Sequence record: MN850625.1 | Origin: Escherichia phage smaasur | Strand: one strand, 5' to 3' | Length of the DNA: 41,110 nt | Shown here: one piece after another, positions 1 to 41,110 of the stretch | How the letters are laid out: each line of letters begins with the position of its first letter | Numbering within the stretch: position 1 is the stretch's first letter | Notes under the pieces: generated by a model | What the model was told of the DNA's origin: nothing | The model's input: only the letters and a program-made list of their open reading frames with translations | The model's database searches: none | Program-made: the position numbers and the translations under genes

Positions 1-558
1 ACCTTTGGCACCCTCAGTAGGCATGTAGTTGAAACTCGTCTGCGCAAGGCTGGACGCGAACTGCATTGCCGACACGCCGATGGCGCGGCCAAGGATAACA
101 CTATTGCTTGCTGGTTTCTGAGAGTAGCGCTGAGCGGCCACAGCCGTACTCACGATATCCTCAATGCTGGTGTCGAGGTTCATCTCCTGAATCTGCTCAT
201 TGAATCTGGTCTGCGCTTGGCTTTCCTGATTCTGTCGGTTGATATCCGTAACCGCCTCATCGACCGACGCACCTTCAATCCCGGCAGCGGCGGCGTTGTT
301 AATGCTCGCCCCGGCTGCGCGGTTCGCTTCCTTGTTGATGTTGTACAGGTCGGTGCCAGTCTGCTGCCGGAGCAGCCCACGCTGGAGGTTAACGGTATTG
401 ATACGCTGGCCCATTGCTTGCCACGTCTGCTTATTCAGCCGCTCATTCTCGGCTTGCACAGCTTTCATCTGCGCACGCTCAGCGCGTCCTTGCGCATACG
501 TGGTAATGAAAGAGTTCGTGGCATCAGCACCAGCTTTGGCGAAGACAGCCCAACCCAT
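1..558 (-). CDS. internal virion protein, N-terminal part (ATG at 558-556; gene runs past window start)
   Basis: Open minus-strand frame from ATG at 556-558 with no stop to position 1 (translation begins MGWAVFAKAGADATNSF...). Starts 2 nt after the tail tubular B stop. Position after tail tubular B matches the small internal virion protein slot of T7-like phages. Assignment is positional only. Confidence 0.45.
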   Translation of the reverse strand, partial: MGWAVFAKAGADATNSFITTYAQGRAERAQMKAVQAENERLNKQTWQAMGQRINTVNLQRGLLRQQTGTDLYNINKEANRAAGASINNAAAAGIEGASVDEAVTDINRQNQESQAQTRFNEQIQEMNLDTSIEDIVSTAVAAQRYSQKPASNSVILGRAIGVSAMQFASSLAQTSFNYMPTEGAKG

Positions 559-559
559 A

Positions 560-3010
560 TTAAATTCTCCGAACCTTGTTATAGAACTTGACGTAATAAC
601 CTAAACCTTGAATGTTCAGGTCGCCTGCTGTAGTGGACGTGACCACCATGCTGCTGGACTCAACCTCCAGACCCATACGCACTTTGAGGTGCGCACGCTT
701 CGCCAGAGTTGCTGACTCCAGACCAAGCTCCTGACTCGTGTATCGAATCGGGCTGGAGATGATGTTCAGTGCAGAGTACGCCCCACGGTCACTGGCCGTG
801 ATAGTGAAGAGGCTCGTGTACCGCAACGTGAAGTTGTAGTGCATGATGACCATCTTGTTCACGTCCATGTACGAACCGTCGCCGTTGAAGATTCTCGGCG
901 GCGTAGGGCTGAACGTTGCAGTGAATCGCAGGCCCACATACAGCGACGTGCTGCCGTACGAGGGTTGCAGGTACACACGTCGGTTCGCAGTGTCGATGGA
1001 CTTGATACCAACCTCGGCACCGATGTACTGACCGGACGGCACAACCGTGGTCATAAAGTCCCAGTTGCCATCAGCCAGATACCGGGCTTGGATGATATCC
1101 CACAGCGCTTTCTGGATTCCGTCAGCCGCGAACTGGATGTACGAGTTGTCCGTCGCCGGGTTGGTCACAGTCATGAGCTGACTGTAATCCGTTGCCGGGA
1201 GGAAACGCGCTGGGTCAGTCGGGTCTGGAGAATCTCGCATGGACAGCGTAAGCATGTTCATGTGGCCGTTCTGCTCAACCAGCATCACCAGCACTTCACG
1301 GACGAACCATGCGGCGTGGATAGTGCCGTACAGCTCCCAGCGATGCCAAGACGACAACACCTTCTCATCGCCTGACCAGAGGTACTCGTTCACGTATAGC
1401 GTGGACTTCTCAGTGGTCGAGCCGAACACTACGATGTTGTTCGTGGTGCTGGCAGAGATGTAGCTGTTAGCCCCTTCCAGATAAGTCGGCAGGTGGTCGG
1501 TCACATCCTGACTCACGTACTGCAAATCCGTGTAACCGGACGGTAGCATCTCCTTGACGGAGAATGAGCTGTTCGAGCGCGGGTACGAATAATACAGGCT
1601 GCGGCCAGAGGTGGTCGGCGCTACGCCAGTGTCCATCTGGTACGTCGAGGTCAACACGGCGGTGGCGTTGTTCGGCGTGAGGATTTGGTTACGTCCGGGG
1701 ATGACTGCTTGGTGTTCCTCACTGGCCAGAATCAGGTCAGAGTTGAACGGCACCCCGTACCGGAACGAAGCCCCGGCGAAGCTGGATGCTGTGAACTCAA
1801 TGCGGTCATCGTCCAGCACCTGCGTAACAGTGGTGCGGAAGAAGTTGTTCCGGTCATCCTTGTTGCTGGAACCCATTGTGATGTACGGGCCACTGAATAC
1901 AATCAGGCGACCTTGGAACGAGGCCAAGCCAGTAATACCCACGCCATTAGCATCAGTGAATGCAGGGATGGAATTGGTCAGGTCATCGCCAGCCAAGCGG
2001 CCCGGCCAGCTACCCTGAGAGAAAGTGTGCTGGTTCGCGGTAGATGAGGTCTTGAACACCAACGGCATGGTGCTTGGGTTAATCCCGGTCGGGGAGCCGT
2101 AGGCACCTTTCTCAACCCAGCGTGAGTCATTGTAACTCCACTGGAAGTATTGAGCGAAGCTGGCGTCGCCCACAGTCATGATGAACCCACCCGCCGCCGC
2201 AGGCAATCTCGCCGGGAGCTTAGTGGTAAGGTCTACCGTGTGGGTGTTGGATGCAATGGCATAGCTTGAACCAGTCGAGGTAGATACGTTCATGTCGGCA
2301 GCAGCTTCGGTACACTGGATGTACAGGTACGCACCATCCTGTGCCACGACTTCTATACCCTCAGCCCCGCCTACGTGCGTGTCGAGCTGAGACTTGAGCT
2401 GACCGACGATGTACTCCGGCGTGGACTCTTGTGAAGGGTTGCCCGTTGTTGATGAGCTTTCCGGCGTAGTATACGTTGCACTCACTGCGCCCAACTTGGT
2501 CTGCACTCGCACGGTGAACTGCTTACCGTAAGCACCAGCGATAACAAAATAGTAACCCCGGCGACCCGGATTCATTCGCGTTTCGTTCTCGATTAGCACG
2601 GGCAGCTTGGAACAGTTGGCAACGTACATGGTGTTGCCTACGGTCGTGAATACAATGTCGTCGGGGTTATTTGCGATGAGATAATTCGACTGACCCATGA
2701 ACTGGACAGTCTCTGTCTCCACGATGGAGGTCACGTACCCAGTCTTCGTGTTAACGATGAACGTGGTAATCCCCCACCCTAAGTTAGTGGTGTAGAACCG
2801 GAGGTGGCCAAAATTTCCAAGGCTCCATACAGTCGCGTTGGTCGAACTTACGTCACGACTTAGGCGAGTGCCGGGGCGCTTGCGCAGGCCACGAACGGTA
2901 TCGGAGGTCATGTTGACCTGTTCCTCAACCTGCGATAGCTGTCGGTCAGTATAGACCTGCTGGCTTACGCCGCCGAGGATGGATTTATACGAGCCTTGGT
3001 AAACTGGCAT
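560..3010 (-). CDS. tail tubular protein B (T7 gp12-like)
   Basis: 816 aa. N-terminus SILGGVSQQ resembles recalled T7 gp12 NLKGGISQQ; internal matches VGDASFAQYF (T7 VGDASKSADQYY), YYSYPRSNSSFS (T7 YFASPRSSFTS), DHLPTYL (T7 SHVPNYI). Lies directly after tail tubular A with a TAATG overlap. Confidence 0.85.
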   Translation of the reverse strand: MPVYQGSYKSILGGVSQQVYTDRQLSQVEEQVNMTSDTVRGLRKRPGTRLSRDVSSTNATVWSLGNFGHLRFYTTNLGWGITTFIVNTKTGYVTSIVETETVQFMGQSNYLIANNPDDIVFTTVGNTMYVANCSKLPVLIENETRMNPGRRGYYFVIAGAYGKQFTVRVQTKLGAVSATYTTPESSSTTGNPSQESTPEYIVGQLKSQLDTHVGGAEGIEVVAQDGAYLYIQCTEAAADMNVSTSTGSSYAIASNTHTVDLTTKLPARLPAAAGGFIMTVGDASFAQYFQWSYNDSRWVEKGAYGSPTGINPSTMPLVFKTSSTANQHTFSQGSWPGRLAGDDLTNSIPAFTDANGVGITGLASFQGRLIVFSGPYITMGSSNKDDRNNFFRTTVTQVLDDDRIEFTASSFAGASFRYGVPFNSDLILASEEHQAVIPGRNQILTPNNATAVLTSTYQMDTGVAPTTSGRSLYYSYPRSNSSFSVKEMLPSGYTDLQYVSQDVTDHLPTYLEGANSYISASTTNNIVVFGSTTEKSTLYVNEYLWSGDEKVLSSWHRWELYGTIHAAWFVREVLVMLVEQNGHMNMLTLSMRDSPDPTDPARFLPATDYSQLMTVTNPATDNSYIQFAADGIQKALWDIIQARYLADGNWDFMTTVVPSGQYIGAEVGIKSIDTANRRVYLQPSYGSTSLYVGLRFTATFSPTPPRIFNGDGSYMDVNKMVIMHYNFTLRYTSLFTITASDRGAYSALNIISSPIRYTSQELGLESATLAKRAHLKVRMGLEVESSSMVVTSTTAGDLNIQGLGYYVKFYNKVRRI

Positions 3011-3558
3011 TATCCTCTCCGAGCACTCTCATAGCGCCACCAGCTCTGACGCTGGCGAGCATTGAATCGACGTTGACGGGTGTGGATAGACTGGCACTGC
3101 TGCAATGCGTTCGCATAGCCGCCAGTAACCGACACCGGGGGATTGTCTCCCATATCATCAGCATACGCAGAGATGGCTGCCTGATACGCAACCAGTCGCT
3201 GGACTGGACTTGGAAGGTCATCCCACTCAAGGTCATAAGTAACCAATCCCGGAACATCCTCAGTAAAAACAAAGGTTTGGGATTGGGCGTTGTAAAGATA
3301 CCCGCCTCGCACGATACACTCAAACCCATCCGGGATGAAGCTCAGTGCGTCTGCGGGGTATTTGACTCGACCATCCGACTCGCGTGGAATGGTGATTCGG
3401 ATGTTGTTGAACCACCAACCGTCAGTGAGAACCTCTTCCTGTGCGATGGCAATCTTGTCAAGGGCAAGAGTGACGGACGGGTTTCGAATCTCAGTCGAGG
3501 ATACGGTGTGCTCAGACAATGCCCGAAGAACGATGTTTACTGCTTCGAGTAGAGTCAC
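3010..3558 (-). CDS. tail tubular protein A (T7 gp11-like), probable GTG start
   Basis: 182 aa, between capsid and tail tubular B; size and position match T7 gp11 (196 aa). Start codon is GTG at 3558-3556, preceded by AGGAGACTTATC. Confidence 0.7.
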   Translation of the reverse strand: MTLLEAVNIVLRALSEHTVSSTEIRNPSVTLALDKIAIAQEEVLTDGWWFNNIRITIPRESDGRVKYPADALSFIPDGFECIVRGGYLYNAQSQTFVFTEDVPGLVTYDLEWDDLPSPVQRLVAYQAAISAYADDMGDNPPVSVTGGYANALQQCQSIHTRQRRFNARQRQSWWRYESARRG

Positions 3559-3585
3559 GATAAGTCTCCTGTAACGACAATCATA

Positions 3586-3608
3586 GAAGCCCCTCAGAGA
3601 AGGGCTTC
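3586..3608 (-). terminator. candidate transcription terminator/attenuator hairpin downstream of the major capsid gene
   Basis: Minus-strand 7-bp GC-rich stem GAAGCCC/GGGCTTC with 9-nt loop, followed by a moderately U-rich tract (tatgattgtcgtt). Position is analogous to T7 Tphi after gene 10. The U tract is imperfect. Confidence 0.35.
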
Positions 3609-3618
3609 GAGTTTGCCA

Positions 3619-4611
3619 TTAGGCTTCGGTGGTAACGACACCCACCACGTCAGGACGCTTCTGACCCACAGTGTACATGTGGAAGCTATCCAGAACGTTG
3701 GTCATCTCTTTCTCGTCATCCCATACGCGGTTGAACAGCGGCTGGGCTTCGACGGTAACGAGAGCCAGAGACGGGTCGAACACAATCAGCTTACGCTTGA
3801 TTTCGTCGGCAGTGACGTTGAAGTCGGCACCGAGCAGGTGGTCGGTGATTGCAGCCTGCGGGAAAGCATTGCTCTCAATCAGGCGAATACCGTTGACGTA
3901 CGCAACACGGCGCATTGCGAAGTCGTTCACACCACGGCCACCAGTGAACTCAACGTTCATCAGTTTCTTGTGCTCCAGCAGGATGCTGAACCACGCCGGG
4001 TCAATCAGCGTAACCAGACGGCCAAGGTCAGCATCGCGGCGAATGAACGCTTCGATAACTTTCTTGTGGCCATGCACGATTGCGCTTGCGTCGTCTTCTT
4101 CGGAAGCGACGGTGCCAGTCAGCGTAATCTTCTCTTTGATACCAGCGTTGAATGCGCCAGCCAGAGAAGTCGGAGGCACGAAGTCAGCGCACTTCTGGAG
4201 CTGAATTACGTGCGCTTGGTCGAACGCCTTAGCCTGTGCAGTACCCATGTTACGGGTCAGCTCAGCACGGAAGTCCGGCGCAGTCCAGTCATCCTGATAG
4301 TCAATCGGGATACGGATGTAAGACACGGTATCCACAGTGACAATCAGCTTCTCGGAGCGCACTGGCTGGTTAACCAGAGACTCGCCGGACTTACGACCTT
4401 TCACGGTCACGCTGCCGAGGCGGTCGCCACGCCAAGTGTTGGACTGGTTAGCCACGGACTTGAAGTTGGTCAGACCGGAACGGAAGATGGAGTTGTAAAT
4501 AAACTGGGTCTGCACGTCACGGTCATACACCTCAAGGTGAATGTCGTTGTCAGAGTTCGCGCCACCCCAGTGTGGACGGAACTGGTTCGGGGTATAGGAG
4601 TTAGCTGCCAT
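3619..4611 (-). CDS. major capsid protein
   Basis: 330 aa, directly downstream of the scaffold gene and upstream of tail tubular A. Has an AAGGA ribosome-binding site and is followed by a hairpin. Size fits T7-like HK97-fold capsid proteins. Call is positional plus size. Confidence 0.8.
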   Translation of the reverse strand: MAANSYTPNQFRPHWGGANSDNDIHLEVYDRDVQTQFIYNSIFRSGLTNFKSVANQSNTWRGDRLGSVTVKGRKSGESLVNQPVRSEKLIVTVDTVSYIRIPIDYQDDWTAPDFRAELTRNMGTAQAKAFDQAHVIQLQKCADFVPPTSLAGAFNAGIKEKITLTGTVASEEDDASAIVHGHKKVIEAFIRRDADLGRLVTLIDPAWFSILLEHKKLMNVEFTGGRGVNDFAMRRVAYVNGIRLIESNAFPQAAITDHLLGADFNVTADEIKRKLIVFDPSLALVTVEAQPLFNRVWDDEKEMTNVLDSFHMYTVGQKRPDVVGVVTTEA

Positions 4612-4634
4612 ATACGAAAATCCTTAGAAAGAAA

Positions 4635-5855
4635 TTAGTAGCCCATAGCCTTGGCTTGACGACGCTTCTCTACCAGCTCTTGGTAGTGACGGTTGTATTC
4701 CGGGGAACCAACCGGGTGCGCCTGCTCAAGCCAGCCAAGATGCTGACGGAAAGCCTCATTGGTCATCACCTCTTGAGGTGCTTGGCCGCCACCATTGGGC
4801 GTCAAACTCTGACCACTACGTTGAATCAGATTGCCTTGGGCACCAGTGAACTGGAGGATGGTGTTCACTGCCAGACGTACCTGATTCGGGTCGCCTGAGT
4901 TCACTGCTGCTACGACAGCATCGATAGTTGCAGGGTCTGCTGCGGTGTTGAATGCCTGTACTGCGAGGTTCCAACGCTGCTCGCCACCAGCCATCTGGTA
5001 CACCTGCTGCTCAATCTGCGCATCGCGCTGCTGCCCTGCTGCTACCAGCGCACCGAACTGTCCTTTCAGGATAGCTACGGTCTGCGGGTCGAACTGCGCA
5101 AGGTAACGGTCGTTCACCAAGGTCGGGTCGCGTCGCTCGTAAGCCTGACCGAACGCTGCAAGCAGGTCGATGTTCTGGCCACGGGCGATGGTATCCATGC
5201 CTTGGAATACTGCCTGACTGGTTTGGTCAGGGAAAATCTGTGCAACCTGCTCCGGCGTTAAACCTCCTTCCTGCTTAGCCAGCTTGTCAGCAGTGAGCTG
5301 CTGGTTCTGGATAGGCGGCTGCTGCTGCGGCTGCAACTGCTGGAAAGGTTGAGTCTGCTGCTGCGGCTGCTGAGGCTGCTGCTGATGCTGGCCCGGCTGA
5401 TGACCATACGGGTCGAAAGCATACGGCTGCGGTGCTACAGGCTGCTGGAACTGCTGAGCCGGAGCCGCTTGGCCCGGAGGCGTGTAGCCCTGTTGCGGAT
5501 ACCCATTAACCGGAATAGGTGGTGCCGCGTATGGCGACTGCGGTTGCTGAGAACCATACGGGTTCTGCTGAGGTACGGGTGCGTAAGGGCTTGGATTTCC
5601 CTGCGACTGGTTGGCATACGGGTTGTACTCCTGATTTGGAATCAGGCCCGGCTGCGCGAAAGGCTGCTGAGGCTGCGGAGTTGCGCCGCCGCGAGGCAGT
5701 TCAATCGGCGTACCTAAGCGACCAAGCGCTGGGTTCTGTACCACCTGTGGGCTTCCACCATAATCATTACCGCTGTGACCAGAGGGAGCATAGGTCGGGC
5801 CAGCGGGTACGTTTTGGGGAGCGGGTGCGGCAGTAGGTTGGTATTCACCTGACAT
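4635..5855 (-). CDS. scaffolding protein with a long Pro/Gln-rich low-complexity N-terminal region
   Basis: 406 aa between portal and capsid, the T7 gp9 slot. The first ~200 aa are extremely P/Q/Y/G-rich; the C-terminal half is ordinary composition. Confidence 0.6.
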   Translation of the reverse strand: MSGEYQPTAAPAPQNVPAGPTYAPSGHSGNDYGGSPQVVQNPALGRLGTPIELPRGGATPQPQQPFAQPGLIPNQEYNPYANQSQGNPSPYAPVPQQNPYGSQQPQSPYAAPPIPVNGYPQQGYTPPGQAAPAQQFQQPVAPQPYAFDPYGHQPGQHQQQPQQPQQQTQPFQQLQPQQQPPIQNQQLTADKLAKQEGGLTPEQVAQIFPDQTSQAVFQGMDTIARGQNIDLLAAFGQAYERRDPTLVNDRYLAQFDPQTVAILKGQFGALVAAGQQRDAQIEQQVYQMAGGEQRWNLAVQAFNTAADPATIDAVVAAVNSGDPNQVRLAVNTILQFTGAQGNLIQRSGQSLTPNGGGQAPQEVMTNEAFRQHLGWLEQAHPVGSPEYNRHYQELVEKRRQAKAMGY

Positions 5856-5865
5856 GTAATCTCCA

Positions 5866-7428
5866 TTAAATCTGTGCGACGTTCGGCGCTACATCGACTG
5901 CGCCCGGCTGTACGCCTGCGGCAGCGGCTGCTGCATTGTCGATGGCACGGCCTTCATTGGCCAAGTCTTGTGGTGACTTACGATAGTCATCCAGCGCGAC
6001 GCCGTTGGAAGCGAAGATAACCTCAAGGACTTTCTGTGGGTCGATGGTGTTAGCAACGCCGTTGATGTTCTGGACAGCAACCATTGCTGCCTGCGAATCT
6101 GAGAGCGCACGGATGAGCGTCTCTGCTTCGATACTGCGACCGAGGGCATCCAGACCTGCTTCGACTTGAAGGGATAGGATGTTGCCAACGATATCGGGTA
6201 CGGTGGACTCGTCAATCTCCGCGAGCAAGACGTACGCCAGAGGAATCTGGAGGGTCTTCGCCTGCATGGAATACGGGCCACCCAACCCGCGTTCGGCGCT
6301 GGTTGCTACCTGCTGCACTTCGGTTGCGGTGGTACGTTCGGAATCACGGAACTCACCAGTGTACATGAACGCCTGCGCGAGTCGCTGCACAATCTGGTTA
6401 ATTTCGTCACGAGCCTGTTGGACTTTCTGGTAATCCCCGACCTCCAGCCCCTCAAGTTGGGTGCCGGACTGTAGCGGAACCACCTGACCAGTCTCTGCGG
6501 ATTCGATATCGTCAGCGTTGCCGCCTGAGCCAGTCAGCTTCCACAGCACGCGCAAGGCTTCTTGCATGTACAGGGCACTGTGCTCACTCAGCATCGACAG
6601 ACGTGCGAAATCCCCAGCGTGGTCTTCGACAATCCCGCGACCATAATGCTCGCCAGACTTCAAAGACCACACTGGGAAAATCCAAGGGCAGACTTTTTCA
6701 GGGTAGTAATCCTTACCGGGGGTATAAACACAGCCTTGGTAGTTGCCCACCTGCTGCGTCACTTCATAGCCAAAGTTGTTCTGGCGCGGTACACGCTTGA
6801 CGCGAGTGTACAGCCAAATGCGTTTGTTGCCGCTGCAACGGAATCCCTTAGCTTCGAGCTGCTTCTGGAACTCCATAGGCAACGAATCCCACTGGATGCG
6901 CTCCTTGACGATTGCGTCCGTTACAACGCCACGACCGTCGCGCTGCACCACGAAGGATTCCAGACCGTACACACGGTACGTTCCAGTTTCCATATCGCGG
7001 TACAGCGCGGCGTTACCAGTCACGGCTTGCTGGGCAATACATTGGAGCAGGTCGGCATAACCACCGTTCTCTTTGGCTTTATCAACGATGGCTTTCTCAA
7101 TAGTGATGAGTGCCTGATTGACTTGCGACAGTTGCTGCCGCTGCTGTTCAGACACCTTGTTAAGTTTCAGCTTCACGAAACGAGCAGAAGCCGGGAACAG
7201 GAACTCGCCCAATCGAGCAACGAGGTTGTTGACGAGCAGAGCGCCGACAGATTGATAGTCACGAGTAATCTGCTGGCGGTTCATATCGTCCGTGTCAGCT
7301 CGGTCATACTCGCTCACCAGCTTAGCCAGTGTATAGCGGCTGTACTCACGAGCCTTCGTCACAACGTTGCTGTCCCGGTATTTCTGCCACAGAGACTCAT
7401 AGCTGACGTTCTGCGCGTCTTGGGTCAT
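5866..7428 (-). CDS. portal (head-tail connector) protein, T7 gp8-like
   Basis: 520 aa. Contains YRVYGLESFVVQRDGRGVV resembling recalled T7 gp8 YRLSSYVVQRDAFGNVL, and VEAGLDALGRS resembling T7 ISTGLEAIGRGQ. Directly upstream of the scaffold gene. Confidence 0.9.
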   Translation of the reverse strand: MTQDAQNVSYESLWQKYRDSNVVTKAREYSRYTLAKLVSEYDRADTDDMNRQQITRDYQSVGALLVNNLVARLGEFLFPASARFVKLKLNKVSEQQRQQLSQVNQALITIEKAIVDKAKENGGYADLLQCIAQQAVTGNAALYRDMETGTYRVYGLESFVVQRDGRGVVTDAIVKERIQWDSLPMEFQKQLEAKGFRCSGNKRIWLYTRVKRVPRQNNFGYEVTQQVGNYQGCVYTPGKDYYPEKVCPWIFPVWSLKSGEHYGRGIVEDHAGDFARLSMLSEHSALYMQEALRVLWKLTGSGGNADDIESAETGQVVPLQSGTQLEGLEVGDYQKVQQARDEINQIVQRLAQAFMYTGEFRDSERTTATEVQQVATSAERGLGGPYSMQAKTLQIPLAYVLLAEIDESTVPDIVGNILSLQVEAGLDALGRSIEAETLIRALSDSQAAMVAVQNINGVANTIDPQKVLEVIFASNGVALDDYRKSPQDLANEGRAIDNAAAAAAGVQPGAVDVAPNVAQI

Positions 7429-7431
7429 ACG

Positions 7432-7692
7432 TTAACTCCCAATGCCGAGGTTGCTTGCTACACCCGTTCCGGTGCGGCGGCGTCGGCCCGACAGAGTATC
7501 GGAGGCAGAGCTAACCTGACCACCGGACTGAATCGTTGGGGTGTTATCGTTCGACAAGTCGGCTGCGAGGTTGGCCTGCATAGCCTGAGCCTTCACCTGC
7601 GCCGGGTCGGTCTTGATAGTGTACTTCGGGGCTTGGCTACCCAGTCCGAAGACAGAGCCAATACCTTTGAAAACTTTACCTACGCTACCCAT
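7432..7692 (-). CDS. small Gly-rich basic protein immediately upstream of portal (possibly gp7.3-like virion protein)
   Basis: 86 aa. C-terminus SGRRRRTGTGVASNLGIGS resembles my recollection of the T7 gp7.3 C-terminus; position before portal matches. Recollection-based. Confidence 0.4.
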   Translation of the reverse strand: MGSVGKVFKGIGSVFGLGSQAPKYTIKTDPAQVKAQAMQANLAADLSNDNTPTIQSGGQVSSASDTLSGRRRRTGTGVASNLGIGS

Positions 7693-8111
7693 TACGGTTT
7701 CTCCAAATCAATGAATCGGTACTCCTGAACATAAGGACGTACCATGTGGGAGTAACCGCACCAGCGCAACCCAGCTTGCCGGGCAGCGCGTTTGAGTTCG
7801 CGGAGGATGAGACGGGTCACTCCCCGGTTGCGATACTGGGGCCATACATACATGGCCATTACAACGGCGCACGGCCCCACATGAATATCGAACAGCTCAC
7901 CGAGATGAGCACAGCCCATGAGAGCACCGTCAGAATCATGGACGTACACATCTGTGCATCCGTTGGCGGTGGCATCATACATGGCGTCCACTATCACATC
8001 CCACGGTAAATCAGACCATTGGCGTTCATCCTGTATACCTTTGGCTACAGCAGTCCGAATGTCGATTGGCATCGTGGTGTGATGTATGTTGTCCACAACA
8101 GTTACTTTCAT
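7692..8111 (-). CDS. GNAT-family N-acetyltransferase (putative)
   Basis: 139 aa. AVVMAMYVWPQYRNRGVTRLILRELKRAARQAGL fits the GNAT beta4-alpha3 acetyl-CoA-binding pattern. Start ATG sits inside the repeated element ATGAAAGTAACTGTTGTG. Overlaps the upstream small gene by 1 nt (TAATG). Confidence 0.5.
   Translation of the reverse strand: MKVTVVDNIHHTTMPIDIRTAVAKGIQDERQWSDLPWDVIVDAMYDATANGCTDVYVHDSDGALMGCAHLGELFDIHVGPCAVVMAMYVWPQYRNRGVTRLILRELKRAARQAGLRWCGYSHMVRPYVQEYRFIDLEKP
8097..8111 (-). repeat. repeated element ATGAAAGTAACTGTT (copy 1, at the GNAT start codon)
   Basis: Exact 15-mer on the minus strand; extends to 18 nt (ATGAAAGTAACTGTTGTG, 8094-8111) shared with copy 4. Confidence 0.6.
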
Positions 8112-8293
8112 TACACAGTCCTTTCACGGATGAAGTCCAACACGTCCTGTTTACCCGCTTCTCTGTTCAGTAGTGAGATATCTGATTCATGGGTGATGGT
8201 CTTCCCTACCTTCTCCCATGTACCGAATGCCTTCTCTAAGAGAGCTAGTTGTCCTTTGTTGAACGTCACTCTGTCTAATGGTGAGTCTTTCAT
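8111..8293 (-). CDS. small protein (60 aa from MKDSPL), translationally coupled to the downstream GNAT gene
   Basis: ORF track gives 8111..8311; the internal ATG at 8293 has a GGAGA ribosome-binding site, so I start it there. Predicted short beta-strand followed by helix (RVTFNKGQLALLEKAF). Confidence 0.4.
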   Translation of the reverse strand: MKDSPLDRVTFNKGQLALLEKAFGTWEKVGKTITHESDISLLNREAGKQDVLDFIRERTV

Positions 8294-8336
8294 AGAGAAT
8301 CTCCAATGCACTACGAGAGTAATCTGGGTATACCAG

Positions 8337-8351
8337 AACAGTTACTTTCAT
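8337..8351 (-). repeat. repeated element ATGAAAGTAACTGTT (copy 2, just downstream of the RNA polymerase gene)
   Basis: Exact 15-mer on the minus strand, 26 nt downstream of the RNAP stop and 44 nt upstream of the ATG at 8293. Confidence 0.6.
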
Positions 8352-8376
8352 TAAGTGCAAGAAATATAAGACTAAA

Positions 8377-10809
8377 TTAGCAGAAGAATTTGGAGGATTT
8401 CTTGACCTCGTTGATATCCAACTGGCCCCGTGCTGGAGCTTCCTTAGAATATCTCACGGCAAGTTGTTGAATCGGGTCATTTTCCTCGTACATCTGCACG
8501 AATTTTTCACGGATGACTTTGTGCAGTAGACCTGCATGAGCTGCTGCAACACCGAACGAGTCATGAATGGATACCATGTACACCCCGTTATTCCACATCT
8601 CCCACAGGACTTTCGTCATGTGGCTGGCATCCATCGCATGTACAAAATTCGGAGCAATCGCAGCCGCGCATTTGCGACCGTCTGGCTTGTCGATGAACTC
8701 ACGCAGCTTGATGGCATGAACGCCCATCAGCTTGATACCCATAGTGGTCTCTTTGTGAGCCTGATACATGTTCACCACACGCAGACCAGACGGGGCAGTG
8801 AACTCCACATACTCACCGTTAGCCGCCGCCTCAGATGCGATAGCTTGCAGCCATGCCATCAGCTCAGCAGCCTTTGGCACCACGCGAGGAATTGCATCCC
8901 ACATGAACCCGGCGATGTACATTGCGCACTGGAACAGGGTGTACCCTTCCGGTAGCGGAGTGTTGTGCTCCCGTAAATACAGCGCATAGTAATCCACCAT
9001 GCCGTGGCGTGTCGCACCGTACACATAAGTCATCACAGGCTTCTTAGCCATACCGCGCTCTATGCCAGTCTGTATGAGCCACGAACCCAAGACAGTAGGG
9101 TTGGTTGCCTCTGCTTCCTTCAACGCCTCCAGAGCCGCCGTAGCGGTCTTAACGTAGATGTCTGCCTTACGTCCTACTGAATCAATCAGGTTAACCGCAG
9201 CCCCGCCCACCTCGTCACGCAGCATTGCTGAGAGATGTTGCAGACCTGAGCACGTCGCGTCCCACTGTGTCACCACACGGCACGGATACTCTTCCGGGTT
9301 CCCGCTATCCAGCGCACGCACCAGCTCTACCGCAGCCGCCCATGCACACAGTGGGCTGTCAGCCTCAGACCAGAATGAGTCGTATGCCTCTGGCAGACGG
9401 CAAGCCTCGCGCAGTCGCGGCATTGTCTTGTCCGTCCATGCCGCCCGGTCTTCAAAGTCTGTGGAGTCATAGCCGAAGCAGTTGGCCACATGAACCTTCA
9501 ACCAGAACAGACCCTCCTTACCAAGCGGCACCGGGTCAGCCAGCTCAAGCAAAGCACGAATCGCGTCAATGCCTTGCGGGTTCAGGGATGTGGCATAGTA
9601 GCAACGGCCACGAGTGTCGGCGTATGTCGGCAGGTAGATTCGCTCGTACACTTTGTACTGCTCAGCCTCACGCAGCGCACTGCTCAGCGCCTGAATCTGC
9701 GTGGTGAACTTCTTCATGTCGTTGTGGTAAATGCGAGTCTTAACCTTGAACTCGTGCGCCTCAGCGTCCATGCGCTGCTGCATCTCAGCCGGGAACTTGC
9801 TGATGTACTGGCCGAACGTTACGCCTTCCGGGATAGTGAACGGCAGCTTAGGCTCCACTGGAGCAACAGGCAACCCCATCACCCCGGTTCTGTTGGCTTG
9901 TAAGAACTCCAGCACCATCTTGTTCACGCGGAACGGAACGTTTGACAGCATCATGCACGGCTCAATCATCGGTCGTGGGTCAATACCTAACTTGCGATAC
10001 GCCGGGTGCTTGAGCTTGCTGATTACCGCATACGTTGCCGCCTGCCCCGGAGAGTGCCACATACCGCCAAAGCCATTCGCACTGATTTGAGCTGGCGGTA
10101 TAATCAGCGGCGGGTAGCAACTGATGCCGAGGTGTGGCAGCTTCATCCAATCCTCAAGCATGATGAGCACATCGTCATGCAGAGCGAAGTGCGCAGTCGC
10201 CCGGTTCTTCAAGCTACCGCCCACTCGGACAGTCTTGACCAGACCAGTCGGCTCGACAGCACGCATCATCAACTTGCCGATTGTGATGAGCGCACGCTGT
10301 GGCAGGCTTTCAATCTCGACACCAACATTTGCCGAGGCAGCGCGTGCCTTGTTGTAGATGTGGTTTGGCGACTTAGACTTGGACTTATTCACGTCGCGGC
10401 GAACCCTCTCCATATACGCAGCCTCACGCTTACCAGCCCGCTCAGCTCGTGCATAGACTACCTCAGCCATCATTGCCTGCCCCATCTCGCGGAGCAGTTG
10501 AGTCACGGCGGTACGCCCGGTCGCGCCGGACACCGCCATGCTCAGGGCCAGAGACGCGCAGGTCTTGGCCCCGACTTCACGAAGGTACGTGCGGTACTGC
10601 GCACCGAACCCACGAGTAGTTTCGTTCAGGATATCCAGCATTGCAGCTTCGACAGTGGGGTATGCCTCAACCATCGCTCGCTGCAACAGTGGCACCGCCG
10701 AGGCGCGGCCTGAGTCTATCGCATCTCGTACGTTATCTAACCAGCCTGCCCGGTGACGGGCACGCGCCTCTTCTTCCAGTCGAATCTGTTCTGCCAGCAA
10801 ATCCATCAC
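8377..10809 (-). CDS. T7-like single-subunit DNA-directed RNA polymerase
   Basis: 810 aa. [20 protein letters not shown] matches T7 RNAP motif A region [32 protein letters not shown]...SIHDSFG matches T7 motif C region PNFVHSQDGSHL...IHDSFGT. Confidence 0.95.
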   Translation of the reverse strand: [810 protein letters not shown]

Positions 10810-10815
10810 ATCCCC

Positions 10816-11082
10816 TTACTCGTAGTCGTCTTTGTTATTCGGCACATCAATGAACGTAGGCTCAGAGTAGCCCGGCTGCACCTGACTGCGCAGCCCCAGT
10901 TCACGCAGTACCTGCCGCTGCAATACCGGGTCGCTCGTACCCGTACCGCCGCAGGCTTCACACTCACACAGTACAATCTCTTTATTCATCAGCATACTGT
11001 GGAAGGTGCCGCTGCCATGACAGGCACCGCACACTTTACCATCAACCACTGTATCATCAAGCACTTTTTGATAGCGACTCAT
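10816..11082 (-). CDS. small Cys-rich zinc-ribbon protein
   Basis: 88 aa with CGACHGSG and CECEACGG (Cys pairs suggesting a Zn-binding ribbon). Function unknown. Confidence 0.45.
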   Translation of the reverse strand: MSRYQKVLDDTVVDGKVCGACHGSGTFHSMLMNKEIVLCECEACGGTGTSDPVLQRQVLRELGLRSQVQPGYSEPTFIDVPNNKDDYE

Positions 11083-11656
11083 TACGTTTCCTCAGTTCCA
11101 GTTCCAGAATGAACAGCGCATTGCACGCTGCATGGGCCAGATGGTGCAGGCCAGATTCACTGTCCAGTTCCTCACCATTACCCACTGCCAGCAGGTGGCG
11201 TATAAGCGCAGACTTGTAGCGCTCCTGACCTTCCGGCACAGTCTGCCACGAATGGGCAGCGTACTTCTGAGCGCCGAACGTCAGCACCTCGCCGACTGCG
11301 GCCAGTGCGTTCGGGCACCCATCAAACAGCAGAGCCATACGTGGCTTGCCACCGTCGAACTTCATACCGCCCGGCCCGGCACCCTTGGCCACGGCCACCT
11401 CAACGTCATGCGCTGGGTCGTACGGGTCAACCGGGATGAAGTGTGTCTCCACCGCTTGCACCTCGTACGGCTCCAGCACCAGCAGATGAGTCTTCCCATC
11501 CTTCACGCAGGTGTAGTAATCGCGGCTATCGTTCGGCACATCGTACGGTTCGTCGTACGTCAGGATGATACCCTGCTCAGCAATGTCGCTCAGCAGCGTG
11601 CCAGTGCCCCAGTTGCGTGCCGGGTCTAAGATAAACTTCTGACCTTTCTTACCCAT
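11057..11656 (-). CDS. hypothetical protein (199 aa from MGKKGQ)
   Basis: ORF track gives 11057..11734, but the ATG at 11656 has a GGAGGT ribosome-binding site and abuts the upstream stop at 11649. No motif recognised. Confidence 0.5.
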   Translation of the reverse strand: MGKKGQKFILDPARNWGTGTLLSDIAEQGIILTYDEPYDVPNDSRDYYTCVKDGKTHLLVLEPYEVQAVETHFIPVDPYDPAHDVEVAVAKGAGPGGMKFDGGKPRMALLFDGCPNALAAVGEVLTFGAQKYAAHSWQTVPEGQERYKSALIRHLLAVGNGEELDSESGLHHLAHAACNALFILELELRKRNESLSKSA

Positions 11657-12176
11657 TCGCCTTACCTCCATCGACCTTATCGCCAGCACCATCATACTTA
11701 GCATTTGCGTGAACATACTCGTGATTGTCCTCATACCGGGTCACTTCATAAACCGTGATGCCGAGGCTGCGCATGAAGTCCACGATGTGCGGCAGGTCAT
11801 CAAAGGCACATACGATGTTTTCAATGCCAATGTCTTCCAGCGCAGCACGCTTCATCTCAGTGTCCTTACGGCAGTCGCCAACCTCACGCATGATGAGCTT
11901 GTCGTACACCACCCCATTATCGTCGAGCCATTGCTCAGTTACTTCACGGGCCACGGCCCCGCGTCCGGTCAGAATGACAATGCGATACGTGAGGGCCAGA
12001 GCGTTCACAATGTCAATCGTATCCTGAAACGCAGGGTCATCTGCACCTGCCAAGTTGAACTCGGCCCATGCTTCATCAAGGTGGCGTCGGTCGGGCGGCG
12101 GCAGCAGGTGCAGACGCCAGCGGCCATCAGCCAACGTCCCGTCGAGGTCTACCACAACGGTATCTTTTAAGTTCAT
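11649..12176 (-). CDS. HAD-superfamily phosphatase (5'-nucleotidase or polynucleotide 3'-phosphatase-like)
   Basis: 175 aa. N-terminal VVVDLDGTLAD is HAD motif I (DxDGT); ILTGR motif II; AFDD acidic motif IV. Has a GGAGAAAG ribosome-binding site. Confidence 0.65.
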   Translation of the reverse strand: MNLKDTVVVDLDGTLADGRWRLHLLPPPDRRHLDEAWAEFNLAGADDPAFQDTIDIVNALALTYRIVILTGRGAVAREVTEQWLDDNGVVYDKLIMREVGDCRKDTEMKRAALEDIGIENIVCAFDDLPHIVDFMRSLGITVYEVTRYEDNHEYVHANAKYDGAGDKVDGGKANG

Positions 12177-12354
12177 CTTGCGCTTTCTCCAGTGCTTTCA
12201 ACATGTCAGGGATGTAGCACCACGGCAGGGTAACTTCGTCGTCGCCCTGTCGTATGACTACAGTGTCTTCAACTACCTCCACCTGTGTCCGGGCCGTCCA
12301 TTCGACAGCCCAGCCATTGGCAGTGAGTTGGATTACGTCATCATCGTATATCAT
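12127..12354 (-). CDS. hypothetical small protein
   Basis: 75 aa ORF; start overlaps the stop of the upstream phosphoesterase gene and its 3' end overlaps the HAD gene start by ~50 nt. Confidence 0.35.
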   Translation of the reverse strand: MIYDDDVIQLTANGWAVEWTARTQVEVVEDTVVIRQGDDEVTLPWCYIPDMLKALEKAQDELKRYRCGRPRRDVG

Positions 12355-13475
12355 TCCAACATCTCAGGACTAATGGTGAAGCGAGCCACCTCACCGAACC
12401 GGGCGTGATAGGTAATCACGCTGGCACTCCGCTCACTTAACCACCCGCCGCGAGACGCATACGCATCCTTAGCCGCCAGCGTGCGGTGCTGCTCAACAAC
12501 CATAATCGGAGACTCCAGCACTTTCTTGTGGTGGAGGTGGCCGACGTGAGCGTAAGCATGTTTCGTTCTGCCATACACTTCGCGGTACTTGGCAACCAGT
12601 ACAGTCTCAAGCTGCTCGGCCTTACGCTTGTGACCGTGGTGGAAGAACAGCGCAGTCTCGCCGAACTCGTAGCAGTAGTACGGGTCAGGGTTACGGTCAA
12701 CCGTGACACGCGGCTCGTCTTCGTACAGTGCAGTCAGCAGCTCGCGCAGCCAGATGGAGCTGGCCATGTCATGGTTGCCCTCAGCACAGATGACGTGAAC
12801 CTGTGGGAACTTATCCAGCAGCATGGCAATGATGCGGCGCAGTGAACGAATAGCCACACGGGTCAGCTTCTGGAACCGGGTGTCGGCGTCCAGTACGTGG
12901 CCGCTTGATGGCGTCACTGCGTCCAGCCCATCCCAGTGCAGGAAGTCACCGAGCTGACCAAGCACAGCTACCTGCGCTGGCGGCGCTGACTCAATGGCGG
13001 CAGCGAACCACTTGACCAGTAGGTCTTCTGCAATCCGCATATCCCAATCAGCACCAGTCTCTTCAGCCCACGACAACATACCCAAGTGGTAGTCGGTCAA
13101 CACGAACAGGTCGAGCAGCTCAGCCGGGGCCGGGCCACGTCGGTACGGTCGTGGCAGCTCAGGTTTGATATCCTCGCAGATGGCATCGACTGCCTCCTGC
13201 AACAGCGCCAGCTCACGTTCATGGTCGAGCGCAGTCTTCACCCATTGCTGGACTACGTTGCCCTCTTTGTCATACAGCGTGGACGTACCCTTAATCATGT
13301 AGGGTTCGGGCACTTCCTTCGTCATGTCGTGTTCAGGACTCCAGCCACTCTTGGCGAGCTGACGCTTGCGATAACGAATAGCGCTCTCAGTCATGTCATG
13401 CTTGTCGGCGATTGCCTTGGTGCCGAGACCTTCGGCAATATCTTCTTTCAACTGCTGGTTCGACAGCTTCATCAT
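12351..13475 (-). CDS. calcineurin-like metallophosphoesterase with N-terminal helix-turn-helix-like region
   Basis: 374 aa. Metallophosphoesterase motifs in order: LTDYHLG (DxH), LGQLGDFLHWDG (GD), AEGNHD (GNHD/E), FFHHGH, GHLHH. N-terminal ~45 aa (GLGTKAIADKHDMTESAIRYRKRQL) looks HTH-like. Confidence 0.65.
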   Translation of the reverse strand: MMKLSNQQLKEDIAEGLGTKAIADKHDMTESAIRYRKRQLAKSGWSPEHDMTKEVPEPYMIKGTSTLYDKEGNVVQQWVKTALDHERELALLQEAVDAICEDIKPELPRPYRRGPAPAELLDLFVLTDYHLGMLSWAEETGADWDMRIAEDLLVKWFAAAIESAPPAQVAVLGQLGDFLHWDGLDAVTPSSGHVLDADTRFQKLTRVAIRSLRRIIAMLLDKFPQVHVICAEGNHDMASSIWLRELLTALYEDEPRVTVDRNPDPYYCYEFGETALFFHHGHKRKAEQLETVLVAKYREVYGRTKHAYAHVGHLHHKKVLESPIMVVEQHRTLAAKDAYASRGGWLSERSASVITYHARFGEVARFTISPEMLE

Positions 13476-13804
13476 TTCCCCTTAGTGATTACGGCACGCG
13501 CTCTCGCTGCTGCGGCCTTCTTACGTTTCGCGGCTGCGGCTTCCTTCTTCTCAGCCTCCGTCTTATGCGTCGGATACATCAACCCGGTGTGCTGCTTACG
13601 CCGCCACTCAATGGCGCTGTCCAACCAGTCGTCCACCGTGCGCTGGCGCTTGGCTCGGTTGGCAGAGTTCTCTACCTTACCGAGCTGCGCATTGCACCAG
13701 CGGCAGATGACACCGCGTATTTCCCCAGTCACATGGTCGTGGTCAACAACCATGAGCTTGAGGTCAACCATTGGTTCATTACAGAGTGGGCAAGGACAAC
13801 CCAT
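13472..13804 (-). CDS. endonuclease VII-like (HNH/DHDH) Holliday-junction resolvase
   Basis: CPLCNEPM...VVDHDHVTGEIRGVICRWCNAQLG matches the T4 endonuclease VII pattern (CxxC, DHDH, G.VRGLLC..CN). Start uncertain: 13804 or 13852, both overlapping the exonuclease gene. Confidence 0.75.
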   Translation of the reverse strand: MGCPCPLCNEPMVDLKLMVVDHDHVTGEIRGVICRWCNAQLGKVENSANRAKRQRTVDDWLDSAIEWRRKQHTGLMYPTHKTEAEKKEAAAAKRKKAAAARARAVITKGK

Positions 13805-14756
13805 CGCACTCTTCCGTAGGTGCAGCAGTGTCGCGCCAGTCACTTTCCTCATACCACTTCTCCATCAATTTCTTGTGGAGCCACACACGCAGCTCCTTGC
13901 TCAGAGTCAGCGTGTTCAGGTGAGCGGCGAATGTATACTCCGGCGTGCGCAGCAGCCACAGGGCCACGGCTTCTGGCCACGGGTTCTGGTCTTTGGCCAT
14001 GTACTCCCGCAGTACCAGCTCGGCTACTGCTGACTCATCCTCGGTTTCCTGATAGCTCTCCAGTAAATCCCACGCTCTTTGCTTGCCACACTTAACGAGT
14101 CCGGCTATGGCGTCAGCAGTATCGCCCATCAGCATCTGCGCCCAAAAGAATATTGGGCCGTGACCAATGAGAGACTTGTCACTCTTCGTCTCGTGCCACC
14201 ACAGCGTGCCGATACCCTTGCACGGCTCCAGCACCTTGTTGTCGTACGGGTCGAGGAAGCGCCCCGGCCAACAACGCAGGTCTTTGTCAGCGCTGTAGAT
14301 TACAGCGTGCTCCAGCCCCAGCGTCCAAGCGTCCATGATTAAGGTGTCGTCTGCCTCAACGTCGAAGTTCAGGTGAACGTACCAATCCTCGCCGTCCGGG
14401 ATATTGAACATGTTGCGGCCAATAGCTTTACGCAGTGGCTCGACCAACCCCGGCTTCCGGTCTTTATCACGGTTGCTCTGGTACAGCTTGACACCGCGCA
14501 GCTTGTACCGCCCAGCCTTCTTGCACTCAGCAGCAGTCAGCTCGATACGAACCGACTGAGCATTAGCAAGGAACTTGGCAGTCAGGACGCCGGAGCAGAA
14601 GCGCGTTTTGGCTGTCTCGATGTTCTTCGTTGTGGCTGCGGCCACATACACTGTTGAGTCTGCGTCGCAAAGAAGTACGCGCCCCGCAACGTATCCGTCA
14701 AATTGGTCTTCATCAATCGCTCCGGCTGTCGCCAACAAGCGCTGCAATCTGCTCAT
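13779..14756 (-). CDS. 5'-3' exonuclease (T7 gp6-like, FEN family)
   Basis: 325 aa. SADKDLRCWPGRFLDPYDNKV and MGDTADAIAG resemble recalled T7 gp6 SCDKDFKTIPNCDFLW and KGDITDGYSG. Confidence 0.85.
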   Translation of the reverse strand: MSRLQRLLATAGAIDEDQFDGYVAGRVLLCDADSTVYVAAATTKNIETAKTRFCSGVLTAKFLANAQSVRIELTAAECKKAGRYKLRGVKLYQSNRDKDRKPGLVEPLRKAIGRNMFNIPDGEDWYVHLNFDVEADDTLIMDAWTLGLEHAVIYSADKDLRCWPGRFLDPYDNKVLEPCKGIGTLWWHETKSDKSLIGHGPIFFWAQMLMGDTADAIAGLVKCGKQRAWDLLESYQETEDESAVAELVLREYMAKDQNPWPEAVALWLLRTPEYTFAAHLNTLTLSKELRVWLHKKLMEKWYEESDWRDTAAPTEECDGLSLPTL

Positions 14757-14910
14757 CGACTCTCCTTAACACTTCGTTCTGAAACATCTGCCTGAGCGTA
14801 AAGAACATGTCGTAGCTCATGGACACTGTTTCGCGGCGGCTCTTGATTACCATGCTCATGCTCTTGGGGTCGTCATAGTAGATGACCTCTCTTTCATCAA
14901 GCTCTCTCAT
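14713..14910 (-). CDS. hypothetical small protein
   Basis: 65 aa ORF between the 301-aa gene and the exonuclease; overlaps the exonuclease start. Confidence 0.3.
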   Translation of the reverse strand: MRELDEREVIYYDDPKSMSMVIKSRRETVSMSYDMFFTLRQMFQNEVLRRVDEQIAALVGDSRSD

Positions 14911-14945
14911 AAAACCTCCAAGGCACTTCCCTGTGCCCTTATCAG

Positions 14946-15851
14946 TTACAGGCTCGGCAGGCCGAAGTCAGCATCGCCAGTCACGTCAGGCTCCGGCGAG
15001 GTCTCGGTCGCACCCTTCTTACCACCCTTCTTGGTAGGCAGTTCCTCCGGCTCCGGCGTTACTTCCTTCGCTTCCTCCTGCGTCTCTTCCAGCTCAGGCA
15101 GCTCAGAGATTGCAGAGCCAGCGCCGCCGCCATTCAGCAGCAGGTCAAGCGGAGAGCCGGGATACTCAGGGCTGGACAGCAGAGCGTCCTGAATCCAGTT
15201 CTTGGATTTACCCTCGTCGTTCTTCCCTTCAATGTACAGGGATTCCCAGTCTTCCTTGGTAGGACGGTTCCACAGGAACAGCTTGAACAGAGACTCGTCC
15301 TCAACCTCCGGCACATCGAACGGCTCATCAGTCACCGGGTTAACTGCGAGGCTGATGTTCTCAAGGTCGATGTTGGCGTACACCTTCTTGTTCTCGCCCT
15401 CGCCTGATTCGTTATGCACGATAGGCAGGATGAACGTATTGTTCAGGAGCTGAGCGAAGTGCTTCGCAGTCTTCTCCGGGTTCATACGCTTGAACAGTTT
15501 GTACGCGCCGGACTTACTGTTGAGGTCTTTCTTAACAGCAATGAACTGCGTGCGTACAATGCCCGGCACCATCTTGCCATCCACCACCTCGTGGTAGGTG
15601 GAAGTCTTGTCCTTGCCCTTACCCCACACTGCAAACTTGAGGAAGAACTTATTGACAGGCGGCTTGCTTGCGTCCTGCTTAATAGGCTGCGGCCCGATTT
15701 CCACATACTGAATCAGGCGAGCCAGTGCCTTACCTTCCGGCATCAGCTTACCGCCGCCACCGGACACGGCTTCGTTAAAGTCTACGCCTTCTTCTTCAAC
15801 GAACTGTTCAACGATGGTGTTAAAGCGATTCAATACACTCGGCTTAGTCAT
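14946..15851 (-). CDS. hypothetical protein with acidic C-terminal tail (possible ssDNA-binding protein)
   Basis: 301 aa, Lys-rich body with a Glu/Asp-rich C-terminal tail (ELEETQEEAKEVTPEPEEL...DADFGLPSL). Sits beside the DNA polymerase. The SSB assignment is inference from the acidic tail and location only. Confidence 0.35.
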   Translation of the reverse strand: MTKPSVLNRFNTIVEQFVEEEGVDFNEAVSGGGGKLMPEGKALARLIQYVEIGPQPIKQDASKPPVNKFFLKFAVWGKGKDKTSTYHEVVDGKMVPGIVRTQFIAVKKDLNSKSGAYKLFKRMNPEKTAKHFAQLLNNTFILPIVHNESGEGENKKVYANIDLENISLAVNPVTDEPFDVPEVEDESLFKLFLWNRPTKEDWESLYIEGKNDEGKSKNWIQDALLSSPEYPGSPLDLLLNGGGAGSAISELPELEETQEEAKEVTPEPEELPTKKGGKKGATETSPEPDVTGDADFGLPSL

Positions 15852-18337
15852 ATCTCGATACCCTTAGATTTCAGAAAGTTACGTTTGAACTCCAGCACTT
15901 CTTCGGCTGTCGTCTCTACGTGGTGCTTCTCATACATGCTTGGGCCTGCTTCCACCTCTGCCGGGAACGGCACCGTCAGGTCATACTCAGGCCAGATGTG
16001 GTTGTAGTATTCCGGGATGGATTCCATGATTGCCTTGAGTCCAACGAAGAACTCGTGAGGACAGTCAGGTGCCACGTCGAAATAGAATGCGTCATGCACT
16101 TGGTTGATGGGAACCACACGCCCACCAAAGAAGTCATTGCTCAGCAGCCAGCGGAACAACAGGCCACCGATACCCTGCACCCAAAACGCGGTCTCACCCT
16201 GAATCGGATAGTTACGCATTTGGGTTGGCTTGTACTCCATCAAATACCCACGAGCTGCGCTGTTCCATTTCTCGTACTGACGGAATGAATAGCAGGTGCC
16301 ACCCGGAGATTTGTAGAAGCCACGGCGGTAGACGCACCACCGTCCATTCTCATCCTGCTCCTTGAACACATTGCTCTGACCGGACTTCTCCACTGCCGGG
16401 AAGATAACCTTGTCGAACCATGCTTCCACTTCTGGAAACAGACTCTTCTCGTTGTCGATGAATGCCTGTGCCTCTTCCTCAGTACAGCCAGTGGAGTACG
16501 CGATGCCTCGCGCTGTCGCACCGTACTGATATGAGAATGCCTTCGGCTTGATATCGGTACGCATCTGGCTATAGCGTTCGTGGTCAGGGTGGGATTCATC
16601 CTTCGCCTTACGCTTCACCTCTTCGTAATCTTCCTCAAGCTGCGCGGCTAGACGCATACAGTGCATGTCGATGTTATCCATCAGAGCCTTAACGAGATTC
16701 TTATCCTTACTGAATCCCGCCAGCCCTACTACTTCCAGCGCCGAGTAGTCAGCCTCGACTATCCTGCCGCCCGGCCCGAACCGGGAGGTGAACATCTGCT
16801 TAACTTTACTCGTACCTTTACGCGGAAGGTTCTGGCTATTCGGTCGTGCCGATGATAAGCGAGTGGTCTCCGTCGCAGTCATGTTAATGGTGTGATGTAC
16901 AATCCCATCCGGCTGGATGAACTGCATCATACCTGACTGGCCAGTGACGTTACCCTCTTCGTCGAAGGTCTCACTCAAGTAGTAGGTGCCGAGGTCTTTC
17001 TGTGACTTGGCACGTTCAGCGATTTCAACCACACCGGGAATCTTACGGGCAGCCAGAATCTCCAGCACCTCACCCGCCGTACTGAACACAGGCGTGCCGT
17101 CAGCCAGCTTGCGCTTGCCTACCCAGTCACCTGTGCGCCGGAGATATTCACCCGGACGCTTCGGGTCTTCCCATACGAGGTTGTCTGCTATCTCCTTCGC
17201 TCGTCTGTCCTTGTCGCGGAGCAGACCGGGCAGCGGGTACAGCACATCGCCCCACTTGGTGTCCACCTCATCTGTCGCCAGCTTCTCGAACTTAGGCTCG
17301 CCCTTGAACTTGCCTGCCGTGTACAGAGTTTGGTGTACCTTCTCAACCGGGTCATACCATAGCCCGGACTCTTCATCGAACTCGCACTCTTCCTTGTGCT
17401 TCAACCACTTCTCCTTGCCACGCTTGAACAGCGGAGCATCCACCTTCACGTAGATTGGATTGCCGTCTGCATCAGTGCGTGGTACGCGGGTCGTATACTT
17501 CATGACGCCGCCGAAGACGAACGCTGACATGTGGTATGCCGACGTGAACTTGAACTGGTTACGTGCTTCCTCCGGCATATCGTCCGGCAGGTAGTCCAGC
17601 AGCTTCTGTGTCAGCTCGTCAATCTGCGTGCGTAACTCCTGACGATTCCGCTCAGCCACTTCACGGTCAACGTGCAAGCCGCTGTGCATCATGTACGCCC
17701 ACATCAGCATCCCTTCCATACGGGTCAGTGCCATCGGCAGCATACCTTGTTTGGTAAGCTCAGCCCACTGCCCGACGAACACCTTCGTGGTGTTCTCGAT
17801 ATCGCCGCTCGGCCCGGACAGGTACTCACTCAGCAGCTCCGGGTCAATCTGGCTGGTCAGATAACCTGACTCCCACATTGCCTTGACTGCATCCACCTTG
17901 TGAGTACCGCCGTACTTCGGCGCGGTTTCGTTTAACGATGGGTACTGCGATTGCTGGTGAGTCAGCAGGTACTCTGCATACGCGGTACAGAATACACGGC
18001 CACCTCGTTTGAGGAATGCAGTGAACTCGTCACCGTAATGCAGGAACCACCAGCTCAGTTCGTACGGCGCGTTGTGTGCCACCAGTATGTTCGTGTCGGG
18101 GTGCAGGTGCAGACTCTTGTTCTGCAACCAGTCTTCCCTTGACGTGTACCGATACTCTTCGCGCTCGTAGAACTCCCAGCCATTCTTCGTCAGCACACAA
18201 TCGCGCTGGCCTTGCATCACGACGTAGTTGTCCGGGCAGCGTGGAGATGCCAGCTCACCGTACCAGTCATGGTTCTCGGTCTCAACGTCAATGACCTGTG
18301 CTCGAATTGCCATTACCCCTCCGCTATGCTGTGCCAC
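15848..18337 (-). CDS. family A DNA polymerase with N-terminal 3'-5' exonuclease domain
   Basis: 829 aa. Pol I motif A (ADYSALEVV), motif B (KPKAFSYQYGATARG), motif C (QVHDAFYF); N-terminal DVETEN exo I-like motif. Confidence 0.95.
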   Translation of the reverse strand: MAQHSGGVMAIRAQVIDVETENHDWYGELASPRCPDNYVVMQGQRDCVLTKNGWEFYEREEYRYTSREDWLQNKSLHLHPDTNILVAHNAPYELSWWFLHYGDEFTAFLKRGGRVFCTAYAEYLLTHQQSQYPSLNETAPKYGGTHKVDAVKAMWESGYLTSQIDPELLSEYLSGPSGDIENTTKVFVGQWAELTKQGMLPMALTRMEGMLMWAYMMHSGLHVDREVAERNRQELRTQIDELTQKLLDYLPDDMPEEARNQFKFTSAYHMSAFVFGGVMKYTTRVPRTDADGNPIYVKVDAPLFKRGKEKWLKHKEECEFDEESGLWYDPVEKVHQTLYTAGKFKGEPKFEKLATDEVDTKWGDVLYPLPGLLRDKDRRAKEIADNLVWEDPKRPGEYLRRTGDWVGKRKLADGTPVFSTAGEVLEILAARKIPGVVEIAERAKSQKDLGTYYLSETFDEEGNVTGQSGMMQFIQPDGIVHHTINMTATETTRLSSARPNSQNLPRKGTSKVKQMFTSRFGPGGRIVEADYSALEVVGLAGFSKDKNLVKALMDNIDMHCMRLAAQLEEDYEEVKRKAKDESHPDHERYSQMRTDIKPKAFSYQYGATARGIAYSTGCTEEEAQAFIDNEKSLFPEVEAWFDKVIFPAVEKSGQSNVFKEQDENGRWCVYRRGFYKSPGGTCYSFRQYEKWNSAARGYLMEYKPTQMRNYPIQGETAFWVQGIGGLLFRWLLSNDFFGGRVVPINQVHDAFYFDVAPDCPHEFFVGLKAIMESIPEYYNHIWPEYDLTVPFPAEVEAGPSMYEKHHVETTAEEVLEFKRNFLKSKGIEI

Positions 18338-19007
18338 CCAAATGGTCGGGCATACGATTCACGTACTCCTGAATGCGTGGCAGCAACTTCTCGTGCTTCT
18401 CTAACATGTAAGCCAGACGACTCATGCTCGCATCCGGTCGGCATACACGCAGGGTCAGCAGGTCGTCGTAGCTTTCTACCAGACTGGCCAGCGCCGGATA
18501 CCACTGCACATCCTCGGCAGTCAGCTTCGGCTCATACGGGTACGCCATGAAGTCACCGGGGTCACGGCTGTACTGGCCGGAGTAGCGCGGGATACTGGAC
18601 GGGAAGTAGAACTGGTTCAGGTTGAAGTCGAACTCGTTCAGCACCTGTGACCAGCAGCCGCACTTACTGATGATGATATCGACCGGGCCAACTTTGTACA
18701 CGCCGTACAGTCGAGAGCCAAAGTCGCCGCCCTCTTCTGCGTCGTGGTAACTCGGCATGTACTCATAGGCCAGCCTGTGCTCAGCAGCCCAGTCCTCCAG
18801 CCGGGAGTCCAGCCAGTCCAGTCGGCGAGCAACGCGCTGCACGTCACCGCCCCAACCGAACACCACGATATCAAAGTCCTTCGGGTCTACACCAAGCGCG
18901 GTGTCTCGTGCCCCACCCCCTGCAACGACAAAGCTCAGCTCTTCGCCCTGCAACAGCCGACAGATTTCCTCTGCCCACACGCGCTTGAAGTCGTTATCAC
19001 TTGTCAC
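18324..19007 (-). CDS. Pol-beta-superfamily nucleotidyltransferase with CCA-adding-enzyme-like head motif
   Basis: 227 aa. VVAGGGARDTALGVDPKDFDIVVF matches the class II tRNA nucleotidyltransferase / poly(A) polymerase head signature GGxxRDxxLGxxxxDxD; a third acidic residue follows at PVDIIIS. Confidence 0.55.
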   Translation of the reverse strand: MTSDNDFKRVWAEEICRLLQGEELSFVVAGGGARDTALGVDPKDFDIVVFGWGGDVQRVARRLDWLDSRLEDWAAEHRLAYEYMPSYHDAEEGGDFGSRLYGVYKVGPVDIIISKCGCWSQVLNEFDFNLNQFYFPSSIPRYSGQYSRDPGDFMAYPYEPKLTAEDVQWYPALASLVESYDDLLTLRVCRPDASMSRLAYMLEKHEKLLPRIQEYVNRMPDHLGGTA

Positions 19008-19218
19008 TTTTCTTTCTCCCCTTGGTATAGGTGAAGTTAACCACGGCGTAGATATCTTCGGGTGCTACGTTGAAGCGTTCACCCAATGCCTCGGCACCAC
19101 GGAATGCGTCGCCCTTCCGGTACTGTGCCCGGATGAGTTCCTGCTCACGTTGGTTTAAGGGTGCCGCTCGATACGTGCGTTCTTCCATACTGTTTCGCTC
19201 CACACTTTTCACACTCAT
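18997..19218 (-). CDS. small helix-turn-helix protein (sigma-70 region-4-like)
   Basis: 73 aa; LNQREQELIRAQYRKGDAFRGAEALGERFNVAPEDIYAVV resembles the region-4 HTH pattern of sigma factors and LuxR-type regulators. Confidence 0.35.
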   Translation of the reverse strand: MSVKSVERNSMEERTYRAAPLNQREQELIRAQYRKGDAFRGAEALGERFNVAPEDIYAVVNFTYTKGRKKSDK

Positions 19219-19308
19219 AAATCACCAGCACTTTGCCAGTGGCCTTGCCCTTGACCTGCTCAGTTAGCAGGCTGCCGCCGCAAGAGCAACGACGATAGCT
19301 GCGCCCCT

Positions 19309-19662
19309 TCACCACTTGCTCGGCACTGAGCCGGACAGGTAGTTAGTCGTAGGCTTACGCTCGATGTACTGATTGTACCGCGACATGGCATCACACGCCG
19401 CCTGATACAGACGCTCAGCTTCTGCATAGCTCCAGTCTTCGTCAGTGCTCGTCGGCTCCGGCACCTTGGCTACTTCATCCAGTAGCTCCCAGCACTCTGG
19501 CCGCGCAGTCCACGAACCATAGATACCGGAACCACGCGAGCCATCGTCGCGCCGGATGCTGATGCACTTGCTGTCGATATCCACCACAGTACCAGTCGCG
19601 CCGAAGTGTACGCTCTTGGTATCACAGTTACGAACGCGGTCGCCTACCTTTATCTTGCTCAT
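19309..19662 (-). CDS. hypothetical protein with N-terminal GDRVR motif (small paralogous family)
   Basis: Start placed at 19662 (MSKIKVGDRVR), where ATG overlaps the helicase stop as ATGA. Shares an N-terminal pattern with the genes at 21647..22099 and 24363..24626. Confidence 0.5.
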   Translation of the reverse strand: MSKIKVGDRVRNCDTKSVHFGATGTVVDIDSKCISIRRDDGSRGSGIYGSWTARPECWELLDEVAKVPEPTSTDEDWSYAEAERLYQAACDAMSRYNQYIERKPTTNYLSGSVPSKW

Positions 19663-20927
19663 CACATATCCTCGAATTGACATTTATCAGCATAGAAGTG
19701 AACCTGCGAACGGACGTTGGACGGACGCCCAGCTATCTGCCGCTTGTTCTTAGGAGTGCTCACGCCGCGCCGCGCTGCCAGCGCCGGGTCGTAAACGGAA
19801 CCCAGCATGACAATCACATCGGTCGCACCTTGGATACCAGTCTTGGAATCCTTGAGTGCGTCCAGCGCGGGGAACATATCGTCGGCACCGTCTGCGGATA
19901 CCTGAACCGTAGCCAGCGATACGAAGTCATGACGTACCGCCAGCTCACGTACCTCCTGCCAGAGCTGCTCGACTTGGCTGGCCTTGTTGCTGTTAGCGTC
20001 AGCCACAGACAACTTGAAGTTTGCCAGCATATCCCACACCACGATGCAGGGATTCATTGCTTCAATCACCTGCTCCGCTTTGGCCAACGTCGCGCCGTGC
20101 ATGTCCTTCACACGGATGATGTTGGCCGGGGCATTCAACGCCTTCGCGTACTTCTCATGCAGCTTCTTCCTGTCGGCACCCAGTGCTTTTAACTCCGGGA
20201 GCGTACAGCCGAGCGCCGCTTGGTAGATGCGCGGGATGATGTTGATGCCCTGCCCTTCGTTGTTGAACCATAAGATTGGTCGGCCCGGATACAGCTTCGC
20301 TGCTGTCGCCGCCATTCTCGTAAGGTTAAACGCGATGAAGGAAGTCTTGCCACTGTCGGGTCGAGCGCCGATTGCAACGGAGTCACCGGGGAGAAGTACC
20401 CTAACGCTATCTTGCAGACACATGAGACCGAACTTGAAACCTTGGTCATCATCTGTCCGATTGATAATATCAACCACATCATCATCAACGTAATCAGTGA
20501 CAGATGACTGCCCTCGACTGCGGCGTGCGCCTTCTGCAAGGCGGCCCAGCTCATAGATGAAATCAATCTCATCGCCATTGTCGTACCTCTGTGCAAGGAG
20601 GTTAACCTTGCCTGCTGTATCCAGCTCGACTAACTGGTCGATGATGCCTTCGGTCTGCTGCTTCGTCGGCTGGTATTCCTTGAGCTGCTGGCATAGCGAT
20701 TCGAACGCAGCCATCTGCTCCGGTGTACTCCCAGTCTTGAGCCGGACGTGTGTGCCTAGCGTTTCCATATCCACGTAGTCTGAATCCGGGAACGCCTCGA
20801 AGTATGAGCCATACGCACGCAGCATGTAGCCTGTGGTCTGACTCATAGTGTCCTCTGGAATGGCATGGCGCAGGGAGTTATACTTCCCGCGCTCACGCAT
20901 GACAGAGAGCAACAGTTTGTCTAACAC
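19662..20927 (-). CDS. DnaB-like (SF4) replicative DNA helicase
   Basis: 421 aa. Walker A GARPDSGKTS; Walker B-like IVVWDMLANF; RecA-like core. No zinc-finger or primase domain in this ORF. Confidence 0.8.
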   Translation of the reverse strand: MLDKLLLSVMRERGKYNSLRHAIPEDTMSQTTGYMLRAYGSYFEAFPDSDYVDMETLGTHVRLKTGSTPEQMAAFESLCQQLKEYQPTKQQTEGIIDQLVELDTAGKVNLLAQRYDNGDEIDFIYELGRLAEGARRSRGQSSVTDYVDDDVVDIINRTDDDQGFKFGLMCLQDSVRVLLPGDSVAIGARPDSGKTSFIAFNLTRMAATAAKLYPGRPILWFNNEGQGINIIPRIYQAALGCTLPELKALGADRKKLHEKYAKALNAPANIIRVKDMHGATLAKAEQVIEAMNPCIVVWDMLANFKLSVADANSNKASQVEQLWQEVRELAVRHDFVSLATVQVSADGADDMFPALDALKDSKTGIQGATDVIVMLGSVYDPALAARRGVSTPKNKRQIAGRPSNVRSQVHFYADKCQFEDM

Positions 20928-20936
20928 ATTACCCTC

Positions 20937-21650
20937 CTATATTGTTCGCACCCTGCCACACACTCTCAGCTCACGCCTGAGCCTGTCGCTCTGTCGGTGC
21001 TGCAATGATATCACTTCATAACGATTGGCCAGCGCAACGCTAACCAGAGCGCGTACGGTGGCATCGTCGGCATTGGCTACGAACGCTGCATTGCCATCCA
21101 CTCTGTCACCACGACGAACGTGGTCGAGATATGCTGATGCACTGTCGTAAATCCATATCCCTTTGAACTCATCGTCGTCATGATTACTTACTGTCACTGC
21201 CATTAGATGGTTGTGTGGCGAGCGCCACGGAATGAACTGCCGCCCGGTATAGTCCAGACCGCAGTAGCTTGCCGAGTTGTCCGGCAAGTAGATACGCCCG
21301 TACGTTGGGCTGGCAGACAACACACTCAGGTGTGGCAGCAGCTCGTTCTTCTCCAGCGCTGGCAATAACAGACCGGGCTGTTTCGCTATCACCTCAATGA
21401 GAGGCACAACGTCAGTCGGTATCTTCACTTGCTCTTTGGCTGGCGATACATACGGTGCATGGTTGAGGGGTTTAAAATCAGAGTGGCCACAGCGATGGCA
21501 CTTGCACCATACGCCCTCGCTGTTCCGGCCATACTCAAAGTTGGTCTTATTGAATGAGCGTGAGCAAGCGTGAAACGTCCGACGCTTTTGTCCTATCGGC
21601 AGACGCCTCGCCAGCTCCGGCCATTCATCATTGCCCACTGACTTTCTCAT
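20937..21650 (-). CDS. putative DNA primase (Cys-rich zinc-binding N-terminus)
   Basis: 237 aa directly upstream of the helicase. N-terminal HACSRS...CKCHRCGH cysteine/histidine cluster resembles primase zinc-binding domains. TOPRIM motifs not confidently identified. Confidence 0.4.
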   Translation of the reverse strand: MRKSVGNDEWPELARRLPIGQKRRTFHACSRSFNKTNFEYGRNSEGVWCKCHRCGHSDFKPLNHAPYVSPAKEQVKIPTDVVPLIEVIAKQPGLLLPALEKNELLPHLSVLSASPTYGRIYLPDNSASYCGLDYTGRQFIPWRSPHNHLMAVTVSNHDDDEFKGIWIYDSASAYLDHVRRGDRVDGNAAFVANADDATVRALVSVALANRYEVISLQHRQSDRLRRELRVCGRVRTI

Positions 21651-22099
21651 TCGTTATCCCACTCCGGCTCGTACTTAACTACACGTTTCATATTGACGCT
21701 ACCCACCACACGCAATACACGGGCAGTGCAGCCGTACGTTCTGGCCAATCTCTCAGCCTCGCGCCGCGCCGACTCTTCCGTAGTGTGCTCAACCTTCGGC
21801 GGCGTAGAGCCACCTACAACTACGCACATGAACCTGCCCCGGCTCGGCTCGGCCACAGGTTCAGGCTCGCCTATCAGCACGGTGTTGGAGGTTAGCCAGT
21901 CAGATTTGTAGCGCCCTATCTCCGGCTCCGTTCTGCGGTATCCGTTCTCTGACATGTACCAATGCACGAGGTATTTGATATCACCTTGCGGAGCATCTGG
22001 CCGTGCATAAATTACAATGCCTTCTGAGCCACGGCGCGTACCACAGTTGGAGCCAACCATTCGTATGCGGTCGCCCATTGCATAGGTCTTATCTACCAT
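21647..22099 (-). CDS. hypothetical protein with N-terminal GDRIR motif (small paralogous family)
   Basis: 150 aa; begins MGDRIRMVGSNCGTRRGSEGIVIYAR, paralogous pattern to the genes at 19309..19662 and 24363..24626. Confidence 0.5.
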   Translation of the reverse strand: MVDKTYAMGDRIRMVGSNCGTRRGSEGIVIYARPDAPQGDIKYLVHWYMSENGYRRTEPEIGRYKSDWLTSNTVLIGEPEPVAEPSRGRFMCVVVGGSTPPKVEHTTEESARREAERLARTYGCTARVLRVVGSVNMKRVVKYEPEWDNE

Positions 22100-22296
22100 T
22101 TAATCCACCCCCGGTTCTGGCCTACACTCAGGCTCAACTGCATCAGACCCCAGCCTACCAGCATACCGAGCAGCGTGCCCAGTGTTGAGGTGGCTGACTC
22201 ACCGACCGCAGGGATAAGCACCAGTGATGCAAGACCCACCCACAATGCTCCCCAAATAATTATCAGAAGCAGGAACAACAATATTACTTTGAGCAT
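22093..22296 (-). CDS. small membrane protein (two predicted transmembrane helices)
   Basis: Start placed at ATG 22296 (MLKVILLFLLLIIIWGALWVGLASLVLIPAVG...), preceded by GGAGGAGA. The ORF track's longer frame begins further upstream and includes the repeated ATGAAAGTAACTGT element at 22318-22332. Confidence 0.45.
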   Translation of the reverse strand: MLKVILLFLLLIIIWGALWVGLASLVLIPAVGESATSTLGTLLGMLVGWGLMQLSLSVGQNRGWIKW

Positions 22297-22317
22297 ATCT
22301 CCTCCGATGTTGTGCAA

Positions 22318-22332
22318 TACAGTTACTTTCAT
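22318..22332 (-). repeat. repeated element ATGAAAGTAACTGTa (copy 3, 14/15 match)
   Basis: On the minus strand, 22 nt upstream of the ATG at 22296 of the small membrane protein gene. Confidence 0.55.
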
Positions 22333-22364
22333 GGTGGCATCTCTCACGAAATGCCACGAGTAAG

Positions 22365-22607
22365 TCACTTAATTGTTTCGACCTTGGACAAATCATACTG
22401 CCCGTCAGCCAGCCGTTCCGGGTACAGGAACTGCGCCCGGCCATCGGTAACACCTTCGAAGTGCAGCATCTCAGGATTGTATTCGTCCCGACCTTTGAAG
22501 ATGAACTTGCCTGCATTCACTTCCAGTGCGACCGAACAGAACACACCGCCGCTCAGCTTGTACGCGGAACCGACTTCAAGTTTGCTTTCGTCTTTGATGA
22601 TAGTCAT
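22365..22607 (-). CDS. hypothetical small protein
   Basis: 80 aa ORF in the early gene block; no motif recognised. Confidence 0.45.
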   Translation of the reverse strand: MTIIKDESKLEVGSAYKLSGGVFCSVALEVNAGKFIFKGRDEYNPEMLHFEGVTDGRAQFLYPERLADGQYDLSKVETIK

Positions 22608-22760
22608 GCTGGTACTCCCATTCTGTTTACGATACGTTGCAGGTCATCTCGTTTAGCTTCGGCCTGCCACTTTGTGTCACGGACAGCAAACGGTCTGCCC
22701 GGTAGGTCAGCGTACACCACCCACCAGTGCTTACCAGTGGGTGATTTACGCACCACTAAT

Positions 22761-23276
22761 TCAGTGGAGCGTTGCACGTTTCACCTCGCTCGCCGCCGCC
22801 AGCAGCTCACCCAGTCCTTCCTTCAACTGTTGCAGCATGGCATCCAGTACCTCGCCAGCGAACAACACACTTGCGTGCGTCTCGCTCAGGTCGGCAGGCA
22901 CATTCTCACATGCCTGATACCAGTCGTGGTAGCTGGCGTGTACCGTCTCTTCACATGCGAAACGGATAACCAGCGCTGCCGCCATGCGGAGCTGCACCGC
23001 ACGGTCTGTTTCACCTGCTGCCTCCAGAGACTTGGTGCCGAGGCCAGCCAGCAGTGTGATGTTGCGTGCGATGATGGCACCAGTACGGGTCGGCGGGATG
23101 ATATCCACCATGTCCAGTCGGCCTGCCTTAATCGCTGCCACGTACGTCATCTTTGGCAGGAAGCCGCCACGAAATTCAATCACGTCGGATACTTCCGGGC
23201 GCTCATCAATCTCTGCGGCCATGCGTTTGGTTAATTCGAACTGCTGTTTGTCGAACGTTGCGAAGTTAATAGCCAT
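22761..23276 (-). CDS. hypothetical protein
   Basis: 171 aa ORF, tightly packed with neighbours. Confidence 0.5.
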   Translation of the reverse strand: MAINFATFDKQQFELTKRMAAEIDERPEVSDVIEFRGGFLPKMTYVAAIKAGRLDMVDIIPPTRTGAIIARNITLLAGLGTKSLEAAGETDRAVQLRMAAALVIRFACEETVHASYHDWYQACENVPADLSETHASVLFAGEVLDAMLQQLKEGLGELLAAASEVKRATLH

Positions 23277-23279
23277 GAT

Positions 23280-23576
23280 TTATTTACCTTTTACTTTACG
23301 GATAGAGAACTTGTCATTCTCGTAGGCGTAGAACTCATACTCAGGAGCATGGCCTGCCTTCGTAACGACCAGTCGTTTGCCATCATACTCGACGGCACCG
23401 ATGCGTTGCACGTAGCCAGAGTACGCTACGATGTAGTCACCAATTTCCAGTTGCTCACTGGTCTTGGTCACGTACTCGAACGGCTCAGGGTCTGCAACTT
23501 CCACGCGCTGCGGTGGTGGGCCGAAGCTATCCTTCACCCACTGAACCAACGCATCCCACTTAGCACTTCTGCTCAT
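23280..23576 (-). CDS. hypothetical protein (99 aa from MSRSAKW)
   Basis: Start moved to ATG 23576, which has a GGAGGAAAGAGAGG ribosome-binding site and lies 1 nt after the upstream TAG. Confidence 0.45.
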   Translation of the reverse strand: MSRSAKWDALVQWVKDSFGPPPQRVEVADPEPFEYVTKTSEQLEIGDYIVAYSGYVQRIGAVEYDGKRLVVTKAGHAPEYEFYAYENDKFSIRKVKGK

Positions 23577-23577
23577 A

Positions 23578-23862
23578 CTATACCTCTCTTTCCTCCAGCC
23601 ATTGTTGCGCGGCTGCATACGCATCTTCATAACTTACGAAGCCGTCGAACTCATCGCCGTTCGGTGCGAGGAAACACCAGTCGAGATGTACATGTGGGTT
23701 GCCCTTCGAGAAGATTACGCAGGGGAATACACCGCCGACCGAGTGACCGCGCAGGCCGCCGTTACCAGCGCAGTGACCAAGCGTTGCGGCTACACCACGC
23801 AGATGCTCAGCCTCCCGGATTGCGCTGGCTTGTTCGATAATTGTTTCTGATGCCAGTACCAT
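23578..23862 (-). CDS. hypothetical small protein
   Basis: 94 aa ORF in the early block. Confidence 0.4.
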   Translation of the reverse strand: MVLASETIIEQASAIREAEHLRGVAATLGHCAGNGGLRGHSVGGVFPCVIFSKGNPHVHLDWCFLAPNGDEFDGFVSYEDAYAAAQQWLEEREV

Positions 23863-24024
23863 ATCGCTACCCTCTCATTAAATAATACTCGTGGTGCATG
23901 TAGTGACCGCCGAGATACACCGCCCGGCTGAACAGGTTGGGGTTGCTCGCCCCACCCAGCGCACAGTAACCAGCGTACGTTATCTGATTAGCGTGCGCAT
24001 TGTACGTGCTGCCGCCCATGCTCA

Positions 24025-24360
24025 TCACTCCCGCTCAGCTATGCCGAACAGATACATGTCGCCAGAGTACACTGTCGTCATGGTCGCCAGCCATTGCTGC
24101 ATGATGCGAACGCTCGCATTGAAGTGCTGGTCATTCAGCAGGTCAATGATAAACGGACGGCCACCAGCGTACGCCTTGACTCGCTCTATTATCTGCTGGT
24201 CAGTGGCATCCTCAGCAGTGAGGTGATGCCCCATGATTTCAAACTGGTTGAATACAACCAGACCTTCGCGGCCATCAGGCAGGAGGTAGACGAAAGCCAC
24301 AACGTGCTCGCCATCCTCAAAGTCCTTGCCGCGTTTGATGAGTACCTTGTGAATGGCCAT
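24025..24360 (-). CDS. hypothetical small protein
   Basis: 111 aa ORF; start abuts the upstream stop at 24363. Confidence 0.45.
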   Translation of the reverse strand: MAIHKVLIKRGKDFEDGEHVVAFVYLLPDGREGLVVFNQFEIMGHHLTAEDATDQQIIERVKAYAGGRPFIIDLLNDQHFNASVRIMQQWLATMTTVYSGDMYLFGIAERE

Positions 24361-24362
24361 AC

Positions 24363-24626
24363 TTACTCCACTTCGAAGTCGCCGTCGTCGTCGTAGCCGT
24401 ACCCCAGTACGCCAGCCAGTTCGCCGTTAACACCTTCGGCCTGCGCCTCATCAAACAGGACGATGAAGTCATCATCATCGGACGCCAGACCACGGTACAC
24501 ATCTGCATCCGGGTGCGCATCGAATACAGGCAGGCTCTTACCAGTATCGCCACGGTACACGACCACACCTACAGCGTTGCCGAACCATCTTGACTTAACG
24601 CGCTGACCTAATTCTAATTTGCTCAT
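24363..24626 (-). CDS. small acidic protein (N-terminal GQRVK motif, Asp-rich C-terminus)
   Basis: Start placed at ATG 24626 (MSKLELGQRVK), which has a GAGGA ribosome-binding site. C-terminus DDDDFIVLFDEAQAEGVNGELAGVLGYGYDDDGDFEVE is strongly acidic. Confidence 0.5.
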   Translation of the reverse strand: MSKLELGQRVKSRWFGNAVGVVVYRGDTGKSLPVFDAHPDADVYRGLASDDDDFIVLFDEAQAEGVNGELAGVLGYGYDDDGDFEVE

Positions 24627-24663
24627 GTTAATATCCTCAAATGGATGGGGCAGGATTGCCATA

Positions 24664-24687
24664 AAGCCAGCGCCGGAACACTGGCTT
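24664..24687 (-). promoter_or_regulatory. intergenic RNA hairpin (7-bp stem AAGCCAG/CTGGCTT, 10-nt loop)
   Basis: Perfect inverted repeat read directly from sequence, between the stop at 24703 and the start at 24626. Confidence 0.4.
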
Positions 24688-24702
24688 GAGTCAATCCCGC
24701 TA

Positions 24703-24978
24703 TTACGCAGCTTCGTCTACGACGCCGATGTGCTCCAGCTCTACGCCTTCACCCCACACACGCTTGGCTGCATCTTGCAGCTCGTGAATCTGGATACCAG
24801 ACAGGATGAAGATGAGTTCAGGCGGCACGCCTTCACGGTTCAGTTCGGCCAGCACGCCTTCGCCATCAGTCGGCTCGTTGTCGCGGCGAGTGTGAGCCAG
24901 ATAGTGGCCGTTCTTTTCCAGTGCGTAGGCCACTACGTTGTTTGATTCGGTGCCACGTACGATGTAACCATTTGCCAT
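24703..24978 (-). CDS. small acidic early protein
   Basis: 91 aa with AAGGAGA ribosome-binding site; net acidic (many D/E). Confidence 0.5.
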   Translation of the reverse strand: MANGYIVRGTESNNVVAYALEKNGHYLAHTRRDNEPTDGEGVLAELNREGVPPELIFILSGIQIHELQDAAKRVWGEGVELEHIGVVDEAA

Positions 24979-25019
24979 GATAAGTCTCCTTAGACTTTGA
25001 TTGTTGGGTGAGTACAGTT

Positions 25020-25041
25020 CAGGCCACCCGCAGATGGCCTG
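25020..25041 (-). promoter_or_regulatory. conserved stop-proximal RNA hairpin (stem CAGGCCA/TGGCCTG) with flanking GATTACTGA
   Basis: Perfect 7-bp inverted repeat with 8-nt loop, immediately downstream of the stop of gene 25049..25318. Same stem sequence recurs at 25348-25370. Confidence 0.45.
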
Positions 25042-25048
25042 TCAGTAA

Positions 25049-25318
25049 TCACTCAGCGAACGGGATGGTGCCGATGAACTCCAGCGTCACCTCGCCATGC
25101 TGTTCCTCGACGTACTCGATGTTGGCAGCTTCGGCGCGGCCAGACACGTCAAACAGCAGTTCGCTATAGGCCACCTGACCAATCAGGAAGTCCAGAATCT
25201 CCTGCGTACTTGGGTCGCCTTCTTTGACGTACGCCAGCAGGGTCAGCCCTTTCTGATTGTCCAGCAGGTAGAATACCACCTTGCCAGATGCGTCTTTGAC
25301 CAAACTCACACGAATCAT
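25049..25318 (-). CDS. hypothetical small early protein (89 aa from MIRVSL)
   Basis: Start moved to ATG 25318, which follows AAAGGAGG; the ORF track's upstream ATG at 25345 lacks a ribosome-binding site. Confidence 0.5.
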   Translation of the reverse strand: MIRVSLVKDASGKVVFYLLDNQKGLTLLAYVKEGDPSTQEILDFLIGQVAYSELLFDVSGRAEAANIEYVEEQHGEVTLEFIGTIPFAE

Positions 25319-25347
25319 GCAGCCTCCTTTGGCTTGGGATAACAATT

Positions 25348-25370
25348 CAGGCCACTCATTGAATGGCCTG
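25348..25370 (-). promoter_or_regulatory. conserved stop-proximal RNA hairpin (stem CAGGCCA/TGGCCTG) with flanking GCTAACTGA
   Basis: Same 7-bp stem as at 25020-25041, 9-nt loop; lies between the stop at 25385 and the start at 25318. Confidence 0.45.
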
Positions 25371-25384
25371 TCAGTTAGCCCAGC

Positions 25385-25696
25385 TTACTCGTCGTCAGAT
25401 TCGACGCTGTAAACCTCGTCGATATCTGCGCCTTCTACGTCGGCAGCGTCAATGAAAGGCACGCCGTTCAGCATGGCGATGAGCGCCAGCGGCATGTCAG
25501 CATCCAGACCCTGTTCACGGAAGTGCGCTTCGATTTCTTCCTTCGAGTCGCCGTCTTTGTTGATGCCTGCAATCAGGTAGCCCTGACCGTCAGTGATTGC
25601 GACGTACTGCTTGCTCTGTACGTCTTCCAGTTTGACGCCTTCACCGAAAGCAGAGGCAGGCAGGTTGTTCAGCAGGACTACAGTTAATTTGGACAT
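25385..25696 (-). CDS. small acidic early protein
   Basis: 103 aa with GGAGACTTAAC-ATG initiation region; C-terminus DAADVEGADIDEVYSVESDDE. Confidence 0.5.
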   Translation of the reverse strand: MSKLTVVLLNNLPASAFGEGVKLEDVQSKQYVAITDGQGYLIAGINKDGDSKEEIEAHFREQGLDADMPLALIAMLNGVPFIDAADVEGADIDEVYSVESDDE

Positions 25697-25743
25697 GTTA
25701 AGTCTCCAGTTGGGATTGTGGCATTATTGCCGTGGTTACAATC

Positions 25744-25767
25744 GAAGGCACTCGCTTGAATGCCTTC
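25744..25767 (-). promoter_or_regulatory. stop-proximal RNA hairpin (stem GAAGGCA/TGCCTTC) with flanking GATTACTGA
   Basis: Perfect 7-bp inverted repeat with 10-nt loop, directly after the stop of gene 25775..26311; same GATTACTGA flank as the 25020 hairpin. Confidence 0.45.
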
Positions 25768-25774
25768 TCAGTAA

Positions 25775-26311
25775 TCACGCAGCTTTCAGCTTGCGCAGGC
25801 CGTCCAGCACGTTCTGAGGCACGACAACCTTGTTCGCGTCTTCATCACGCCCCTCATGGCGCAGCTCGTTCGCCTTGTTCATCGCCTTCTCAGCTTTGGC
25901 AATGAGCTTGTCCAGCGCTTCTTGCAGGTCGAAGCCTTCGAACGCTGGCTCAGGCTTGCAAGTCCACCACATCGTGGCTTTCGCCTTGTCGATGTTCAGC
26001 TTGATATGCTCCGCGCCTTTCCAGCCCACGAAGCCTGTCTTGCCATCATCCTTCTCGCCTACAATCAGGCCGCCGAACTGGACGAACCAGTCAACCAGTG
26101 CTTTACCACGCACGCCTTCACCCAGTTGGTTGGTAAAGGTTTCGGCACGAGTGTAGTCGCCGTGGTTATAAGCGTGCAGGATGATGCCGACCGCAACATT
26201 CTGAATCTCGTTGCGGAGTGAGTGCGCCTTTTTAACAGTCGCTTCGATAGCTTTGTCCAGCGCGGCAGCGTCTTTGAACGCGGTATATTTAACAGTAGTC
26301 ATGATAGTCAC
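25775..26311 (-). CDS. hypothetical early protein
   Basis: 178 aa ORF, second gene after the early promoter region. Confidence 0.5.
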   Translation of the reverse strand: MTIMTTVKYTAFKDAAALDKAIEATVKKAHSLRNEIQNVAVGIILHAYNHGDYTRAETFTNQLGEGVRGKALVDWFVQFGGLIVGEKDDGKTGFVGWKGAEHIKLNIDKAKATMWWTCKPEPAFEGFDLQEALDKLIAKAEKAMNKANELRHEGRDEDANKVVVPQNVLDGLRKLKAA

Positions 26312-26447
26312 CTTGTCGGTTGGTTGATTTCACATAGCGCCCCGCAGGACGCTATAGGCTATCAGCCACGACGACGGCTCAGGCGCTGGTCAATGACCCA
26401 GCAGGCCGCCGCTATAATGCACAGTGCAGTGAACATAGTCATTCCCC

Positions 26448-26837
26448 TTACTCCACTACCCAAAACAGTTCACCGTCATACGTCCAAGCGGTATGTTGCC
26501 CGGCTTCCATCTGCTCGCCTGTTTTGCTGACCAGCTTGCCAGCAGGCTTGCCCGGATACGGTGAATCCATGAAGATTGCATCATTGTCATCGGTCACTAC
26601 CATGATGCAGTCCTGTTCAAGAGCCTTACAGAACAGCGTAACAGCCTGCCTGATTTCGTAGATTCCATCGACGGGAAAGACCATGCTCAGCTCGTACTGA
26701 TTGTCGAACTTGCCCGTCAGTGTGACCGGAATCACTCCGAACATATCCTGCACCGTTCGCAGTGCCTTGCAATGTAGCGCCAGATTAACACACTCAGCGT
26801 TATTCGGACGATATGCGCTTGCATAGATACGGTACAT
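26448..26837 (-). CDS. hypothetical early protein (first gene downstream of the early promoter cluster)
   Basis: 129 aa; preceded by CTGGAGAAATAACT-ATG. Lies ~550-700 nt downstream of the sigma70-like promoters, giving a long leader comparable to the T7 early transcript. Confidence 0.5.
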   Translation of the reverse strand: MYRIYASAYRPNNAECVNLALHCKALRTVQDMFGVIPVTLTGKFDNQYELSMVFPVDGIYEIRQAVTLFCKALEQDCIMVVTDDNDAIFMDSPYPGKPAGKLVSKTGEQMEAGQHTAWTYDGELFWVVE

Positions 26838-27369
26838 AGTTATTTCTCCAGTTATTGGCTATTTTCAGGTGGATAGTGAACCCATTGTGACGCGCCGTAC
26901 AGTCTGCACTCAGTGGCATTGATTGGCTTGTCGGATTCACTACCCTGAAAAATCGCCCCGCCCATTTCGCGCTGTGGATATTGTCTGCATCCACTCTCAG
27001 GAGTCTTCCAGCAGTCCGTCGCGTATCTTGCTCACCGTTGCCAGCTAACAAGCCGTTTGACTACCCACCCGCTATACTCCGCGCCTTATAAGACGTTCGG
27101 GATTGTACTGATACTGCGCTGCGTCTATCGCGCTTCTCCGTTCCCATGCACCGGGCGCTACCCCTATTGCCTTTCGGCGGTGCCTCACCCAGTTCCAACC
27201 TGCGGCGGATACCCAGTGAGCCGTGACACTACGCGGCCAGTTTGCGTTCACTCAGAGCAGGATGCTTTCCATCCTTTCAACTCGGTGCTGATTTCATCAT
27301 ATCTGAATCAGCTTGTCAACTACTTTTTACTTCTGACTGACTGGCTTGCTACCCGTCAATCTGGAGCGT

Positions 27370-27398
27370 ATTACAGCATACTCATTTCACCTTGTCAA
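27370..27398 (-). promoter_or_regulatory. candidate host sigma70 early promoter (minus strand TTGACA-17-TGTAAT)
   Basis: On the minus strand: TTGACA (plus 27393-27398), exact 17-nt spacer, TGTAAT (plus 27370-27375). Points toward the early genes. Confidence 0.5.
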
Positions 27399-27506
27399 CC
27401 GTTTTATTCAGCGCCCATTCTGAGATGAATAACCCGTACCAGTTCGCCTGCGTGTGTTTTAACGTCTTTATCAATGACTGTTTAGCTTGCTGGCTGACGT
27501 GGAAGC

Positions 27507-27535
27507 ATTACAGCATAGTGAGCTTGCCTTGTCAA
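27507..27535 (-). promoter_or_regulatory. candidate host sigma70 early promoter (minus strand TTGACA-17-TGTAAT), second copy
   Basis: Same architecture: TTGACA (plus 27530-27535), 17-nt spacer, TGTAAT (plus 27507-27512). A weaker third candidate is TTGACA (27313-27318) with TGAAAT (27290-27295). Confidence 0.5.
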
Positions 27536-27779
27536 TACACTCCAGATTGTTAAAGAGCATGGCTAACCGTCTAGCCCACCGTGTAACGATGTTCTGTTAC
27601 CCGGCGATGAGAATTACAGCAAATCACAAAGAGCATTGCAAGTATTATTTTCACTGAATACCTCAAATAGTGGATAAGTTATTGTATTCATTGATAATAA
27701 ATATTTGATTGAATAGGTTATTGCATAGCTTACATACAGCAGAATAACCGTAAATAAATCCTTTTAAATCAATGAGTAA

Positions 27780-27794
27780 ATGAAAGTAACTGTT
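27780..27794 (+). repeat. repeated element ATGAAAGTAACTGTT (copy 4, inverted, at the edge of the T-depleted terminus tract)
   Basis: Exact 15-mer on the plus strand, opposite to all genes; 18-nt identity with copy 1 (ATGAAAGTAACTGTTGTG). Sits at the junction between an AT-rich segment (27640-27780) and the T-depleted tract. Confidence 0.6.
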
Positions 27795-27799
27795 GTGTA

Positions 27800-28380
27800 T
27801 AGCAGTAGCGATACGCAGCGTAAGCGACGCAGCACGCAGTGCGATAGCGGAGCGCGGAGCGGAGCGAATGAGATACGGAGTAGCGAATGAGTGAACGCGA
27901 ACGGATAGCAAGTATCAGAGTGTTACACAGTACACACAGCAGACACACAGCGACGCGATGAGCTGGAGGAGCTGGAGCGCAGGCGGTAGCGCACAGAGTA
28001 CACCGTACACAGTACCGCACAGACACACACAGCAAGCGAGCGCAGGCAGCAGCAGCAACGCACAGAGCAAGCGAGCAAAAGAGATAGATAGCCCCGCGCC
28101 CAGCCACCGACACACAGCAGCACCGCACAGCACAGCGCAGGCCAGCGCAGGCGCGTCCAGTGGTAGCAGTGGCGCAGCGCACAGCAGCAGGACACAGCAC
28201 CGCACAGCACGCCACACGGCAGACGATGAAACGGGCACGCGCGAGCTGTTACCGCACGCACGCGAGCAATACCGCACGCGCAGGCACACGCGCATAATGC
28301 GCACACGTCATGCACGCGCACGCGCACAGGCGTACGGGGGCGCAGGCGCTCCTTCGGGTCGAGGGAGGCCCACGCACAAA
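27800..28380. repeat. strongly T-depleted, degenerate short-repeat tract at the presumed genome terminus
   Basis: Plus strand is almost entirely A/C/G with reiterated CACAG/GCGCAG/CAGCAC units; my hand count gives about 8% T over 27841-28380, and 28021-28080 has none. Lies between the last late gene (endolysin, ends 28435) and the early promoters, where T7-like phages carry terminal repeats and short-repeat arrays. Confidence 0.6.
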
Positions 28381-28434
28381 TAGTCAATTTTCAAGCCGGG
28401 AAACGCCTGTTCTATGTCACAGCTTTCAATGCCC

Positions 28435-28971
28435 CTATAACGTCGCACAGTAAGCGCTACAGCGTTTTGCACGAGCAACCAAGGCATCCCTATACCGAAC
28501 GATTGTCGGGGCTGTAGAAGCCTTTAGGAACGCAATACGAAGGTCACAGATGGATGCTGCTGCGGAGTGAGGTTCCAGACGTTTGGCTGCTGCCACGGTT
28601 GCAGGGCCAATAACCCCGTCTTGTGCAACGCCGCATACCCGCTGTAGAGCTTTCGCCGCACGGCTGATACCGGAGTTGACACCGTAGTCGAACACGGCAC
28701 ATGCAATCGCAGGGTGTAGCTCGTCACCTTTGATGGGGTCGAAATACTCGGCCCGGTAGATAGCGTTGGCTTGCTCTTTGGTGAGCTGTTTGACAGGCAC
28801 ACAAATAGAGCCACCAAGCCCAGTAGGGACACCACAAATTCGGCCATCCAGTTTGCCATCACGAGCATCGCTAATTCCATGATTCGTTTCCCCTCCAGTG
28901 TCACCGGGCAGCTTGGTGTACCCGCCTTCTGCCAGCCCGGTGAACTTCATACAGATTTCAAAGTTAGTCAT
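28435..28971 (-). CDS. endolysin, glycoside hydrolase family 108-like with C-terminal peptidoglycan-binding region
   Basis: 178 aa. N-terminal FTGLAEGGYTKLPGDTGGETNHGIS matches the GH108 signature (EGGY...DxGGxTxxGI) as I recall it. Last gene before the terminus region. Confidence 0.7.
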   Translation of the reverse strand: MTNFEICMKFTGLAEGGYTKLPGDTGGETNHGISDARDGKLDGRICGVPTGLGGSICVPVKQLTKEQANAIYRAEYFDPIKGDELHPAIACAVFDYGVNSGISRAAKALQRVCGVAQDGVIGPATVAAAKRLEPHSAAASICDLRIAFLKASTAPTIVRYRDALVARAKRCSAYCATL

Positions 28972-29357
28972 TACATCCCCATAATGCTTGTGATAAAGGA
29001 CTGGAGCGCTGTGAGGTCGCCAGCCTTAATTGCCAGATACACACCGCTGCACAGGGATGCGGTTAACAGGCACCATTTGACGGCATGTGCTGCCGCCGTA
29101 AACAACTTACCGATATGGCTCATAGTTCTCTGGATATCCTGAATCTGCTCGACCACCAAGAGCTGCTGCTGAACCTGCTGCCAGCGCGAGTCGTTCTCAG
29201 CCAGCTTCGTGAGCATCGCAGCGTCGCCTTTCTCAAGGTTAGCGATTTGCACTTCGTGTTTGTCGAGGCGTAGTTCTACGGTCTGCATACGAGCCTCCAC
29301 TGCACCCATACGCGAGTGGATGTTAGGAGTCGGCTCCTTTCGTTTTGCTTCCGTCAT
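28971..29357 (-). CDS. lysis-cassette membrane protein (holin candidate): N-terminal coiled-coil region plus C-terminal hydrophobic segments
   Basis: 128 aa with strong GAGGAAGG ribosome-binding site. Hydrophobic stretches LFTAAAHAVKWCLLTASLCSGVYLAI and LTALQSFITSIMGM. Sits between the spanin-like gene and the endolysin. Holin role is inferred from position and topology only. Confidence 0.4.
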   Translation of the reverse strand: MTEAKRKEPTPNIHSRMGAVEARMQTVELRLDKHEVQIANLEKGDAAMLTKLAENDSRWQQVQQQLLVVEQIQDIQRTMSHIGKLFTAAAHAVKWCLLTASLCSGVYLAIKAGDLTALQSFITSIMGM

Positions 29358-29814
29358 CTCTTACCTTCCTCTTCCACGGAGATGGTACAAACCACATTAC
29401 CAAACCAAGAATACACGTAAGGCCCATGCCAAATGCCCACAATAAGCTGCGTGGGTCGCTCTGTGAGACGATAACAGTCTTAGCCTGTACGTTTCCTTGG
29501 GTCATCTGAGACCCCTGCTTAGAAGCGTTTACAGAGCCTCCTGAGACGTCCTTGACGGTCGTAGCGTTACTACCCTGTTTAGCGGTATCCACTTTCGCGT
29601 TACCTGATACGTCACCGACTTCGGTTTCGTCGGACTGTTTCGCAGTCACACCGATGCCTTGCTTCGTGTTCTCTGCACCTACCTGTGCCGTCAGTTCCGG
29701 CTTGTTGGGAGAGACAGCCGAAGTTACAGCAGACAGTGCGCTAGTTGCGGAGCAGCCCGTCAAAGTCAGAGACAATGAGAGGACTGCCCCGGCCAATAGC
29801 CGAGACAGTTTCAT
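29323..29814 (-). CDS. unimolecular-spanin-like protein (outer-membrane lipoprotein signal plus C-terminal transmembrane helix)
   Basis: 163 aa. N-terminal signal with lipobox LTLTGC; C-terminal hydrophobic helix LLWAFGMGLTCILGLVMWFV followed by basic residues; middle region has periodic T/K/Q/G repeats. Confidence 0.5.
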   Translation of the reverse strand: MKLSRLLAGAVLSLSLTLTGCSATSALSAVTSAVSPNKPELTAQVGAENTKQGIGVTAKQSDETEVGDVSGNAKVDTAKQGSNATTVKDVSGGSVNASKQGSQMTQGNVQAKTVIVSQSDPRSLLWAFGMGLTCILGLVMWFVPSPWKRKVRDDGSKTKGADS

Positions 29815-29824
29815 ACGCTACCTC

Positions 29825-30010
29825 TTATGCGTCAATGGCAGCCGTAGCTGCTTTAACACGGTCAATGTACACCTGATGCTCAGCCAGCAGGTCAGTGTCA
29901 GCCGTATTCAGGTGGTAGTCTTCCGTGTACACGTTGAGGTATTTGGCCAGCATGTTGCAGGCCGCCACCAGTTCCGCACGCTCAGCGGCGGTAGAAGTTG
30001 CTAAGGACAT
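29825..30010 (-). CDS. hypothetical small protein
   Basis: 61 aa ORF with GGGAGA ribosome-binding site; no hydrophobic segment. Confidence 0.4.
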   Translation of the reverse strand: MSLATSTAAERAELVAACNMLAKYLNVYTEDYHLNTADTDLLAEHQVYIDRVKAATAAIDA

Positions 30011-30021
30011 AAAATCTCCCG

Positions 30022-30693
30022 TTAGGAAAGTGTAATGCCAGTGATAACACCACCAGCGACAGTGAAGGTTACGGTATCGGTGTACGTGCCAGTCGGCTCT
30101 ACACCAGTGAGGGTGGCACCGTTCGCTACGCCAGCAATGGTCGCAGGAAGTGTACCGTACGTGATGACACCGTTGGACACGGTGAAGGTCGCGTTACCGA
30201 TGGGGGTGCCAGCGGAGTTGCGAATCTGGATGTTGCTGCCACTGGCGATTACAGCCGTGGTTGCTGGCAGCCGGGCGGCGACCAGTACACCGTTGCTGTC
30301 CACATAGGAGGTGGAGGTTACACCAGCCGCGCCATTCACGTTCTGTACAGAGATGGAGTCGTTGTTGGACTTCATACCGACAGTAGCAGGCAGGGCGACA
30401 GTGACCGACTCACCATCCACAGCGAAGGTGGCAGCCTTCTGCACAGTACCGTTAGCGTTCACCACAGTGGTTTCAGCGCCGTCTGCGACAATAGCAGAGC
30501 CTTCCGGTACAGTGGTGTAGCCAGCGTCTACCAGAGCCGTTAGGAGCTGCGTAATAGCCGCGTCGATTGGCGCAGCCTGCTCAGCCGTCAGTGTCTTCGT
30601 GTTGTTCACGAAGCGTTGGGTCAGATTGGCGGCGATGTTGGCACGGTAGCCAATATCGTACCGCTGCTGATTAGTGATAGAAATCAAAGACAT
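30022..30693 (-). CDS. Thr/Gly/Val/Asn-rich beta-repeat protein downstream of terminase large subunit (fibre- or adhesin-like)
   Basis: 223 aa; start overlaps the terminase large subunit stop (TAATG). Repeats such as TFTVSNGVITYGTLPATIAGVANGATLTGV and TVTFTVAGGVITGITLS. Function unknown. Confidence 0.45.
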   Translation of the reverse strand: MSLISITNQQRYDIGYRANIAANLTQRFVNNTKTLTAEQAAPIDAAITQLLTALVDAGYTTVPEGSAIVADGAETTVVNANGTVQKAATFAVDGESVTVALPATVGMKSNNDSISVQNVNGAAGVTSTSYVDSNGVLVAARLPATTAVIASGSNIQIRNSAGTPIGNATFTVSNGVITYGTLPATIAGVANGATLTGVEPTGTYTDTVTFTVAGGVITGITLS

Positions 30694-32453
30694 TAGCGGA
30701 TTCTCCGACGAGTGCCACGGACACGCTTATGACTGCGCCACTTCGAGTCGTCGTACCCCATAGGGTTGGCAACAAACTCACGAGCGGCGGCCACTTCACG
30801 CTTTTGGGCCTCTTCATGTTCGTCTTGCTGGAGTACCTCGGCGTGGAGATACACGGCAGCGGATAGGGTTTCAATGCGGTCATCGTGCGGGATGGAGCCT
30901 TTGTCCTGCGTCAAGTTCTGCATCTGCCAGAACAGGCTGTATTCCCGGCCACCGTTGTTCATGGCCCGGCACAGGCGCAGGTCTTCCTCAACAACCGACC
31001 AGTGGATTACCACGCGGTGGCGCTGGAGGATAGGACTCAACCGATTGATGATACGCACTTCTTTCTGGCCGCTGGAGTAAATACCCTCACAGCCGATTGT
31101 CAGTCCTTGACGCTTAATCTCACCACGGTACATGTTGGTCACGGCACCGTGGCCCATGTTGTCCTCAATGGTGATGTGCTGGACACCCAGCTCGTGGCAC
31201 CACTCTACCGCCGCCTTGATGTTCTCTTCCGTCTGGCCGCCGTGGTAGACGTGCATACCGATGACGTGGATAAACGGGCCGATAGAAGCTGTGGCGAAGA
31301 GAACGGATTCGTCCGACCCACCACCAGCAGGGTCAAGAAACGCCTTGGTATTCGTGAATGGTACATACGTCTCAGAGAAGTCAGCGGCCAGATATAGCTG
31401 GGCGCGAGCGAGTGGGAAGTCCATTGGCAGCTCGGCCAAGTGACGCGAATGATTCGACCAGTGCAGATACTCCGGCGCAGACTGCGGCGAGCCGTGGAAG
31501 AAGATAACATCCCGGATATGCAGAGTCTGTTTCAGTGCGTCTGACAGTGATGTGTCCAGCATGAACTGTAGCTGGAAGCCTGCCTGCTGGTAGTCTCGTT
31601 CGTTCTGTAGCTGCTTCTCTTCGGAGTAACGCTGAGGGTCAGTCTGCGCACCACGGTTCCCAAGGATACCGTAACCAGTACGCAATTCAGGGTGGCCATC
31701 CATCTTCTGCTTAATCCACGGGGCCAGACAGCCGCCGTAGCGTTCTTCTTCCTCAACCGTTGGGAAACGACCGGGCCAGATGCGAACGTCGAAGCCACGC
31801 TGCGGGAGCGTGTTGTAGATGGAGTCCTGAGTCTGTGGCGTGCCGAGGTACAGAATCTCTGCACCGTCGTTGGCGATAGCCGCGAACTCTTTGGTCAGGG
31901 TGTTGATACGGGCGCGGTTGGCAGGAGAGCTACCGTTACTGGTAGTCTCCACGTCATCGGCAATCAACAGCGATACGTGGTTCCCCTGCAACTGGCCGAA
32001 GATACCGACCGCTTTGACAGAGGGCTGTTTGTCAGGAATACGAAATGCGTGGTGTACGTCGAAACCGTCTGTATAAGAGGTACGTGCGCCAGCGCGAGTT
32101 TCAGGGCGCAGCCATTCCAGTCTGTCCCATTGCATAATGGCAGACACGATGGCGTGCGAGAGCGTACCCGCATAATCGTCAGAACCGGATACCAGCAGCA
32201 CGGTGGCGTTAGGCATCTGGACGAACTCATACAGGGCACGGGCAATGCCGATGGTGGACTTAGCCTCACCGCGCTGAGCCATGACGCACTTGTTCTTGAG
32301 CGTCCGGTCGGCCATGTAGCGGCCAATATCGAGCTGCATTTCAGTGAGGTCAAAGCCCAGCCATGCGAAGTAGTCATGCAGGAACAGCGGGAAGTTGTTC
32401 TCGTAATGGGCGCGAACAATTCCTGCCATCACCATGCGGCGTTGTAAATCCAT
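30693..32453 (-). CDS. terminase large subunit (T7 gp19-like)
   Basis: 586 aa, the same length as T7 gp19. [26 protein letters not shown] matches T7 [45 protein letters not shown] matches [32 protein letters not shown] matches ALAHDDRLDALALGI. Confidence 0.95.
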   Translation of the reverse strand: [586 protein letters not shown]

Positions 32454-32743
32454 TAGTGCATCATCCCGCTATCTTCTGCAATTGCTTTGATGGCAGAGTC
32501 CATGATGGACTTCCGCTCCGTATCCGACTTCTCTTTGTTGAGCTGCTCTTGCAGCGCCAGCAGGTCGTCGGCGTGGTCAGCATCTGCTTGGATGCCATTG
32601 TCTTTCAGGAACTGGCGAAGTACCGACAGCTCGGCTGCTGGCATTGGCTCGTTACCGGGCTTCATGCACTCAGACAGCCGAGTGGTCAGATACTCAACCA
32701 GCATCCGGTGCAGCCCATCGAGCTGCTTATTCACGGATGCCAT
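32453..32743 (-). CDS. terminase small subunit (T7 gp18-like)
   Basis: 96 aa helical protein immediately upstream of and overlapping the terminase large subunit start; T7 gp18 is 89 aa. Confidence 0.6.
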   Translation of the reverse strand: MASVNKQLDGLHRMLVEYLTTRLSECMKPGNEPMPAAELSVLRQFLKDNGIQADADHADDLLALQEQLNKEKSDTERKSIMDSAIKAIAEDSGMMH

Positions 32744-32752
32744 GATTACTCC

Positions 32753-35137
32753 TTAGATGAATGCGACCGGGTACGTGGCGGCGAGCTGAGTACCTGCCGG
32801 AATCGCAGTTACGATTGCCGGACTGATATCAATCCGCACCGGGTTCCCGATGTTGTTGTCTACCTGATACGGCGCTCGCGTCACAGTGACCGTAAGCGTA
32901 CCGCCACTTGGCCCAGCGCCCGGAATGTTCAGGCGAGTACCAGCAGAGATAGGCTTATGATACAGCCACGAGGTCGAGGCTTGAGTACCTTTCGGGGTCA
33001 GGTTCTGCTCCAGATACGTCTGGCCAGCGGCAGCAGCACGCACCTTGAAGTTGTTGCCGTCATTCGGGATGTAGGCACCGAACCGGGTCACAATGAAGTT
33101 ACCACCCGTGCCGTCCGTCTTGAACAGTACCGTACCTTCGCAGAACTCTTTACCAGTAGGGAACTCCCCACCAGTCAGGGTTGCGAGGTCGTTCGGCAGT
33201 GTGTACATGCGGTTGACCGGAGACAGGATAACGCCGACGTTGCCTTGGATGTTAGTGTACGGAATAGCACGTACGTTGGAGTTCAGCGTACTGATATCCG
33301 AGTAGCGAGCTTTACTGTACAGGGCACCCTCGGTGTTGCCGGGGCCGTAGAAGTTCACGTTCACCATGTTCAGGCAGGTCTTGCGTCGCGGGTACACGCC
33401 GTTGGAGGACGTACCGCCGCTGGAGTCATCGCCTACACAGTCGAAGTCAACACCCGTCACGTTGGTCATGTTCAGGAGTGTGGCCACACCAAAGAGGCTC
33501 AGACGGTAGCAGTGGATGTTCTCAAGGTGGTACACGTTGGTGTTCACATCATCGGAGCCAACACCAGCGTAGACACGCCCGGTCTTGGTGTAGATGTTGC
33601 GCAGCGTCATGTTGAACGATGGGTTGGATGCACCCGGCACGCCACCAGCACCAGCTTGGTTAGAACCCCACTCGCACATGACAAGACGTACCGCAGCCGG
33701 GTCAGTACCAGTGCTGCCAACGATAGGCTCACCGTACACGCCGTCAATGACAATATCCTTGCAGCCGTAGGTGATAACGCCAGCAGCCGTCAGACCTGTG
33801 CCGTTGGAAACAGTCAGGTCAGGGTTGGCATGTACGTCGTACACCGTGCAGTTCTTGGACACCTCGAAGTGGATAACCTGACGCACCCCACGCGGAGCAT
33901 GGACACCACGGACTGTGATGTTCTTCGCGTATTGGGTTTCAGCAGCATCCCAGCCAAACGGCCCTTGACCAGCCAGACCAATCCCGATACCCCAGTTGGA
34001 TACGAAGGATGGGTTGGAGGTTGGGTTGATACCGTTGATATTTTCGAGGTAGATGTTCTCAATCGACAGGCCACCATCATAGTGCTTGTTGATTACGTTC
34101 ATCTCAATGCCGTCGCCAGCCATATCCATCAGGGCGATGTTGCGAATCACACCGTTGTCAATGGTCTCGCCAGTACCCTGCTGGAGAATGCCGAAGTAAC
34201 CATTACGGTGTACTCCGTTCTCGATGACATAGCTGCCCCCGGCGATGTTACCTTGGAACAGGATGCTGGCAACTTTCGATGCCGAAGGGTGGTCAGTGAA
34301 CTCGTAGTCAGCAATGCGCACATTGCCGCCCCAGTAGCAGACACGAACCTTTGATGCAGAGAAGTTGCGGAACGTAGCATTCAGCAGACGGATATCCGCT
34401 GTACCGTTCCACGTACCGCCGACAACCTCAATGCCGTCCATAGTGATGGTGGAGTTCACAGTGCCTTCCCAACCGCGAGCGTCCACAACCTTGTTGTTGG
34501 CTTTGGCGTAGTCGAAGCAGGCTTGGCACGCAGCGGCAATAGAGGCGTAGCCAGTGTTGTTGGTGAACTCAGACAGGCAGACGGTATCCTGACGGTCGAG
34601 GAACGTGCCACCGCCGAGAGTACCAATCCACTTACCGCCGTCATTCATCGCCAGCGCGATGGCCAGCGCAGAGTCAGGAATATCGACCAGCGGCACCATG
34701 AAGGGTTGGCCATTGCTGTCGAAGCCCAGCGCCTTGTTACGGCGGCCTGCGACGTTAGGCAGTGCGTTGATTGACACCTCAGAGTTTGGTACGCGCAGGG
34801 CGCGGTCAAGCGGAGCCAGCCATGCTTCCTGCGTCTCTTCTGCCTTGAAGAGAATCTGCTCAAAGTTCTCGTCGAGGTTGCTGCCAGTGAATGCAGCGTC
34901 CTGACCGAACTTGTTCAGCAGCACTTCTGAGGTGTACCGTTGGAGTCGGACAATCACCCCGGCGAGCGGGGCGGTGTCAAATACGATTTGCTTGGTCACG
35001 GAGTTGTAGGTGTACCCGCTCGTCTGGAGTTCGGAGTTAAGGTACACCTGAATCTGCGTGAACACTCGTTGTTCAAAGGTGACAAGGAACGCGGTCTGCG
35101 TTCCGTTTGCCACGTATGCGTTGTAGCTATTGGCCAT
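32753..35137 (-). CDS. tailspike: T7 gp17-like N-terminal anchor fused to a right-handed beta-helix (pectate-lyase-like) depolymerase domain
   Basis: 794 aa. N-terminal ~120 aa follow the T7 tail-fibre anchor pattern. Central region is rich in Gly/Asn/Val/Thr repeats typical of parallel beta-helix polysaccharide depolymerases. Follows the internal virion proteins. Confidence 0.7.
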   Translation of the reverse strand: MANSYNAYVANGTQTAFLVTFEQRVFTQIQVYLNSELQTSGYTYNSVTKQIVFDTAPLAGVIVRLQRYTSEVLLNKFGQDAAFTGSNLDENFEQILFKAEETQEAWLAPLDRALRVPNSEVSINALPNVAGRRNKALGFDSNGQPFMVPLVDIPDSALAIALAMNDGGKWIGTLGGGTFLDRQDTVCLSEFTNNTGYASIAAACQACFDYAKANNKVVDARGWEGTVNSTITMDGIEVVGGTWNGTADIRLLNATFRNFSASKVRVCYWGGNVRIADYEFTDHPSASKVASILFQGNIAGGSYVIENGVHRNGYFGILQQGTGETIDNGVIRNIALMDMAGDGIEMNVINKHYDGGLSIENIYLENINGINPTSNPSFVSNWGIGIGLAGQGPFGWDAAETQYAKNITVRGVHAPRGVRQVIHFEVSKNCTVYDVHANPDLTVSNGTGLTAAGVITYGCKDIVIDGVYGEPIVGSTGTDPAAVRLVMCEWGSNQAGAGGVPGASNPSFNMTLRNIYTKTGRVYAGVGSDDVNTNVYHLENIHCYRLSLFGVATLLNMTNVTGVDFDCVGDDSSGGTSSNGVYPRRKTCLNMVNVNFYGPGNTEGALYSKARYSDISTLNSNVRAIPYTNIQGNVGVILSPVNRMYTLPNDLATLTGGEFPTGKEFCEGTVLFKTDGTGGNFIVTRFGAYIPNDGNNFKVRAAAAGQTYLEQNLTPKGTQASTSWLYHKPISAGTRLNIPGAGPSGGTLTVTVTRAPYQVDNNIGNPVRIDISPAIVTAIPAGTQLAATYPVAFI

Positions 35138-38100
35138 TATTCGCCCTTAACTGCTTCGTTGAGTGCTCGGACACCCGGCACAATGGAAATGAGTGGGAGT
35201 GCTTGTATGATGTTACCAGCAGTCTTGCGAGCATCATGTACAGCTTGGTCTGTGTCTCCAGTCAGCAAGTCGCCAGCCGTCGCAGTAGCAGAGCCAGCAA
35301 TACCGTACATGCGGTCAAGGAACAGCAGACCCGGCGCACCAAAGCTGCGCTGCTGTCCAGTCAGGACACCAGTGAACTCGGAGGCGAAGCCAATGGCACC
35401 GAGATAGTTCAGTGCTTGGCCAGCCAGCGCACCAATAGGTCGCTTATCATCAAAGCCCTTGCCAGAGATAACATTGTTCGCAGCCGTAGCCATCATCGCC
35501 AGCGGATACTGGTAAGCCATAAGCGTAGCCATCCCACGGGCACCTTCACGGTTCCAAGTACCCACCAGCGTCTTGTTGTGCGTGGCCGCTACGAAGCGAC
35601 GGAACGTAAACAGGAACTTACCGAGGGTACTGAACTCAGCGAATGCAGGCAGCTCGCCCACACGGGCGCGTACGATAGCGTCATCCATAGCGTTCATCAT
35701 AACAATGCGGGAGCGGTTGAATACGCCCTCATCCCACGCATCCGGCTTAGTCCCGGACTTGGCCACTTCCTTGCGGATATCAGCCAGCAGCGCATCGTTA
35801 GCGCCATACGTCTTCATTGCAGCGATAGCCTTCGCATCACCCTCAGCAGCCTTACGCAGCGTCTGCATAACCAGTGCGGCGTTGGTGCGGGTCTGGTGGA
35901 AGTGGATGTATTTCTGCATGTTGATGAACATCGTGGCATCACGTACGTGCTCAAGACGCATAACCCACGGAGACTTATCCGCAGAGAACATATCTTCATA
36001 GTGCTGCAAGATAGGACGCATACGAATATCACTCGCCACAGCAGCCGTAAGAGCTTCCTCAGTGTCGAGAGCCAATTGGCGTCCCTCCGCAGTAGATGCT
36101 CGCATCTGCTTAAATAGTGCGCGTGCTTCTGGAATTGTACGCATCATGGCGCGAAATGTATTGACCGCCCCGAAACGCTGCATCATCGTACCGTATTCGA
36201 CCAACTGCCACAAACCAGAAGCAGCCAAACCAGTGGCCTGAGTCAGTGCAGAGAGTTGTCGCATGAACTGCGGCATCTCTTCACCTACTGGCGCACCCAA
36301 GTAATAGCTGATGATGTTGTCGTATTGGTCGAGAGCCTGACGACGTGCAGTACCGTCCGGGATAGATTTGGCCAGAGCCTCACGAGCTGCTGCGCGTTCG
36401 GCGTCAGTACCCAAACCAGCCTCATGCAGAGCCAGCCGCCCCGTAATGCGACGGTTATAGCTGTCCATCATGCTGGCGATGCTGTCATCGAACAGGTCAC
36501 GCACCTGCAAGTTAGGGCCGAGCTGGTGCATCATATCAATGTTGATACGCGCTTTAAGCATTGGCGCTCTACCAGAATCCTCTCCGGCTTCACGAAGGAG
36601 TGCTGACGCACGGGCCTTGGCAGCCTCGTCGAATCCCTTCGCGTTGTTGATAATTTCGAGCAGCTCATCGCGGCCCTCCTTGTTGATGATATGGCCGGAG
36701 TTGTCGATACCGTAACCTTTACGGCGAGCACGCTCTACCATCGCATGTGCAATGACGTTGGCAGTGGGGCGGTCAGAGCCGATACCACGCTGGACAGCGG
36801 TGGTCATCTGCTTCATGAATGCTTTCTTGCCAAGCAGTTGCTCAGCCTGCTCAACTTTGGTCACGTTCATCCGGCGCGGGTAGTAGTACGGGTTCTTCTC
36901 GACGAAGCCCGGCTCAACCATACCCTTACGCTCCAGCTCCCGGCCCACGGCGCGAGAGTATTCGCCCAGTCTATCAGCAGCTTGTACCACGTTAGCATTG
37001 GCCCCTTTGAAGTTAGGGTCAATCATACGCCTGTCCAGCTCAAGTCGAACTGCTTGCTCGAACTCCTGCTGAGCACGGCGATAACCAACCGGGTCAAGGA
37101 ATCGACGCACGTTAGTCCAGCCGTCAGTATTCAAGGCGTGACGTAGGGTGTCCTCATACTGATTCAGCAGCACGCCAAAGCGAGCCTGAGTCTCACGCTG
37201 AATAGACGCAGCGGAGGTCATGTTGGGATTCAACGGGTCATCCAGTAGGCGTCCTGCGAGAGCACTGGATTCGTCGGAGTGCTGGCTGAAAGTCTTGAAC
37301 AGAGACCACTCAAGGAATGGGCGTTTGGGGTTTGTCTGCTCACCACGGCGTGCAAGGTCAAGACCGCGCTGTGCGGTGGCTCGGATAGACTCAGGAACCT
37401 CATCCACCTCCATAGCGCCACGACGACCACCGAAGCCCAGCGACATAGCCAGCGGAGACATAGCATTCTCCGGGTCGAACTGCGGTGGGTTGTTCGGGTC
37501 AATGCCATTGCGACGTTGCATCTCCGCTGCAAATTCCTCCGGCGACATATCGGCCAGCGAGCTCTGTACCGGAGCCGGGCGATAGAATGCAGTGGTGGCC
37601 GCCCCGTGCAGGGCAGCCGCAAAGATGATTTCGTTCTGAGACACTGGGCGTGCTTCATTACCCACCGCTGTCATAGCAGCAGCAGTTGAAGCTGCACCGA
37701 CAGCGGCGGTTCCAAGGCGACCAAGTTTCAGGGCAGTGCCTGCTCCCATCGAGAGCAGGTCGGTGGCGAGGTACAGCGGGTCAGCGAATTGCAGAACCGC
37801 GTTCATCACCGGGGCAGTGTGAGCCAACTGAGTACGCTCGCGCATCTCTTGGAGCTGCTGCGTACGCCAGTTGAACTCATCCATAGATTTGGATTTAAAC
37901 AGGAAAGTTCTGTCGTCTTCACCAATCGGGAACTGAACCTGCTGCAACGCCTCGTTGGGCTTGAAGTCAGGGTCAGCCTGAAAGGTAGGCTTGTTGAAGG
38001 CGGCATCAAAGAGCTGAGTGGTGTCCCAGTTCTTCACAGAAGCGCTCAACGCCGTGGCAATTGGAGTGGCTTCCAGTTCCTGCATCTTTTCGAACTGCTC

Positions 38101-38238
38101 GACGGCACCCTGACGAGTGGCACCTTGCAGTGGAGTGCTGAGCGTCTCAGCTTTTACGGGAGCTGGAATCACCAGCGTAGGGGCGTTGGCCCCCTGCTTG
38201 GGAGCCATGAACTTGTCTAGCGATTCTTGTGTAATCAT
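35137..38238 (-). CDS. internal virion (ejection) protein C, T7 gp16-like by position
   Basis: 1033 aa, the largest protein, between the 898-aa internal virion protein and the tailspike. Ala/Gly-rich segments in the C-terminal third. Confidence 0.6.
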   Translation of the reverse strand: MITQESLDKFMAPKQGANAPTLVIPAPVKAETLSTPLQGATRQGAVEQFEKMQELEATPIATALSASVKNWDTTQLFDAAFNKPTFQADPDFKPNEALQQVQFPIGEDDRTFLFKSKSMDEFNWRTQQLQEMRERTQLAHTAPVMNAVLQFADPLYLATDLLSMGAGTALKLGRLGTAAVGAASTAAAMTAVGNEARPVSQNEIIFAAALHGAATTAFYRPAPVQSSLADMSPEEFAAEMQRRNGIDPNNPPQFDPENAMSPLAMSLGFGGRRGAMEVDEVPESIRATAQRGLDLARRGEQTNPKRPFLEWSLFKTFSQHSDESSALAGRLLDDPLNPNMTSAASIQRETQARFGVLLNQYEDTLRHALNTDGWTNVRRFLDPVGYRRAQQEFEQAVRLELDRRMIDPNFKGANANVVQAADRLGEYSRAVGRELERKGMVEPGFVEKNPYYYPRRMNVTKVEQAEQLLGKKAFMKQMTTAVQRGIGSDRPTANVIAHAMVERARRKGYGIDNSGHIINKEGRDELLEIINNAKGFDEAAKARASALLREAGEDSGRAPMLKARINIDMMHQLGPNLQVRDLFDDSIASMMDSYNRRITGRLALHEAGLGTDAERAAAREALAKSIPDGTARRQALDQYDNIISYYLGAPVGEEMPQFMRQLSALTQATGLAASGLWQLVEYGTMMQRFGAVNTFRAMMRTIPEARALFKQMRASTAEGRQLALDTEEALTAAVASDIRMRPILQHYEDMFSADKSPWVMRLEHVRDATMFINMQKYIHFHQTRTNAALVMQTLRKAAEGDAKAIAAMKTYGANDALLADIRKEVAKSGTKPDAWDEGVFNRSRIVMMNAMDDAIVRARVGELPAFAEFSTLGKFLFTFRRFVAATHNKTLVGTWNREGARGMATLMAYQYPLAMMATAANNVISGKGFDDKRPIGALAGQALNYLGAIGFASEFTGVLTGQQRSFGAPGLLFLDRMYGIAGSATATAGDLLTGDTDQAVHDARKTAGNIIQALPLISIVPGVRALNEAVKGE

Positions 38239-40931
38239 TCCTGCATACCTGCGAGTAGAGTTTGGATGTAATACTGCTTGCGTTCATCCTGAGACAGCTT
38301 GAACGCCGGGGTATTGGACAGTGCCTGCAACGCCTGCTCCCGGTCGCCGACGCGGATTGCATCAGCCAGCTTGCCATAAGCACCGCCAGAGCGATACCAA
38401 TCGGAGCCAGCCTGATAGCCCATCTGCATCATGAACTGGAACTGAGCGTCTTTGTCACGGCTCCAACCGAGCGCTGCTGCCTGACCGGGCATCTGCCGGG
38501 CAACCATGTTCGTGTGGTTCACGAACGTGTCGTGGATAGTGCGCGGAGACCACTCCGTGCCGCCCTTCATACCAGAAGCCTGACCTTCTGCAAAGTACGG
38601 GCTGCGGTTAGAGATGCCGACACCGTTGGTCTGGACACCAGTGCTGTCACGGTACGTCTGGTTACGGATACCCTCGAACTCAATCAGCTTGCCACGAGCC
38701 TGCAACATGTAGGACTCTTCCACACCTGCGGTATTGACACCGTTGACGCGGATACCGATGTTGCTGTTCTTATCGACAAAGAGTTTCCCGTCGCCGTAGA
38801 CTTCGTTGTTCGCGGTAGCCGCCGCCCGGTCATCTTCACGGATGCGCTCCTGAATAGCCTGCGGAGTAATCCGGTAGCTGTTCGGAGATACGTCACCTGT
38901 CTTGTTGAAGTATTGAACGTTGAGCGAACCATCGGGCATAAACGAGTACGACGTCTCGAAACCTTCTGGTGCCTTGCTCTGGTCAAGTGAGGCGATAGCA
39001 CGACCGATACGGTCAGGTGCCACGTCAGCAGGCAAGCCAAGCATAGACTGAACAGTTTGGTTTCTCGGAGCGATAAGCACACTGCCGGGGCTGAAAGTAG
39101 ACTCACCCACACGCAGCACGCGGTTTGCCAGCTTCGCAGACGCGAGCGCTTCCATACCGTCTTTCGTGATGTTCGGGTTCTTGAGGACAACAGCTTGCAA
39201 CTCTTCGCGGTACGCGGCAGACACCTCCGACATTTCCTGCGCAGCAGTAATGTCACCAGATGCGACGCGAGCTTGGAACAGGTTGCGCTGAGTGTCTGAG
39301 AACAGACCAGCCAGACCTTGCCAAGTGCGAGAGAAGAAGCCCTGTGCTTCAAGGGAGCCTACCACACTGTTAACGTCAGATTGACGCTGAGTGAGGATTT
39401 GGGATTTCTGAGCTGGGGTTAAGCCAGCGTAATCCTGCTGCTGCTTAATGTAACCCTGACCCGCTTGGTTGATGGTACGGCCAGCCTTAATCTGCTCGCG
39501 CATGTACACCATCTTCTCTTGGTTTTCCTCTGACAGACCAGACAGGAGCTTAGTCCATGCGGTCTTGTCACCCTGATTCTCGGCCACGGTTACGCGGTCA
39601 ATCAGCCCGGTCACTGTAGCGGCAGCGTCCGGGTTCATCTCGTCCACTGTGCCGAAGTTCGATAGGGCTGGCTCAATCAGTTTCGCAGCAGACTTGTACG
39701 CAGAAGGGAAGCCAGTCTGTGCGCCAACTTGCAGCAGGTCGAATGCCACGGAGCTTGCCGTCGCGCCCGGCTGCTTCATGCGAGCTTTGATGAATGCGTC
39801 AGCACCATCCTGCTCACTCGCACCCTGCTGGAGCATGTACGTCTGGTTCCCGGTGGCGTATGCCTGACCGAGCTGGTTGGCCTTCGCTTGCTTGGCGTAG
39901 TCCTTGTAATAGCCCTCAATAGCAGAGCTGTAACCAGACGCAGAGATGAGTTTGTTATCTGCGAGCTGCTGGAGGATACCAGTGTACGTCTTAGGGTCTA
40001 CGTCTCCGAAGACTGCCTGACGTGCATTGAGCTGGCCGTACTGCTCCAGCAACCCCATGTTGTCCTGAACCTCGGTGCGGTTCTTCGATTCACGAATCTG
40101 GCCTTGGAGTTTGGCCAAATCATCAGCAGGCAAGTCGTTGAACATCCCGGAGTTAACGGCGGTCTCCACCGGGGTGCGGAGGTCTTGCGACAGCATGTTG
40201 CTCATCATGGACACGACTTGAGTGCGCCGGGTTTCCAGCGGCAACTTCTCATCGGCCAGAATGGATTTGGCCCATGCCATCGTTGCAGCAGTAGCGTTAG
40301 CGTACGCGCCGCCGTCACCCGTTGCCTTGGCCTGAGCAGCCAGAGTAACGAGAGTGTTACCCTGTGCATTGTACATAGAAGCACGCTGCTCAATCAGGTA
40401 CTTGCCGTGCTGAGCAGCCTGCGTACGAATCAGCGTATTGCTGAACGTGAGCTGATTCTCCAGCAGCGCCTTACGACCATTCATGGTCATACCATCAGTG
40501 TTGTTGAAGATGCTCTGCGTCTTCTGGTCAACAACTTTCAGGAAGTCCTGCGGAGACATTTTCGCGTACTCGGTCATGTTGGCCGAGATATCAGAGGCAG
40601 CCTGAGCCATCTGCATACGCTTGTACTGGTCGTTATAACCAGCCTTGTGGAACTCGGCAGTCAGCCAGTTGGAGTCCAAATCCTCCACAGCTTGGCCGGA
40701 CGCTGCCGCGTTCGCACCTTTCAGATACTCTTCCTCAACCGCACGCTCAGTAACCTGACCAGCGATGTTGCTGGCCATGTTCATGATGCGCTGGATGGAC
40801 TCAGTAGGAAACGTGTCAATGCGAGTATCGCGGCCTGCGAGACTGAACGGAGTCTGAGCCTGCTGCACATTTGGTACGCCCTGCTGCGCAGCGTTAAGGT
40901 TAGCGCCACGCTGGTCACGCATAGTTGCCAT
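38235..40931 (-). CDS. internal virion protein B (T7 gp15-like by position)
   Basis: 898 aa with GGGAGC ribosome-binding site, upstream of the 1033-aa protein. As I recall, phiKMV gp36 is also 898 aa and has a C-terminal lysozyme domain; that is recollection, not verified here. Confidence 0.6.
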   Translation of the reverse strand: MATMRDQRGANLNAAQQGVPNVQQAQTPFSLAGRDTRIDTFPTESIQRIMNMASNIAGQVTERAVEEEYLKGANAAASGQAVEDLDSNWLTAEFHKAGYNDQYKRMQMAQAASDISANMTEYAKMSPQDFLKVVDQKTQSIFNNTDGMTMNGRKALLENQLTFSNTLIRTQAAQHGKYLIEQRASMYNAQGNTLVTLAAQAKATGDGGAYANATAATMAWAKSILADEKLPLETRRTQVVSMMSNMLSQDLRTPVETAVNSGMFNDLPADDLAKLQGQIRESKNRTEVQDNMGLLEQYGQLNARQAVFGDVDPKTYTGILQQLADNKLISASGYSSAIEGYYKDYAKQAKANQLGQAYATGNQTYMLQQGASEQDGADAFIKARMKQPGATASSVAFDLLQVGAQTGFPSAYKSAAKLIEPALSNFGTVDEMNPDAAATVTGLIDRVTVAENQGDKTAWTKLLSGLSEENQEKMVYMREQIKAGRTINQAGQGYIKQQQDYAGLTPAQKSQILTQRQSDVNSVVGSLEAQGFFSRTWQGLAGLFSDTQRNLFQARVASGDITAAQEMSEVSAAYREELQAVVLKNPNITKDGMEALASAKLANRVLRVGESTFSPGSVLIAPRNQTVQSMLGLPADVAPDRIGRAIASLDQSKAPEGFETSYSFMPDGSLNVQYFNKTGDVSPNSYRITPQAIQERIREDDRAAATANNEVYGDGKLFVDKNSNIGIRVNGVNTAGVEESYMLQARGKLIEFEGIRNQTYRDSTGVQTNGVGISNRSPYFAEGQASGMKGGTEWSPRTIHDTFVNHTNMVARQMPGQAAALGWSRDKDAQFQFMMQMGYQAGSDWYRSGGAYGKLADAIRVGDREQALQALSNTPAFKLSQDERKQYYIQTLLAGMQE

Positions 40932-40933
40932 GA

Positions 40934-41110
40934 TTAGCTCCCAAAGATGTTACCAGAGCCATAACCCAAGTAACGATTAGAATCATACTGCGCTGGCACA
41001 GGGTTAAATTCCCCGGCCTTCTGCATCCAATTGGTGGTGCTGTAACTGGCAGACGTTCCGAGATTGTCGAACGTCGATGCTGTAGCACCTGAGCCACCAG
41101 TCGTACCAGC
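40934..41110 (-). CDS. C-terminal end of an upstream virion protein gene (gene begins beyond window end)
   Basis: In-frame minus-strand reading with no stop from 41110 to the TAA at 40934-40936 (...NRYLGYGSGNIFGS*). Probably the small internal virion protein; may be the same gene whose 5' end is at 1-558 if the source contig is circularly permuted. Confidence 0.4.
   Translation of the reverse strand, partial: AGTTGGSGATASTFDNLGTSASYSTTNWMQKAGEFNPVPAQYDSNRYLGYGSGNIFGS

Follow-up and report, generated by a model that had tools for sequence, protein, structure and literature searches.

The head scaffolding protein gene of Escherichia phage smaasur, a Bonnellvirus, begins with a tract of about 200 codons dominated by glutamine and proline. 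Is this tract part of the protein and, if so, what might it do during head assembly? Head assembly in T7- and phiKMV-like phages depends on their scaffolds, about whose structure hardly anything can be seen. Searches of the PDB with the family profile, the AF2 model (Foldseek) and T7 gp9 found no related chain, and a recent cryo-EM study of a phiKMV-like phage reported a scaffold that was neither visible nor modelled (10.1101/2026.05.18.726046). Our literature search found no procapsid proteomics or genetics for any Bonnellvirus, and no description of the scaffold arm of J8-65, the '-sur' phages, LIMEzero or the phiKMV-type phages.

The gene occupies positions 4635–5855 on the minus strand of the window, the whole 41,110-nucleotide stretch of record MN850625.1. 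The ORF listing gives an ATG start and 406 residues, followed by a stop codon at 4635–4637, and the product is 100% identical to the smaasur scaffolding protein. Upstream lies the portal gene (5866–7428, minus strand; PF12236, E 5e-49; phrog_449) and downstream the major head protein gene (3619–4611, minus strand; phrog_267). T7 and 15 related loci have the same portal–scaffold–capsid order. Among the PHROG profiles, the product matches phrog_36307 over its full length (E 1e-239), phrog_1018 (E 7e-16) and phrog_1052 (E 2.4e-6), the last of which is the T7 gp9 family; PF05396, the T7-specific Pfam scaffold model, gave no match at E ≤ 0.01. When the AF2 model was compared with BFVD by Foldseek, 19 proteins annotated as scaffold or capsid assembly matched at E < 0.01, phiKMV-type scaffolds throughout. 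Slot position, profiles and predicted fold all agree with the first-pass annotation, which had placed the gene in the scaffold slot, and we conclude that the product is an Autographivirales (T7/phiKMV-type) head scaffolding protein.

The evidence that the tract is read as protein begins at its 5' end. A Shine–Dalgarno sequence, GGAG (5861–5864, minus strand), is located 5 nt upstream of the ATG at 5855–5853, just past the portal stop codon (5866–5868), and its position is identical in nine of nine relatives examined, LIMEzero included. Apart from this ATG, the frame offers as possible starts just GTG38, TTG174 and ATG220, the last within the conserved domain, and each lacks a Shine–Dalgarno sequence; a short isoform from an internal start was rejected. 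Over codons 1–65, smaasur and phage usur differ at 0, 0 and 11 sites in codon positions 1, 2 and 3, respectively. The dN/dS ratio is 0.22–0.43 for the arm, as compared with 0.07–0.10 for the C-terminal half (residues 196–406), and none of the 10 phage genes and 17 database proteins interrupts the arm frame. The protein motifs of the arm are kept in LIMEzero, although megablast shows no DNA match across the scaffold gene. Judged from the sequences, namely the conserved GGAG and ATG, the absence of a usable later start, the dN/dS values and motifs retained down to 49% identity, the tract is translated, so the first-pass proviso that the true start might lie downstream of it falls away.

The resulting N-terminal arm, residues 1–195 (5271–5855, minus strand), is delimited by its composition, the AF2 prediction and dN/dS. 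It consists of 23.1% Q, 21.0% P, 9.7% A, 9.2% G, 6.2% Y, 5% N and 4% S, with 8% Y/F, 5.1% charged residues and a net charge of −2. It is polar with few charged residues (mean Kyte–Doolittle hydropathy −1.14) and has a Shannon entropy of 3.44 bits, below the 3.94 of the C-terminal half. Proline and glutamine make up 58% of its best 100-residue window, whereas no other protein of the genome exceeds 20% and the mean contents of the proteome are 4.4% P and 4.9% Q; the composition is therefore far beyond chance, and this is the only extreme Pro/Gln tract in the genome. At the DNA level, CAG accounts for 39 of the 45 Gln codons and CCG for 18 of the 41 Pro codons. The Pro/Gln-rich N-terminal tract of about 200 residues reported by the first-pass annotation is thus present, as is the run it quoted, QQQPQQPQQQTQPFQQLQPQQQPP, at residues 158–182. 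Its description as low-complexity needs one correction: complexity is not low throughout the arm, and the near-homopolymeric stretch is limited to residues ~141–180. As to the suggested disorder prediction, the AF2 model has pLDDT < 50 and no secondary structure at residues 1–36 and 51–198, and the arm is predicted to be intrinsically disordered.

The remainder of the protein is predicted to be an elongated, all-helical body that ends in a helix-turn-helix. AF2 places helices across residues 201–346 and then at 366–379 and 385–403, with pLDDT 70–85. The conserved scaffold core domain, residues 187–340 (4836–5297, minus strand; pLDDT 70–85), carries the phrog_1018 and phrog_1052 matches. It is followed by a Gly-rich, putatively flexible loop, residues 341–361 (4773–4835, minus strand), which has pLDDT < 50 and is nonetheless conserved in sequence. 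[quoted passage not shown]

Within the disordered arm, two regions are conserved. The first is a short motif at residues 35–54, SPQVVQNPALGRLGTPIELP (5694–5753, minus strand), defined in a 17-sequence alignment that reaches down to 49% identity. V39, N41, P42, A43, L44, G45, P54 and N78–Y80, among others, are invariant in this alignment, although part of the conservation seen in an alignment so rich in Pro and Gln stems from composition. The pattern V-x-NPALG-x-L...P spans residues 38–54, and residues 38–52 are the only part of the arm for which AF2 gives secondary structure, with pLDDT up to ~51. Simple regular expressions with shuffle controls detected related motifs in distant scaffolds: QxPG[FWY]V occurs in 30–32 of 138 distant representatives (shuffle mean 0.6–1.5), while 9 of the 138 have [NS]P[AM]L[GS]x[LVMA][GSAT] (shuffle mean 0.01); the form NP[AM]L[GS]x[LV][GS] likewise exceeds its shuffles. 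An HMM of the clade motif (residues 34–56) gave no significant match to the distant representatives, the best E-value being 0.39. The second region, residues 77–151 (5403–5627, minus strand), is an array of aromatic motifs that emerges from the alignment, with the units NPY, SPY, NPYG, SP(Y/F)AAPP, NG(Y/F), PPGQAAP and PA(Y/F)xF(N/D)PYG. At least 88% of the sequences have an aromatic residue at each of Y80, Y91, Y100, Y109, Y119, Y145, F147 and Y150, which lie in contexts of the (N/S)P(Y/F) type, and the spacing between positions 80 and 119 is 9–11 residues. The small conserved motifs look like binding sites. The dN/dS of the arm is 3–4 times the core value, and much of it is therefore only loosely constrained.

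The arm passes into the core through a hypervariable poly-Gln/Pro linker, residues 151–186 (5298–5405, minus strand), which was recognized from TRF output, indel positions and nucleotide identity, the latter being the lowest within the scaffold gene. TRF reported one tandem repeat type, an imperfect (CAG)12 at 5355–5390 with 75% matches; a 2.2-copy 9-mer also occurs in the tract DNA, and Gln and Pro codons are mixed. In five clusters at ≥90% identity, the full-length scaffolds measure 404–410, 408–410, 409–411, 401–416 and 395–397 residues. The length variation anticipated by the first-pass annotation does exist and is in-frame; however, the indels are small (1–16 residues) and nearly all lie at residues ~151–176, with a minor site at 61–67, so that outside residues 151–176 the arm length is nearly fixed.

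How does this arm compare with those of other scaffolds? Its closest counterparts are LIMEzero gp39 and the Bonnellvirus/Waewaevirus scaffolds (PHROG 36307), which share the gene slot, a length of 387–411 residues and a Gln/Pro-rich arm. The C-terminal half of the LIMEzero-group scaffolds is 73% identical to that of smaasur, and their arm shares VVQNPALG, NPY, QQNPYG, SPFAAPP, PPGQAAP and FNPY. Unlike smaasur, the Pantoea phage LIMEzero protein lacks the first ~26 residues, has 38% Gln and differs in linker length and sequence. The phiKMV-type scaffolds (LKD16 gp31; PHROG 1018) possess a homologous helical C-terminal domain (25–30% identity by tblastn), and some of them carry related short motifs. 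The arm of Pseudomonas phage LKD16 is likewise disordered-looking by composition (28% P and 16% Q in the first 120 residues). In contrast to smaasur, phiKMV-type arms are about half as long, are poor in aromatic residues (median 2%), contain more charged residues (9%) and show no multiplied NP(Y/F) array. T7 gp9 (PHROG 1052, PF05396) shares the portal–capsid slot and a remotely homologous central and C-terminal helical region. This homology rests on the phrog_1052 match, because the scaffold family scored only weakly against that of T7 gp9 in hhalign (E 0.002–0.007, probability 5–15%), with the N-terminal parts left unaligned. The T7 arm is low-complexity as well, and nowhere is gp9 better conserved than in the first ~45 residues of this arm; FGVN(S/P)AV and DP(F/Y)G within that stretch resemble NPALG and NPYG, a lead found by eye only. 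The T7 arm differs in being acidic, with 19% E, 9% D and a net charge of −37 over 150 residues, as compared with −2 over 195 in smaasur.

On the larger scale, a survey of N-terminal arm composition in 156 representative homologues gave a median arm of 84 residues (range ~35 to 200) with 20% P and 10% Q, and P+Q of at least 30% in 97 representatives. The arms of the smaasur clade are the longest (165–200 residues) and have 1–5% charged residues against 9% in the family. The clade arm is thus the enlarged, Gln/aromatic-rich, uncharged extreme of an arm already common in related scaffolds. The first-pass view that such regions are unusual for T7-type scaffolds holds in degree only, that is, for the extreme length, aromatic content and low charge; scaffolds of the phiKMV-type branch normally have a Pro(/Gln)-rich arm.

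We consider that the smaasur product is probably a two-part scaffold, in which a helical core is combined with a disordered arm for multivalent binding within the procapsid. The C-terminal half (residues ~187–406) is the conserved core common to the phiKMV-type and, remotely, the T7 gp9 scaffolds, and its helix-turn-helix presumably contacts the inner face of the capsid protein. We infer that the arm is flexible and that its N-terminal motif docks on a conserved folded partner, for which the portal, the capsid protein, the scaffold core and the internal core or ejection proteins are candidates. Many weak contacts, which would promote scaffold clustering and shell nucleation, could come from the aromatic array. 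The Gln/Pro linker would join the arm to the folded core and set its reach only, and would for that reason tolerate slippage indels. Disordered organizers of shells or cohesive phases that act through many weak contacts are exemplified by α-carboxysome CsoS2, the FG-nucleoporins and the PQQPF repeats of wheat gliadin. All of these resemble the smaasur arm in having short aromatic or binding motifs repeated in Gln/Pro-rich disordered spacers, but they are non-homologous, and the likeness is one of composition and architecture alone.

A two-part layout is also known from P22 gp8, whose C-terminal helix-turn-helix binds coat protein and whose disordered N-terminus is mobile in procapsids and is needed for scaffold exit and for ejection-protein incorporation (10.1101/539965; 10.1101/2022.12.13.520362). 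The smaasur protein has the same arrangement by prediction. The two proteins have no detectable sequence relationship, and the P22 N-terminus has ~40 residues and is negatively charged, while the smaasur arm has 195 and is uncharged. Charge repulsion by incoming DNA therefore cannot be the exit mechanism of the smaasur arm. The contrast between a neutral, aromatic-rich arm and the acidic arms of T7 and P22 bears on the idea that scaffold exit during DNA packaging is driven by negative charge. A translated arm under selection, with an invariant motif, offers mutagenesis targets for portal or core recruitment, self-association and shell exit.

Another possibility, which we regard as unlikely, is that assembly is driven by condensation: the arm would act as a sticker-and-spacer chain, with Tyr and Phe as stickers, and liquid-like scaffold clusters would concentrate capsid protein and nucleate procapsids. 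The arm indeed resembles phase-separating low-complexity domains in its contents of aromatic (8%), charged (5%), Gln (23%) and Gly (9%) residues, its aromatic positions are kept while the spacers drift, and the clade has 7–9% aromatics against a family median of 2%. According to simulations (PMC12392740, cited in PMC13185644), capsid assembly can be accelerated by condensates. On the other side, the evenness of all 16 arm aromatics is not significant (CV 0.71 versus 0.88 for the null, P = 0.16), and a strictly invariant NPALG would sooner be expected where a motif docks on a folded partner than where cohesion is driven by composition. Most family arms are very poor in aromatics, and condensation therefore cannot be the general mechanism of the family. 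Amyloid-type prion formation requires low proline, according to prion-propensity scales. The arm, at 21% proline, is unlike known prion-forming domains, and the first-pass term 'prion-like' therefore fits it poorly, although its polar, low-charge composition matches. As for the phase-separation-like assembly suggested at the same time, the invariant short motifs speak for specific binding with at least equal force.

A distinctly unlikely reading is that the arm is an inert spacer or entropic filler, which occupies volume or gives reach and whose composition reflects tolerated drift and slippage. The elevated dN/dS of the arm relative to the core, the indels and recombinant alleles found in it and the wide range of arm lengths in the family would be expected of such a filler. 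However, the motifs are invariant among sequences only 49% identical, the length hardly changes outside the linker site, related motifs recur in distant scaffolds far above the shuffle expectation, and the arm dN/dS is still well under 1, which indicates purifying selection.

Very doubtful, in our estimation, is a joint reading in which the Bonnellvirus and Waewaevirus scaffolds form droplets through NP(Y/F) stickers and, separately, carry V-x-NP-A-L-G as an ancestral portal or core docking site, of which phiKMV-type and perhaps T7-type scaffolds would have diverged versions. If true, the placing of the single portal vertex by T7-like scaffolds would for the first time become accessible through a defined sequence.

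That the tract is an untranslated leader with the true start further downstream, as some annotations assume, is hardly tenable: several database gene calls do begin inside the tract (277, 305, 368 and 372 residues), but their internal Met codons are not conserved (smaasur has Gln at the RZ4 Met position) and are not preceded by a Shine–Dalgarno sequence, every short call has an open, conserved frame upstream of it (the 305-residue call is truncated, with the full arm open upstream), the third-position bias and a dN/dS below 0.45 hold, and the LIMEzero protein motifs persist where DNA similarity does not. The tract thus misleads gene callers. The scaffold of Cronobacter phage RZ4 is annotated from Met135, and the 305-residue call comes from JGI.

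The tract also opens frames on the opposite strand, a 122-residue ORF with 52% Leu+Arg (5349–5717, plus strand) and a second of 105 residues (5519–5836, plus strand), both from the ORF listing. The length over which they stay free of stops differs from relative to relative, and they are therefore by-products, in line with the first-pass remark that the CAG/CCG-rich tract generates spurious plus-strand ORFs. Hidden overlapping genes, sense or antisense, were rejected, since the frames are open only through CAG/CCG codon content and vary in length among relatives. The tract misleads annotation pipelines as well: in one relative, the scaffold bears the label of a COPII SEC24 subunit.

The scaffold gene of smaasur occupies 4635..5855 on the minus strand, exactly where the first-pass annotation had placed it: a 1,221-nt ORF with an ATG start, encoding 406 aa. 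Its product is already known, having been deposited and named as the smaasur scaffolding protein, to which the window's translation is 100% identical. On the coding strand, the portal gene (5866..7428, minus; PF12236, E 5e-49; phrog_449) lies upstream, and the genes for the major head protein (3619..4611, minus; phrog_267) and tail tubular protein A (3010..3558, minus; PF17212) lie downstream. The 41,110-bp genome carries 49 ORFs, all on the minus strand as read, and is 93.5% coding. Over the scaffold region, Escherichia phage J8-65 is 98% identical to the window, and the Danish '-sur' phages and relatives from Kosakonia, Pantoea and Cronobacter are ~86% identical; all belong to the genus Bonnellvirus.

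The residue composition bears out a Pro/Gln-rich N-terminal half joined to a normal C-terminal one. The N-terminal arm, residues 1-195, is 23% Q, 21% P, 10% A, 9% G and 6% Y; only 5% of it is charged (net -2), and the C-terminal 211 residues are ordinary. In the best 100-residue window, P+Q reaches 58% in the scaffold and 20% in the next protein of the genome (proteome background, P 4.4% and Q 4.9%). The arm encodes Gln mainly by CAG (CAG:CAA, 39:6) and Pro predominantly by CCG or CCT; the opposite strand therefore reads CTG/CGG and remains open. The resulting plus-strand ORFs, 5349..5717 (122 aa, half Leu+Arg) and 5519..5836 (105 aa), are not conserved in length among relatives and are thus by-products, as had been supposed. 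Only residues ~141-180 are near-homopolymeric, and the sole DNA tandem repeat within them is an imperfect (CAG)12 at 5355-5390.

When only the C-terminal domain was used as query, an exhaustive HMMER search yielded 185 cluster representatives, 156 of them with a usable N-terminal region. Since P+Q is at least 30% in 97 of these 156, a Pro-rich arm is the family norm; it is also present in LKD16 gp31 and SnaR1. Judged from these sequences, the Bonnellvirus/Waewaevirus clade is the extreme of the family, with the longest arms (165-200 aa; family median, 84 aa), 18-24% Pro (median 20%), 18-38% Gln (10.5%), 7-9% aromatic residues (2%) and 1-5% charged residues (9%). The first-pass annotation had called such a region unusual for T7-type scaffolds, which holds for its chemistry and size but not for its presence: T7 gp9 likewise has a low-complexity N-terminal arm, although that arm is acidic (E 19%, D 9%, net -37 in 150 residues). 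The arm itself is an exaggerated family trait. Scaffolds with a disordered N-terminal arm are known; here the arm is neutral, Pro/Gln/Tyr-rich and doubled in length. Our literature search turned up no description of the arm, of the motifs in it or of how it is distributed, and the annotators of J8-65 remarked that the likeness to LIMEzero gp39 is confined to the C-terminal half.

An AlphaFold2 model built from a 17-sequence alignment predicts a helical domain at residues ~200-340 (pLDDT 70-85) and, at the C-terminus, a helix-turn-helix at 366-403; the Gly-rich loop between them (341-361) has low confidence. Residues 1-36 and 51-198 have pLDDT <50 and lack secondary structure. The model had no PDB matches; in BFVD it matched, at E < 0.01, 19 proteins from phiKMV-like phages that are annotated as scaffold or capsid-assembly proteins. 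Besides its own family, PHROG 36307 (E 1e-239), the protein matches the general phiKMV-type scaffold, PHROG 1018 (E 7e-16, residues 153-405), and the T7 gp9 family, PHROG 1052 (E 2.4e-6, residues 157-334). By homology and predicted fold, the helical core and basic helix-turn-helix would bind the coat and template the shell, like the corresponding parts of P22 gp8 and T7 gp9 (10.1101/2022.12.13.520362).

Within the arm, alignment of 17 sequences, down to 49% identity, revealed invariant residues V39, N41, P42, A43, L44, G45, P54, P62, N78, P79, Y80, P90, Q96, P99, P108, P113, Q135 and P149. Secondary structure is predicted in a single stretch of the arm, the invariant VVQNPALGRLGTP motif (residues 38-52), where pLDDT peaks at only ~51. 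Positions Y80, Y91, Y100, Y109, Y119, Y145, F147 and Y150 are aromatic in at least 88% of sequences, in the contexts NPY, SPY, NPYG, SP(Y/F)AAPP, NG(Y/F) and PA(Y/F)xF(N/D)PYG. Those from 80 to 119 are set 9-11 residues apart, a quasi-periodic array, and an evenness test on the arm aromatics was non-significant. Moreover, the arm is under purifying selection, weaker than that on the core (dN/dS 0.22-0.43, against 0.07-0.10 in the C-terminal half).

Given the predicted disorder, the purifying selection, the invariant docking-type motif and the aromatic array, we consider it fairly likely that the arm belongs to the class of flexible multivalent binding arms, its partner proteins being candidates only. 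In the likeliest mechanism, the NPALG motif (residues 35-54) would dock on a candidate partner, either the capsid protein or the complex of portal and core; weak aromatic contacts would cluster scaffold molecules and assist this docking, and the poly-Gln/Pro stretch would serve as a linker tolerant of length change. The P22 scaffold offers a precedent: its disordered N-terminus is mobile in procapsids and is required for scaffold exit and for ejection-protein incorporation (10.1101/539965; 10.1101/2022.12.13.520362). The smaasur arm is uncharged, and therefore the charge-repulsion exit model for acidic scaffold termini cannot apply to it. Purely condensate-driven assembly seems unlikely: the arm is 21% proline, the aromatics are not significantly even in their spacing, and they are nearly absent in most family members. 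That the arm is an inert spacer is improbable, being hard to square with the invariant motifs. These motifs are a more useful outcome than the arm itself, because with them the interactions of T7-like phage scaffolds with their partners can be tested directly.

The third alternative, that the tract is an untranslated leader with the true start downstream, is effectively excluded on several independent grounds, and the arm is part of the protein. A GGAG at 5861-5864 precedes the ATG at 5855, directly after the portal stop, and this layout recurs in 9/9 relatives, including LIMEzero from a different genus. The only other in-frame start-type codons in the first 240 are GTG38, TTG174 and ATG220; none is preceded by a Shine-Dalgarno sequence, and ATG220 falls within the conserved folded domain. 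Met135, from which the Cronobacter phage RZ4 protein has been annotated, is Gln in the window. The frame is open across the arm in 10 phage genes and 17 database proteins, with every length difference in-frame, and over codons 1-65 the window and usur differ only at third codon positions (11 sites; none at first or second positions). The arm's dN/dS likewise points to a coding sequence, and its peptide motifs are still recognisable in LIMEzero, despite the absence of a megablast DNA match across the scaffold gene. A 305-aa JGI gene call in a relative is too short: the upstream DNA encodes a complete arm, beginning right behind the portal gene.

The suggestion that the tract is prone to length variation by slippage fits the poly-Gln/Pro linker only. 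Among full-length members of five clusters at ≥90% identity, sizes are 404-410, 408-410, 409-411, 401-416 and 395-397 aa. Residues ~151-176 account for almost every indel, residues 61-67 being a minor site, and the remaining ~150 arm residues hardly change length within these clusters. Residues ~133-151 (5403..5459) exist as two alleles, AQQFQQPVAPQPYAFDPYG and AQQPGLAPNNPAYGFNPYG, both retaining the aromatic motif. Among Bonnellviruses these alleles are spread independently of the remaining gene, altidsur carrying the window-type allele inside a usur-like gene, which indicates that recombination acts within the disordered arm. The arm-coding half shows less synonymous divergence than the core-coding half: at four-fold sites, window versus usur, it is 0.23 versus 0.54 (p = 7.5e-5), and other pairs are similar. 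Scaffold nt 29-118 (5738..5827) are 100% identical in the window, usur and altidsur, against 84-98% identity in the DNA on either side. These patterns could reflect recent recombination, constraints on codons or translation, or a feature acting at the RNA level.

Beyond the clade, 30-32 of 138 distant representatives have QxPG[FWY]V in the arm, where shuffles predict 0.6-1.5, and 9 of 138 have [NS]P[AM]L[GS]x[LVMA][GSAT] (as in NPMLSHLS), where shuffles predict 0.01. The closest outgroup has PGFVGNPAP at the position of the clade's PQVVQNPAL, and the invariant motif thus seems to be the clade's own version of a more ancient arm motif. Across T7 gp9 family members, the best-conserved part of the protein is its first ~45 residues; these carry FGVN(S/P)AV and EHEQNMLALDVAARDGDD, and further along comes DP(F/Y)G. 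The resemblance of FGVN(S/P)AV and DP(F/Y)G to NPALG and NPYG is suggestive, and one ancestral arm motif may span the Autographivirales; we found no statistical support for either.

Gene callers have been misled by the low-complexity tract, choosing internal starts that give 277, 305, 368 or 372 aa (RZ4 among them). One source labels a close relative 'Vesicle coat complex COPII, subunit SEC24', and several relatives are filed as Enterobacter or E. coli hypothetical proteins on contigs of ~42 kb, probably phage genomes inside bacterial assemblies. Very long plus-strand ORFs lie opposite real genes such as those for the portal and major capsid protein (32363..34354, 6562..7728, 3613..4638 and 39729..40937; 663, 388, 341 and 402 aa, respectively) and are most likely codon-bias by-products of a 55% GC genome. 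GC dips locally at 8001..9000 (0.487) and 27001..28000 (0.479), against ~0.55-0.58 elsewhere, and GC skew shifts near 8 kb and 30 kb despite the single-strand gene layout.

Follow-up and report, generated by a model that had tools for sequence, protein, structure and literature searches.

A gene pair behind the RNA polymerase gene of Escherichia phage smaasur probably represents gp27 and gp28 (Rac) of the phiKMV group

Between the RNA polymerase (RNAP) and portal genes of Escherichia phage smaasur (MN850625.1; the whole analysed stretch of 41,110 nucleotides is called the window), a gene for a small protein of 60 aa is followed by a gene for a GNAT acetyltransferase of 139 aa, and copies of a repeated element lie close by. 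A preliminary description of this DNA proposed an acquired accessory cassette resembling toxin-antitoxin modules, with a role in counter-defence or host takeover. Does the locus carry such a cassette, or is it a regular part of the phage genome? We consider it probable, at roughly 0.7, that the region comprises the Bonnellvirus versions of phiKMV-group gp27 and gp28 (Rac), the two genes at the head of the transcription unit of the phage RNAP.

The window genome belongs to the genus Bonnellvirus. It is 96% identical to Escherichia phage J8-65 and ~77% identical to 17 further records, and the gene order is the same in all of them. The conserved order at the locus is the RNAP gene, a first copy of the repeated element (P1), the 60-aa gene, a second copy (P2) over the GNAT start codon, the 139-aa GNAT gene, the 86-aa virion gene and the portal gene (Table 1). 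The counterparts of the RNAP, J8-65 gp28 and Lidtsur gp35, are both annotated 'RNA polymerase'. The 60-aa ORF starts with the ATG at 8293, preceded by GGAG 8 nt upstream, and has one base in common with the GNAT gene in a TAATG junction at 8111, confirming the two ORFs and the 1-nt overlap originally described. The ATG of the 86-aa virion gene, the first structural gene, likewise shares 1 nt with the GNAT stop codon (TAATG, 7692). Since the window genome contains at least seven 1-nt overlap junctions of the TAATG kind, the coupling of the gene pair reflects the normal gene packing of this genome. Neither sigma-70 promoters nor intrinsic terminators were found within 7300-8600. An alternative ORF of 54-57 aa (8187..8351/8360) was rejected as a gene: its ATG falls within P1, its overlap with the conserved small gene is out of frame, and the stretch upstream shifts frame among phages. 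Its translation begins with MKVTV, as does that of the GNAT.

Table 1. Coordinates of genes and repeat copies in the window.
Feature	Position	Strand	Remarks
Portal (head-tail connector) gene	5866..7428	-	520-aa ORF; J8-65 gp32
86-aa virion structural protein	7432..7692	-	phrog_35536 'virion structural protein', 2.9e-49; J8-65 gp31
139-aa GNAT acetyltransferase, Rac family (phrog_3986)	7692..8111	-	ORF, Pfam, PHROG
P2, second copy identical to P1	8097..8113	-	Overlaps small-gene stop and GNAT codons 1-5 (MKVTV)
60-aa small helical protein, gp27-like	8111..8293	-	ORF; phrog_6575/5394/4970 family
P1, promoter-like element TAATGAAAGTAACTGTT	8337..8353	-	24 nt past RNAP stop, ~44 nt ahead of small-gene ATG
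Single-subunit phage RNAP gene	8377..10809	-	810-aa ORF; directly upstream of the module
Third copy, 1 mismatch in the 15-mer	22318..22334	-	Ahead of primase/helicase block
Fourth copy	27778..27794	+	Antisense to all genes; non-coding, beside early promoters and genome ends

The 139-aa protein exceeds the cut-offs of two Pfam families, Acetyltransf_1 (E=1.4e-7; 32.2 bits, cut-off 20.7) and Acetyltransf_7 (28.7 bits, cut-off 27). Its AlphaFold (AF2) model (pLDDT 94) has the GNAT fold and matched 230 PDB chains at E<=1e-3 in Foldseek, the best 50 of which, as listed, were GNAT-type acetyltransferases without exception. Profile searches and fold thus agree with the initial assignment as a GNAT. 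Among phage protein families, phrog_3986 matches the protein over its full length (E=1.5e-43) and also contains LKD16 gp28 (2.1e-65), a close homologue of LUZ19 Rac. A tblastn comparison with phiKMV-group gp28 gave ~35% identity and matched 94 Pseudomonas phiKMV-like phages. Motif A is conserved as Y88-V89-x-P91-x-Y93-R94-x-x-G97-V98, and the residues named are invariant or nearly so across 23 homologues. These comparisons establish the window GNAT as a predicted Rac-family enzyme in which the acetyl-CoA motif is intact.

LUZ19 Rac has in common with the window GNAT the family phrog_3986, the GNAT fold, the acetyl-CoA motif YV-x-P-x-YR-x-x-GV, the slot behind the phage RNAP gene and a homologous small protein ahead. 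The two differ in that their identity is ~35% over ~68% (about two-thirds) of the protein, that the window GNAT has 139 instead of 157 aa and lacks a 12-aa insert, and that the window phage has E. coli as its host. In LUZ19, the Rac gene comes immediately after the phage RNAP gene and overlaps the first structural gene with its 3' end (PMC7552054); in the window, the GNAT gene also follows the RNAP gene, and its 3' end likewise extends into the first structural gene. LIMEzero ORF36 is listed as a Rac homologue in Table A1 of the Rac paper (PMC7552054).

Whereas the pair had been assigned to a 'non-core' slot, both genes were found in every Bonnellvirus record (19/19), as well as in relatives among Pantoea, Pseudomonas, Achromobacter and Sphaerotilus phages. 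The proposed check, whether related phages lack the cassette between RNAP and portal, is answered by this presence in all 19 records. The layout of RNAP, small protein, ~134-157-aa GNAT, virion protein and portal is common to LIMEzero, LKD16, phi-2 and the Sphaerotilus and Achromobacter phages. In the Pantoea phage LIMEzero, identities to the window proteins are 56% for the small protein and 55-56% for the GNAT; one motif copy lies behind the RNAP gene, another over the GNAT ATG (start of ORF36), and further copies are found ahead of the primase gene and, in antisense orientation, close to the left end. LIMEzero differs in its motif sequence, ATGAAGGCAAGCACTAAGGA, in an additional 53-aa membrane-like ORF35 that separates the small gene from the GNAT gene, and in a fifth motif copy within ORF45. 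The conserved synteny across several phiKMV-like genera, together with the assignment of the repeat as a phage-RNAP promoter (see below), argues against an acquired cassette. Judged by this conservation, the pair is an ordinary two-gene unit of phiKMV-like phages and part of their core.

The 60-aa protein is 100% identical to J8-65 gp29 and has homologues in LIMEzero ORF34, phiKMV-group gp27 and Achromobacter Axy21_030. Members of its family are assigned to PHROGs 6575, 5394 and 4970; the window protein itself found nothing in Pfam, NCBIfam and PADLOC, and weak matches only in PHROGs. Its AF2 model (pLDDT 86) contains helices at 13-23, 26-32 and 39-57 and had no significant match in the PDB. 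The predicted strand-then-helix N-terminus appears in this monomer model as an isolated beta-bridge, then helices. Similarities to Homeodomain (PF00046) and Phage_Bbp19 were both sub-threshold and partial, and both candidates were rejected. The protein does not show a full-length homeodomain match with the helix-3 WFxNxR signature and a three-helix HTH fold, and a literature search on Bbp19 returned nothing relevant. The ribbon-helix-helix (RHH) and DUF1778 (TacA-type) profiles of Pfam gave no match at E<=1 with the 60-aa protein and 21 family members. As modelled, the protein is a conserved helical hairpin, the counterpart of gp27, and not the RHH antitoxin that had been proposed. Relatives of the small protein in RSB3 and VAC_51 are partnered by a protein without detectable GNAT similarity; RSB3 ORF32 and VAC51_00050 were considered as divergent GNATs, for which support was not found.

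These results bear directly on a toxin-antitoxin module of the TacAT/AtaRT type, in which aminoacyl-tRNA would be the substrate acetylated by the GNAT, and the small upstream protein would be an RHH antitoxin that neutralises the GNAT and represses the operon. As in TacAT, AtaRT and KacAT, the GNAT gene is preceded by, and translationally coupled to, a small gene, and the homologue Rac inhibits growth when expressed alone (PMC7552054). The N-terminal V-T-F-x-x-x-Q-L-x-x-L-E-x-x-F-G of the small protein also superficially resembles the strand and helix of RHH proteins. However, besides the absence of RHH/DUF1778 at E<=1 from the protein and its 21 relatives, no toxin named TacT, AtaT or KacT appeared in PDB sequence searches with the single protein or a profile (E<=10) or among the best 50 Foldseek matches. 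The PDB sequence and fold matches of the GNAT, among those listed, include diamine and thialysine acetyltransferases, AAC and NatD, generic GNATs that lend no weight to the suggested kinship with tRNA-acetylating toxins. PADLOC and NCBIfam gave nothing specific either. Unlike a stand-alone, mobile and patchily distributed module, the pair lies within the late operon of a virulent phage, its GNAT gene is likewise coupled to a virion-protein gene, and both genes are conserved and syntenic in every relative among these lytic phages. In LIMEzero an extra ORF separates the two genes, and the partner of the small protein in RSB3 and VAC_51 is not recognisable as a GNAT. [quoted passage not shown] A neutralising role of the small protein, as first envisaged, also finds no support in the LUZ19 data: expression of Rac by itself was enough to reproduce the phenotype, and neutralisation by gp27 is not among the reported findings (PMC7552054). 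Among 15 LUZ19 genes screened, only gp4, gp5 and gp28 were toxic (PMC7552054); therefore, the gp27 homologue, apparently among those 15, was not toxic. A toxin-antitoxin function is not supported by these observations, and we regard it as highly improbable.

What is the repeated element? The 15-mer ATGAAAGTAACTGTT is present at 8097-8111 and 8337-8351, and four occurrences with <=2 mismatches were found in the window, compared with 0.05 expected. The two local copies had been described as bracketing the pair. They are indeed found at these positions, but they flank only the small gene: one copy lies in the spacer between the RNAP gene and the small gene, the other on the small-gene stop and the GNAT start codon. 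The LIMEzero record labels the site equivalent to P1 'putative phage specific promoter', and the equivalent of the third copy (7294-7313) is the other of the two LIMEzero copies annotated as phage-specific promoters. Equivalents of the third copy also exist in mellemsur and Kc261, and antisense copies are found at the matching relative position in LIMEzero, mellemsur and Kc261. All four relative positions are the same in these three phages, and the motif variant is particular to each. P1 and P2 differ by 1.0 mismatches within a phage versus 3.9 across phages (7 distinct types; permutation p ~4e-4).

Phage promoters mapped in related systems are similarly placed. The 5'-RACE-validated KP34 promoter TAATGTTACAGGAGTA is 16 nt long and located right behind the RNAP gene, and its transcription start site (TSS) is the very next nucleotide after the 16-nt element (PMC6834552). 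Cappable-seq of LUZ19 identified four phage promoters, of which two follow the RNAP gene directly and one is antisense (PMC10914365). P1 shares with the KP34 promoter the 5' TAATG and the site behind the RNAP gene, and the window resembles both phages in having about four copies per genome, one of them right behind the RNAP gene, of a motif of 16-20 nt. The window further resembles LUZ19 in its two copies directly behind the RNAP gene and its single antisense copy in the early region; P1 would be the counterpart of P007 and the fourth copy that of antisense P001 (PMC10914365). In contrast to KP34 and LUZ19, the core sequence of the element is different, the window promoters are predicted from sequence, and one copy also encodes the N-terminus of the GNAT. 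The few near-identical copies, one behind the RNAP gene and one antisense, and the phage-specific variants are features of phiKMV-group promoters, and by analogy the repeated element TAATGAAAGTAACTGTT is a predicted promoter of the phage RNAP. The motif was also located in LKD16 (Phikmvvirus), where the gp27 core is preceded by both promoter copies and neither is on the GNAT start; hence, the layout with a promoter in the start codon is limited to Bonnellvirus and LIMEzero.

Based on the geometry of the KP34 and T7 promoters, transcripts from P1 would carry the small gene, the GNAT gene and the structural genes, and the P1 and P2 starts would fall ~1-3 nt past TAATGAAAGTAACTGT. By the same analogy, P2 transcripts would start ~12-17 nt past the A of the GNAT ATG, so that neither accessory gene would be included and only the expression of structural genes would gain. 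The dose of GNAT might thereby be held low relative to the virion proteins. A more elaborate reading, which we consider quite unlikely, holds that P2 is deliberately dual-coding as a control of GNAT dose and that the 60-aa protein is a dedicated partner or regulator. P2 would then be written into the first five or six GNAT codons in Bonnellvirus and LIMEzero, P2 transcripts would lack the GNAT start, and polymerase on P2 could hinder read-through from P1. As late transcription rises, this would lower the dose of a potentially self-harmful enzyme, and the 60-aa protein would regulate or partner either the GNAT or the phage RNAP, its N-terminus mimicking a homeodomain arm and helix 1.

The placement of the pair as gp27 and gp28 (Rac) also suggests what the GNAT may do. 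[quoted passage not shown] Host takeover is the best-supported function of the window GNAT and is plausible by homology, since LUZ19 Rac, a member of the same family, shuts off transcription in the host. To this extent, the host-takeover part of the preliminary description retains its plausibility. Extrapolating from LUZ19 Rac, the window GNAT would acetylate one or more host proteins near the switch from host RNAP to phage RNAP, and this acetylation would help to shut down host transcription; the route in LUZ19 is cleavage of the RpoA alpha-CTD via host proteases. It is possible, though less likely than not, that the GNAT of the E. coli phage acts on the same target, since LKA1 has a Rac homologue and shows no alpha cleavage, which has been termed 'genus-specific' (PMC7552054).

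Alternatively, the two proteins could form a functional pair other than a toxin and its antitoxin, the small helical protein serving the Rac-like GNAT as specificity factor, chaperone or brake. The genes overlap or nearly abut in Bonnellvirus, Phikmvvirus (gp27/gp28, 4 nt), Achromobacter (26 nt), Sphaerotilus and Macromonas phages, and recombinant Rac is unstable on its own (PMC7552054). However, LUZ19 Rac alone is sufficient for alpha cleavage (PMC7552054), the small protein also adjoins phrog_6472 proteins without detectable GNAT similarity, ORF35 is inserted between the genes in LIMEzero, and fusion proteins were not found. We therefore consider such a pair unlikely. A further alternative is that the target of the GNAT-like protein is not host RNAP but phage components or virion assembly and adsorption, as with T7 gene 7. 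The window GNAT also matches phrog_2746 ('host range and adsorption protein') at 2e-12, a family that includes T7 gp7, and T7 gp7 aligns with the Rac-like profile in hhalign (88.8%, E 2.5e-6). T7 gene 7 occupies a comparable position, flanked by a late promoter with small proteins on one side and by gp7.3 and the portal on the other, and the window GNAT gene is coupled to a virion-protein gene. Yet the acetyl-CoA motif, kept in the window GNAT, is degenerate in T7 gp7, which also lacks a Pfam GNAT signal; Rac, the sole experimentally studied close member of the family, acts on host proteins; and 'host range' as a label goes back to historical annotation. A T7 gene 7-like role is accordingly very unlikely, and T7 gene 7 may instead be a remote, degenerate relative of the Rac-like GNATs.

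The reassignment of this locus as a gp27/Rac module removes a tempting wrong reading, namely a virulent phage carrying a toxin-antitoxin or counter-defence cassette, and places the region in the known framework of gp27/Rac modules and phage-RNAP promoters of phiKMV-like phages. The promoter copy on the GNAT start codon, present in two genera and co-varying with the intergenic copy, offers ready-made variants of RNAP/promoter specificity, and the layout itself is a testable idea of expression control. Rac-family GNATs reach E. coli phages, where their target would be easy to test genetically.

Every gene of the window lies on the minus strand, and the interval between the RNA polymerase and portal genes consists of three short genes of 60, 139 and 86 aa. 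The 60-aa and 139-aa ORFs overlap by 1 nt, as the preliminary description had it, one base being common to both in a TAATG junction. The junction between the 139-aa and 86-aa ORFs at 7692 is of the same type, and the larger ORFs of the genome are joined by 1-nt overlaps of this sort in at least seven places (3010, 7692, 8111, 28971, 30693, 32453 and 35137). The coupling of the pair is therefore the usual packing of this genome and not particular to these two genes.

Genes between RNA polymerase and portal, and copies of the repeated element
Feature	Position	Strand	Remarks
Single-subunit RNA polymerase (RNAP) gene, 810 aa	10809..8377	-	
P1 (copy of the element)	8353-8337	-	24 nt past the RNAP stop
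Small-protein ORF, 60 aa	8293..8111	-	ATG with GGAG 5' of it
P2 (copy of the element)	8113-8097	-	spans the small-gene stop and GNAT codons 1-5
GNAT ORF, 139 aa	8111..7692	-	AAGGA upstream
Third short ORF, 86 aa	7692..7432	-	own GGAG
Portal gene	7428..5866	-	
Copy before the primase/helicase block	22334-22318	-	1 mismatch
Antisense copy	27778-27794	+	opposite to all genes; non-coding region beside early promoters

The assignment of the 139-aa protein to the GNAT acetyltransferases was confirmed by Pfam (Acetyltransf_1, 32.2 bits, cut-off 20.7; Acetyltransf_7, 28.7 bits, cut-off 27) and by an AlphaFold model with 23 homologues as input (pLDDT 94), which has the beta-alpha GNAT topology. Foldseek with this model retrieved 230 PDB chains at E<=1e-3, the best 50 of the 230 being all GNAT-type acetyltransferases. 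The top PHROG was phrog_3986 (E=1.5e-43, full length), the family of LUZ19 gp28, which Ceyssens et al. named Rac (PMC7552054); the same PHROG also takes in LKD16 gp28, an Achromobacter phage ORF that is unannotated, and an 'acetyltransferase' of a Sphaerotilus phage. Table A1 of the Rac paper gives ~90% identity between LKD16 gp28 and LUZ19 gp28 and counts LIMEzero ORF36 among the Rac homologues (PMC7552054); the 139-aa protein shares 55-56% identity with ORF36. A tblastn search matched 117 phage records, 94 of which are Pseudomonas phiKMV-like phages (~35% identity), in the gp28 position every time. The conserved core comprises D75-x-H77-V78-G79 and Y88-V89-x-P91-x-Y93-R94-x-x-G97-V98, the Y88-V98 block being the acetyl-CoA-binding GNAT motif A. 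We regard Rac-family membership and genomic position as established for the 139-aa protein, a status that does not extend to its exact host target.

Among 15 LUZ19 genes screened for toxicity, only gp4, gp5 and gp28 were toxic, and gp28 by itself led to RpoA being cut at Gln244-Glu245, with loss of the alpha-CTD, and lowered transcription by 76% (PMC7552054). The effect depends on the acetyl-CoA pocket, Rac is not itself a protease, and HslU and ClpX are candidate acetylation targets (PMC7552054). The homologue at the same place in phage LKA1 left alpha intact, and the authors considered the effect genus-specific (PMC7552054). Of the host-takeover or counter-defence module proposed initially, a host-takeover role for the 139-aa GNAT is thus plausible via its homology to Rac, whereas the idea of an acquired toxin-antitoxin-like cassette finds no support in the evidence below.

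Over the 1-kb region, identity is 96.3% with Escherichia phage J8-65 (Autographiviridae, Bonnellvirus) and ~77-79% with a further 17 records, whose phages infect Escherichia, Enterobacter, Kosakonia, Cronobacter and Pantoea. J8-65 and Lidtsur are annotated with the same five genes in the same order; the J8-65 record notes them as 'similar to LIMEzero gp33, gp34, gp36, gp37, gp38', and RefSeq calls the Lidtsur orthologue of the 139-aa protein 'GNAT family N-acetyltransferase'. Seven further Bonnellvirus loci have the identical gene layout, with a 1-nt gap instead of the overlap at the small-gene/GNAT junction in six of the seven and a 14-nt spacer in aldrigsur. The order of small protein, then GNAT, is found in Bonnellvirus, LIMEzero, Phikmvvirus, Sphaerotilus, phi-2 and Achromobacter phages; the two Phikmvvirus genes overlap by 4 nt, and in LIMEzero an additional 53-aa ORF35 separates them. 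In Achromobacter phage Axy21 (MK962638), an unannotated 149-aa Rac-family ORF at 3140-3589 (+) shares 26 nt with the gene for the small protein (phrog_3986, 2e-27; hhalign 97%). The record places the minus-strand ORF Axy21_031 over this interval, likely a misannotation, and the Achromobacter GNAT ORF, though unannotated, is real to judge from its sequence.

The 60-aa protein is identical (100%) to J8-65 gp29 and shares 66-75% identity with the remaining Bonnellvirus versions and 56% with LIMEzero ORF34. Profile and alignment searches link it to gp27, the small protein preceding gp28 in the phiKMV group (phikF77, SPCB, DL62; E 1e-15 to 1e-17), and to Achromobacter Axy21_030. The family comprises 82 representative clusters of 56-96 aa, three long outliers excepted, with the signature V-x-F-[TS]-x-x-Q-L-x-x-L-E-x-x-F ... 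A-G-x-Q-x-V-[LI]-x-x-[IV]-R-x-R, and falls into PHROGs 6575, 5394 and 4970, each of unknown function. In its AlphaFold model (pLDDT 86), residues 13-23, 26-32 and 39-57 are helical and an isolated bridge is the only beta structure, and no significant PDB match to the predicted helical-hairpin fold was found. At the N-terminus, V-T-F-[TS]-x-x-Q-L-x-x-L-E-x-x-F(P) resembles the N-terminal arm plus helix 1 of the homeodomain: engrailed, Alx4 and goosecoid are among the PDB profile matches (E 1e-5 to 1e-2), and 7 of the 22 members scanned matched Pfam Homeodomain. These matches all fall short of the gathering score and span only the arm and helix 1, to profile position 42/60. Seven members also matched Phage_Bbp19 sub-threshold. 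We treat both memberships as leads only, the matches being partial and/or sub-threshold.

A GNAT fold with a coupled small gene upstream is also what a GNAT toxin-antitoxin module would present, but none of the 22 family members scanned matched an RHH or DUF1778 profile, even at E<=1. The 139-aa protein has no specific similarity to tRNA-acetylating toxins, its PDB sequence matches and best 50 fold matches being AAC, NatD and acetyltransferases for diamines and thialysine; PADLOC and NCBIfam returned nothing specific, and the genes do not form a stand-alone, patchily distributed module. In Ralstonia RSB3 (3141-3566) and Variovorax VAC_51 (3149-3586), the gene after the small protein encodes 141-145 aa (phrog_6472) with no detectable GNAT similarity, the GNAT slot having been either replaced or diverged past recognition. 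Both phages retain the gp27-like small protein, unannotated in RSB3; thus its conservation is broader than that of the GNAT, an argument against its being a dedicated antitoxin. We consider a toxin-antitoxin module very improbable.

The repeated element ATGAAAGTAACTGTT, with <=2 mismatches, occurs in four copies in the window against 0.05 expected, and reads TAATGAAAGTAACTGTT-s-TG including flanks. The copy at 22318-22334 is followed ~35 nt downstream by an ATG that has GGAGGAG as its ribosome-binding site, and the copy's LIMEzero counterpart (7294-7313) is annotated as a phage-specific promoter. The antisense copy has the AT-rich region of early sigma-70-like promoters on one side and, on the other, 0.5 kb of GC-rich, GT-skewed non-coding sequence (27800-28340) that spans the J8-65 record ends; the copy recurs in LIMEzero (655 -), mellemsur (3818 +) and Kc261 (41494 -), and corresponds to the LUZ19 antisense promoter P001, whose role is hypothesised. 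In LIMEzero the motif, there ATGAAGGCAAGCACTAAGGA, is found at all four corresponding positions and at one more, two copies being annotated 'putative phage specific promoter' in the record, and mellemsur and Kc261 have their own variants at the same four positions. Across ten Bonnellviruses and LIMEzero, the non-coding P1 and the coding P2 share a phage-specific variant (GTAACT, GCTACT, GTGTCT or GTGACT), which shifts GNAT residues 3-4 to match; P1-P2 mismatches average 1.0 within a phage versus 3.9 across phages (7 distinct types; permutation p ~4e-4). The element agrees with experimentally mapped promoters, including the strong KP34 promoter, a 16-mer TAATGTTACAGGAGTA directly after the RNAP gene, with transcription beginning immediately past its last base (PMC6834552). 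Cappable-seq of LUZ19 mapped four phage promoters, one of them antisense and two just behind the RNAP gene (PMC10914365). A scan of 7300-8600 found neither a sigma-70-like promoter nor an intrinsic terminator. We infer from motif and position that the repeated element is a phage-RNAP promoter.

P2 of the window is a perfect 17-nt copy of P1, and P2 of J8-65 (96% identical overall) has two mismatches, one altering GNAT residue 4 from T to S; this contrast points to conversion in the recent past, or to selection on the motif as DNA and not on the protein. A GC-rich hairpin (GCCCCGTCAGTGGCGGGG), which may be a processing or stability element, lies in the P1 5' leader of the RNAP-to-small-gene spacer in the seven further Bonnellvirus loci and is absent from the shorter spacers of the window, J8-65 and Lidtsur. 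An alternative 54-57-aa ORF (8187-8360, -), which begins inside P1 with the MKVTV codons that also open the GNAT gene, overlaps the small gene out of frame. In some relatives the same upstream stretch was annotated in frame, as extra N-terminal residues of the small protein (P0005, P0006). Both are most likely gene-caller artefacts, because the ATG falls inside the promoter motif.

The element copies had been thought to bracket the pair; they flank the small gene only, and serve a conserved operon as regulatory sites instead of bordering a cassette. By analogy to KP34 and T7 geometry, P2 transcripts would start 12-17 nt past the A of the GNAT ATG and would include neither the small gene nor the GNAT. 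With this start inside the GNAT gene, both proteins would depend on P1 or read-through transcripts alone, and the structural genes would receive P1/read-through and P2 transcripts both. In LKD16 both copies lie 5' of the gp27 core, unlike P2 of the window over the GNAT start codon, which confines the promoter-on-start-codon layout to Bonnellvirus and LIMEzero.

T7 (NC_001604) gene 7 ('host range', 133 aa, phrog_2746; 831-1232 of the T7 locus) aligned over 69 columns with the profile of the Rac-like GNATs (hhalign 88.8%, E 2.5e-6) and occupies a comparable slot ahead of gp7.3 and the portal. Its acetyl-CoA motif is degenerate and Pfam gave no GNAT signal, and it may be a remote, inactivated relative. 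The first observation of the pair was largely correct. This kind of module is already known, and the pair is an uncharacterised addition to it; the dual-coding promoter copy P2 is a minor new point, and a remote link to T7 gene 7 is possible.

Follow-up and report, generated by a model that had tools for sequence, protein, structure and literature searches.

T7-type phage RNA polymerases and their promoters co-vary between phages, the bases that confer specificity being read by a beta-hairpin loop, and in the class II and III promoters of T7, T3, and SP6 the element covers about 17 bp upstream and ends at the initiating G. Work by Cheetham et al. from 1999 and by Raskin et al. from 1992 reportedly dealt with this recognition and co-variation. 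More recently, a ~20-bp motif (GgtTATGTCACacACAnnGG) present in four copies in LUZ19 and conserved across its genus, Phikmvvirus, was described by ONT-cappable-seq (Putzeys et al. 2024, PMC10914365). A strong promoter of KP34, T(A/G)ATGTTACAGGAGTA, located 5 nt after the RNA polymerase (RNAP) gene, was validated by in vitro transcription and by 5'-RACE, which placed the start right behind it (Lu et al. 2019, PMC6834552). The promoter of Cronobacter phage Dev-CD-23823 (hereafter CD23823), AATGTATACCCCTATATACAC, falls outside published promoter categories according to its authors (Takatsuki et al. 2025, PMC12272871). For Bonnellvirus, the word "promoter" is absent from the J8-65 paper, the Kc261 paper, and the Danish wastewater study, and the main text of PhageProm (PMC11880802) does not name the group.

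The window analyzed here, that is, the whole stretch of 41,110 nt, is a complete Bonnellvirus genome with 93% identity to J8-65. Based on sequence comparison and on analogy with mapped systems, we consider it highly probable (roughly 0.88) that an element repeated in this genome is the promoter recognized by the phage's own 810-aa single-subunit (T7-type) RNA polymerase.

Four copies of an 18-19-nt element

The motif ATGAAAGTAACTGT(T/A)NTG occurs four times in the complete 41,110-nt genome, once on the plus strand and three times on the minus strand, on which every long open reading frame (ORF) of the window is encoded. A 15-mer, ATGAAAGTAACTGTT, is matched exactly on the minus strand at 8097-8111 and 8337-8351, in 14/15 positions on that strand at 22318-22332, and exactly on the plus strand at 27780-27794; the conserved core extends beyond it to 18-19 nt, (A/C)ATGAAAGTAACTGT(T/A)NTG. 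The copies and their immediate neighbors are as follows.

8094-8112, minus strand: copy 1, AATGAAAGTAACTGTTGTG, overlapping the GNAT start codon (ATG 8111-8109); predicted +1 G at 8094, alternative 8096
7692-8111, minus strand: GNAT acetyltransferase gene (Pfam PF00583 and PF13508), whose first six codons are the putative promoter sequence of copy 1
8334-8352, minus strand: copy 2, AATGAAAGTAACTGTTCTG, 24-25 nt past the RNAP stop; predicted +1 G at 8334
8377-10809, minus strand: single-subunit RNA polymerase gene, 810 aa (Pfam PF00940, 300 bits; T7 RNAP structures, E=1e-60)
22315-22333, minus strand: copy 3, CATGAAAGTAACTGTATTG, directly after a conserved hairpin; predicted +1 G at 22315
22334-22357, minus strand: hairpin GTGGCAT-N10-ATGCCAC, ending 1 nt before copy 3
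27779-27797, plus strand: copy 4, AATGAAAGTAACTGTTGTG, inverted, near the left genome end; predicted +1 G at 27797

Across the whole window, the 19-mer at up to 3 mismatches gave 4 matches against 0.01 expected by chance, and a degenerate pattern drawn at the level of the genus, ATGARRGNNNCTNNNNTG, returned the same 4 sites only (0.09 expected). A fifth copy was absent from the window at up to 5 mismatches. With low-complexity sequence excluded, the element is the top dispersed repeat (repeat families D2, I1, I3, and I7). Rfam gave zero matches across the whole window. The three same-orientation copies reported on the coding strand in a preliminary description of this DNA were all found again by pattern search, including the 14/15 match of the third, and their offsets from genes were correct to within 1 nt for copies 1-3, but the total of three was too low, as an exact inverted fourth copy at 27780-27797 had been missed. 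The exhaustive search with mismatches suggested there as a check thus yields exactly 4 sites in this genome, far above chance, and equivalent-position copies in relatives, on which the same description had staked its proposal, were found and not missing: the same four places are occupied in 11/11 relatives compared as whole genomes, and the equivalent of copy 1 is present in 17/17 genomes compared.

Copies 1-3 point the same way as all genes and lie at module starts, whereas copy 4 is antisense. Copies 2 and 1 are spaced 240 bp apart just past the polymerase gene, copy 2 being 41 nt upstream of a 60-aa gene (ATG 8293). From the end of copy 3 it is 19-21 nt to the ATG (22296) of the membrane-protein gene at the head of the replication block, a hydrophobic ORF of 67 aa. 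The hairpin preceding copy 3 shows compensatory changes in 8/14 pairs and in the window has no U-tract; a sigma-70/terminator scan found no canonical terminator at this site, and the equivalent hairpin is annotated as a terminator in LIMEzero (7255-7284). It probably closes the early region, as a terminator or processing site. As a separate observation, three early promoters visible by eye were missed by the scan.

Element variants and the polymerase specificity loop

Each genome has its own element variant, which is common to its copies.

This phage: GTAACTGTT
Kc261 and usur: GCTACTATA
LF82-23 type: GTGTCTATA
RZ4 type: GTGACTATA
LIMEzero: GGCAAGCACTA

The segment of the polymerase that would read these bases can be located by alignment to T7 RNAP, in which T7 residues R746, N748, R756, and Q758 correspond to T689, G691, A699, and K701.

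8707-8754, minus strand: RNAP codons 686-701, KETTMGIKLMGVHAIK, aligning with the T7 specificity loop

Element variant and loop-segment variant correspond one-to-one in 16 Bonnellvirus genomes, although the genomes compared represent no more than some six independent lineages. For the Kc261 type, substitutions are enriched in the loop (9/17 positions vs 9-11% elsewhere, p ~1e-5), but significance is confined to contrasts involving Kc261; neither LF82-23 vs RZ4 (3/17 vs 12.4%) nor the window vs Lidtsur reaches it. Nor is the loop the most variable segment of the polymerase; among 391 windows of the C-terminal half it ranks 12th. Because these enrichment statistics are mixed, we rely on the one-to-one association together with a natural gene swap in phage usur.

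The usur genome is forsur-like nearly throughout; a single block, coincident with the polymerase gene, is Kc261-like instead. Its copies 3 and 4, which are 14-20 kb from the swapped block, have forsur-like flanks and Kc261-type element bases. As read from these sequences, the swap maps the specificity determinant to the block coinciding with the polymerase gene, and the 810-aa polymerase would accordingly be expected to be the trans-acting reader of the element.

An improbable, though the best-surviving, alternative is that the element is the site of some other phage DNA-binding protein, namely a regulator (e.g., Q-like), a replication initiator, or a packaging factor, given that genome-specific sites evolving in concert would suit any sequence-specific phage protein and that copy 4 adjoins an AT-rich stretch near the genome end, a plausible origin context. 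In usur, moreover, the swapped block brought in a small ORF alongside the polymerase gene, and Kc261-like sequence recurs in three isolated 400-bp windows elsewhere. However, the determinant in usur maps to the polymerase-coinciding block, and the Q-like gene, which adjoins the polymerase gene on its upstream side, is forsur-like (96% vs 91%), which excludes the Q-like protein as the reader. Element variants also track the homologue of the specificity loop, copy positions and orientations agree with the experimentally mapped single-subunit RNAP (ssRNAP) promoters of LUZ19 and KP34, and sister variants containing GACTATAG resemble the T7/SP6 initiation region.

We give still less credence to the repeats being recombination or module-boundary sequences that promote exchange between phages and have no direct role in gene expression. 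The copies do lie at module boundaries (early/replication, polymerase/structural, and the genome end), mosaicism is seen in Bonnellvirus genomes, and the usur swap has one of its boundaries near copies 2 and 1. Yet sequences promoting exchange should be common to genomes, whereas these differ between genomes and are homogenized within each; the distal copies in usur were altered without exchange of their flanks, and the strict orientation and the link to the polymerase loop would be left unexplained.

Recognition as a promoter by the phage polymerase, put forward as a candidate role in the preliminary description, is, on comparative evidence, strongly supported by the conserved positions, by variants that track the polymerase loop, and by the polymerase-gene swap in usur, as well as by a layout matching that mapped in LUZ19 and KP34 and by the annotation of homologous LIMEzero sites as putative promoters.

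Predicted transcription, start site, and the left-end copy

Under this promoter reading, sigma-70-type promoters near the left end would first serve the host polymerase, for transcription of the early and replication genes and, after these, of the polymerase gene. Binding of the ~17-bp element by the phage polymerase would come next, with the 5' ATGAAAG at about -17 to -11, a genome-specific triplet (GTA here) at about -10 to -8 that would be read by the specificity loop, a CTGTT block at about -7 to -3, and transcription starting at the invariant G of element position 18. Copy 3, behind the hairpin, would re-drive the replication block, copies 2 and 1 would drive the ~21-kb structural, packaging, and lysis block, and copy 4 would fire leftward across the terminal repeat; binding at each copy, as well as the relative strengths of the copies, are predictions of the model. 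Transcripts from copy 1 would begin inside the GNAT gene and hence lack the GNAT start codon.

We infer that +1 is the G at element position 18, with an uncertainty of ~2 nt, because TG at positions 17-18 is invariant. LIMEzero (CACTAA before GG) and the RZ4-type copy 1 (TAT before GGGA) fit better with this position. Position 16, considered by analogy with T7 (CTATA before G), was rejected, as it varies among the four copies (G, C, T, G).

In relatives, the GNAT N-terminus shifts along with the element variant (MKVTVV, MKATTM, MKVSTM, MKVTIM), and the nucleotide sequence is thus the constrained level, in agreement with the earlier suggestion that conservation acts on nucleotides. Least credible of all is that the elements are starts of genes with an MKVTV N-terminus or of small leader peptides: an ATG begins every copy in this genome, that of copy 1 does start a gene and has a plausible ribosome-binding site, and the element ATG is annotated as a gene start in J8-65 (gp11, 5664) and usur (usur_19), but copy 4 points away from all genes with no ORF of at least 50 aa there, the copy 2 frame differs from that of the real 60-aa gene, which it overlaps, the gene downstream of copy 3 has its own GGAGG ribosome-binding site and an ATG 36 nt further on, where the start is annotated in most relatives, ATA and TTA replace ATG in LIMEzero copies 2 and 3, and the GNAT N-terminus itself tracks the promoter variant. 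Judged by these comparisons, the conserved ATG belongs to the recognition sequence and is not a start codon as such, and the promoter reading would correct some annotated gene starts that were set on the promoter's ATG.

Copy 4 lies ~565 nt from the left genome end and is kept in 11/11 whole-genome relatives. The end of J8-65 maps to position 28362 of the window and its 259-bp repeat to 28102-28362, which delimits the transcript that copy 4 would produce.

27797-28362, plus strand: predicted leftward transcript, ~566 nt, from copy 4 to the left genome end, across the terminal repeat

Measured directly, the composition of this stretch is 8.2% U, with U-free runs of up to 71 nt. It is conceivable, although we lean against it, that copy 4 drives a dedicated ~570-nt U-poor non-coding RNA across the terminal repeat with a specific role. 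If so, in concatemers the RNA would cross the genome junction into the lysis genes of the preceding genome, and its transcription might serve replication by priming or opening the left end, flag the concatemer junction to terminase, or keep late transcription from reading through into the early genes of the next genome. This would then be a general, unexplained feature of phiKMV-type phages, as LIMEzero, Phikmvvirus, and all Bonnellvirus genomes examined have such a copy. The outward-facing left-end promoter mapped in the Pseudomonas phiKMV phages is now seen, in predicted form, in distant enterobacterial relatives, and its being kept over this distance argues for function.

Overall, these results provide an uncharacterized phage RNA polymerase with a likely promoter, and they assemble five natural polymerase/promoter variants in one genus. 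As no more than 1-3 promoter bases and a few loop residues separate the variants, they form a compact, testable set for the study and engineering of orthogonal polymerase-promoter pairs. For genome biology generally, the element is an expected feature that opens no new question.

Comparison with known promoter systems

Features expected of an ssRNAP promoter are found here: a T7-type RNAP is encoded, a repeat in the short size range of such sites (about 17-23 bp) occurs far above chance, copies lie ahead of transcription units, and the loop co-varies with the element. T7 itself differs in having ~17 promoter copies, compared with 4 here, one of them antisense, and the polymerase gene follows the replication genes here and does not precede them as in T7. 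The T7/T3/SP6/K11 consensus core, ...CACTATAG(G/A), is unmatched, as the window has AACTGTTGTG and only sister phages have GACTATAGTG; the window variant ACTGTTGTG likewise departs from T7/SP6 CACTATAG, whereas the sister-phage variants contain GACTATAG, as in T7/SP6 at positions -6 to +1. The reported lack of resemblance to the T7, SP6, and K11 consensus therefore stands for the core in this genome and fails for the sister variants, and unlikeness to known promoters in general is further tempered by the 5' (A/T)ATG common to those of KP34, LUZ19, and CD23823. By sequence, the element is not a member of the T7/T3/SP6/K11 group, although it would work like the promoters of that group.

The CD23823 promoter aligns without gaps to the RZ4-type element (ATG, 7 variable nt, and CTATA), with a differing specificity region and a +1 reported as A. 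Its RNAP (~818 aa) is also of the phiKMV supergroup, but the phage belongs to a different genus, and this RNAP is absent among the relatives with at least 60% identity.

In LUZ19, whose polymerase is ~30% identical and whose start sites were mapped experimentally while those here are predicted from sequence, the motif has TATG near its 5' end and otherwise no likeness to the element beyond the ATG. Two LUZ19 copies lie right downstream of the RNAP gene, as do copies 2 and 1 here, the antisense promoter P001 is the analogue of copy 4, and the fourth copy is in the structural region, where the present phage instead has one ahead of the replication genes. KP34 (polymerase ~33% identical) shares the 5' end TAATG, a copy immediately past the RNAP stop, another less than 500 bp from the left end, a low copy number, and initiation at a G directly behind the element, as we infer here. 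Its element, however, is 16 nt and different after the ATG, and a further, weak promoter of KP34, unrelated to the strong one, lies within the RNAP gene.

Pantoea phage LIMEzero (Adriaenssens et al. 2011), with a polymerase only 66% identical, is the system in which homologous sites are already annotated. In its GenBank record (FR751545), the sites homologous to copies 3 and 2 are labelled "putative phage specific promoter" (7294-7313 and 20330-20349); as here, the first follows a hairpin/terminator ahead of the primase block and the second comes immediately past the RNAP stop. In both phages the 5' end is A(T/A)(G/A)AA(A/G)G and position 18 is always G, while the LIMEzero core is GGCAAGCACTA as opposed to GTAACTGTT. 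Our scan gave 5 copies in LIMEzero, compared with the 2 in its record, including an inverted left-end copy (655) and a copy on the start codon at the GNAT position (20741), both as in the present phage. The fifth is inside the internal virion protein gene (33867), as is a copy in Lidtsur (33128); the window has none there, its equivalent site (~36088-36105, minus strand) showing 7 mismatches to its own consensus. Set against the phiKMV supergroup as represented by LUZ19 and KP34, this genome thus differs in the structural-region copy and in the LUZ19/KP34 motif, of which only the 5' (A/T)ATG is common, and agrees in having a copy just past the RNAP gene, a number of copies within the range of 3-5 (exactly 4), and an antisense copy at the left end.

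Copies of the element and their gene context

The preliminary description proposed the element, a repeated sequence of 15-18 nt, as a candidate phage-polymerase promoter or regulatory site; the promoter reading is supported by strong comparative evidence (genome-specific variants, linkage to the polymerase and a layout like that of known promoters), which makes the element a putative promoter set of the phiKMV-type single-subunit polymerase. The exhaustive mismatch-tolerant pattern search suggested there returned exactly four copies, with none further in the window at ≤5 mismatches. The three same-orientation copies originally listed were confirmed on the minus strand, correctly called coding since all long ORFs lie on it, but the plus-strand copy had been overlooked. 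Matches to the 15-mer ATGAAAGTAACTGTT are:

8097-8111, minus strand: copy 1, exact
8337-8351, minus strand: copy 2, exact
22318-22332, minus strand: copy 3, 14/15 match
27780-27794, plus strand: copy 4, exact

Alignment of the four copies delimits a conserved core of 18-19 nt, (A/C)ATGAAAGTAACTGT(T/A)NTG, between unrelated flanks. Scanning the window with the 19-mer at ≤3 mismatches gave four matches (0.01 expected), and the genus-level degenerate pattern ATGARRGNNNCTNNNNTG found exactly the same four sites (0.09 expected). An unbiased repeat search ranked the element as the top non-low-complexity dispersed repeat in the window.

The window, a complete podovirus genome of ~41 kb, is presented as a circularly permuted reverse complement. 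Its polymerase region is 93.5% identical to that of Escherichia phage J8-65 (genus Bonnellvirus; 93.3% for the two phages in a published table, PMC7552041), whose 259-bp terminal repeat corresponds to 28102-28362 as one collapsed copy. The polymerase is an 810-aa single-subunit enzyme (Pfam PF00940; T7 RNAP match, E=1e-60). Copy 2 begins 25 nt past its stop, with a 60-aa gene 41 nt further downstream; copy 1 lies 240 nt beyond copy 2, and, as first described, a GNAT acetyltransferase gene (PF00583) starts at its ATG. Copy 3 immediately follows a hairpin whose pairing is maintained, with compensatory changes in 8/14 pairs, and stands 19-21 nt ahead of a 67-aa hydrophobic protein gene, which has its own GGAGG ribosome-binding site and heads the primase/helicase block. 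Copy 4 points outward, ~565 nt from the genome left end, and an AT-rich stretch separates it from three rightward sigma-70-like early promoters. These and a second hairpin, seen in the sequence, are:

27535-27507, minus strand: sigma-70-like early promoter
27398-27370, minus strand: sigma-70-like early promoter
27319-27291, minus strand: sigma-70-like early promoter
3586-3608, minus strand: hairpin GAAGCCC-N9-GGGCTTC then UAUGAUUGUCGUU, just after the major capsid gene

Each early promoter combines TTGACAAG, a 17-nt spacer and either TGTAAT or TGAAAT, and two of the three have the longer TATGCTGTAAT in common; because their -10 hexamers carry G as the second base, a sigma-70 consensus scan overlooked them all. 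Between them and the first gene, a SAM-hydrolase/methyltransferase-like gene with its ATG near 26837, lies an untranslated leader of ~450 nt (about 26840-27290, minus strand), to which Rfam gave no match. The 3586-3608 hairpin is GC-type with a U-rich tail, and LIMEzero has a factor-independent terminator annotated at the equivalent position.

Genome-specific variants and the polymerase

Presence in homologous phages, raised in the preliminary description, was borne out: copies occur at the same four positions in each of the ten relatives scanned as whole genomes (J8-65, Lidtsur, Kc261, LF82-23, RZ4, megetsur, ROV85, usur, forsur and the more distant LIMEzero), and copies 2 and 1 in seven further genomes covered in the polymerase-proximal region. 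Within each genome, the copies carry that genome's own variant:

Element variants by genome
GTAACTGTT: window, J8-65
GCTACTATA: Kc261, usur
GTGTCTATA: LF82-23, megetsur, altidsur, HHU8, aldrigsur, mellemsur, BHUENT7
GTGACTATA: RZ4, ROV85, glasur, forsur
Looser GTA/GTG-ACTG set: Lidtsur
GGCAAGCACTA: LIMEzero

Such concerted, genome-specific variation marks a putative cis site co-evolving with a phage-encoded reader. LIMEzero (33867) and Lidtsur (33128) each have one more copy of their element, a fifth, which lies in frame within the internal virion protein gene and encodes QM(R/K)(A/V)S(T/A)K; the equivalent site in the window (about 36088-36105, minus strand; ATGCGAGCATCTACTGCG) has 7 mismatches and is no copy, and that of J8-65 is nearly identical to it.

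In a HMMER alignment, T7 residues R746, N748, R756 and Q758, reportedly specificity-loop contacts, align with T689, G691, A699 and K701 of the polymerase. The loop segment varies among Bonnellvirus lineages and holds the sole indel of a C-terminal region that is otherwise almost invariant, and loop type corresponds one-to-one with element type in 16 Bonnellvirus genomes. The enrichment statistics are mixed overall: loop substitutions are strongly enriched for Kc261 versus RZ4 or LF82-23 (9/17 versus 9-11%, p about 1e-5), with no enrichment for LF82-23 versus RZ4 or window versus Lidtsur, and other parts of the protein vary more than the loop.

A cleaner test of the polymerase-element link is offered by usur. 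A comparison in 400-bp windows shows usur to resemble forsur almost throughout, except for a single contiguous Kc261-like block at 18.4-21.2 kb (20700-23500 in its record; reverse-complement 18401-21200) that coincides with the polymerase gene (18341-20770) and a short gene behind it; at the neighbouring 'Q-like' gene, usur is again like forsur. All four usur promoters nevertheless have Kc261-type bases, the distal copies unlike those of forsur. Copy 3, 14 kb from the polymerase gene, has flanks 96%/93% identical to forsur versus 95%/56% to Kc261, and the downstream flank of copy 4, 20 kb away, is 96.5% identical to forsur versus 85.3% to Kc261. Element type in these distal copies thus tracks the polymerase allele, not local ancestry, and the usur pattern resembles the outcome of a natural polymerase swap after which the promoters underwent compensatory changes, with the caveats that a small ORF also lies within the swapped block and that three isolated 400-bp windows elsewhere are likewise Kc261-like.

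Predicted starts and the coding question

Element position 16 differs among the copies (G in copies 1 and 4, C in copy 2, T in copy 3), while TG at positions 17-18 is invariant in nearly all copies and genomes. With +1 at the G of position 18, the contexts in LIMEzero (CACTAA|GG) and RZ4-type copy 1 (TAT|GGGA) would be T3/T7-like initiation contexts. From these contexts and the TG invariance, starts are predicted at 8094, 8334 and 22315 (minus strand) and 27797 (plus strand), position 16 being the alternative. With a position-18 start, the variable triplet would occupy -10 to -8, the stretch read by the T7 specificity loop, and the ATG -17 to -15. Copies 1 and 3 also share (G/C)ACAACAT just downstream of the core (8086-8093 and 22307-22314, minus strand), at about +2 to +9 from the predicted start and absent from copies 2 and 4, which may reflect an initially-transcribed-sequence preference or chance.

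Copies 2 and 1 would together drive the ~21-kb late block. Copy 1 transcripts would begin 17 nt within the GNAT gene, so they could not encode full-length GNAT. Copy 3 would re-initiate transcription downstream of the conserved hairpin, and copy 4 would yield an RNA of ~566 nt across the terminal repeat. The ~570 nt from copy 4 to the left end, terminal repeat included (27797-28370, plus strand), have an extreme strand bias: U makes up only 8.2% of the predicted leftward RNA (T is 21% genome-wide), and stretches without U reach 71 nt. By eye, the left end of LIMEzero appears similar.

A coding basis for the conservation was rejected, and the earlier view that it acts at nucleotide level holds: variation is genome-specific, the GNAT N-terminus shifts with the element variant (MKVTVV, MKATTM, MKVSTM, MKVTIM), and LIMEzero copies 2 and 3 lack the ATG. 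The ATG found in every window copy is explained by the element's 5' (A/T)ATG, common to the KP34, LUZ19 and CD23823 promoters. Deposited gene starts fall on the element ATG in J8-65 gp11 (5664) and usur_19 (copy 2; record 20844-21110); other relatives place these starts at a downstream ATG with a GGAG ribosome-binding site, and in both cases the element has probably misled the annotation.

Comparison with known promoter systems

The kind of feature is known, homologous sites having been predicted in LIMEzero in 2011; the most useful by-products here are a natural polymerase/promoter variant series and a conserved, outward-facing putative promoter at the left end. The LIMEzero record (FR751545) lists a 'putative phage specific promoter' at 7294-7313 and 20330-20349, homologues of window copies 3 and 2, and has an annotated terminator where the copy-3 hairpin sits. 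The word 'promoter' is absent from the J8-65 paper and from the Kc261 and Danish wastewater Bonnellvirus papers (PMC7552041 among them), and the PhageProm main text does not mention the Bonnellvirus group (PMC11880802). In the phiKMV-like LUZ19, four phage-specific promoters with a common 20-bp motif were mapped by ONT-cappable-seq and are kept in 15 further Phikmvvirus species; its authors suggested that antisense transcription in LUZ19, the counterpart of that predicted from copy 4, may keep late transcription from entering the early genes (PMC10914365). The KP34 promoter, T(A/G)ATGTTACAGGAGTA, was defined by in vitro transcription and 5'-RACE, with copies 5 nt past the RNAP gene, at 33.7 kb and at 475-490, and initiation right after the element (PMC6834552). 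Apart from one exception, the placing of the remaining copy (copy 3) ahead of the replication genes rather than within the structural region, the window's layout agrees with the mapped promoters of LUZ19 and KP34.

Follow-up and report, generated by a model that had tools for sequence, protein, structure and literature searches.

Do the adjacent phosphatase, metallophosphoesterase and endonuclease genes of this phage mend the ends of broken RNA, heal the ends of DNA, or serve the breakdown of DNA and the supply of deoxynucleotides? The window considered here, the 41,110 nucleotides of Escherichia phage smaasur (MN850625.1), is a whole Bonnellvirus genome from a podophage group known from E. 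coli, and the genes in question form the distal part of its middle (DNA-metabolism) operon. This stretch is 94.7% identical at the nucleotide level to Escherichia phage J8-65 (RefSeq NC_025445), where the same genes are annotated, and its gene set and order are those of J8-65 gp21-gp26 and Pantoea phage LIMEzero gp25-gp31, with proteins that are 86-100% identical and no difference of substance apart from RefSeq product names. The genes are real and conserved, not chance open reading frames, and at the annotation level the block is ordinary and largely known already. A first-pass annotation of this DNA had described the phosphatase and metallophosphoesterase as not being core genes of the T7 group; this is correct for T7 itself but not for the present lineage, in which the block is conserved back to LIMEzero. 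Overlaps between neighboring genes range from 4 to 86 nt; the genes make up one transcription block, within which scans for σ70-type promoters and intrinsic terminators found sites at chance level only, and direct repeats revealed no phage-promoter family. The genes of the block, followed by a nucleotidyltransferase gene elsewhere in the window, are:

13779..14756, minus strand: FEN-type 5'-3' exonuclease, 325 aa, the first nuclease of the block (phrog_107 'exonuclease', E=8.4e-59)

13472..13852, minus strand: endonuclease VII-type junction resolvase, 126 aa (PF02945, phrog_423)

12351..13475, minus strand: HTH-metallophosphoesterase (MPE), 374 aa, phrog_704 family

12127..12354, minus strand: 75-aa open reading frame between the MPE and HAD genes, equivalent to J8-65 gp24 and absent from the first-pass annotation

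11649..12176, minus strand: stand-alone, kinase-less T4 Pnkp-type HAD 3'-phosphatase, 175 aa (PF25109, phrog_415, PDB sequence matches)

11057..11734, minus strand: DUF5664 protein, 225 aa (PF18909 profile)

18324..19007, minus strand: head domain of a putative nucleotidyltransferase of class II (CCA/poly(A)-polymerase-like), 227 aa (phrog_1614, E=3.8e-44)

The earlier domain calls for the HAD protein, the MPE and endonuclease VII were all right, the first and last scoring above their Pfam cutoffs and the MPE having conserved motifs. Endonuclease VII matches PF02945 (E=1.7e-13, 50.7 bits, cutoff 23.6) and phrog_423 (E=3.2e-32), and its sequence (CPCPLC...DHDH...CRWCN) contains zinc-binding cysteines and a catalytic motif of the H-N-H type. 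The boundary previously placed at 13804 corresponds to internal Met17; the annotated protein has 126 aa in J8-65 and 110 aa in phage megetsur. Its proposed membership in an enzyme set with the MPE and HAD proteins was not upheld, as it is an ordinary junction resolvase of phiKMV-like phages with no specific MPE or HAD partner. The FEN-type exonuclease, for which the match to the C-terminal SAM fold of Pfam 5_3_exonuc is weak and below the cutoff, is J8-65 gp21, annotated as 'exonuclease'. The 75-aa open reading frame has no match in Pfam, PHROG or PADLOC and is conserved in Bonnellvirus/LIMEzero relatives only (12 loci).

The HAD protein, which carries the motif VVVDLDGTLA, matches Pfam HAD_PNKP (PF25109; E=2.1e-15, 57.5 bits, cutoff 27.6) over residues 5-146 and phrog_415 with E=1.4e-54, while its matches among PDB sequences are Pnkp1 (4XRP, 3.5e-8) and T4 Pnkp (1LTQ/5UJ0). 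Both of these are RNA-repair enzymes, and the residues essential for the T4 Pnkp phosphatase are D165, D167, R176, R213, D254 and D277/278. Among 24 homologs of the window protein D10, D12, T14, R21, R72, D105 and D126/D127 are invariant; R72, D105 and D126/D127 fall on T4 R213, D254 and D277/D278 in the HMMER alignment, D10 and D12 (T4 D165 and D167) line up with DVDGT in 5UJ0, a chain of the T4 phosphatase domain, and R21 was assigned to R176 by its spacing after the DxDxT motif. By these alignments no catalytic residue of the T4 Pnkp phosphatase is missing from the protein, so that the DxDxT motif and the equivalents of R176, R213, D254 and D277/D278 are common to it and the C-terminal domain of T4 Pnkp (PseT). 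It differs from T4 Pnkp in having neither the N-terminal P-loop 5'-kinase domain nor an RNA ligase partner, and in being paired with nucleotide-pool enzymes. No P-loop 5'-kinase domain was found in the protein itself or, with a profile built from relatives' kinases, anywhere in the window, and phrog_505 is matched in its C-terminal part only (positions 159-291 of 295). A bifunctional polynucleotide kinase/phosphatase of the T4 PseT type was consequently rejected for this protein of 175 aa, most of which is the HAD domain. Because a kinase domain is lacking, the RefSeq name 'polynucleotide kinase' is, as judged from sequence, a misnomer for a family whose members are predicted to be phosphatases only.

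The MPE is probably a DNA-directed phosphodiesterase or nuclease. Across 38 sequences little or no variation is seen at D128/H130, G176-D177, G233-N234-H235-D236, H279/H280/H282 and G312-H313/H315, which fits the five calcineurin-like metal-binding motifs (DxH, GD, GNH[DE], H and GHxH). The Pfam Metallophos profile does not match the window protein and matches 16 of the 38 close homologs at E<0.01 (best E 2.7e-5); the sole Pfam domain found in the family is an N-terminal HTH, which implies DNA binding. The fold is generic calcineurin-like, with Mre11, SbcD and PolD DP1 among the best fold matches, and searches of PDB sequences with both the single sequence and a profile gave no match to any solved structure. 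Although Mre11, SbcD and PolD DP1 are DNA-acting calcineurin-like enzymes, the window MPE has no sequence similarity to them and no conserved neighbor, and neither the 78 MPE loci compared nor the J8-65 annotation contain a Rad50/SbcC-type partner that would place it in the Mre11/SbcD family. It also has the N-terminal HTH, a feature not known in Mre11 or SbcD. The RefSeq name of the protein is 'DNA repair exonuclease'.

This MPE family is present in 2053 of 50,697 phage records (about 4%) and has been reported as persistent in Drexlerviridae (PMC13164509); a metallophosphoesterase, possibly of a different family, is also listed among the shared genes of Phimunavirus (PMC6115819). Its members are 52-65% identical across otherwise unrelated phages, with neighbors that are highly variable; in lambdoid contigs these include the recombination genes NinB, NinG/Rap and endonuclease VII/HNH. 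An obligate partner was sought and rejected, as 909 neighboring proteins fell into 578 clusters, the commonest of which occurs in 15 of 78 loci. The Drulisvirus MPE was rejected as a member of the same family, since it belongs to phrog_221 and has no profile similarity to the window protein. The early-expressed metallophosphoesterase gp48 of mycobacteriophage A10ZJ24 damages host DNA (PMC12287305), and counts as a parallel in favor of DNA breakdown; it appears to represent another MPE family, as its motif I Asp lies at residue 10 and leaves no room for an N-terminal HTH, and it comes from a phage that infects another host phylum.

The proposed link between the HAD and MPE genes gained support from comparative genomics, in that an MPE gene adjoins the HAD gene, upstream, on the same strand and within 2 kb, in 33 of 56 HAD-clade loci. 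This adjacency is found in at least four phage lineages: Bonnellvirus/LIMEzero-type phages, PP99-type podophages, Drexlerviridae and Kagunavirus, the last of which carries the pair as an opposite-strand island within its tail genes. The Drexlerviridae and Kagunavirus cassette, annotated 'DNA repair exonuclease - polynucleotide kinase - dNMP kinase', has the order and strand seen in the window, at 40-55% identity in the MPE family and about 45-50% in the HAD family; it differs in its third gene, a T4 gp1-type dNMP kinase where the window has DUF5664, and in having no counterpart of the 75-aa open reading frame between MPE and HAD. The same order (MPE, PNK, dNMP kinase) was noted in Drexlerviridae, for which nucleotide supply was proposed independently (PMC13164509). 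The association is far from strict: the MPE occurs without a HAD gene in 43 of 50 MPE-anchored loci, and many HAD genes lack a window-type MPE, as in Drulisvirus, where an MPE of another family lies 3.5 kb away. Movement of the two genes as one unit was considered and set aside: the pattern of between-lineage identity differs for MPE and HAD, which gives no support to one common history of transfer, and the overall correlation of MPE and HAD identities is driven by pairs within lineages. In phage operons, where genes are tightly packed, being neighbors is in itself weak evidence of a shared pathway.

A closer association is found on the other side of the HAD gene. The window DUF5664 protein matches PF18909 (DUF5664/dGTP_diPhyd_N) over residues 123-218 (E=1.1e-32, 112.4 bits, cutoff 27) and is probably a dNTP pyrophosphohydrolase, by analogy with the stand-alone DUF5664 protein of Arthrobacter phage Wayne, which converts dATP, dGTP and dUTP to dNMPs (PMC12884076). 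Downstream of HAD, a T4 gp1-type dNMP kinase is encoded in 38 of the 56 loci and DUF5664 in 15; the two are mutually exclusive in this position, and 53 of 56 loci contain one of them. The profile of the relatives' kinases has T4 gp1 dNMP kinase as its best solved relative (1DEK, 6.3e-9). A split Pnkp, in which this P-loop protein would be the missing kinase, was rejected for the same reason, no Pnkp kinase domain being among the 60 matches listed. The 184-aa product of the third Kagunavirus gene was also tried as a DUF5664 homolog; BLASTP gave nothing meaningful, and the protein is a dNMP kinase. A dNMP kinase and a dNTP pyrophosphohydrolase carry out opposing conversions, so a simple salvage scheme does not account for one replacing the other.

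The near-constant pairing of HAD with a deoxynucleotide-pool enzyme points to nucleotide supply rather than to tRNA repair of the T4 Pnkp kind, and the absence of ligase and kinase from the window, together with the unlinked nucleotidyltransferase, likewise favors DNA breakdown and deoxynucleotide supply over RNA end-healing. We place a probability of roughly 0.5 on the reading that the block serves to break down DNA, to supply deoxynucleotides and to provide replication with clean DNA ends, and has no part in RNA repair. From the observed identities, residues, fold, gene order and co-occurrence we infer substrates and a role in host-DNA salvage as follows. The FEN-type 5'-3' exonuclease, the endonuclease VII junction resolvase and the HTH-tethered MPE, most likely a Mre11/DP1-like phosphodiesterase on DNA, would resolve the branched intermediates of replication and degrade DNA, above all that of the host chromosome. 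The HAD enzyme, of the Pnkp type but without a kinase, would strip the 3'-phosphate off DNA ends or off mono- and dinucleotides that bear one, yielding 3'-OH ends and 5'-dNMPs, and the DUF5664 enzyme would convert dNTPs to dNMPs, balancing or sanitizing the pool. In T7, gp3 and gp6 recycle host DNA into dNMPs. Counted against nucleotide supply, besides the opposing conversions of the two pool enzymes and the limited value of adjacency as evidence, are the RNA-repair function of those HAD relatives that have solved structures, the occurrence of most MPEs without HAD and that of many HAD genes without this MPE.

The first-pass annotation had suggested either end-healing of cleaved tRNA or RNA, with the nucleotidyltransferase as a possible partner, or nucleotide salvage and host DNA breakdown; the latter alternative is favored by the partner gene in 53 of 56 loci, and the former is disfavored by the missing ligase and kinase. 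If the block did repair RNA, the phosphatase, perhaps with the MPE acting as a 2',3'-cyclic phosphodiesterase, would heal tRNA 3' ends that the nucleotidyltransferase rebuilds, thereby countering host tRNA nucleases. In E. coli the CCA-adding enzyme links the healing of 3' ends to the addition of CCA, and the nucleotidyltransferase of the window has the class II head motif (GGxxRD...DxD) of CCA-adding enzymes and poly(A) polymerase, in the form VAGGGARD...PKDFD, invariant in 7 homologs; this, and the kinship of HAD with Pnkp1 and T4 Pnkp, speaks for RNA repair. Its alignment with residues 36-69 of E. coli poly(A) polymerase is non-significant (E=0.19), and it scores 19.6 bits against TIGR01942 (cutoff 305). 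The earlier annotation had recognized no ligase or polynucleotide kinase in the window, and HMMs built from relatives (E-value limit 10) likewise found neither a ligase, RNA or DNA, nor a P-loop kinase there; none is present in the J8-65 annotation either, and the kinase beside HAD in relatives is of the dNMP type. An RNA repair system of the T4 Pnkp plus Rnl or the Pnkp-Hen1 type was accordingly rejected, the phosphatase being present and the kinase and ligase not found in the window. The expected co-occurrence of the nucleotidyltransferase with the pair also failed to appear outside close relatives: of 18 contigs that carry its gene, 9 also have HAD/MPE, and these 9 are all close relatives; it lies 6.5 kb away in the window, is absent from all siphophage MPE-HAD cassettes, and turns up in 8 Autographiviridae-like contigs with neither HAD nor the window-type MPE. 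Within Phimunavirus it and its proposed partner gene are reported to be anti-correlated (PMC6115819). We judge the nucleotidyltransferase not to be linked to HAD/MPE and regard RNA repair as improbable.

Three further explanations were weighed. The least unlikely of them is that HAD clears 3'-phosphate blocks left by host nucleases, lyases or defense DNases for replication and nick sealing, with the MPE trimming damaged ends and phage polymerase, FEN exonuclease and ligase finishing the work. HAD keeps the arginines that hold the terminal 3'-phosphate in T4 Pnkp, its gene lies inside a replication/recombination operon, and PP99/ECBP5-type podophages and one other contig have, in this order, genes for FEN, endonuclease VII, MPE, HAD, a dNMP kinase or DUF5664, and an ATP-dependent DNA ligase; the window and the siphophage cassettes, however, have no ligase, and the constant partner of HAD is a nucleotide-pool enzyme instead. 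Such DNA end-healing overlaps with nucleotide supply, and computation can hardly tell the two apart. It is rather doubtful that no shared pathway exists and that these are independent accessory enzymes in a variable slot ending the replication operon, adjacent through operon packing, as might be argued from the solitary occurrence of most MPEs, the incongruent identities and the slot between endonuclease VII and RNA polymerase, which in different Autographiviridae-like phages is filled by MPE, HAD, dNMP kinase, DUF5664 and ligase genes in changing combinations; the recurrence of one order and strand in at least four unrelated lineages despite incongruent histories, once as an island outside any replication operon, and the exclusive alternation of dNMP kinase and DUF5664 beside HAD argue otherwise. 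As improbable as RNA repair is counter-defense, in which MPE and HAD would act as a two-step nucleotide phosphatase or destroy a signaling nucleotide, mirroring PUA-Calcineurin-CE-HAD or guarding against dNTP-depletion immunity. In that E. coli ECOR28 defense system a calcineurin-superfamily enzyme and a HAD phosphatase are paired, as in the window, in a coupled dNTP to dNDP to dNMP cascade, and MazG-like enzymes can stand in for its calcineurin component (bioRxiv 10.64898/2026.01.15.699771). The Kagunavirus cassette resembles a moron and lies as an island beside a superinfection-immunity gene, and the conservation of the MPE amid variable neighbors is unusual. Nevertheless, the bacterial system includes a PUA sensor and its HAD is of the capped type I (C1), whereas the best family match of the window HAD is the Pnkp phosphatase domain; the likeness is an analogy of enzyme superfamilies only. 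The HTH argues for DNA over small-molecule substrates, and the block's enzymes lack PADLOC matches (2023 release, which may not include PUA-Calcineurin-CE-HAD), apart from a weak one for endonuclease VII and another for the dNMP kinase of a relative.

DNA breakdown and deoxynucleotide supply remains the preferred reading. As to gene names, 'polynucleotide kinase' has been widely propagated in RefSeq and is wrong for a family predicted to be phosphatase-only, and the label 'DNA repair exonuclease' is attached to a family that about 4% of sequenced phages carry. More speculatively, the HTH-MPE, the kinase-less Pnkp-type phosphatase and one dNMP-handling enzyme, either dNMP kinase or DUF5664, might form a mobile three-enzyme cassette that unrelated phage families have assembled repeatedly and that controls the deoxynucleotide pool during infection, by turning host DNA into dNMPs or countering dNTP-depletion immunity, and be a phage-side counterpart of calcineurin-HAD defense modules. 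If the MPE-HAD pair is indeed a functional unit, a role would be assigned to a very common phage gene pair, among whose carriers are therapeutic phages of Klebsiella and E. coli.

The HAD phosphatase, metallophosphoesterase (MPE) and endonuclease VII genes flagged in the first-pass annotation are best supported as the distal part of a DNA-metabolism operon. In this operon a FEN-type exonuclease, endonuclease VII and the HTH-containing MPE would cut, resolve and trim DNA, after which a HAD 3'-phosphatase and a DUF5664 protein, a probable dNTP pyrophosphohydrolase, would clean up the DNA ends and the pool of nucleotides, all of these substrates being putative. The window (41,110 bases) holds the whole genome of a podophage in circularly permuted form, and Escherichia phage J8-65 (Autographiviridae, genus Bonnellvirus) matches positions 11000-14800 at 94.7% identity with full coverage. 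The RefSeq record of J8-65 annotates an identical gene set and order, and cross-references each gene to Pantoea phage LIMEzero. All genes of the region lie on the minus strand.

Genes of the region, in transcription order
18324-19007, minus strand, nucleotidyltransferase
15848-18337, minus strand, DNA polymerase
14946-15851, minus strand, 301-aa protein (phrog_862, function not assigned by PHROG)
14713-14910, minus strand, 65-aa ORF
13779-14756, minus strand, FEN-type exonuclease
13472-13852, minus strand, endonuclease VII (PF02945)
12351-13475, minus strand, MPE (phrog_704)
12127-12354, minus strand, 75-aa ORF (orf75)
11649-12176, minus strand, HAD phosphatase (Pfam HAD_PNKP)
11057-11734, minus strand, DUF5664 protein
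10816-11082, minus strand, 88-aa zinc-finger 'Q-like' protein (phrog_6060)
8377-10809, minus strand, RNA polymerase

From the exonuclease through the Q-like gene, successive genes overlap by 4 to 86 nt, a sequence scan of this block found promoter-like and terminator-like sites in no excess over chance frequency, and the block looks like a single transcription unit. The three domain calls made at first pass hold, with 57.5 bits against a cutoff of 27.6 for HAD_PNKP, 50.7 bits against 23.6 for PF02945, and E=8.6e-148 for the MPE against phrog_704, but orf75, between the MPE and HAD genes, had been overlooked and the start proposed for endonuclease VII is an internal one.

Several features of the surrounding genes are also worth recording. 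The 301-aa protein, whose gene separates those for the polymerase and the exonuclease, resembles phage replication initiation proteins of the NGO0469 family weakly and below threshold (25 bits; cutoff 75). It and the FEN-type exonuclease are the only two ORFs in the six-frame translation of the window with an LP[ST]L C-terminus (...GDADFGLPSL and ...ECDGLSLPTL, respectively); comparable acidic tails recur in Bonnellvirus/LIMEzero relatives and are found in none of the sampled Drulisvirus-type (~43-45 kb) contigs. This tail resembles beta-clamp-binding peptides, QLSLPL for example, and might be a docking peptide through which both proteins reach one replisome partner. The Q-like protein, whose gene is immediately upstream of that for RNA polymerase, contains two CxxCxGxG zinc-finger motifs and matches phrog_6060 'anti-termination protein Q-like' (E=1.7e-19); a Q-like gene also adjoins the MPE in lambdoid contigs, but it belongs to another PHROG (phrog_79). 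A 139-aa GNAT-family acetyltransferase (Pfam Acetyltransf_1, E=1.4e-7) is encoded a short distance downstream of RNA polymerase, at 7692-8111 (minus strand); in J8-65 its counterpart is labelled hypothetical. Finally, 27291-27535 contains three direct repeats of ~29 nt each, ending in CTTGTCAA and spaced 79 and 137 nt. Nowhere else is the genome as AT-rich as here (GC 0.48); the early genes lie downstream, the probable genome end is close by, and the repeats probably serve as early promoter or operator elements.

Among solved structures, the HAD protein is related by sequence to Pnkp1 (4XRP, E=3.5e-8) and to the phosphatase domain of T4 polynucleotide kinase/phosphatase (5UJ0, 1LTQ). Aligning 24 members of the family showed no variation at D10, D12, T14, R21, R72, D105 or D126/D127. 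Of these residues, D10 and D12 are matched to the DVDGT motif of the T4 domain (5UJ0), R72, D105 and D126/D127 correspond to T4 Pnkp R213, D254 and D277/D278 in the HMMER alignment, and R21 was assigned to T4 R176 from its spacing after the DVDGT-type motif; the T4 3'-phosphatase depends on this set for its activity. Because the protein is 175 aa long without a kinase domain, aligns with the T4-type PHROG solely over the C-terminal part of the latter, and belongs to a family of 150-240 aa members, it is predicted to be a phosphatase-only Pnkp relative, which makes 'polynucleotide kinase', its product name in RefSeq, a misnomer.

The MPE itself has no match in Pfam or NCBIfam, Pfam Metallophos is matched by 16 of 38 homologues, and the five metallophosphoesterase motifs are invariant or nearly so across the 38. 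Its family is large, with more than 6299 homologues (8000 candidates scored) and matches in 2053 of 50,697 phage records. Hosts of the matching phages include Escherichia, Klebsiella, Salmonella, Vibrio, Campylobacter, Flavobacterium and Rhodobacter. The phage product name 'DNA repair exonuclease' refers to this family, as is evident from Tunavirus and Webervirus loci. The N-terminal HTH noted at first pass is borne out by matches of many members to GerE, HTH_23, HTH_28, HTH_1, HTH_8 and other HTH families, and by the AlphaFold model (mean pLDDT 78.5), which has a three-helix bundle (residues 6-42), then a beta-hairpin (59-83), a linker helix and, starting at residue 120, the catalytic core. 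Compared with known structures, the model gave values of 13.4 for MJ0936, 13.2 for Mre11, 12.9 for the Pol delta B subunit, and 12.7 for both PolD DP1 and SbcD, with Foldseek TM-scores of 0.3-0.4. Stretches 137-143, 182-197 and 336-347 are among the most conserved of the family, yet are the sole model segments with pLDDT <50; conserved residues in or near them include W136, E139, G141, D182-G183, T188-P189, D196, D198, D337 and R342-G343-G344. High conservation with low model confidence is common in loops that bind a substrate or partner, and suggests that these loops may become ordered only upon such binding.

Gene neighborhoods point to different degrees of association for these two enzymes. 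In the 80 best-matching viral contigs, where MPE identity to the window protein is 52-65%, no second gene is detectably common to the window in most contigs, and the neighborhoods are highly variable (909 proteins in 578 clusters), so the MPE has no obligate partner. Its most frequent neighbors are lambdoid nin-region genes, such as those for NinB/Orf, NinG/Rap, endonuclease VII/HNH and a Q-like protein, and where neighbors recur they mostly have recombination functions. A HAD-anchored scan of viral contigs by HMM analysis defined a clade of 56 loci with at least 44% HAD identity, which fall into five groups, example loci of which were confirmed in annotated records.

Gene order in the five groups of HAD loci
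Bonnellvirus/LIMEzero type, 5 loci: FEN-type exonuclease, endonuclease VII, MPE, orf75, HAD, DUF5664, Q-like, RNA polymerase
Other phiKMV-like phages (e.g. Drulisvirus), 11 loci: FEN-type exonuclease, endonuclease VII, HAD, DUF5664 (in 10), RNA polymerase; without an MPE of the window's family
Siphophages (~44 kb and ~50 kb contigs; Kagunavirus-/Webervirus-type order), about 25 loci: MPE, HAD, dNMP kinase
~50-kb siphophage contigs, probably Drexlerviridae, about 10 loci: HAD, followed at 0.5-2 kb by a dNMP kinase; the MPE is far away or was not detected
PP99/ECBP5-type podophages, 2 loci: FEN-type exonuclease, endonuclease VII, MPE, HAD, dNMP kinase, DNA ligase

The MPE gene lies within 2 kb upstream of HAD in 33 of the 56 loci, while downstream of HAD there is a dNMP kinase in 38 and DUF5664 in 15; thus 53 of 56 have one of these two partners, and no locus has the two together. 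Among 24 more distant HAD loci, none has an MPE, dNMP kinase or DUF5664 partner. In an MPE-anchored scan, just 7 of the 50 loci whose flanks were long enough to judge have a HAD gene, so the link is asymmetric, the HAD clade usually occurring with the MPE and the MPE mostly without HAD. Drulisvirus encodes, just after the polymerase and 3.5 kb from its HAD-DUF5664 pair, a 326-aa phrog_221 MPE (28978-29958 in Escherichia phage Minorna, NC_048172) without similarity to the window's MPE in a profile comparison; the HAD and DUF5664 genes stay adjacent, beside the RNA polymerase gene. In Kagunavirus, a moron-like island of four genes (superinfection-immunity protein, MPE, HAD, dNMP kinase) lies on the opposite strand within the tail-gene module, as at 5759-8158 of Escherichia phage vB_EcoS_SCS44 (ON001686), so the MPE-HAD-dNMP kinase grouping can exist outside any replication operon. 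The dNMP kinase was considered as the missing half of Pnkp and rejected, as the best solved match of its profile is T4 gp1 dNMP kinase (1DEK, E=6.3e-9), and a Pnkp kinase domain is absent among the 60 matches listed.

The two functions raised at first pass for these genes and the nearby nucleotidyltransferase, nucleotide salvage and nucleic-acid repair, fared differently. Phage T7 recycles host DNA via gp3 and gp6. This precedent, the constant pairing of HAD with a deoxynucleotide enzyme, and the absence of a kinase and ligase favor deoxynucleotide supply, a role also proposed from gene order in a study of Drexlerviridae (PMC13164509). A simple salvage scheme fits poorly on one point, since a stand-alone DUF5664 member hydrolyses dATP, dGTP and dUTP to monophosphates (PMC12884076), and this activity and that of dNMP kinase, opposite in direction, appear interchangeable. 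Healing of DNA 3' ends for replication and ligation, which overlaps the operon reading and draws support from the DNA ligase of PP99-type phages, is unlikely as a separate explanation. That the block genes have no functional link whatever is distinctly improbable. Between-lineage identities of MPE and HAD are not congruent, and the two genes probably came together on several occasions; such repeated assembly would argue for selection on linkage, identity matrices being a weak basis for it.

Repair of tRNA 3' ends by these enzymes together with the CCA-like nucleotidyltransferase is very unlikely. The 227-aa nucleotidyltransferase has a class II head motif (VAGGGARD...PKDFD) that aligns with E. 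coli poly(A) polymerase, with all scores below significance, but profiles made from relatives detected no ligase or P-loop kinase in the window, in agreement with the first-pass annotation. In addition, a nucleotidyltransferase-anchored scan gave 18 viral contigs (16 Autographiviridae-like by RNA-polymerase and replication-gene matches), of which 9, all Bonnellvirus/LIMEzero or PP99-type, have both MPE and HAD, 8 lack both, and 1 is too short to judge. No siphophage MPE-HAD cassette contains a nucleotidyltransferase, and this gene and a PNK-like gene occur in different members of Phimunavirus (PMC6115819), so its co-occurrence with HAD and MPE shows no link other than shared ancestry. There is a similarly small chance of nucleotide-directed counter-defence, suggested by analogy with a bacterial PUA-Calcineurin-CE-HAD cascade (bioRxiv 10.64898/2026.01.15.699771), for which a search of the 2023 PADLOC release, which may lack this system, found no homology.

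The block genes are nearly identical to annotated RefSeq phage genes and their order is already published for several phage groups; the block is a real but ordinary finding. Less ordinary are the wrong 'polynucleotide kinase' name, a very common MPE family that is still uncharacterised, and the near-perfect, mutually exclusive pairing of HAD with one of two dNMP-related enzymes. Should the three-enzyme cassette turn out to work as a unit in control of the deoxynucleotide pool, this would be of moderate importance.

What the first reader, a model, noticed from the sequence alone, without database searches (positions are those of the whole stretch)
18324..19007. Phage nucleotidyltransferase carrying the CCA-adding-enzyme head signature
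GGGARDTALGVDPKDFD matches the class II tRNA nucleotidyltransferase / poly(A) polymerase head motif, yet the protein is only 227 aa and lacks the usual body/neck domains. A minimal enzyme of this kind in the replication module could repair tRNA 3' ends damaged by host tRNA-targeting defence nucleases, add tails to RNA, or act on nucleotide second messengers.
Basis: partly seen in the sequence, partly recalled or inferred. Interest (0 to 1): 0.5.

Follow-up and report, generated by a model that had tools for sequence, protein, structure and literature searches.

The report
Head-only CCA/poly(A)-type phage nucleotidyltransferase

Summary
A 227-aa ORF lies on the minus strand at 18324-19007 and carries GGGARDTALGVDPKDFD at residues 30-46. 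It has a strong RBS and is under purifying selection.

The window is a complete Bonnellvirus genome (Autographiviridae), about 97% identical to Escherichia phage J8-65. RefSeq already labels this gene "nucleotidyltransferase".

Three determinants of CCA-adding enzymes are missing family-wide:
- motif B RRD is replaced by xFD;
- motif D keeps only its Arg (R197);
- the body and tail domains are absent.

Faithful tRNA-CCA repair is therefore disfavoured.

The family is PHROG 1614, about 400 clusters of 150-230 aa, almost all from phages. Members fHe-Kpn01 Gp22 and Emajogi gp22 are reported cytotoxic. The anti-Gabija protein Gad2 is only a remote relative (hhalign 88%).

My best reading is an active, template-independent nucleotidyltransferase used for host takeover or counter-defence, with an unknown substrate. 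This is a known kind of gene and of moderate interest.

The parts
18324..19007 (-). Complete gene for the 227-aa nucleotidyltransferase (GTG start at 19005-19007, TAG stop at 18324-18326)
   Evidence: ORF listing. 97.8% identical to the J8-65 protein, which RefSeq labels 'nucleotidyltransferase'. phrog_1614 E 3.8e-44. dN/dS 0.06-0.16.
19016..19023 (-). Shine-Dalgarno sequence AAGGGGAG, 8 nt upstream of the GTG start; it lies inside the 3' end of the upstream small ORF
   Evidence: Sequence read directly.
18603..19007 (-). Head (catalytic) domain, residues 1-135: class II Pol-beta-type nucleotidyltransferase fold
18870..18920 (-). Motif A, residues 30-46 (GGGARDTALGVDPKDFD): G30, G31, R34, D35 and the metal-binding D44-x-D46
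   Evidence: G30, G31, R34, D44 and D46 are invariant and D35 is 98% conserved in 148 family representatives. The segment aligns to GGGVRDLLLGKKPKDFD of PAP I.
18678..18680 (-). D110, the inferred third catalytic carboxylate, in the strand V-D-I-I-I
   Evidence: 146 of 148 representatives have Asp here. It is the second residue of beta-strand 109-114 in the model. Equivalence to the class II 'hEVTTFR' glutamate is my inference, because profile alignments are unreliable in this segment.
18612..18632 (-). Motif-B-like signature, residues 126-132 (FDFNLNQ), in place of the class II RRDFTINA
   Evidence: Conservation in 148 representatives: F126 94%, D127 99%, N129 93%, N131 97%, Q132 86%. It aligns to 'RRDFTINAM' of 6ibp and 'RRDFTINSL' of PAP I. 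Both arginines are lost family-wide.
18438..18602 (-). Clade-specific insertion, residues 136-190, starting with the invariant FPSSIP; present only in the Bonnellvirus/LIMEzero group
   Evidence: F135-P140, G144, R148, Y158 and P160 are invariant within the 20-sequence clade alignment. The segment is mostly gaps in the broad family, whose median length is 187 aa. It is poorly modelled, with pLDDT 51-77.
18354..18437 (-). C-terminal helix, residues 191-218, carrying the invariant R197 (codon at 18417-18419): a stub of the class II neck
   Evidence: R197 is invariant in 148 of 148 representatives, within the pattern hR.D.[ST]..R..[KY][MI]..K. It aligns with the Arg of 'EDPVR' (motif D) of PAP I. 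The helix at 195-218 is confident in the deeper model.
15848..18313 (-). Family A DNA polymerase immediately downstream. Its RBS GGAGGGG and its ATG (18311-18313) follow within about 10 nt of the NTase stop codon
   Evidence: Sequence read directly. The RefSeq J8-65 annotation gives an 821-aa DNAP. The longest-ORF GTG start at 18337 would overlap the NTase by 14 nt.
18997..19218 (-). Small upstream ORF (73 aa, phrog_31596) that overlaps the NTase start by 11 nt; it keeps this position in all seven Bonnellvirus/LIMEzero-type loci
   Evidence: No Pfam hit.

Best explanation
The gene encodes a catalytically competent, stand-alone nucleotidyltransferase. It derives from the head domain of class II tRNA nucleotidyltransferases / poly(A) polymerases, and keeps a short stub of the neck helix. 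It belongs to a phage-specific family (PHROG 1614, about 150-230 aa) scattered through the middle, DNA-metabolism gene block of Autographiviridae and similar podophages.

Shown here:
- homology to class II enzymes and the same fold;
- an intact two-metal site (D44, D46, D110) and the NTP-binding motif A;
- purifying selection on the gene;
- family membership of two proteins that others have reported to be cytotoxic.

Inferred:
- The protein binds an NTP as class II enzymes do and transfers an NMP, without a template, to a 3'-OH. The acceptor is most probably an RNA or tRNA end.
- Because it lacks the body/tail 'ruler', the RRD ribose sensor and the ED of the base template, it cannot rebuild CCA accurately. 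It would act as an unspecific or differently specific tailing enzyme.
- Expressed with the replication genes, it would serve host takeover or counter-defence, not housekeeping repair. That would also explain its toxicity at high dose.
For: Identity and fold:
- phrog_1614 E 3.8e-44.
- The broad-family profile against the PDB gives CCA-adding enzyme 6ibp E 2.4e-10 and PAP I E 1.9e-8, and the top 16 hits are all class II.
- hhalign gives 93% to PcnB and 92% to Cca.
- AF2 models have pTM 0.78 and 0.82.

Active site:
- G30, G31, R34, D44, D46 and R197 are invariant; D35, D110, D127, N129 and N131 are at least 93% conserved in 148 representatives.

Expression and selection:
- Strong RBS, tight packing with DNAP, and dN/dS of 0.06-0.16.

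Not a canonical CCA enzyme:
- RRD is replaced by xFD, there is no conserved ED before R197, and no body/tail; family median length is 187 aa.

Accessory-gene behaviour:
- The gene's position within the middle block differs between clades.
- Distribution is patchy: 37 of 46 Pectobacterium Autographiviridae but only 60 of more than 500 others (PMC7693777).
- It is almost absent from bacterial genomes, with 5 loci among 185,579 species genomes.

Toxicity:
- fHe-Kpn01 Gp22 is toxic in E. coli (PMC7291057), and Emajogi gp22 reduces P. putida growth 4.2-fold (bioRxiv 10.64898/2026.09.15.751885).
- Both are family members, at 107 and 143 bits.
Against: - No enzymatic activity, substrate or phenotype has been measured for this protein or any close relative, so the acceptor (RNA, DNA, protein or small molecule) is entirely inferred.
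- The protein has no recognisable nucleic-acid-binding module and is acidic (pI 4.67, net charge -14). This is not discriminating, however, because the isolated head of E. coli Cca is equally acidic.
- Toxicity was shown only for relatives that match the query over about half of its length at roughly 30% identity, and only on overexpression.
- Loss of the RRD arginines could mean altered sugar selectivity and a DNA or other substrate instead.
Confidence: 0.45

Rival explanations
1. Gad2-like counter-defence enzyme. The protein neutralises a host anti-phage system (Gabija or another), using the same kind of nucleotidyl transfer as the N-terminal domain of the anti-Gabija protein Gad2. One speculative route is modification of a nucleic-acid end or nucleotide that the defence system senses.
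For: - Nine of the 29 close homologues carry a precomputed Pfam PF26128 hit. The gene table names that family 'Gad2' and grades the hit on one of them, P0026, as weak.
- Profile-profile hhalign of 148 family members against 114 Gad2-family members gives probability 88%, E 2.9e-6, over 100 columns (query 14-139 to Gad2 17-118). The motif order and GG-to-DxD spacing are the same, and both have Phe-Asp where class II has Arg-Asp in motif B.
- Gad2 is experimentally anti-Gabija and toxic on expression (bioRxiv 10.1101/2023.05.01.538930).
- The family behaves as a phage-only accessory gene.
Against: - Authentic Gad2 scores only 16.6 bits against the family HMM, and BLASTP of the query against Gad2 gives E 0.77.
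- Gad2 is 400 aa, and its C-terminal ~280 residues have no counterpart here.
- Gad2 lacks R34/D35 (it has T/S) and has Gln where the family has the third carboxylate D110, so the chemistry may differ.
- The family matches canonical class II enzymes better than it matches Gad2.
- The papers I read describe no mechanism for Gad2, and a later search returned none whose title or abstract did, so there is no mechanism to transfer.
Confidence: 0.2
2. Genuine tRNA 3'-end repair. The enzyme rebuilds CCA, or adds the terminal A, on tRNAs whose 3' ends have been damaged during infection or by tRNA-targeting defence nucleases. In this clade it might work together with the phage's Pnkp-type 3'-phosphatase.
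For: - The closest solved relatives are CCA-adding and A-adding enzymes and PAP I.
- The catalytic core is intact.
- The same genome encodes a stand-alone HAD_PNKP 3'-phosphatase domain (PF25109, 57.5 bits; window 11649-12176, minus strand). That enzyme could generate the 3'-OH needed for extension, a division of labour that mirrors E. coli Cca's fused phosphohydrolase domain.
Against: - The family lacks the body/tail domains that hold tRNA, both Arg of motif B, and the acidic residues of the motif D base template.
- By my reading, the segment between the third-carboxylate strand and motif B is about 17 residues, against about 35 in E. coli Cca. From my own knowledge of class II enzymes, this is where the flexible loop needed for the C-to-A switch lies.
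- The phosphatase co-occurs with the NTase only in the 7 Bonnellvirus/LIMEzero-type loci out of 40.
- The phage has no tRNAs of its own, and the host already has Cca.
- Family members are toxic when overexpressed.
Confidence: 0.12
3. The acceptor is not a nucleic acid. The enzyme nucleotidylates a protein or small molecule, as the small NTases ANT(2'')-Ia, LnuA and the MNT antitoxins do, or it makes a nucleotide signal.
For: - The size and architecture (a head plus a short helical C-terminus, 150-230 aa) resemble ANT(2'')-Ia, LnuA and MenT1, which appear in the fold searches.
- No nucleic-acid-binding module is present, and the protein is acidic overall.
Against: - There is no PADLOC hit.
- Acidity is shared with the Cca head, so it does not point away from RNA.
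Confidence: 0.13
4. DNA-end transferase linked to replication. The enzyme adds (deoxy)nucleotides to DNA 3' ends or primers as part of phage genome replication or end protection.
For: - The gene always lies in the DNA-metabolism block, and in this clade sits directly upstream of DNAP in a tightly packed arrangement.
- Loss of the RRD arginines could relax the requirement for ribonucleotides. From my own knowledge these arginines are associated with sensing the ribose 2'-OH, so this point is an inference.
Against: - The neighbours differ between clades: before primase/helicase, after DNAP, or after the exonuclease.
- Most Autographiviridae replicate without this gene.
- No homology to family X polymerases or TdT beyond the shared fold.
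Confidence: 0.07

Closest known systems
Class II tRNA nucleotidyltransferases and bacterial poly(A) polymerase I (Pfam PolyA_pol head, PF01743; e.g. PDB 3aql, 6ibp, 1miv, 4wby, 3h37)
   Same: - Same motif A, GGxxRD-x8-DxD, with identical spacing.
- A third carboxylate is present.
- The motif B core, D-F-[TN]-[IL]-N, is kept.
- An Arg aligns with the Arg of motif D.
- The head is acidic, like that of E. coli Cca.
   Different: - About 190-230 aa against 400-470 aa, with no body or tail domains and only a stub of the neck.
- Both Arg of RRD are replaced (xFD).
- No conserved Glu-Asp in motif D.
- The segment between the third-carboxylate strand and motif B is shorter.
- The query is below the Pfam gathering threshold.
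- The family is restricted to phages.
PHROG 1614 / 'nucleotidyltransferase' of Autographiviridae (LIMEzero gp22, J8-65 gp17, fHe-Kpn01 Gp22, Emajogi gp22, LKD16, PP47 gp28 and others)
   Same: The query is a member: phrog_1614 E 3.8e-44, 97.8% identity to the J8-65 protein, Foldseek E 2e-14 to the LIMEzero protein, and shared invariant residues.
   Different: The Bonnellvirus/LIMEzero clade carries a roughly 45-residue insertion after motif B (FPSSIP...), and the gene sits directly upstream of DNAP. Other clades are shorter and sit elsewhere in the middle block.
Gad2, the anti-Gabija protein of Bacillus phage SPbetaL7 (Pfam PF26128)
   Same: - A phage-encoded accessory protein with an N-terminal NTase domain that has the same motif order.
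- Phe-Asp in motif B.
- Toxic on expression.
- Remote homology by profile-profile comparison (88%, E 2.9e-6).
   Different: - 400 aa, with a large extra C-terminal region.
- Lacks the Arg-Asp of motif A and has Gln in place of the third carboxylate.
- Not detected by the family HMM at a significant level (16.6 bits).
- Found in Bacillota phages and prophages.
MenT1 / AbiEii-type tRNA-modifying nucleotidyltransferase toxins
   Different: No sequence-level relationship (profile E 0.33). The motif set is different, there is no cognate antitoxin context, and the score is below that of class II heads.

Membership tests
Class II tRNA nucleotidyltransferase / poly(A) polymerase superfamily (head domain) | Motif A: GG-x2-RD followed by the metal-binding DxD at fixed spacing | tested here: met
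   GGGARDTALGVDPKDFD at residues 30-46. G30, G31, R34, D44 and D46 are invariant and D35 is 98% conserved in 148 representatives. The segment aligns to PAP I and CCA enzymes.
Class II tRNA nucleotidyltransferase / poly(A) polymerase superfamily (head domain) | Third catalytic carboxylate on the following beta-hairpin | tested here: met
   D110 is conserved in 146 of 148 representatives and lies on strand 109-114 of the model. Residue-level equivalence to the class II glutamate is inferred.
Class II tRNA nucleotidyltransferase / poly(A) polymerase superfamily (head domain) | Significant profile and fold similarity to solved members | tested here: met
   [not shown]
Bona fide CCA-adding enzyme (class II) | Motif B RRD (ribose recognition) | tested here: not met
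   The aligned positions read E-F-D in the query and x-F-D in 94% of the family. Both Arg are lost.
Bona fide CCA-adding enzyme (class II) | Motif D EDxxR (the protein template for CTP/ATP selection) | tested here: not met
   Only the Arg (R197, invariant) is retained. No conserved Glu-Asp lies 3-4 residues before it; D192 is five residues upstream and is Asp in only 55 of 148.
Bona fide CCA-adding enzyme (class II) | Neck, body and tail domains that bind the tRNA acceptor/T-arm | tested here: not met
   The protein is 227 aa (family median 187) against 400-470 aa. Structural alignments stop at about 130-138 residues.
Bona fide CCA-adding enzyme (class II) | CCA addition to tRNA 3' ends | not testable with these tools
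   Needs an enzyme assay.
PHROG 1614 (phage 'nucleotidyltransferase') | Significant full-length match to the family profile | tested here: met
   E 3.8e-44, 152 bits, residues 6-225. 122 bits against an independent family HMM.
Gad2 (Pfam PF26128, anti-Gabija) | Sequence membership in the Gad2 family | tested here: inconclusive
   The query's own cluster and 15 of its closest homologues carry no PF26128 hit, while 9 more distant homologues carry it; grades the hit on one of them, P0026, as weak. The local Pfam copy lacks the model. BLASTP against Gad2 gives E 0.77. Gad2 against the family HMM scores 16.6 bits. Profile-profile comparison gives 88%, E 2.9e-6, over the NTase domain only. This amounts to remote homology, not membership.
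Gad2 (Pfam PF26128, anti-Gabija) | About 400 aa, with a conserved C-terminal region after the NTase domain | tested here: not met
   Gad2 residues from about 120 to 400, which include many conserved positions, have no counterpart in the 227-aa protein.
Gad2 (Pfam PF26128, anti-Gabija) | Inhibition of Gabija defence | not testable with these tools
   Needs phage infection assays.
MenT / AbiEii nucleotidyltransferase toxins | Sequence or closest-fold relationship | tested here: not met
   [not shown]
CD-NTases (CBASS second-messenger synthases) | Sequence or closest-fold relationship | tested here: not met
   [not shown]

The most novel reading that the evidence does not exclude
The short podophage nucleotidyltransferases (PHROG 1614) and the catalytic domain of the anti-Gabija protein Gad2 form one phage-specific offshoot of class II CCA/poly(A) enzymes, marked by the Arg-to-Phe change in motif B. 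Under this reading the offshoot has been repurposed as a counter-defence or host-takeover enzyme. This Bonnellvirus protein would then disarm a host immunity system by nucleotidylating an RNA, DNA end, nucleotide or protein that the system depends on. That would also give the first handle on how Gad2 works.
Probability: 0.2. Interest if true: 0.65.

Novelty: new member of a known kind. Interest (0 to 1): 0.33.

Why it matters
The gene itself is not a discovery. RefSeq, PHROGs and several papers already call it a nucleotidyltransferase, and some call it a tRNA nucleotidyltransferase.

This analysis adds three things:
- **A sharper definition.** The family is a class II head plus a neck stub. 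It keeps the metal and NTP-binding residues and one Arg of the base template. It has lost the ribose-sensing arginines, the acidic template residues and the tRNA-holding domains.
- **A correction to database labels.** 'CCA tRNA nucleotidyltransferase', 'tRNA maturase' and 'Gad2 family' all claim more than the evidence supports.
- **A link between scattered observations.** Two independent toxicity reports and a remote link to the anti-Gabija enzyme Gad2 all concern one phage-only family.

If the family proves to be a counter-defence or host-shutoff enzyme, it would be a compact new enzymatic tool. It might also help explain Gad2, for which I found no described mechanism. If it is a sloppy RNA tailing enzyme, it is a modest addition to phage host-takeover biology.

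Tried and rejected
1. **Acidity as evidence against an RNA substrate.** The family is acidic (median pI 4.9, none above 8). But the isolated head of E. coli Cca is equally acidic (pI 4.72), while PcnB's head is basic. I dropped the argument as non-discriminating.

2. **A conserved RNA-repair pairing with the neighbouring 'polynucleotide kinase'.** That gene is only the HAD phosphatase half of Pnkp. It co-occurs with the NTase in just the 7 Bonnellvirus/LIMEzero-type loci out of 40.

3. **A fixed link to DNA polymerase.** The gene's position differs between clades.

4. **Direct Gad2 membership.** The local Pfam copy lacks PF26128. Single-sequence comparisons are insignificant, and only the profile-profile comparison is positive.

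5. **PADLOC defence models.** No hit.

6. **NCBIfam.** Only sub-threshold pcnB and CCA hits, over motif A.

7. **Bacterial homologues, to get a cellular context.** The narrower one returned only 5 loci, so no context analysis was possible. That scan depends on two peptide patterns and may miss divergent members.

8. **Promoter and terminator scan.** Nothing above chance.

9. **Literature searches for a biochemical characterisation of the family or of Gad2's mechanism.** Nothing found in the held library.

10. **Mapping the class II 'flexible loop'.** Profile alignments are unreliable between residues about 60 and 115, so the shortened spacing is offered only as an inference.


Full report
**What is there**

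The coordinates 18324-19007 hold a 227-aa ORF on the minus strand (GTG start, TAG stop). The plus-strand frame is broken by stops.

A strong Shine-Dalgarno sequence (AAGGGGAG) lies 8 nt before the start. The ribosome-binding site and ATG of the downstream DNA polymerase follow within about 10 nt of the stop codon. dN/dS is 0.06 against phage J8-65 and 0.16 against an 85%-identical relative. The gene is real, expressed as part of the long minus-strand transcription unit, and under purifying selection. No promoter or terminator signal above chance interrupts the region.

**Where it comes from**

The window is essentially a whole podophage genome. It is about 97% identical to Escherichia phage J8-65 (Autographiviridae, genus Bonnellvirus), with all large genes on the minus strand.

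In RefSeq the orthologue (gp17) is already called 'nucleotidyltransferase' and noted as similar to LIMEzero gp22. The local gene order is primase, DnaB-like helicase, two small ORFs, the NTase, family A DNA polymerase, exonucleases, a Pnkp-type phosphatase, a MazG-like protein and the RNA polymerase.

**What family it belongs to**

The protein matches PHROG 1614 ('nucleotidyltransferase') at E 3.8e-44. An exhaustive profile search of 1.84 billion cluster representatives found 403 relatives (82 at E of 1e-10 or better). Nearly all are 150-230 aa, and they match only query residues about 8-135.

tblastn finds the family in 158 deposited phage genomes, mostly T7-like and phiKMV-like phages of Pseudomonas, Escherichia, Klebsiella, Vibrio and Yersinia. 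These carry labels ranging from 'hypothetical protein' to 'CCA tRNA nucleotidyltransferase' and 'pcnB'.

The nearest structures in the viral library are the same short podophage proteins, with 36 hits at E of 1e-3 or better. A pattern-based scan of one genome from each of 185,579 bacterial and archaeal species returned only five loci. Within reach of that scan, the family is phage-specific.

**Relation to class II enzymes**

On its own the query is below Pfam's PolyA_pol threshold: 15.3 against 23 bits, over motif A only. At family level the relationship is clear:
- A profile of 148 representatives hits the CCA-adding enzyme 6ibp at E 2.4e-10 across the whole head, with RRDFTINA aligned to sFDfNiNq.
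- The same profile hits E. coli poly(A) polymerase I at E 1.9e-8, with the alignment running into the neck helix.
- The 16 best PDB hits are all class II enzymes.
- hhalign gives 93% probability to PcnB and 92% to Cca.
- Other NTase-fold families come lower: MenT1, CD-NTases, ANT(2''), Lnu and terminal uridylyl transferases.

**What is conserved and what is lost**

Conserved in the 148 representatives:
- G30, G31, R34, D44, D46 and R197 are invariant.
- D35, D110, D127, N129 and N131 are at least 93% conserved.

Lost, across the whole family:
- The two arginines of motif B are gone (RRD is replaced by xFD, with Phe in 94%).
- The Glu-Asp of the base-templating motif D is not conserved. Only the Arg remains (R197, opposite the Arg of EDPVR in PAP I).
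- There are no body or tail domains.

By my reading, the segment between the third-carboxylate strand and motif B is about 17 residues, against about 35 in E. coli Cca. From my own knowledge of class II enzymes, this is where the flexible loop needed for the C-to-A switch lies. The alignments are unreliable in this segment, so this point is an inference.

The Bonnellvirus/LIMEzero clade additionally has a roughly 45-residue insertion after motif B. It begins with an invariant FPSSIP and is poorly modelled.

**Functional clues**

1. Two family members are toxic when overexpressed: fHe-Kpn01 Gp22 in E. coli (PMC7291057) and Emajogi gp22 in P. putida (bioRxiv 10.64898/2026.09.15.751885). I verified that both belong to the family (107 and 143 bits), using an HMM built without the query's clade. 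The query itself scores 122 bits against it.

2. The gene always lies in the middle, DNA-metabolism block, but its neighbours differ:
   - upstream of DNAP here;
   - downstream of DNAP in fHe-Kpn01;
   - between the lysozyme and primase-helicase genes in Emajogi;
   - after the exonuclease in other phages.

   Its distribution is also patchy: 37 of 46 Pectobacterium Autographiviridae, but 60 of more than 500 others (PMC7693777). This is how accessory host-interaction genes behave, not core replication genes.

3. Nine of the 29 close homologues carry a precomputed hit to Pfam PF26128. The gene table names that family Gad2 and grades the hit on one of them, P0026, as weak. Gad2 is the SPbetaL7 anti-Gabija protein, a 400-aa predicted NTase that is itself toxic. 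I retrieved authentic Gad2 and tested the link:
   - Direct comparisons are insignificant (BLASTP E 0.77; 16.6 bits against the family HMM).
   - A profile-profile comparison of the two families gives 88% probability, E 2.9e-6, over the NTase domain, with the same motif order and a shared Phe-Asp in motif B.
   - Gad2, however, lacks the Arg-Asp of motif A, has Gln at the third-carboxylate position, and has a large extra C-terminal region.

   Gad2 is therefore a remote relative, not the same family. The papers I read describe no mechanism for it, and a later search returned none whose title or abstract did.

4. The phage encodes no tRNA genes. The neighbouring 'polynucleotide kinase' is only the HAD 3'-phosphatase half of Pnkp (PF25109). 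It accompanies the NTase only in the Bonnellvirus/LIMEzero clade.

**An argument I dropped**

The family is strikingly acidic (median pI 4.9; the query has net charge -14), and I first read this as evidence against an RNA substrate. On calibration, the isolated head of E. coli Cca is just as acidic (pI 4.72), whereas PcnB's head is basic. The acidity only shows a Cca-like head with no basic RNA-binding appendage.

**Interpretation**

What is shown: this is a catalytically equipped, stand-alone, class II-derived nucleotidyltransferase of a known phage family.

What is inferred: it binds an NTP as class II enzymes do and transfers an NMP to a 3'-OH. Having lost the ribose sensor, most of the base template and the tRNA ruler, it cannot be a faithful CCA-repair enzyme. 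It is more likely an unspecific or re-specified tailing or modifying enzyme, used for host takeover or counter-defence, which would fit the toxicity.

I put about 0.45 on that composite statement. The rivals are:
- a Gad2-like counter-defence role, about 0.2 (this is not exclusive of the main reading);
- a non-nucleic-acid acceptor, about 0.13;
- true tRNA repair, about 0.12;
- a DNA-end role, about 0.07.

**Verdict**

The gene is a new member of a known, already-annotated kind, with a function no one has demonstrated. Interest is moderate to low as a discovery. The family would be a reasonable target for a short biochemical study, and several database labels ('CCA tRNA nucleotidyltransferase', 'tRNA maturase', 'Gad2 family') claim more than the evidence supports.

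Noticed in passing
window 1-41110: The window is essentially a complete Bonnellvirus genome (J8-65 is 40,981 bp). It is presented as the reverse complement and rotated relative to the RefSeq record, with all large ORFs on the minus strand and the cumulative GC skew falling across about 6-30 kb.
   Followed up: partly
window 11649-12176 (-): The gene annotated 'polynucleotide kinase' is only the HAD 3'-phosphatase domain of Pnkp (PF25109, 57.5 bits), with no kinase domain. I did not come across an RNA ligase gene, but I did not search the genome for one. Its substrate (DNA or RNA ends) is unknown. It co-occurs with the NTase only in Bonnellvirus/LIMEzero-type phages.
   Followed up: partly
window 11057-11734 (-): A 225-aa protein whose C-terminal half matches the N-terminal domain of dATP/dGTP diphosphohydrolases (PF18909, E 1.1e-32; phrog_801). 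As called, the ORF overlaps the phosphatase gene by 86 nt. It suggests nucleotide-pool manipulation.
   Followed up: no
window 18997-19218 (-): A small basic 73-aa ORF (phrog_31596, no Pfam hit) overlaps the NTase start by 11 nt and keeps this position in all seven Bonnellvirus/LIMEzero-type loci. By eye it looks like a helix-turn-helix of the sigma region 4 type. It could be a partner or regulator, or simply a neighbour.
   Followed up: no
window 18311-18337 (-): The longest-ORF start of the DNA polymerase (GTG at 18337) would overlap the NTase gene by 14 nt. A GGAGGGG ribosome-binding site followed by ATG at 18311-18313 fits the 821-aa RefSeq protein better.
   Followed up: yes
window 8001-9000 and 27001-28000: Two 1-kb stretches have clearly lower G+C (0.487 and 0.479) than the genome (about 0.55-0.58). 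The second lies in a region with no ORF of 150 aa or more (about 26.3-27.9 kb), probably the genome ends or early region.
   Followed up: no
window 19309-19683 (-): The 124-aa protein between the helicase and the small ORF has a weak, sub-threshold match to an Xrn1-type SH3-like domain at its N-terminus (22.7 bits against a cutoff of 26.2).
   Followed up: no
L044:1064-2266 (Bacillus phage SPbetaL7 Gad2): The Gad2 family conserves AGG, D45-x-D47 and D106 (in FDFT). It has T/S in place of the Arg-Asp of motif A, and a conserved Q88/H91 where related enzymes have the third carboxylate. Its active site is therefore atypical for a two-metal nucleotidyltransferase. It also gives a weak PADLOC hit to the candidate defence protein PDC-S19 (E 3e-4).
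   Followed up: partly
L047-L049 (Pseudomonas fontis and P. fildesensis contigs): The only clear bacterial-genome copies of the family are in Pseudomonas assemblies, two of them on short 8-kb contigs. This fits integrated or contaminating Autographiviridae-like phages, not a cellular gene.
   Followed up: no

Follow-up and report, generated by a model that had tools for sequence, protein, structure and literature searches.

A probable shared fold in three phage proteins

Three small proteins encoded by one T7-related phage, here termed A, B and C, share an SH3-like fold (a probable one in B) and a KOW-like N-terminal motif, but their intragenomic paralogy is not demonstrable; the finding is real but ordinary. 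We consider it probable that they represent three distinct SH3-like-barrel families, ancient homologues at most, with A and B serving as replication accessories and C as a binder of a host protein.

The window, that is, the whole 41,110-nucleotide stretch of DNA analysed (Escherichia phage smaasur, record MN850625.1), belongs to a Bonnellvirus (Autographiviridae), a T7 relative infecting E. coli with ~96% identity to Escherichia phage J8-65. All three ORFs lie on the minus strand behind a good ribosome-binding site: gene A (19309..19662) encodes 117 aa with the N-terminus MSKIKVGDRVRNCDTKSVHFGATGTVVDI, gene B (21647..22099) encodes 150 aa starting with MVDKTYAMGDRIRMVGSNCGTRRGSEGIVIYAR and gene C (24363..24626) encodes 87 aa (pI 4.1) starting with MSKLELGQRVKSRWFGNAVGVVVYRG. 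The original prediction, which had placed the three ORFs and quoted their N-terminal peptides correctly, interpreted them as a paralogous family of duplicated β-barrels. Gene A is translationally coupled to a DnaB-like helicase gene (19662..20927, minus strand), its ATG overlapping the helicase stop codon in the sequence TGATG, and gene B is coupled to the DNA primase gene (20937..21650, minus strand), the ATG of which is overlapped by the gene B stop codon (ATGA). A literature search on Bonnellvirus retrieved no functional work on the A, B or C genes.

Architecture of the three proteins

The gene A product is 100% identical to J8-65 gp15 and is organized as an SH3-like barrel followed by a flexible linker, a conserved helix and a tail. 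In the AlphaFold model (pLDDT 76.7; barrel residues 9–60), five strands (residues 9–12, 23–29, 34–38, 51–53 and 58–60) form the barrel. The assignment of residues 1–62 (19477..19662, minus strand) to an SH3/KOW-like barrel draws on this model, Foldseek searches of the PDB and BFVD, a sub-cutoff Pfam SH3_12 match and PsaE and L24 sequence matches. The motif VGDRVRNCDTKSVHFGATGTVV, delineated by profile comparison, covers residues 6–28 (19579..19647, minus strand) and corresponds to strand 1, the loop and strand 2. The Foldseek neighbours of the model comprise Spt5/NusG KOW domains, ribosomal eL21-type proteins, PsaE, NdhS and the Pif1 SH3 domain, and BFVD yielded 24 matches at E ≤ 1e-3 and 1464 at E ≤ 10, several of them phage proteins named 'SH3-like' or 'KOW domain'.

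The best-conserved part of the A family is its C-terminal region (residues 78–117; 19312..19431, minus strand), which consists of a helix (residues 79–102) and the tail and follows the pattern DWSYAEAERLY...YNQY.ERKPT.NYL...PSKW (phrog_19629). It is common to Cronobacter phage Peggy gp150, Pectobacterium phage PPWS1 gp12 and LIMEzero gp19. We discarded a match of the helix to the Pseudomonas protein SrfA (7xnj, E = 0.02) as reflecting helical composition. Gene A is present in all Bonnellvirus genomes examined, the Peggy and PPWS1 orthologues adjoin the helicase gene, and the family keeps its position beside the helicase, as well as its architecture, across genera.

The gene C product (phrog_23012) is modeled by AlphaFold as one acidic SH3/Tudor-like barrel with strands at residues 9–12, 18–25, 53–58, 74–78 and 84–86 and a helical insert at residues 33–47; its motif LGQRVKSRWFGNAVGVVV (profile comparison) spans residues 6–24 (24555..24611, minus strand). 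The acidic stretch, which had been taken for a C-terminal fusion, maps in this model to strands 3–5 and the loops of the same barrel. The predicted fusion to different C-terminal regions holds for A and B, which carry different modules, but not for the single-domain C. Among the genomes examined, C was restricted to Bonnellvirus genomes of the Lidtsur type and to phi92-like myoviruses, and it is an accessory early gene located in the variable early region.

The predicted models of A and C thus both show SH3-like barrels of five antiparallel strands, their nearest solved structures being SH3-like barrels as well. The structural neighbours common to A and C are NusG (1m1g), Spt5 (4ytl and 4zn3), NdhS (6a7k), PsaE and Pif1.

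Gene B is the Lidtsur-type allele of J8-65 gp12 and encodes an N-terminal barrel-like domain followed by a C-terminal α/β domain. Residues 1–78 (21866..22099, minus strand) probably adopt an SH3/KOW-like barrel, as suggested by profile alignment with A (hhalign 91–94%) and by the best PDB sequence matches, namely Rv2302, Spt5 KOW and L24 (E = 0.05–0.12). The motif MGDRIRMVGSNCGTRRGSEGIVI, again located by profile comparison, covers residues 8–30 (22010..22078, minus strand). Relative to J8-65, the N-terminal domain is an allelic hot-spot, with a divergent, replaced allele inside an otherwise 96%-identical backbone. The assignment of all three N-terminal segments to small SH3/KOW-like β-barrels, as originally predicted, is thus supported by AlphaFold for A and C and suggested by profiles for B.

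The B C-terminal domain (residues 85–150; 21650..21847, minus strand; phrog_17352) carries the invariant pattern P..H.....A..EA.RL and ends with ...EPEWDNE in the window. Gene B was found in Bonnellvirus and also in Wanjuvirus, where it follows the helicase gene. In other phages, the C-terminal domain is found in replication modules, either alone or behind different N-termini; its relatives neighbour a gene for a T7-type SSB, DnaB or SNF2 or are fused to DUF5906, and B relatives harbor 0, 1 or 2 SH3-like repeats with KAGDKV or KVGDRVRR motifs. A relationship of this domain to DUF2188 or T4 Y13H was rejected, as the matches reached only E = 0.02–0.16 and concerned one or two members.

Similarity is confined to the first β-hairpin

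Pairwise comparison of A, B and C reveals no convincing or significant similarity. The Smith–Waterman z-scores are 1.6 for A–B, 3.5 for A–C and 0.1 for B–C, the corresponding scores being reached by 73, 9 and 421 of 1000 shuffles, and all phmmer cross-matches among the three proteins in a 1451-ORF database have E > 0.2. The G[DQ]R[VI][RK] core occurs three times in the 54 genes (13,359 aa), always inside the first 20 residues, and three occurrences were reached in 0 of 2000 shuffles (mean 0.08), a result that overstates significance because the pattern was defined post hoc.

In profile–profile comparison with hhalign, A–C scored 87.6% (P = 3.5e-6, 24 columns), and a deeper alignment of the B N-terminal domain raised A–B from 52% to 93.9% (P = 1.5e-7, 29 columns) and B–C from 3.8% to 52%, which is still weak. 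These alignments cover only the first 24–29 residues, corresponding to strand 1, the loop and strand 2, and nothing past the first β-hairpin. As a control, we ran an all-against-all hhalign comparison of 28 small-protein families of the window: among the 377 pairs, the median was 0.2% and the 95th percentile 1.4%, and the top two pairs were A–B (91%) and A–C (85%). After removal of the first four residues (MSKI or MSKL; six residues for B), A–C dropped to 5% (P = 0.007) and A–B remained at 74%. Judging from these alignments, the A–B similarity appears to exceed chance, whereas the A–C similarity seems largely due to the common MSK start. The observation of a shared N-terminal motif is thus partly confirmed, and the similarity does not extend beyond one hairpin.

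At the DNA level, the region around the ATG (−20 to +30, 49 nt) gives z = 8.3 for A–C, a similarity that the Shine–Dalgarno sequence, the MSK start and G.RV would explain, with z = 1.4 for A–B and −0.1 for B–C. MSK appears to be a frequent start in this genome. The PPWS1 gp08 protein likewise begins with MSKFKVGDVV. Two further ORFs considered as additional members, with 'LEIGDY' (23280..23630) and 'LEVGSAY' (22365..22607), were set aside, their hhalign values to A, B and C being at most ~2%.

Distinct families or ancient paralogues

The ranking of A–B and A–C as the best of 377 pairs and the 74% retained by A–B upon trimming make a common origin of A and B, at least, quite possible, and the A–C DNA similarity around the ATG likewise speaks against our reading. 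A rival to this reading is true paralogy: an ancestor among the Autographiviridae would have duplicated an SH3-like module in its genome and joined the copies to different C-termini, producing A and B, and possibly C, with the first hairpin as the sole part still recognisable. We regard this as rather unlikely. It would account for the A–B profile score (91–94%, P about 1e-7 to 1e-6), which largely withstands trimming, for the N-domain HMMs being reciprocal best cross-family matches among 2301 six-frame ORFs and for the exchange of places between A-like and B-like genes around primase and helicase in different genera, the Wanjuvirus B-like gene sitting at the position of A; moreover, the occurrence of two tandem SH3-like repeats in B-type proteins shows that the module does duplicate. 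However, the similarity ends within 29 columns, the pairwise scores are not significant and the motif is of a kind common to KOW/SH3 barrels in general. Other phage families also outscore B and C as relatives of the A N-terminal domain (phrog_6703, 20.4 bits; phrog_2251, 19.9 bits; versus 5.8 and 10.6 bits for the B and C N-domain profiles, respectively). The link to C is lost without the MSK start, and the phi92-type C homologues, which lack this start, already carry 'ELGxRV' (ELGMRV). This string was therefore not copied from A, and we rejected recent copying of the A 5′ end into C.

The claim of a duplicated, paralogous family is not supported: besides non-significant pairwise scores and at most ~28 similar residues, the three proteins belong to different PHROGs (19629, 6703 and 2251 for A; 28324 for B; 23012 for C), no Pfam family common to A, B and C was found, and their phyletic distributions differ.

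We think it very doubtful that the resemblance is a short, structurally meaningless motif driven by chance or composition together with a common initiation context (GAGGA Shine–Dalgarno sequence, MSK start). The low pairwise z-scores, the collapse of A–C once the MSKx start is removed, the MSKL start also seen in a further gene (25385..25696) and the post hoc regular expression would all fit such an explanation. It is nonetheless largely refuted by the A and C models, which independently yield SH3-like barrels with the motif as strands 1 and 2; in addition, trimmed A–B lies far above the genome's own background, and the profiles of A, B and C each draw SH3/KOW proteins from the PDB.

Under the interpretation of three distinct families, the 'hxhG(D/Q)R(V/I)x...G..G.V(V/I)' string would be the usual signature of strand 1, the turn and strand 2 in the SH3-like fold. 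A, B and C would be at most ancient homologues inside this superfold, which is plausible for A and B, and would not stem from a recent duplication in this genome.

Putative roles

Both A and B are conserved, and each is translationally coupled to a replication gene, A to the helicase and B to the primase; this makes them reasonable candidates for replisome accessory factors in a phage group that has neither an annotated SSB nor an annotated helicase loader. Gene context suggests that both may assist the replication module as accessory proteins, A being co-translated with the helicase and B with the primase. Their barrels could serve as generic nucleic-acid- or protein-binding modules, and specific docking might be provided by the C-terminal modules, i.e. 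the helix and RKPT..Y..PSKW tail of A and the α/β domain of B ending in W-D-x-E. C, a stand-alone acidic barrel that unrelated E. coli phages have apparently exchanged, is most likely a binder of a host protein.

The idea of a diversifying host-interaction family, with each barrel aimed at a different host factor during takeover, is highly improbable: C is acidic, lies in the variable early region and is common to unrelated E. coli phages, and the B N-terminal domain is a replaced allele, but A is identical to its J8-65 counterpart and retains its place and architecture beside the helicase across genera, B overlaps the primase gene and has relatives in replication modules, and there is no evidence that the three descend from one ancestor. 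Instead, A and B belong to the conserved genes of the replication module and have orthologues in other genera, which leaves C as the sole accessory early gene.

A more speculative and, in our view, improbable proposal is that A and B are unrecognised SH3-barrel replisome adaptors of phiKMV-like and other Autographiviridae, the B C-terminal domain (phrog_17352) being a new fork hub module with relatives acting as SSB-tail mimics. If so, A would be a helicase-coupled adaptor and B a primase-coupled adaptor. As stand-alone relatives of the B C-terminal domain carry DDIPF tails like that of E. coli SSB, they may act as mimics of the host SSB tail, or as its competitors, in recruiting or blocking SSB-interacting enzymes. 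B itself is unlikely to be the missing SSB, since a T7-type SSB is encoded immediately downstream in phages with B-like genes; B also gives no OB-fold signal.

The analysis provides a fold, a probable one in the case of B, for three 'hypothetical' proteins of one phage genus and tells fold-level resemblance apart from true paralogy. Among phage ORFans, small barrels of the SH3-like type are extremely frequent, and the observation by itself therefore alters little.

Comparison with known systems

Like A, C and, as predicted, B, the NusG/Spt5 KOW domains and ribosomal protein L24 are small five-stranded barrels with a G-D-x-V...G..G.V hairpin at the same place, and they provide weak, non-significant sequence matches for A and B. 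The phage proteins differ from them by a longer strand 1–2 loop and by the absence of an NGN or ribosomal context, and Pfam KOW (PF00467) is not matched at E ≤ 10 by A, B, C or their family members. A matches SH3_12 (PF18129, Xrn1 SH3-like) with 22.7 bits (E = 9.5e-5), which does not reach the curated cutoff (26.2 bits); sub-threshold SH3_12 matches occur in 15 of 22 A-family members (best E = 6.2e-5). Four of the 22 match Phage_ProQ_C_like (Phage ProQ C-terminal-like domain), also below the curated cutoff, and PsaE HMM matches to A reach E ~0.1. B and C gave no matches to SH3_12, PsaE/NdhS or the Phage ProQ C-terminal-like domain. The small phage proteins annotated as SH3-like or KOW in BFVD, partly from other Autographiviridae (PPWS2, K5, Aci07 and pf16), agree with A in fold and size but belong to different sequence families.

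Tudor-like barrels, such as the C-terminal Tudor domain of PcrA/UvrD, CarD, SMN Tudor and PWWP, dock on other proteins. C has no sequence relationship to them and differs by its helical insert at residues 33–47, its extended distal loop and its strongly acidic surface (pI 4.1).

The C-terminal acidic tail of E. coli SSB ends with ...DDDIPF. Stand-alone relatives of the B C-terminal domain (P0044, P0048, P0053 and P0051) end with ...EDDIPF, ...DDDLPF, ...EDDMPF or ...GELPF, whereas B of the window (...EPEWDNE) has neither the [ILM]PF motif nor an OB fold, and in some phages a T7-type SSB is encoded beside the B-like gene.

Organization of the A, B and C genes

The genome belongs to the genus Bonnellvirus (Autographiviridae) and its backbone is ~96% identical to that of Escherichia phage J8-65. 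All genes of the region considered here lie on the minus strand, including those of three small proteins, A (19309..19662, 117 aa), B (21647..22099, 150 aa) and C (24363..24626, 87 aa), for which the previously quoted peptides are accurate and each of which is preceded by a Shine-Dalgarno sequence at proper spacing. A is matched with 100% identity by J8-65 gp15, and B is a Lidtsur-type allele of J8-65 gp12 (86% identity to Lidtsur gp20 versus 49% to J8-65 gp12). The C gene is found among sequenced phages only in Lidtsur and is missing from J8-65 (see below for the distribution of its protein family). A and B are both replication-module genes and show translational coupling, A to the helicase and B to the primase: the helicase stop overlaps the A start (TGATG) and the B stop overlaps the primase start (ATGA).

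SH3/KOW-like barrels modeled in A and C and probable in B

The AlphaFold model of A (22-sequence alignment, pLDDT 76.7) comprises a five-stranded barrel (residues 9-60), a disordered linker (65-72), a helix (79-102) and a tail. Foldseek comparison with the PDB retrieved Spt5/NusG KOW domains, eL21-type ribosomal proteins, PsaE, NdhS/Ssl0352 and the Pif1 SH3 domain, and comparison with BFVD returned 1464 matches at E <= 10, with some phage proteins named 'SH3-like' or 'KOW domain'. Sub-threshold matches to Pfam SH3_12 were detected in 15 of the 22 A-family members, and 4 of the 22 match Phage_ProQ_C_like. C is modeled as a single domain (pLDDT 88.9, pTM 0.82) with strands at residues 9-12, 18-25, 53-58, 74-78 and 84-86 and a helical insert at 33-47; the acidic 'C-terminal region' proposed to be fused to it therefore belongs to the barrel, with no fused tail. 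We infer an N-terminal barrel for B from its hhalign link to A, from PDB sequence matches (Rv2302, Spt5 KOW2-3 and L24, E = 0.05-0.12) and from the strand-like pattern conserved in a deeper alignment of this domain. The predicted SH3/KOW-like fold thus holds, through models of A and C and profile inference for B.

The shared sequence is limited to one hairpin

Smith-Waterman comparisons are weak for all pairs (z = 1.6 for A-B, 3.5 for A-C and 0.1 for B-C, 1000 shuffles). The motif G[DQ]R[VI][RK] occurs three times in the ~13.4 kaa proteome versus 0.08 expected, for a pattern derived from the same data. Using family alignments of 22 (A), 12 (B) and 7 (C) sequences, hhalign yielded 87.6% over 24 columns for A-C, 52% over 28 columns for A-B and 3.8% for B-C. 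An exhaustive HMMER search recovered only 24 representatives of B relatives; with the deeper B alignment, A-B reached up to 93.9% (P = 1.5e-7) and B-C up to 52%. In an all-against-all hhalign control of 28 small-protein families of the window (377 pairs; median 0.2%, 95th percentile 1.4%), A-B (91%) and A-C (85%) ranked as the top two pairs. The sole other signal above background came from three adjacent small acidic early genes (24703..24978, 25049..25345 and 25385..25696, minus strand), the first of which aligns with the second at 80.9% over 76 columns and with the third at 27% over 71 columns, with pairwise z-scores of 3.3 and 3.6; they seem to be genuine paralogues in tandem, alike over their full length. 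Searching 2301 six-frame ORFs with the N-domain HMMs returned the other two families as top non-self matches (E about 0.01-0.07), with A as the hub.

The motif and fold common to A, B and C are real, and A-B and A-C are the best profile pairs, but the statistics are weak and the aligned stretch is a single hairpin, confined in all pairs to the first 24-29 residues at most. Trimming the 'MSKx' start lowered A-C to 5% (P = 0.007) and left A-B at 74%. An MSKL start is also present in the 25385..25696 gene, and codons two and three are commonly A-rich as a feature linked to expression. At the DNA level, A and C have 49 nt in common from -20 to +30 around the ATG (19640..19685 and 24605..24650, minus strand; ~71% identity, z = 8.3 versus shuffles), and the 20 nt upstream of A find their best match among 48 gene starts in those of C (13/20; runner-up 11). 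This likeness probably reflects the GAGGA Shine-Dalgarno site, the MSK start and G.RV, which do not fully explain it. Since phi92-type C homologues already begin MIKELGMRV, the first strand of C is ancestral to its own family.

A probable recurrent module rather than a demonstrated duplication

The likeness is most simply explained by a fold module that is ubiquitous and whose KOW-like hairpin is generic. A, B and C add new examples to a type of protein that is very common in phages. For A and B, ancient common descent is possible, albeit not demonstrable. The originally predicted duplication giving rise to all three is not demonstrated, as they match different PHROGs (19629, with the C-terminal part, 6703 and 2251 for A; 28324 for B; 23012 for C), have no Pfam family in common and are not mutual nearest relatives, the A N-domain scoring ~20 bits with phrog_6703 and phrog_2251 but only 5.8 bits with the N-domain HMM of B and 10.6 bits with that of C.

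A is found in every Bonnellvirus genome examined, and its orthologues in Cronobacter phage Peggy and Pectobacterium phage PPWS1 adjoin the helicase and have the same barrel-plus-helix architecture. B lies before the primase in Bonnellvirus and after the helicase in Wanjuvirus (Arno160, PP2), and phrog_23012 (C) is shared by a few Bonnellvirus genomes and phi92-like myoviruses of the genus Justusliebigvirus. PPWS1 gp08 (1512..1976 of its locus, L026) starts with the same motif (MSKFKVGDVV...), and B-type proteins exist in which two SH3-like repeats stand in tandem (KAGDKV..., KVGDRVRR...). SH3-like modules apparently recur as building blocks in replication regions of related Autographiviridae. 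The motif KVGD.V...G..G.V was also observed in relatives' loci, at 4608..5174 of L019 and in 273-aa ORFs of L018, L019 and L022.

The B barrel and C are exchangeable

Two segments, ~21850-22094 (B N-domain) and 23875-24623 (with C), have no blastn match to J8-65 and are surrounded by sequence 93-96% identical to it. Both are Lidtsur-like, corresponding to the B N-terminal barrel and to a block with ORFs 23867..24028 and 24025..24360 and C. Thus, the B barrel and C are exchangeable and A is not, a nucleotide-level pattern that points to mosaic exchange in the early/replication region. C, which is acidic (pI 4.1) and common to unrelated E. coli phages, is most plausibly a putative host-protein binder; a diversifying host-interaction family, as initially suggested, fits A and B poorly.

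The spacer upstream of C carries a GC-rich hairpin followed by Ts (AAGCCAGTGTTCCGGCGCTGGCTTT, about 24640..24665, minus strand), and inverted repeats also occur in the ~70-nt spacers of other early genes, such as the one before 25049..25345. These early-gene elements may act as terminators or as sites of RNase III-type processing.

A and B in the replication module

Conservation in A is highest in the C-terminal helix and tail, with invariant D76, W77, S78, Y79, E81, A82, R84 and L85, followed by Y96, N97, Y99, R102, K103, P104, T105, Y108, P114 and K116, which suggests docking on a conserved partner. Among its 49 features, the J8-65 record has no annotated single-stranded DNA-binding protein or helicase loader, and several conserved 100-180 aa proteins of its replication region are still 'hypothetical'.

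The C-terminal domain of B (residues 85-150; 21650..21847, minus strand; phrog_17352) is a separate module with the invariant pattern P..H.....A..EA.RL, for which a search for known families found no match. Its relatives (P0044, P0045, P0048, P0051 and P0053; loci L018-L024, L027 and L029) stand alone or carry other N-termini in replication/recombination contexts: upstream of a T7-type SSB (SBB_T7, E = 8e-22), near DnaB or SNF2 helicases, fused to a DUF5906 NTPase or after an AAA_24 ATPase. Several stand-alone relatives end in ...EDDIPF, ...DDDLPF, ...EDDMPF or ...GELPF, acidic tails resembling that of E. coli SSB.
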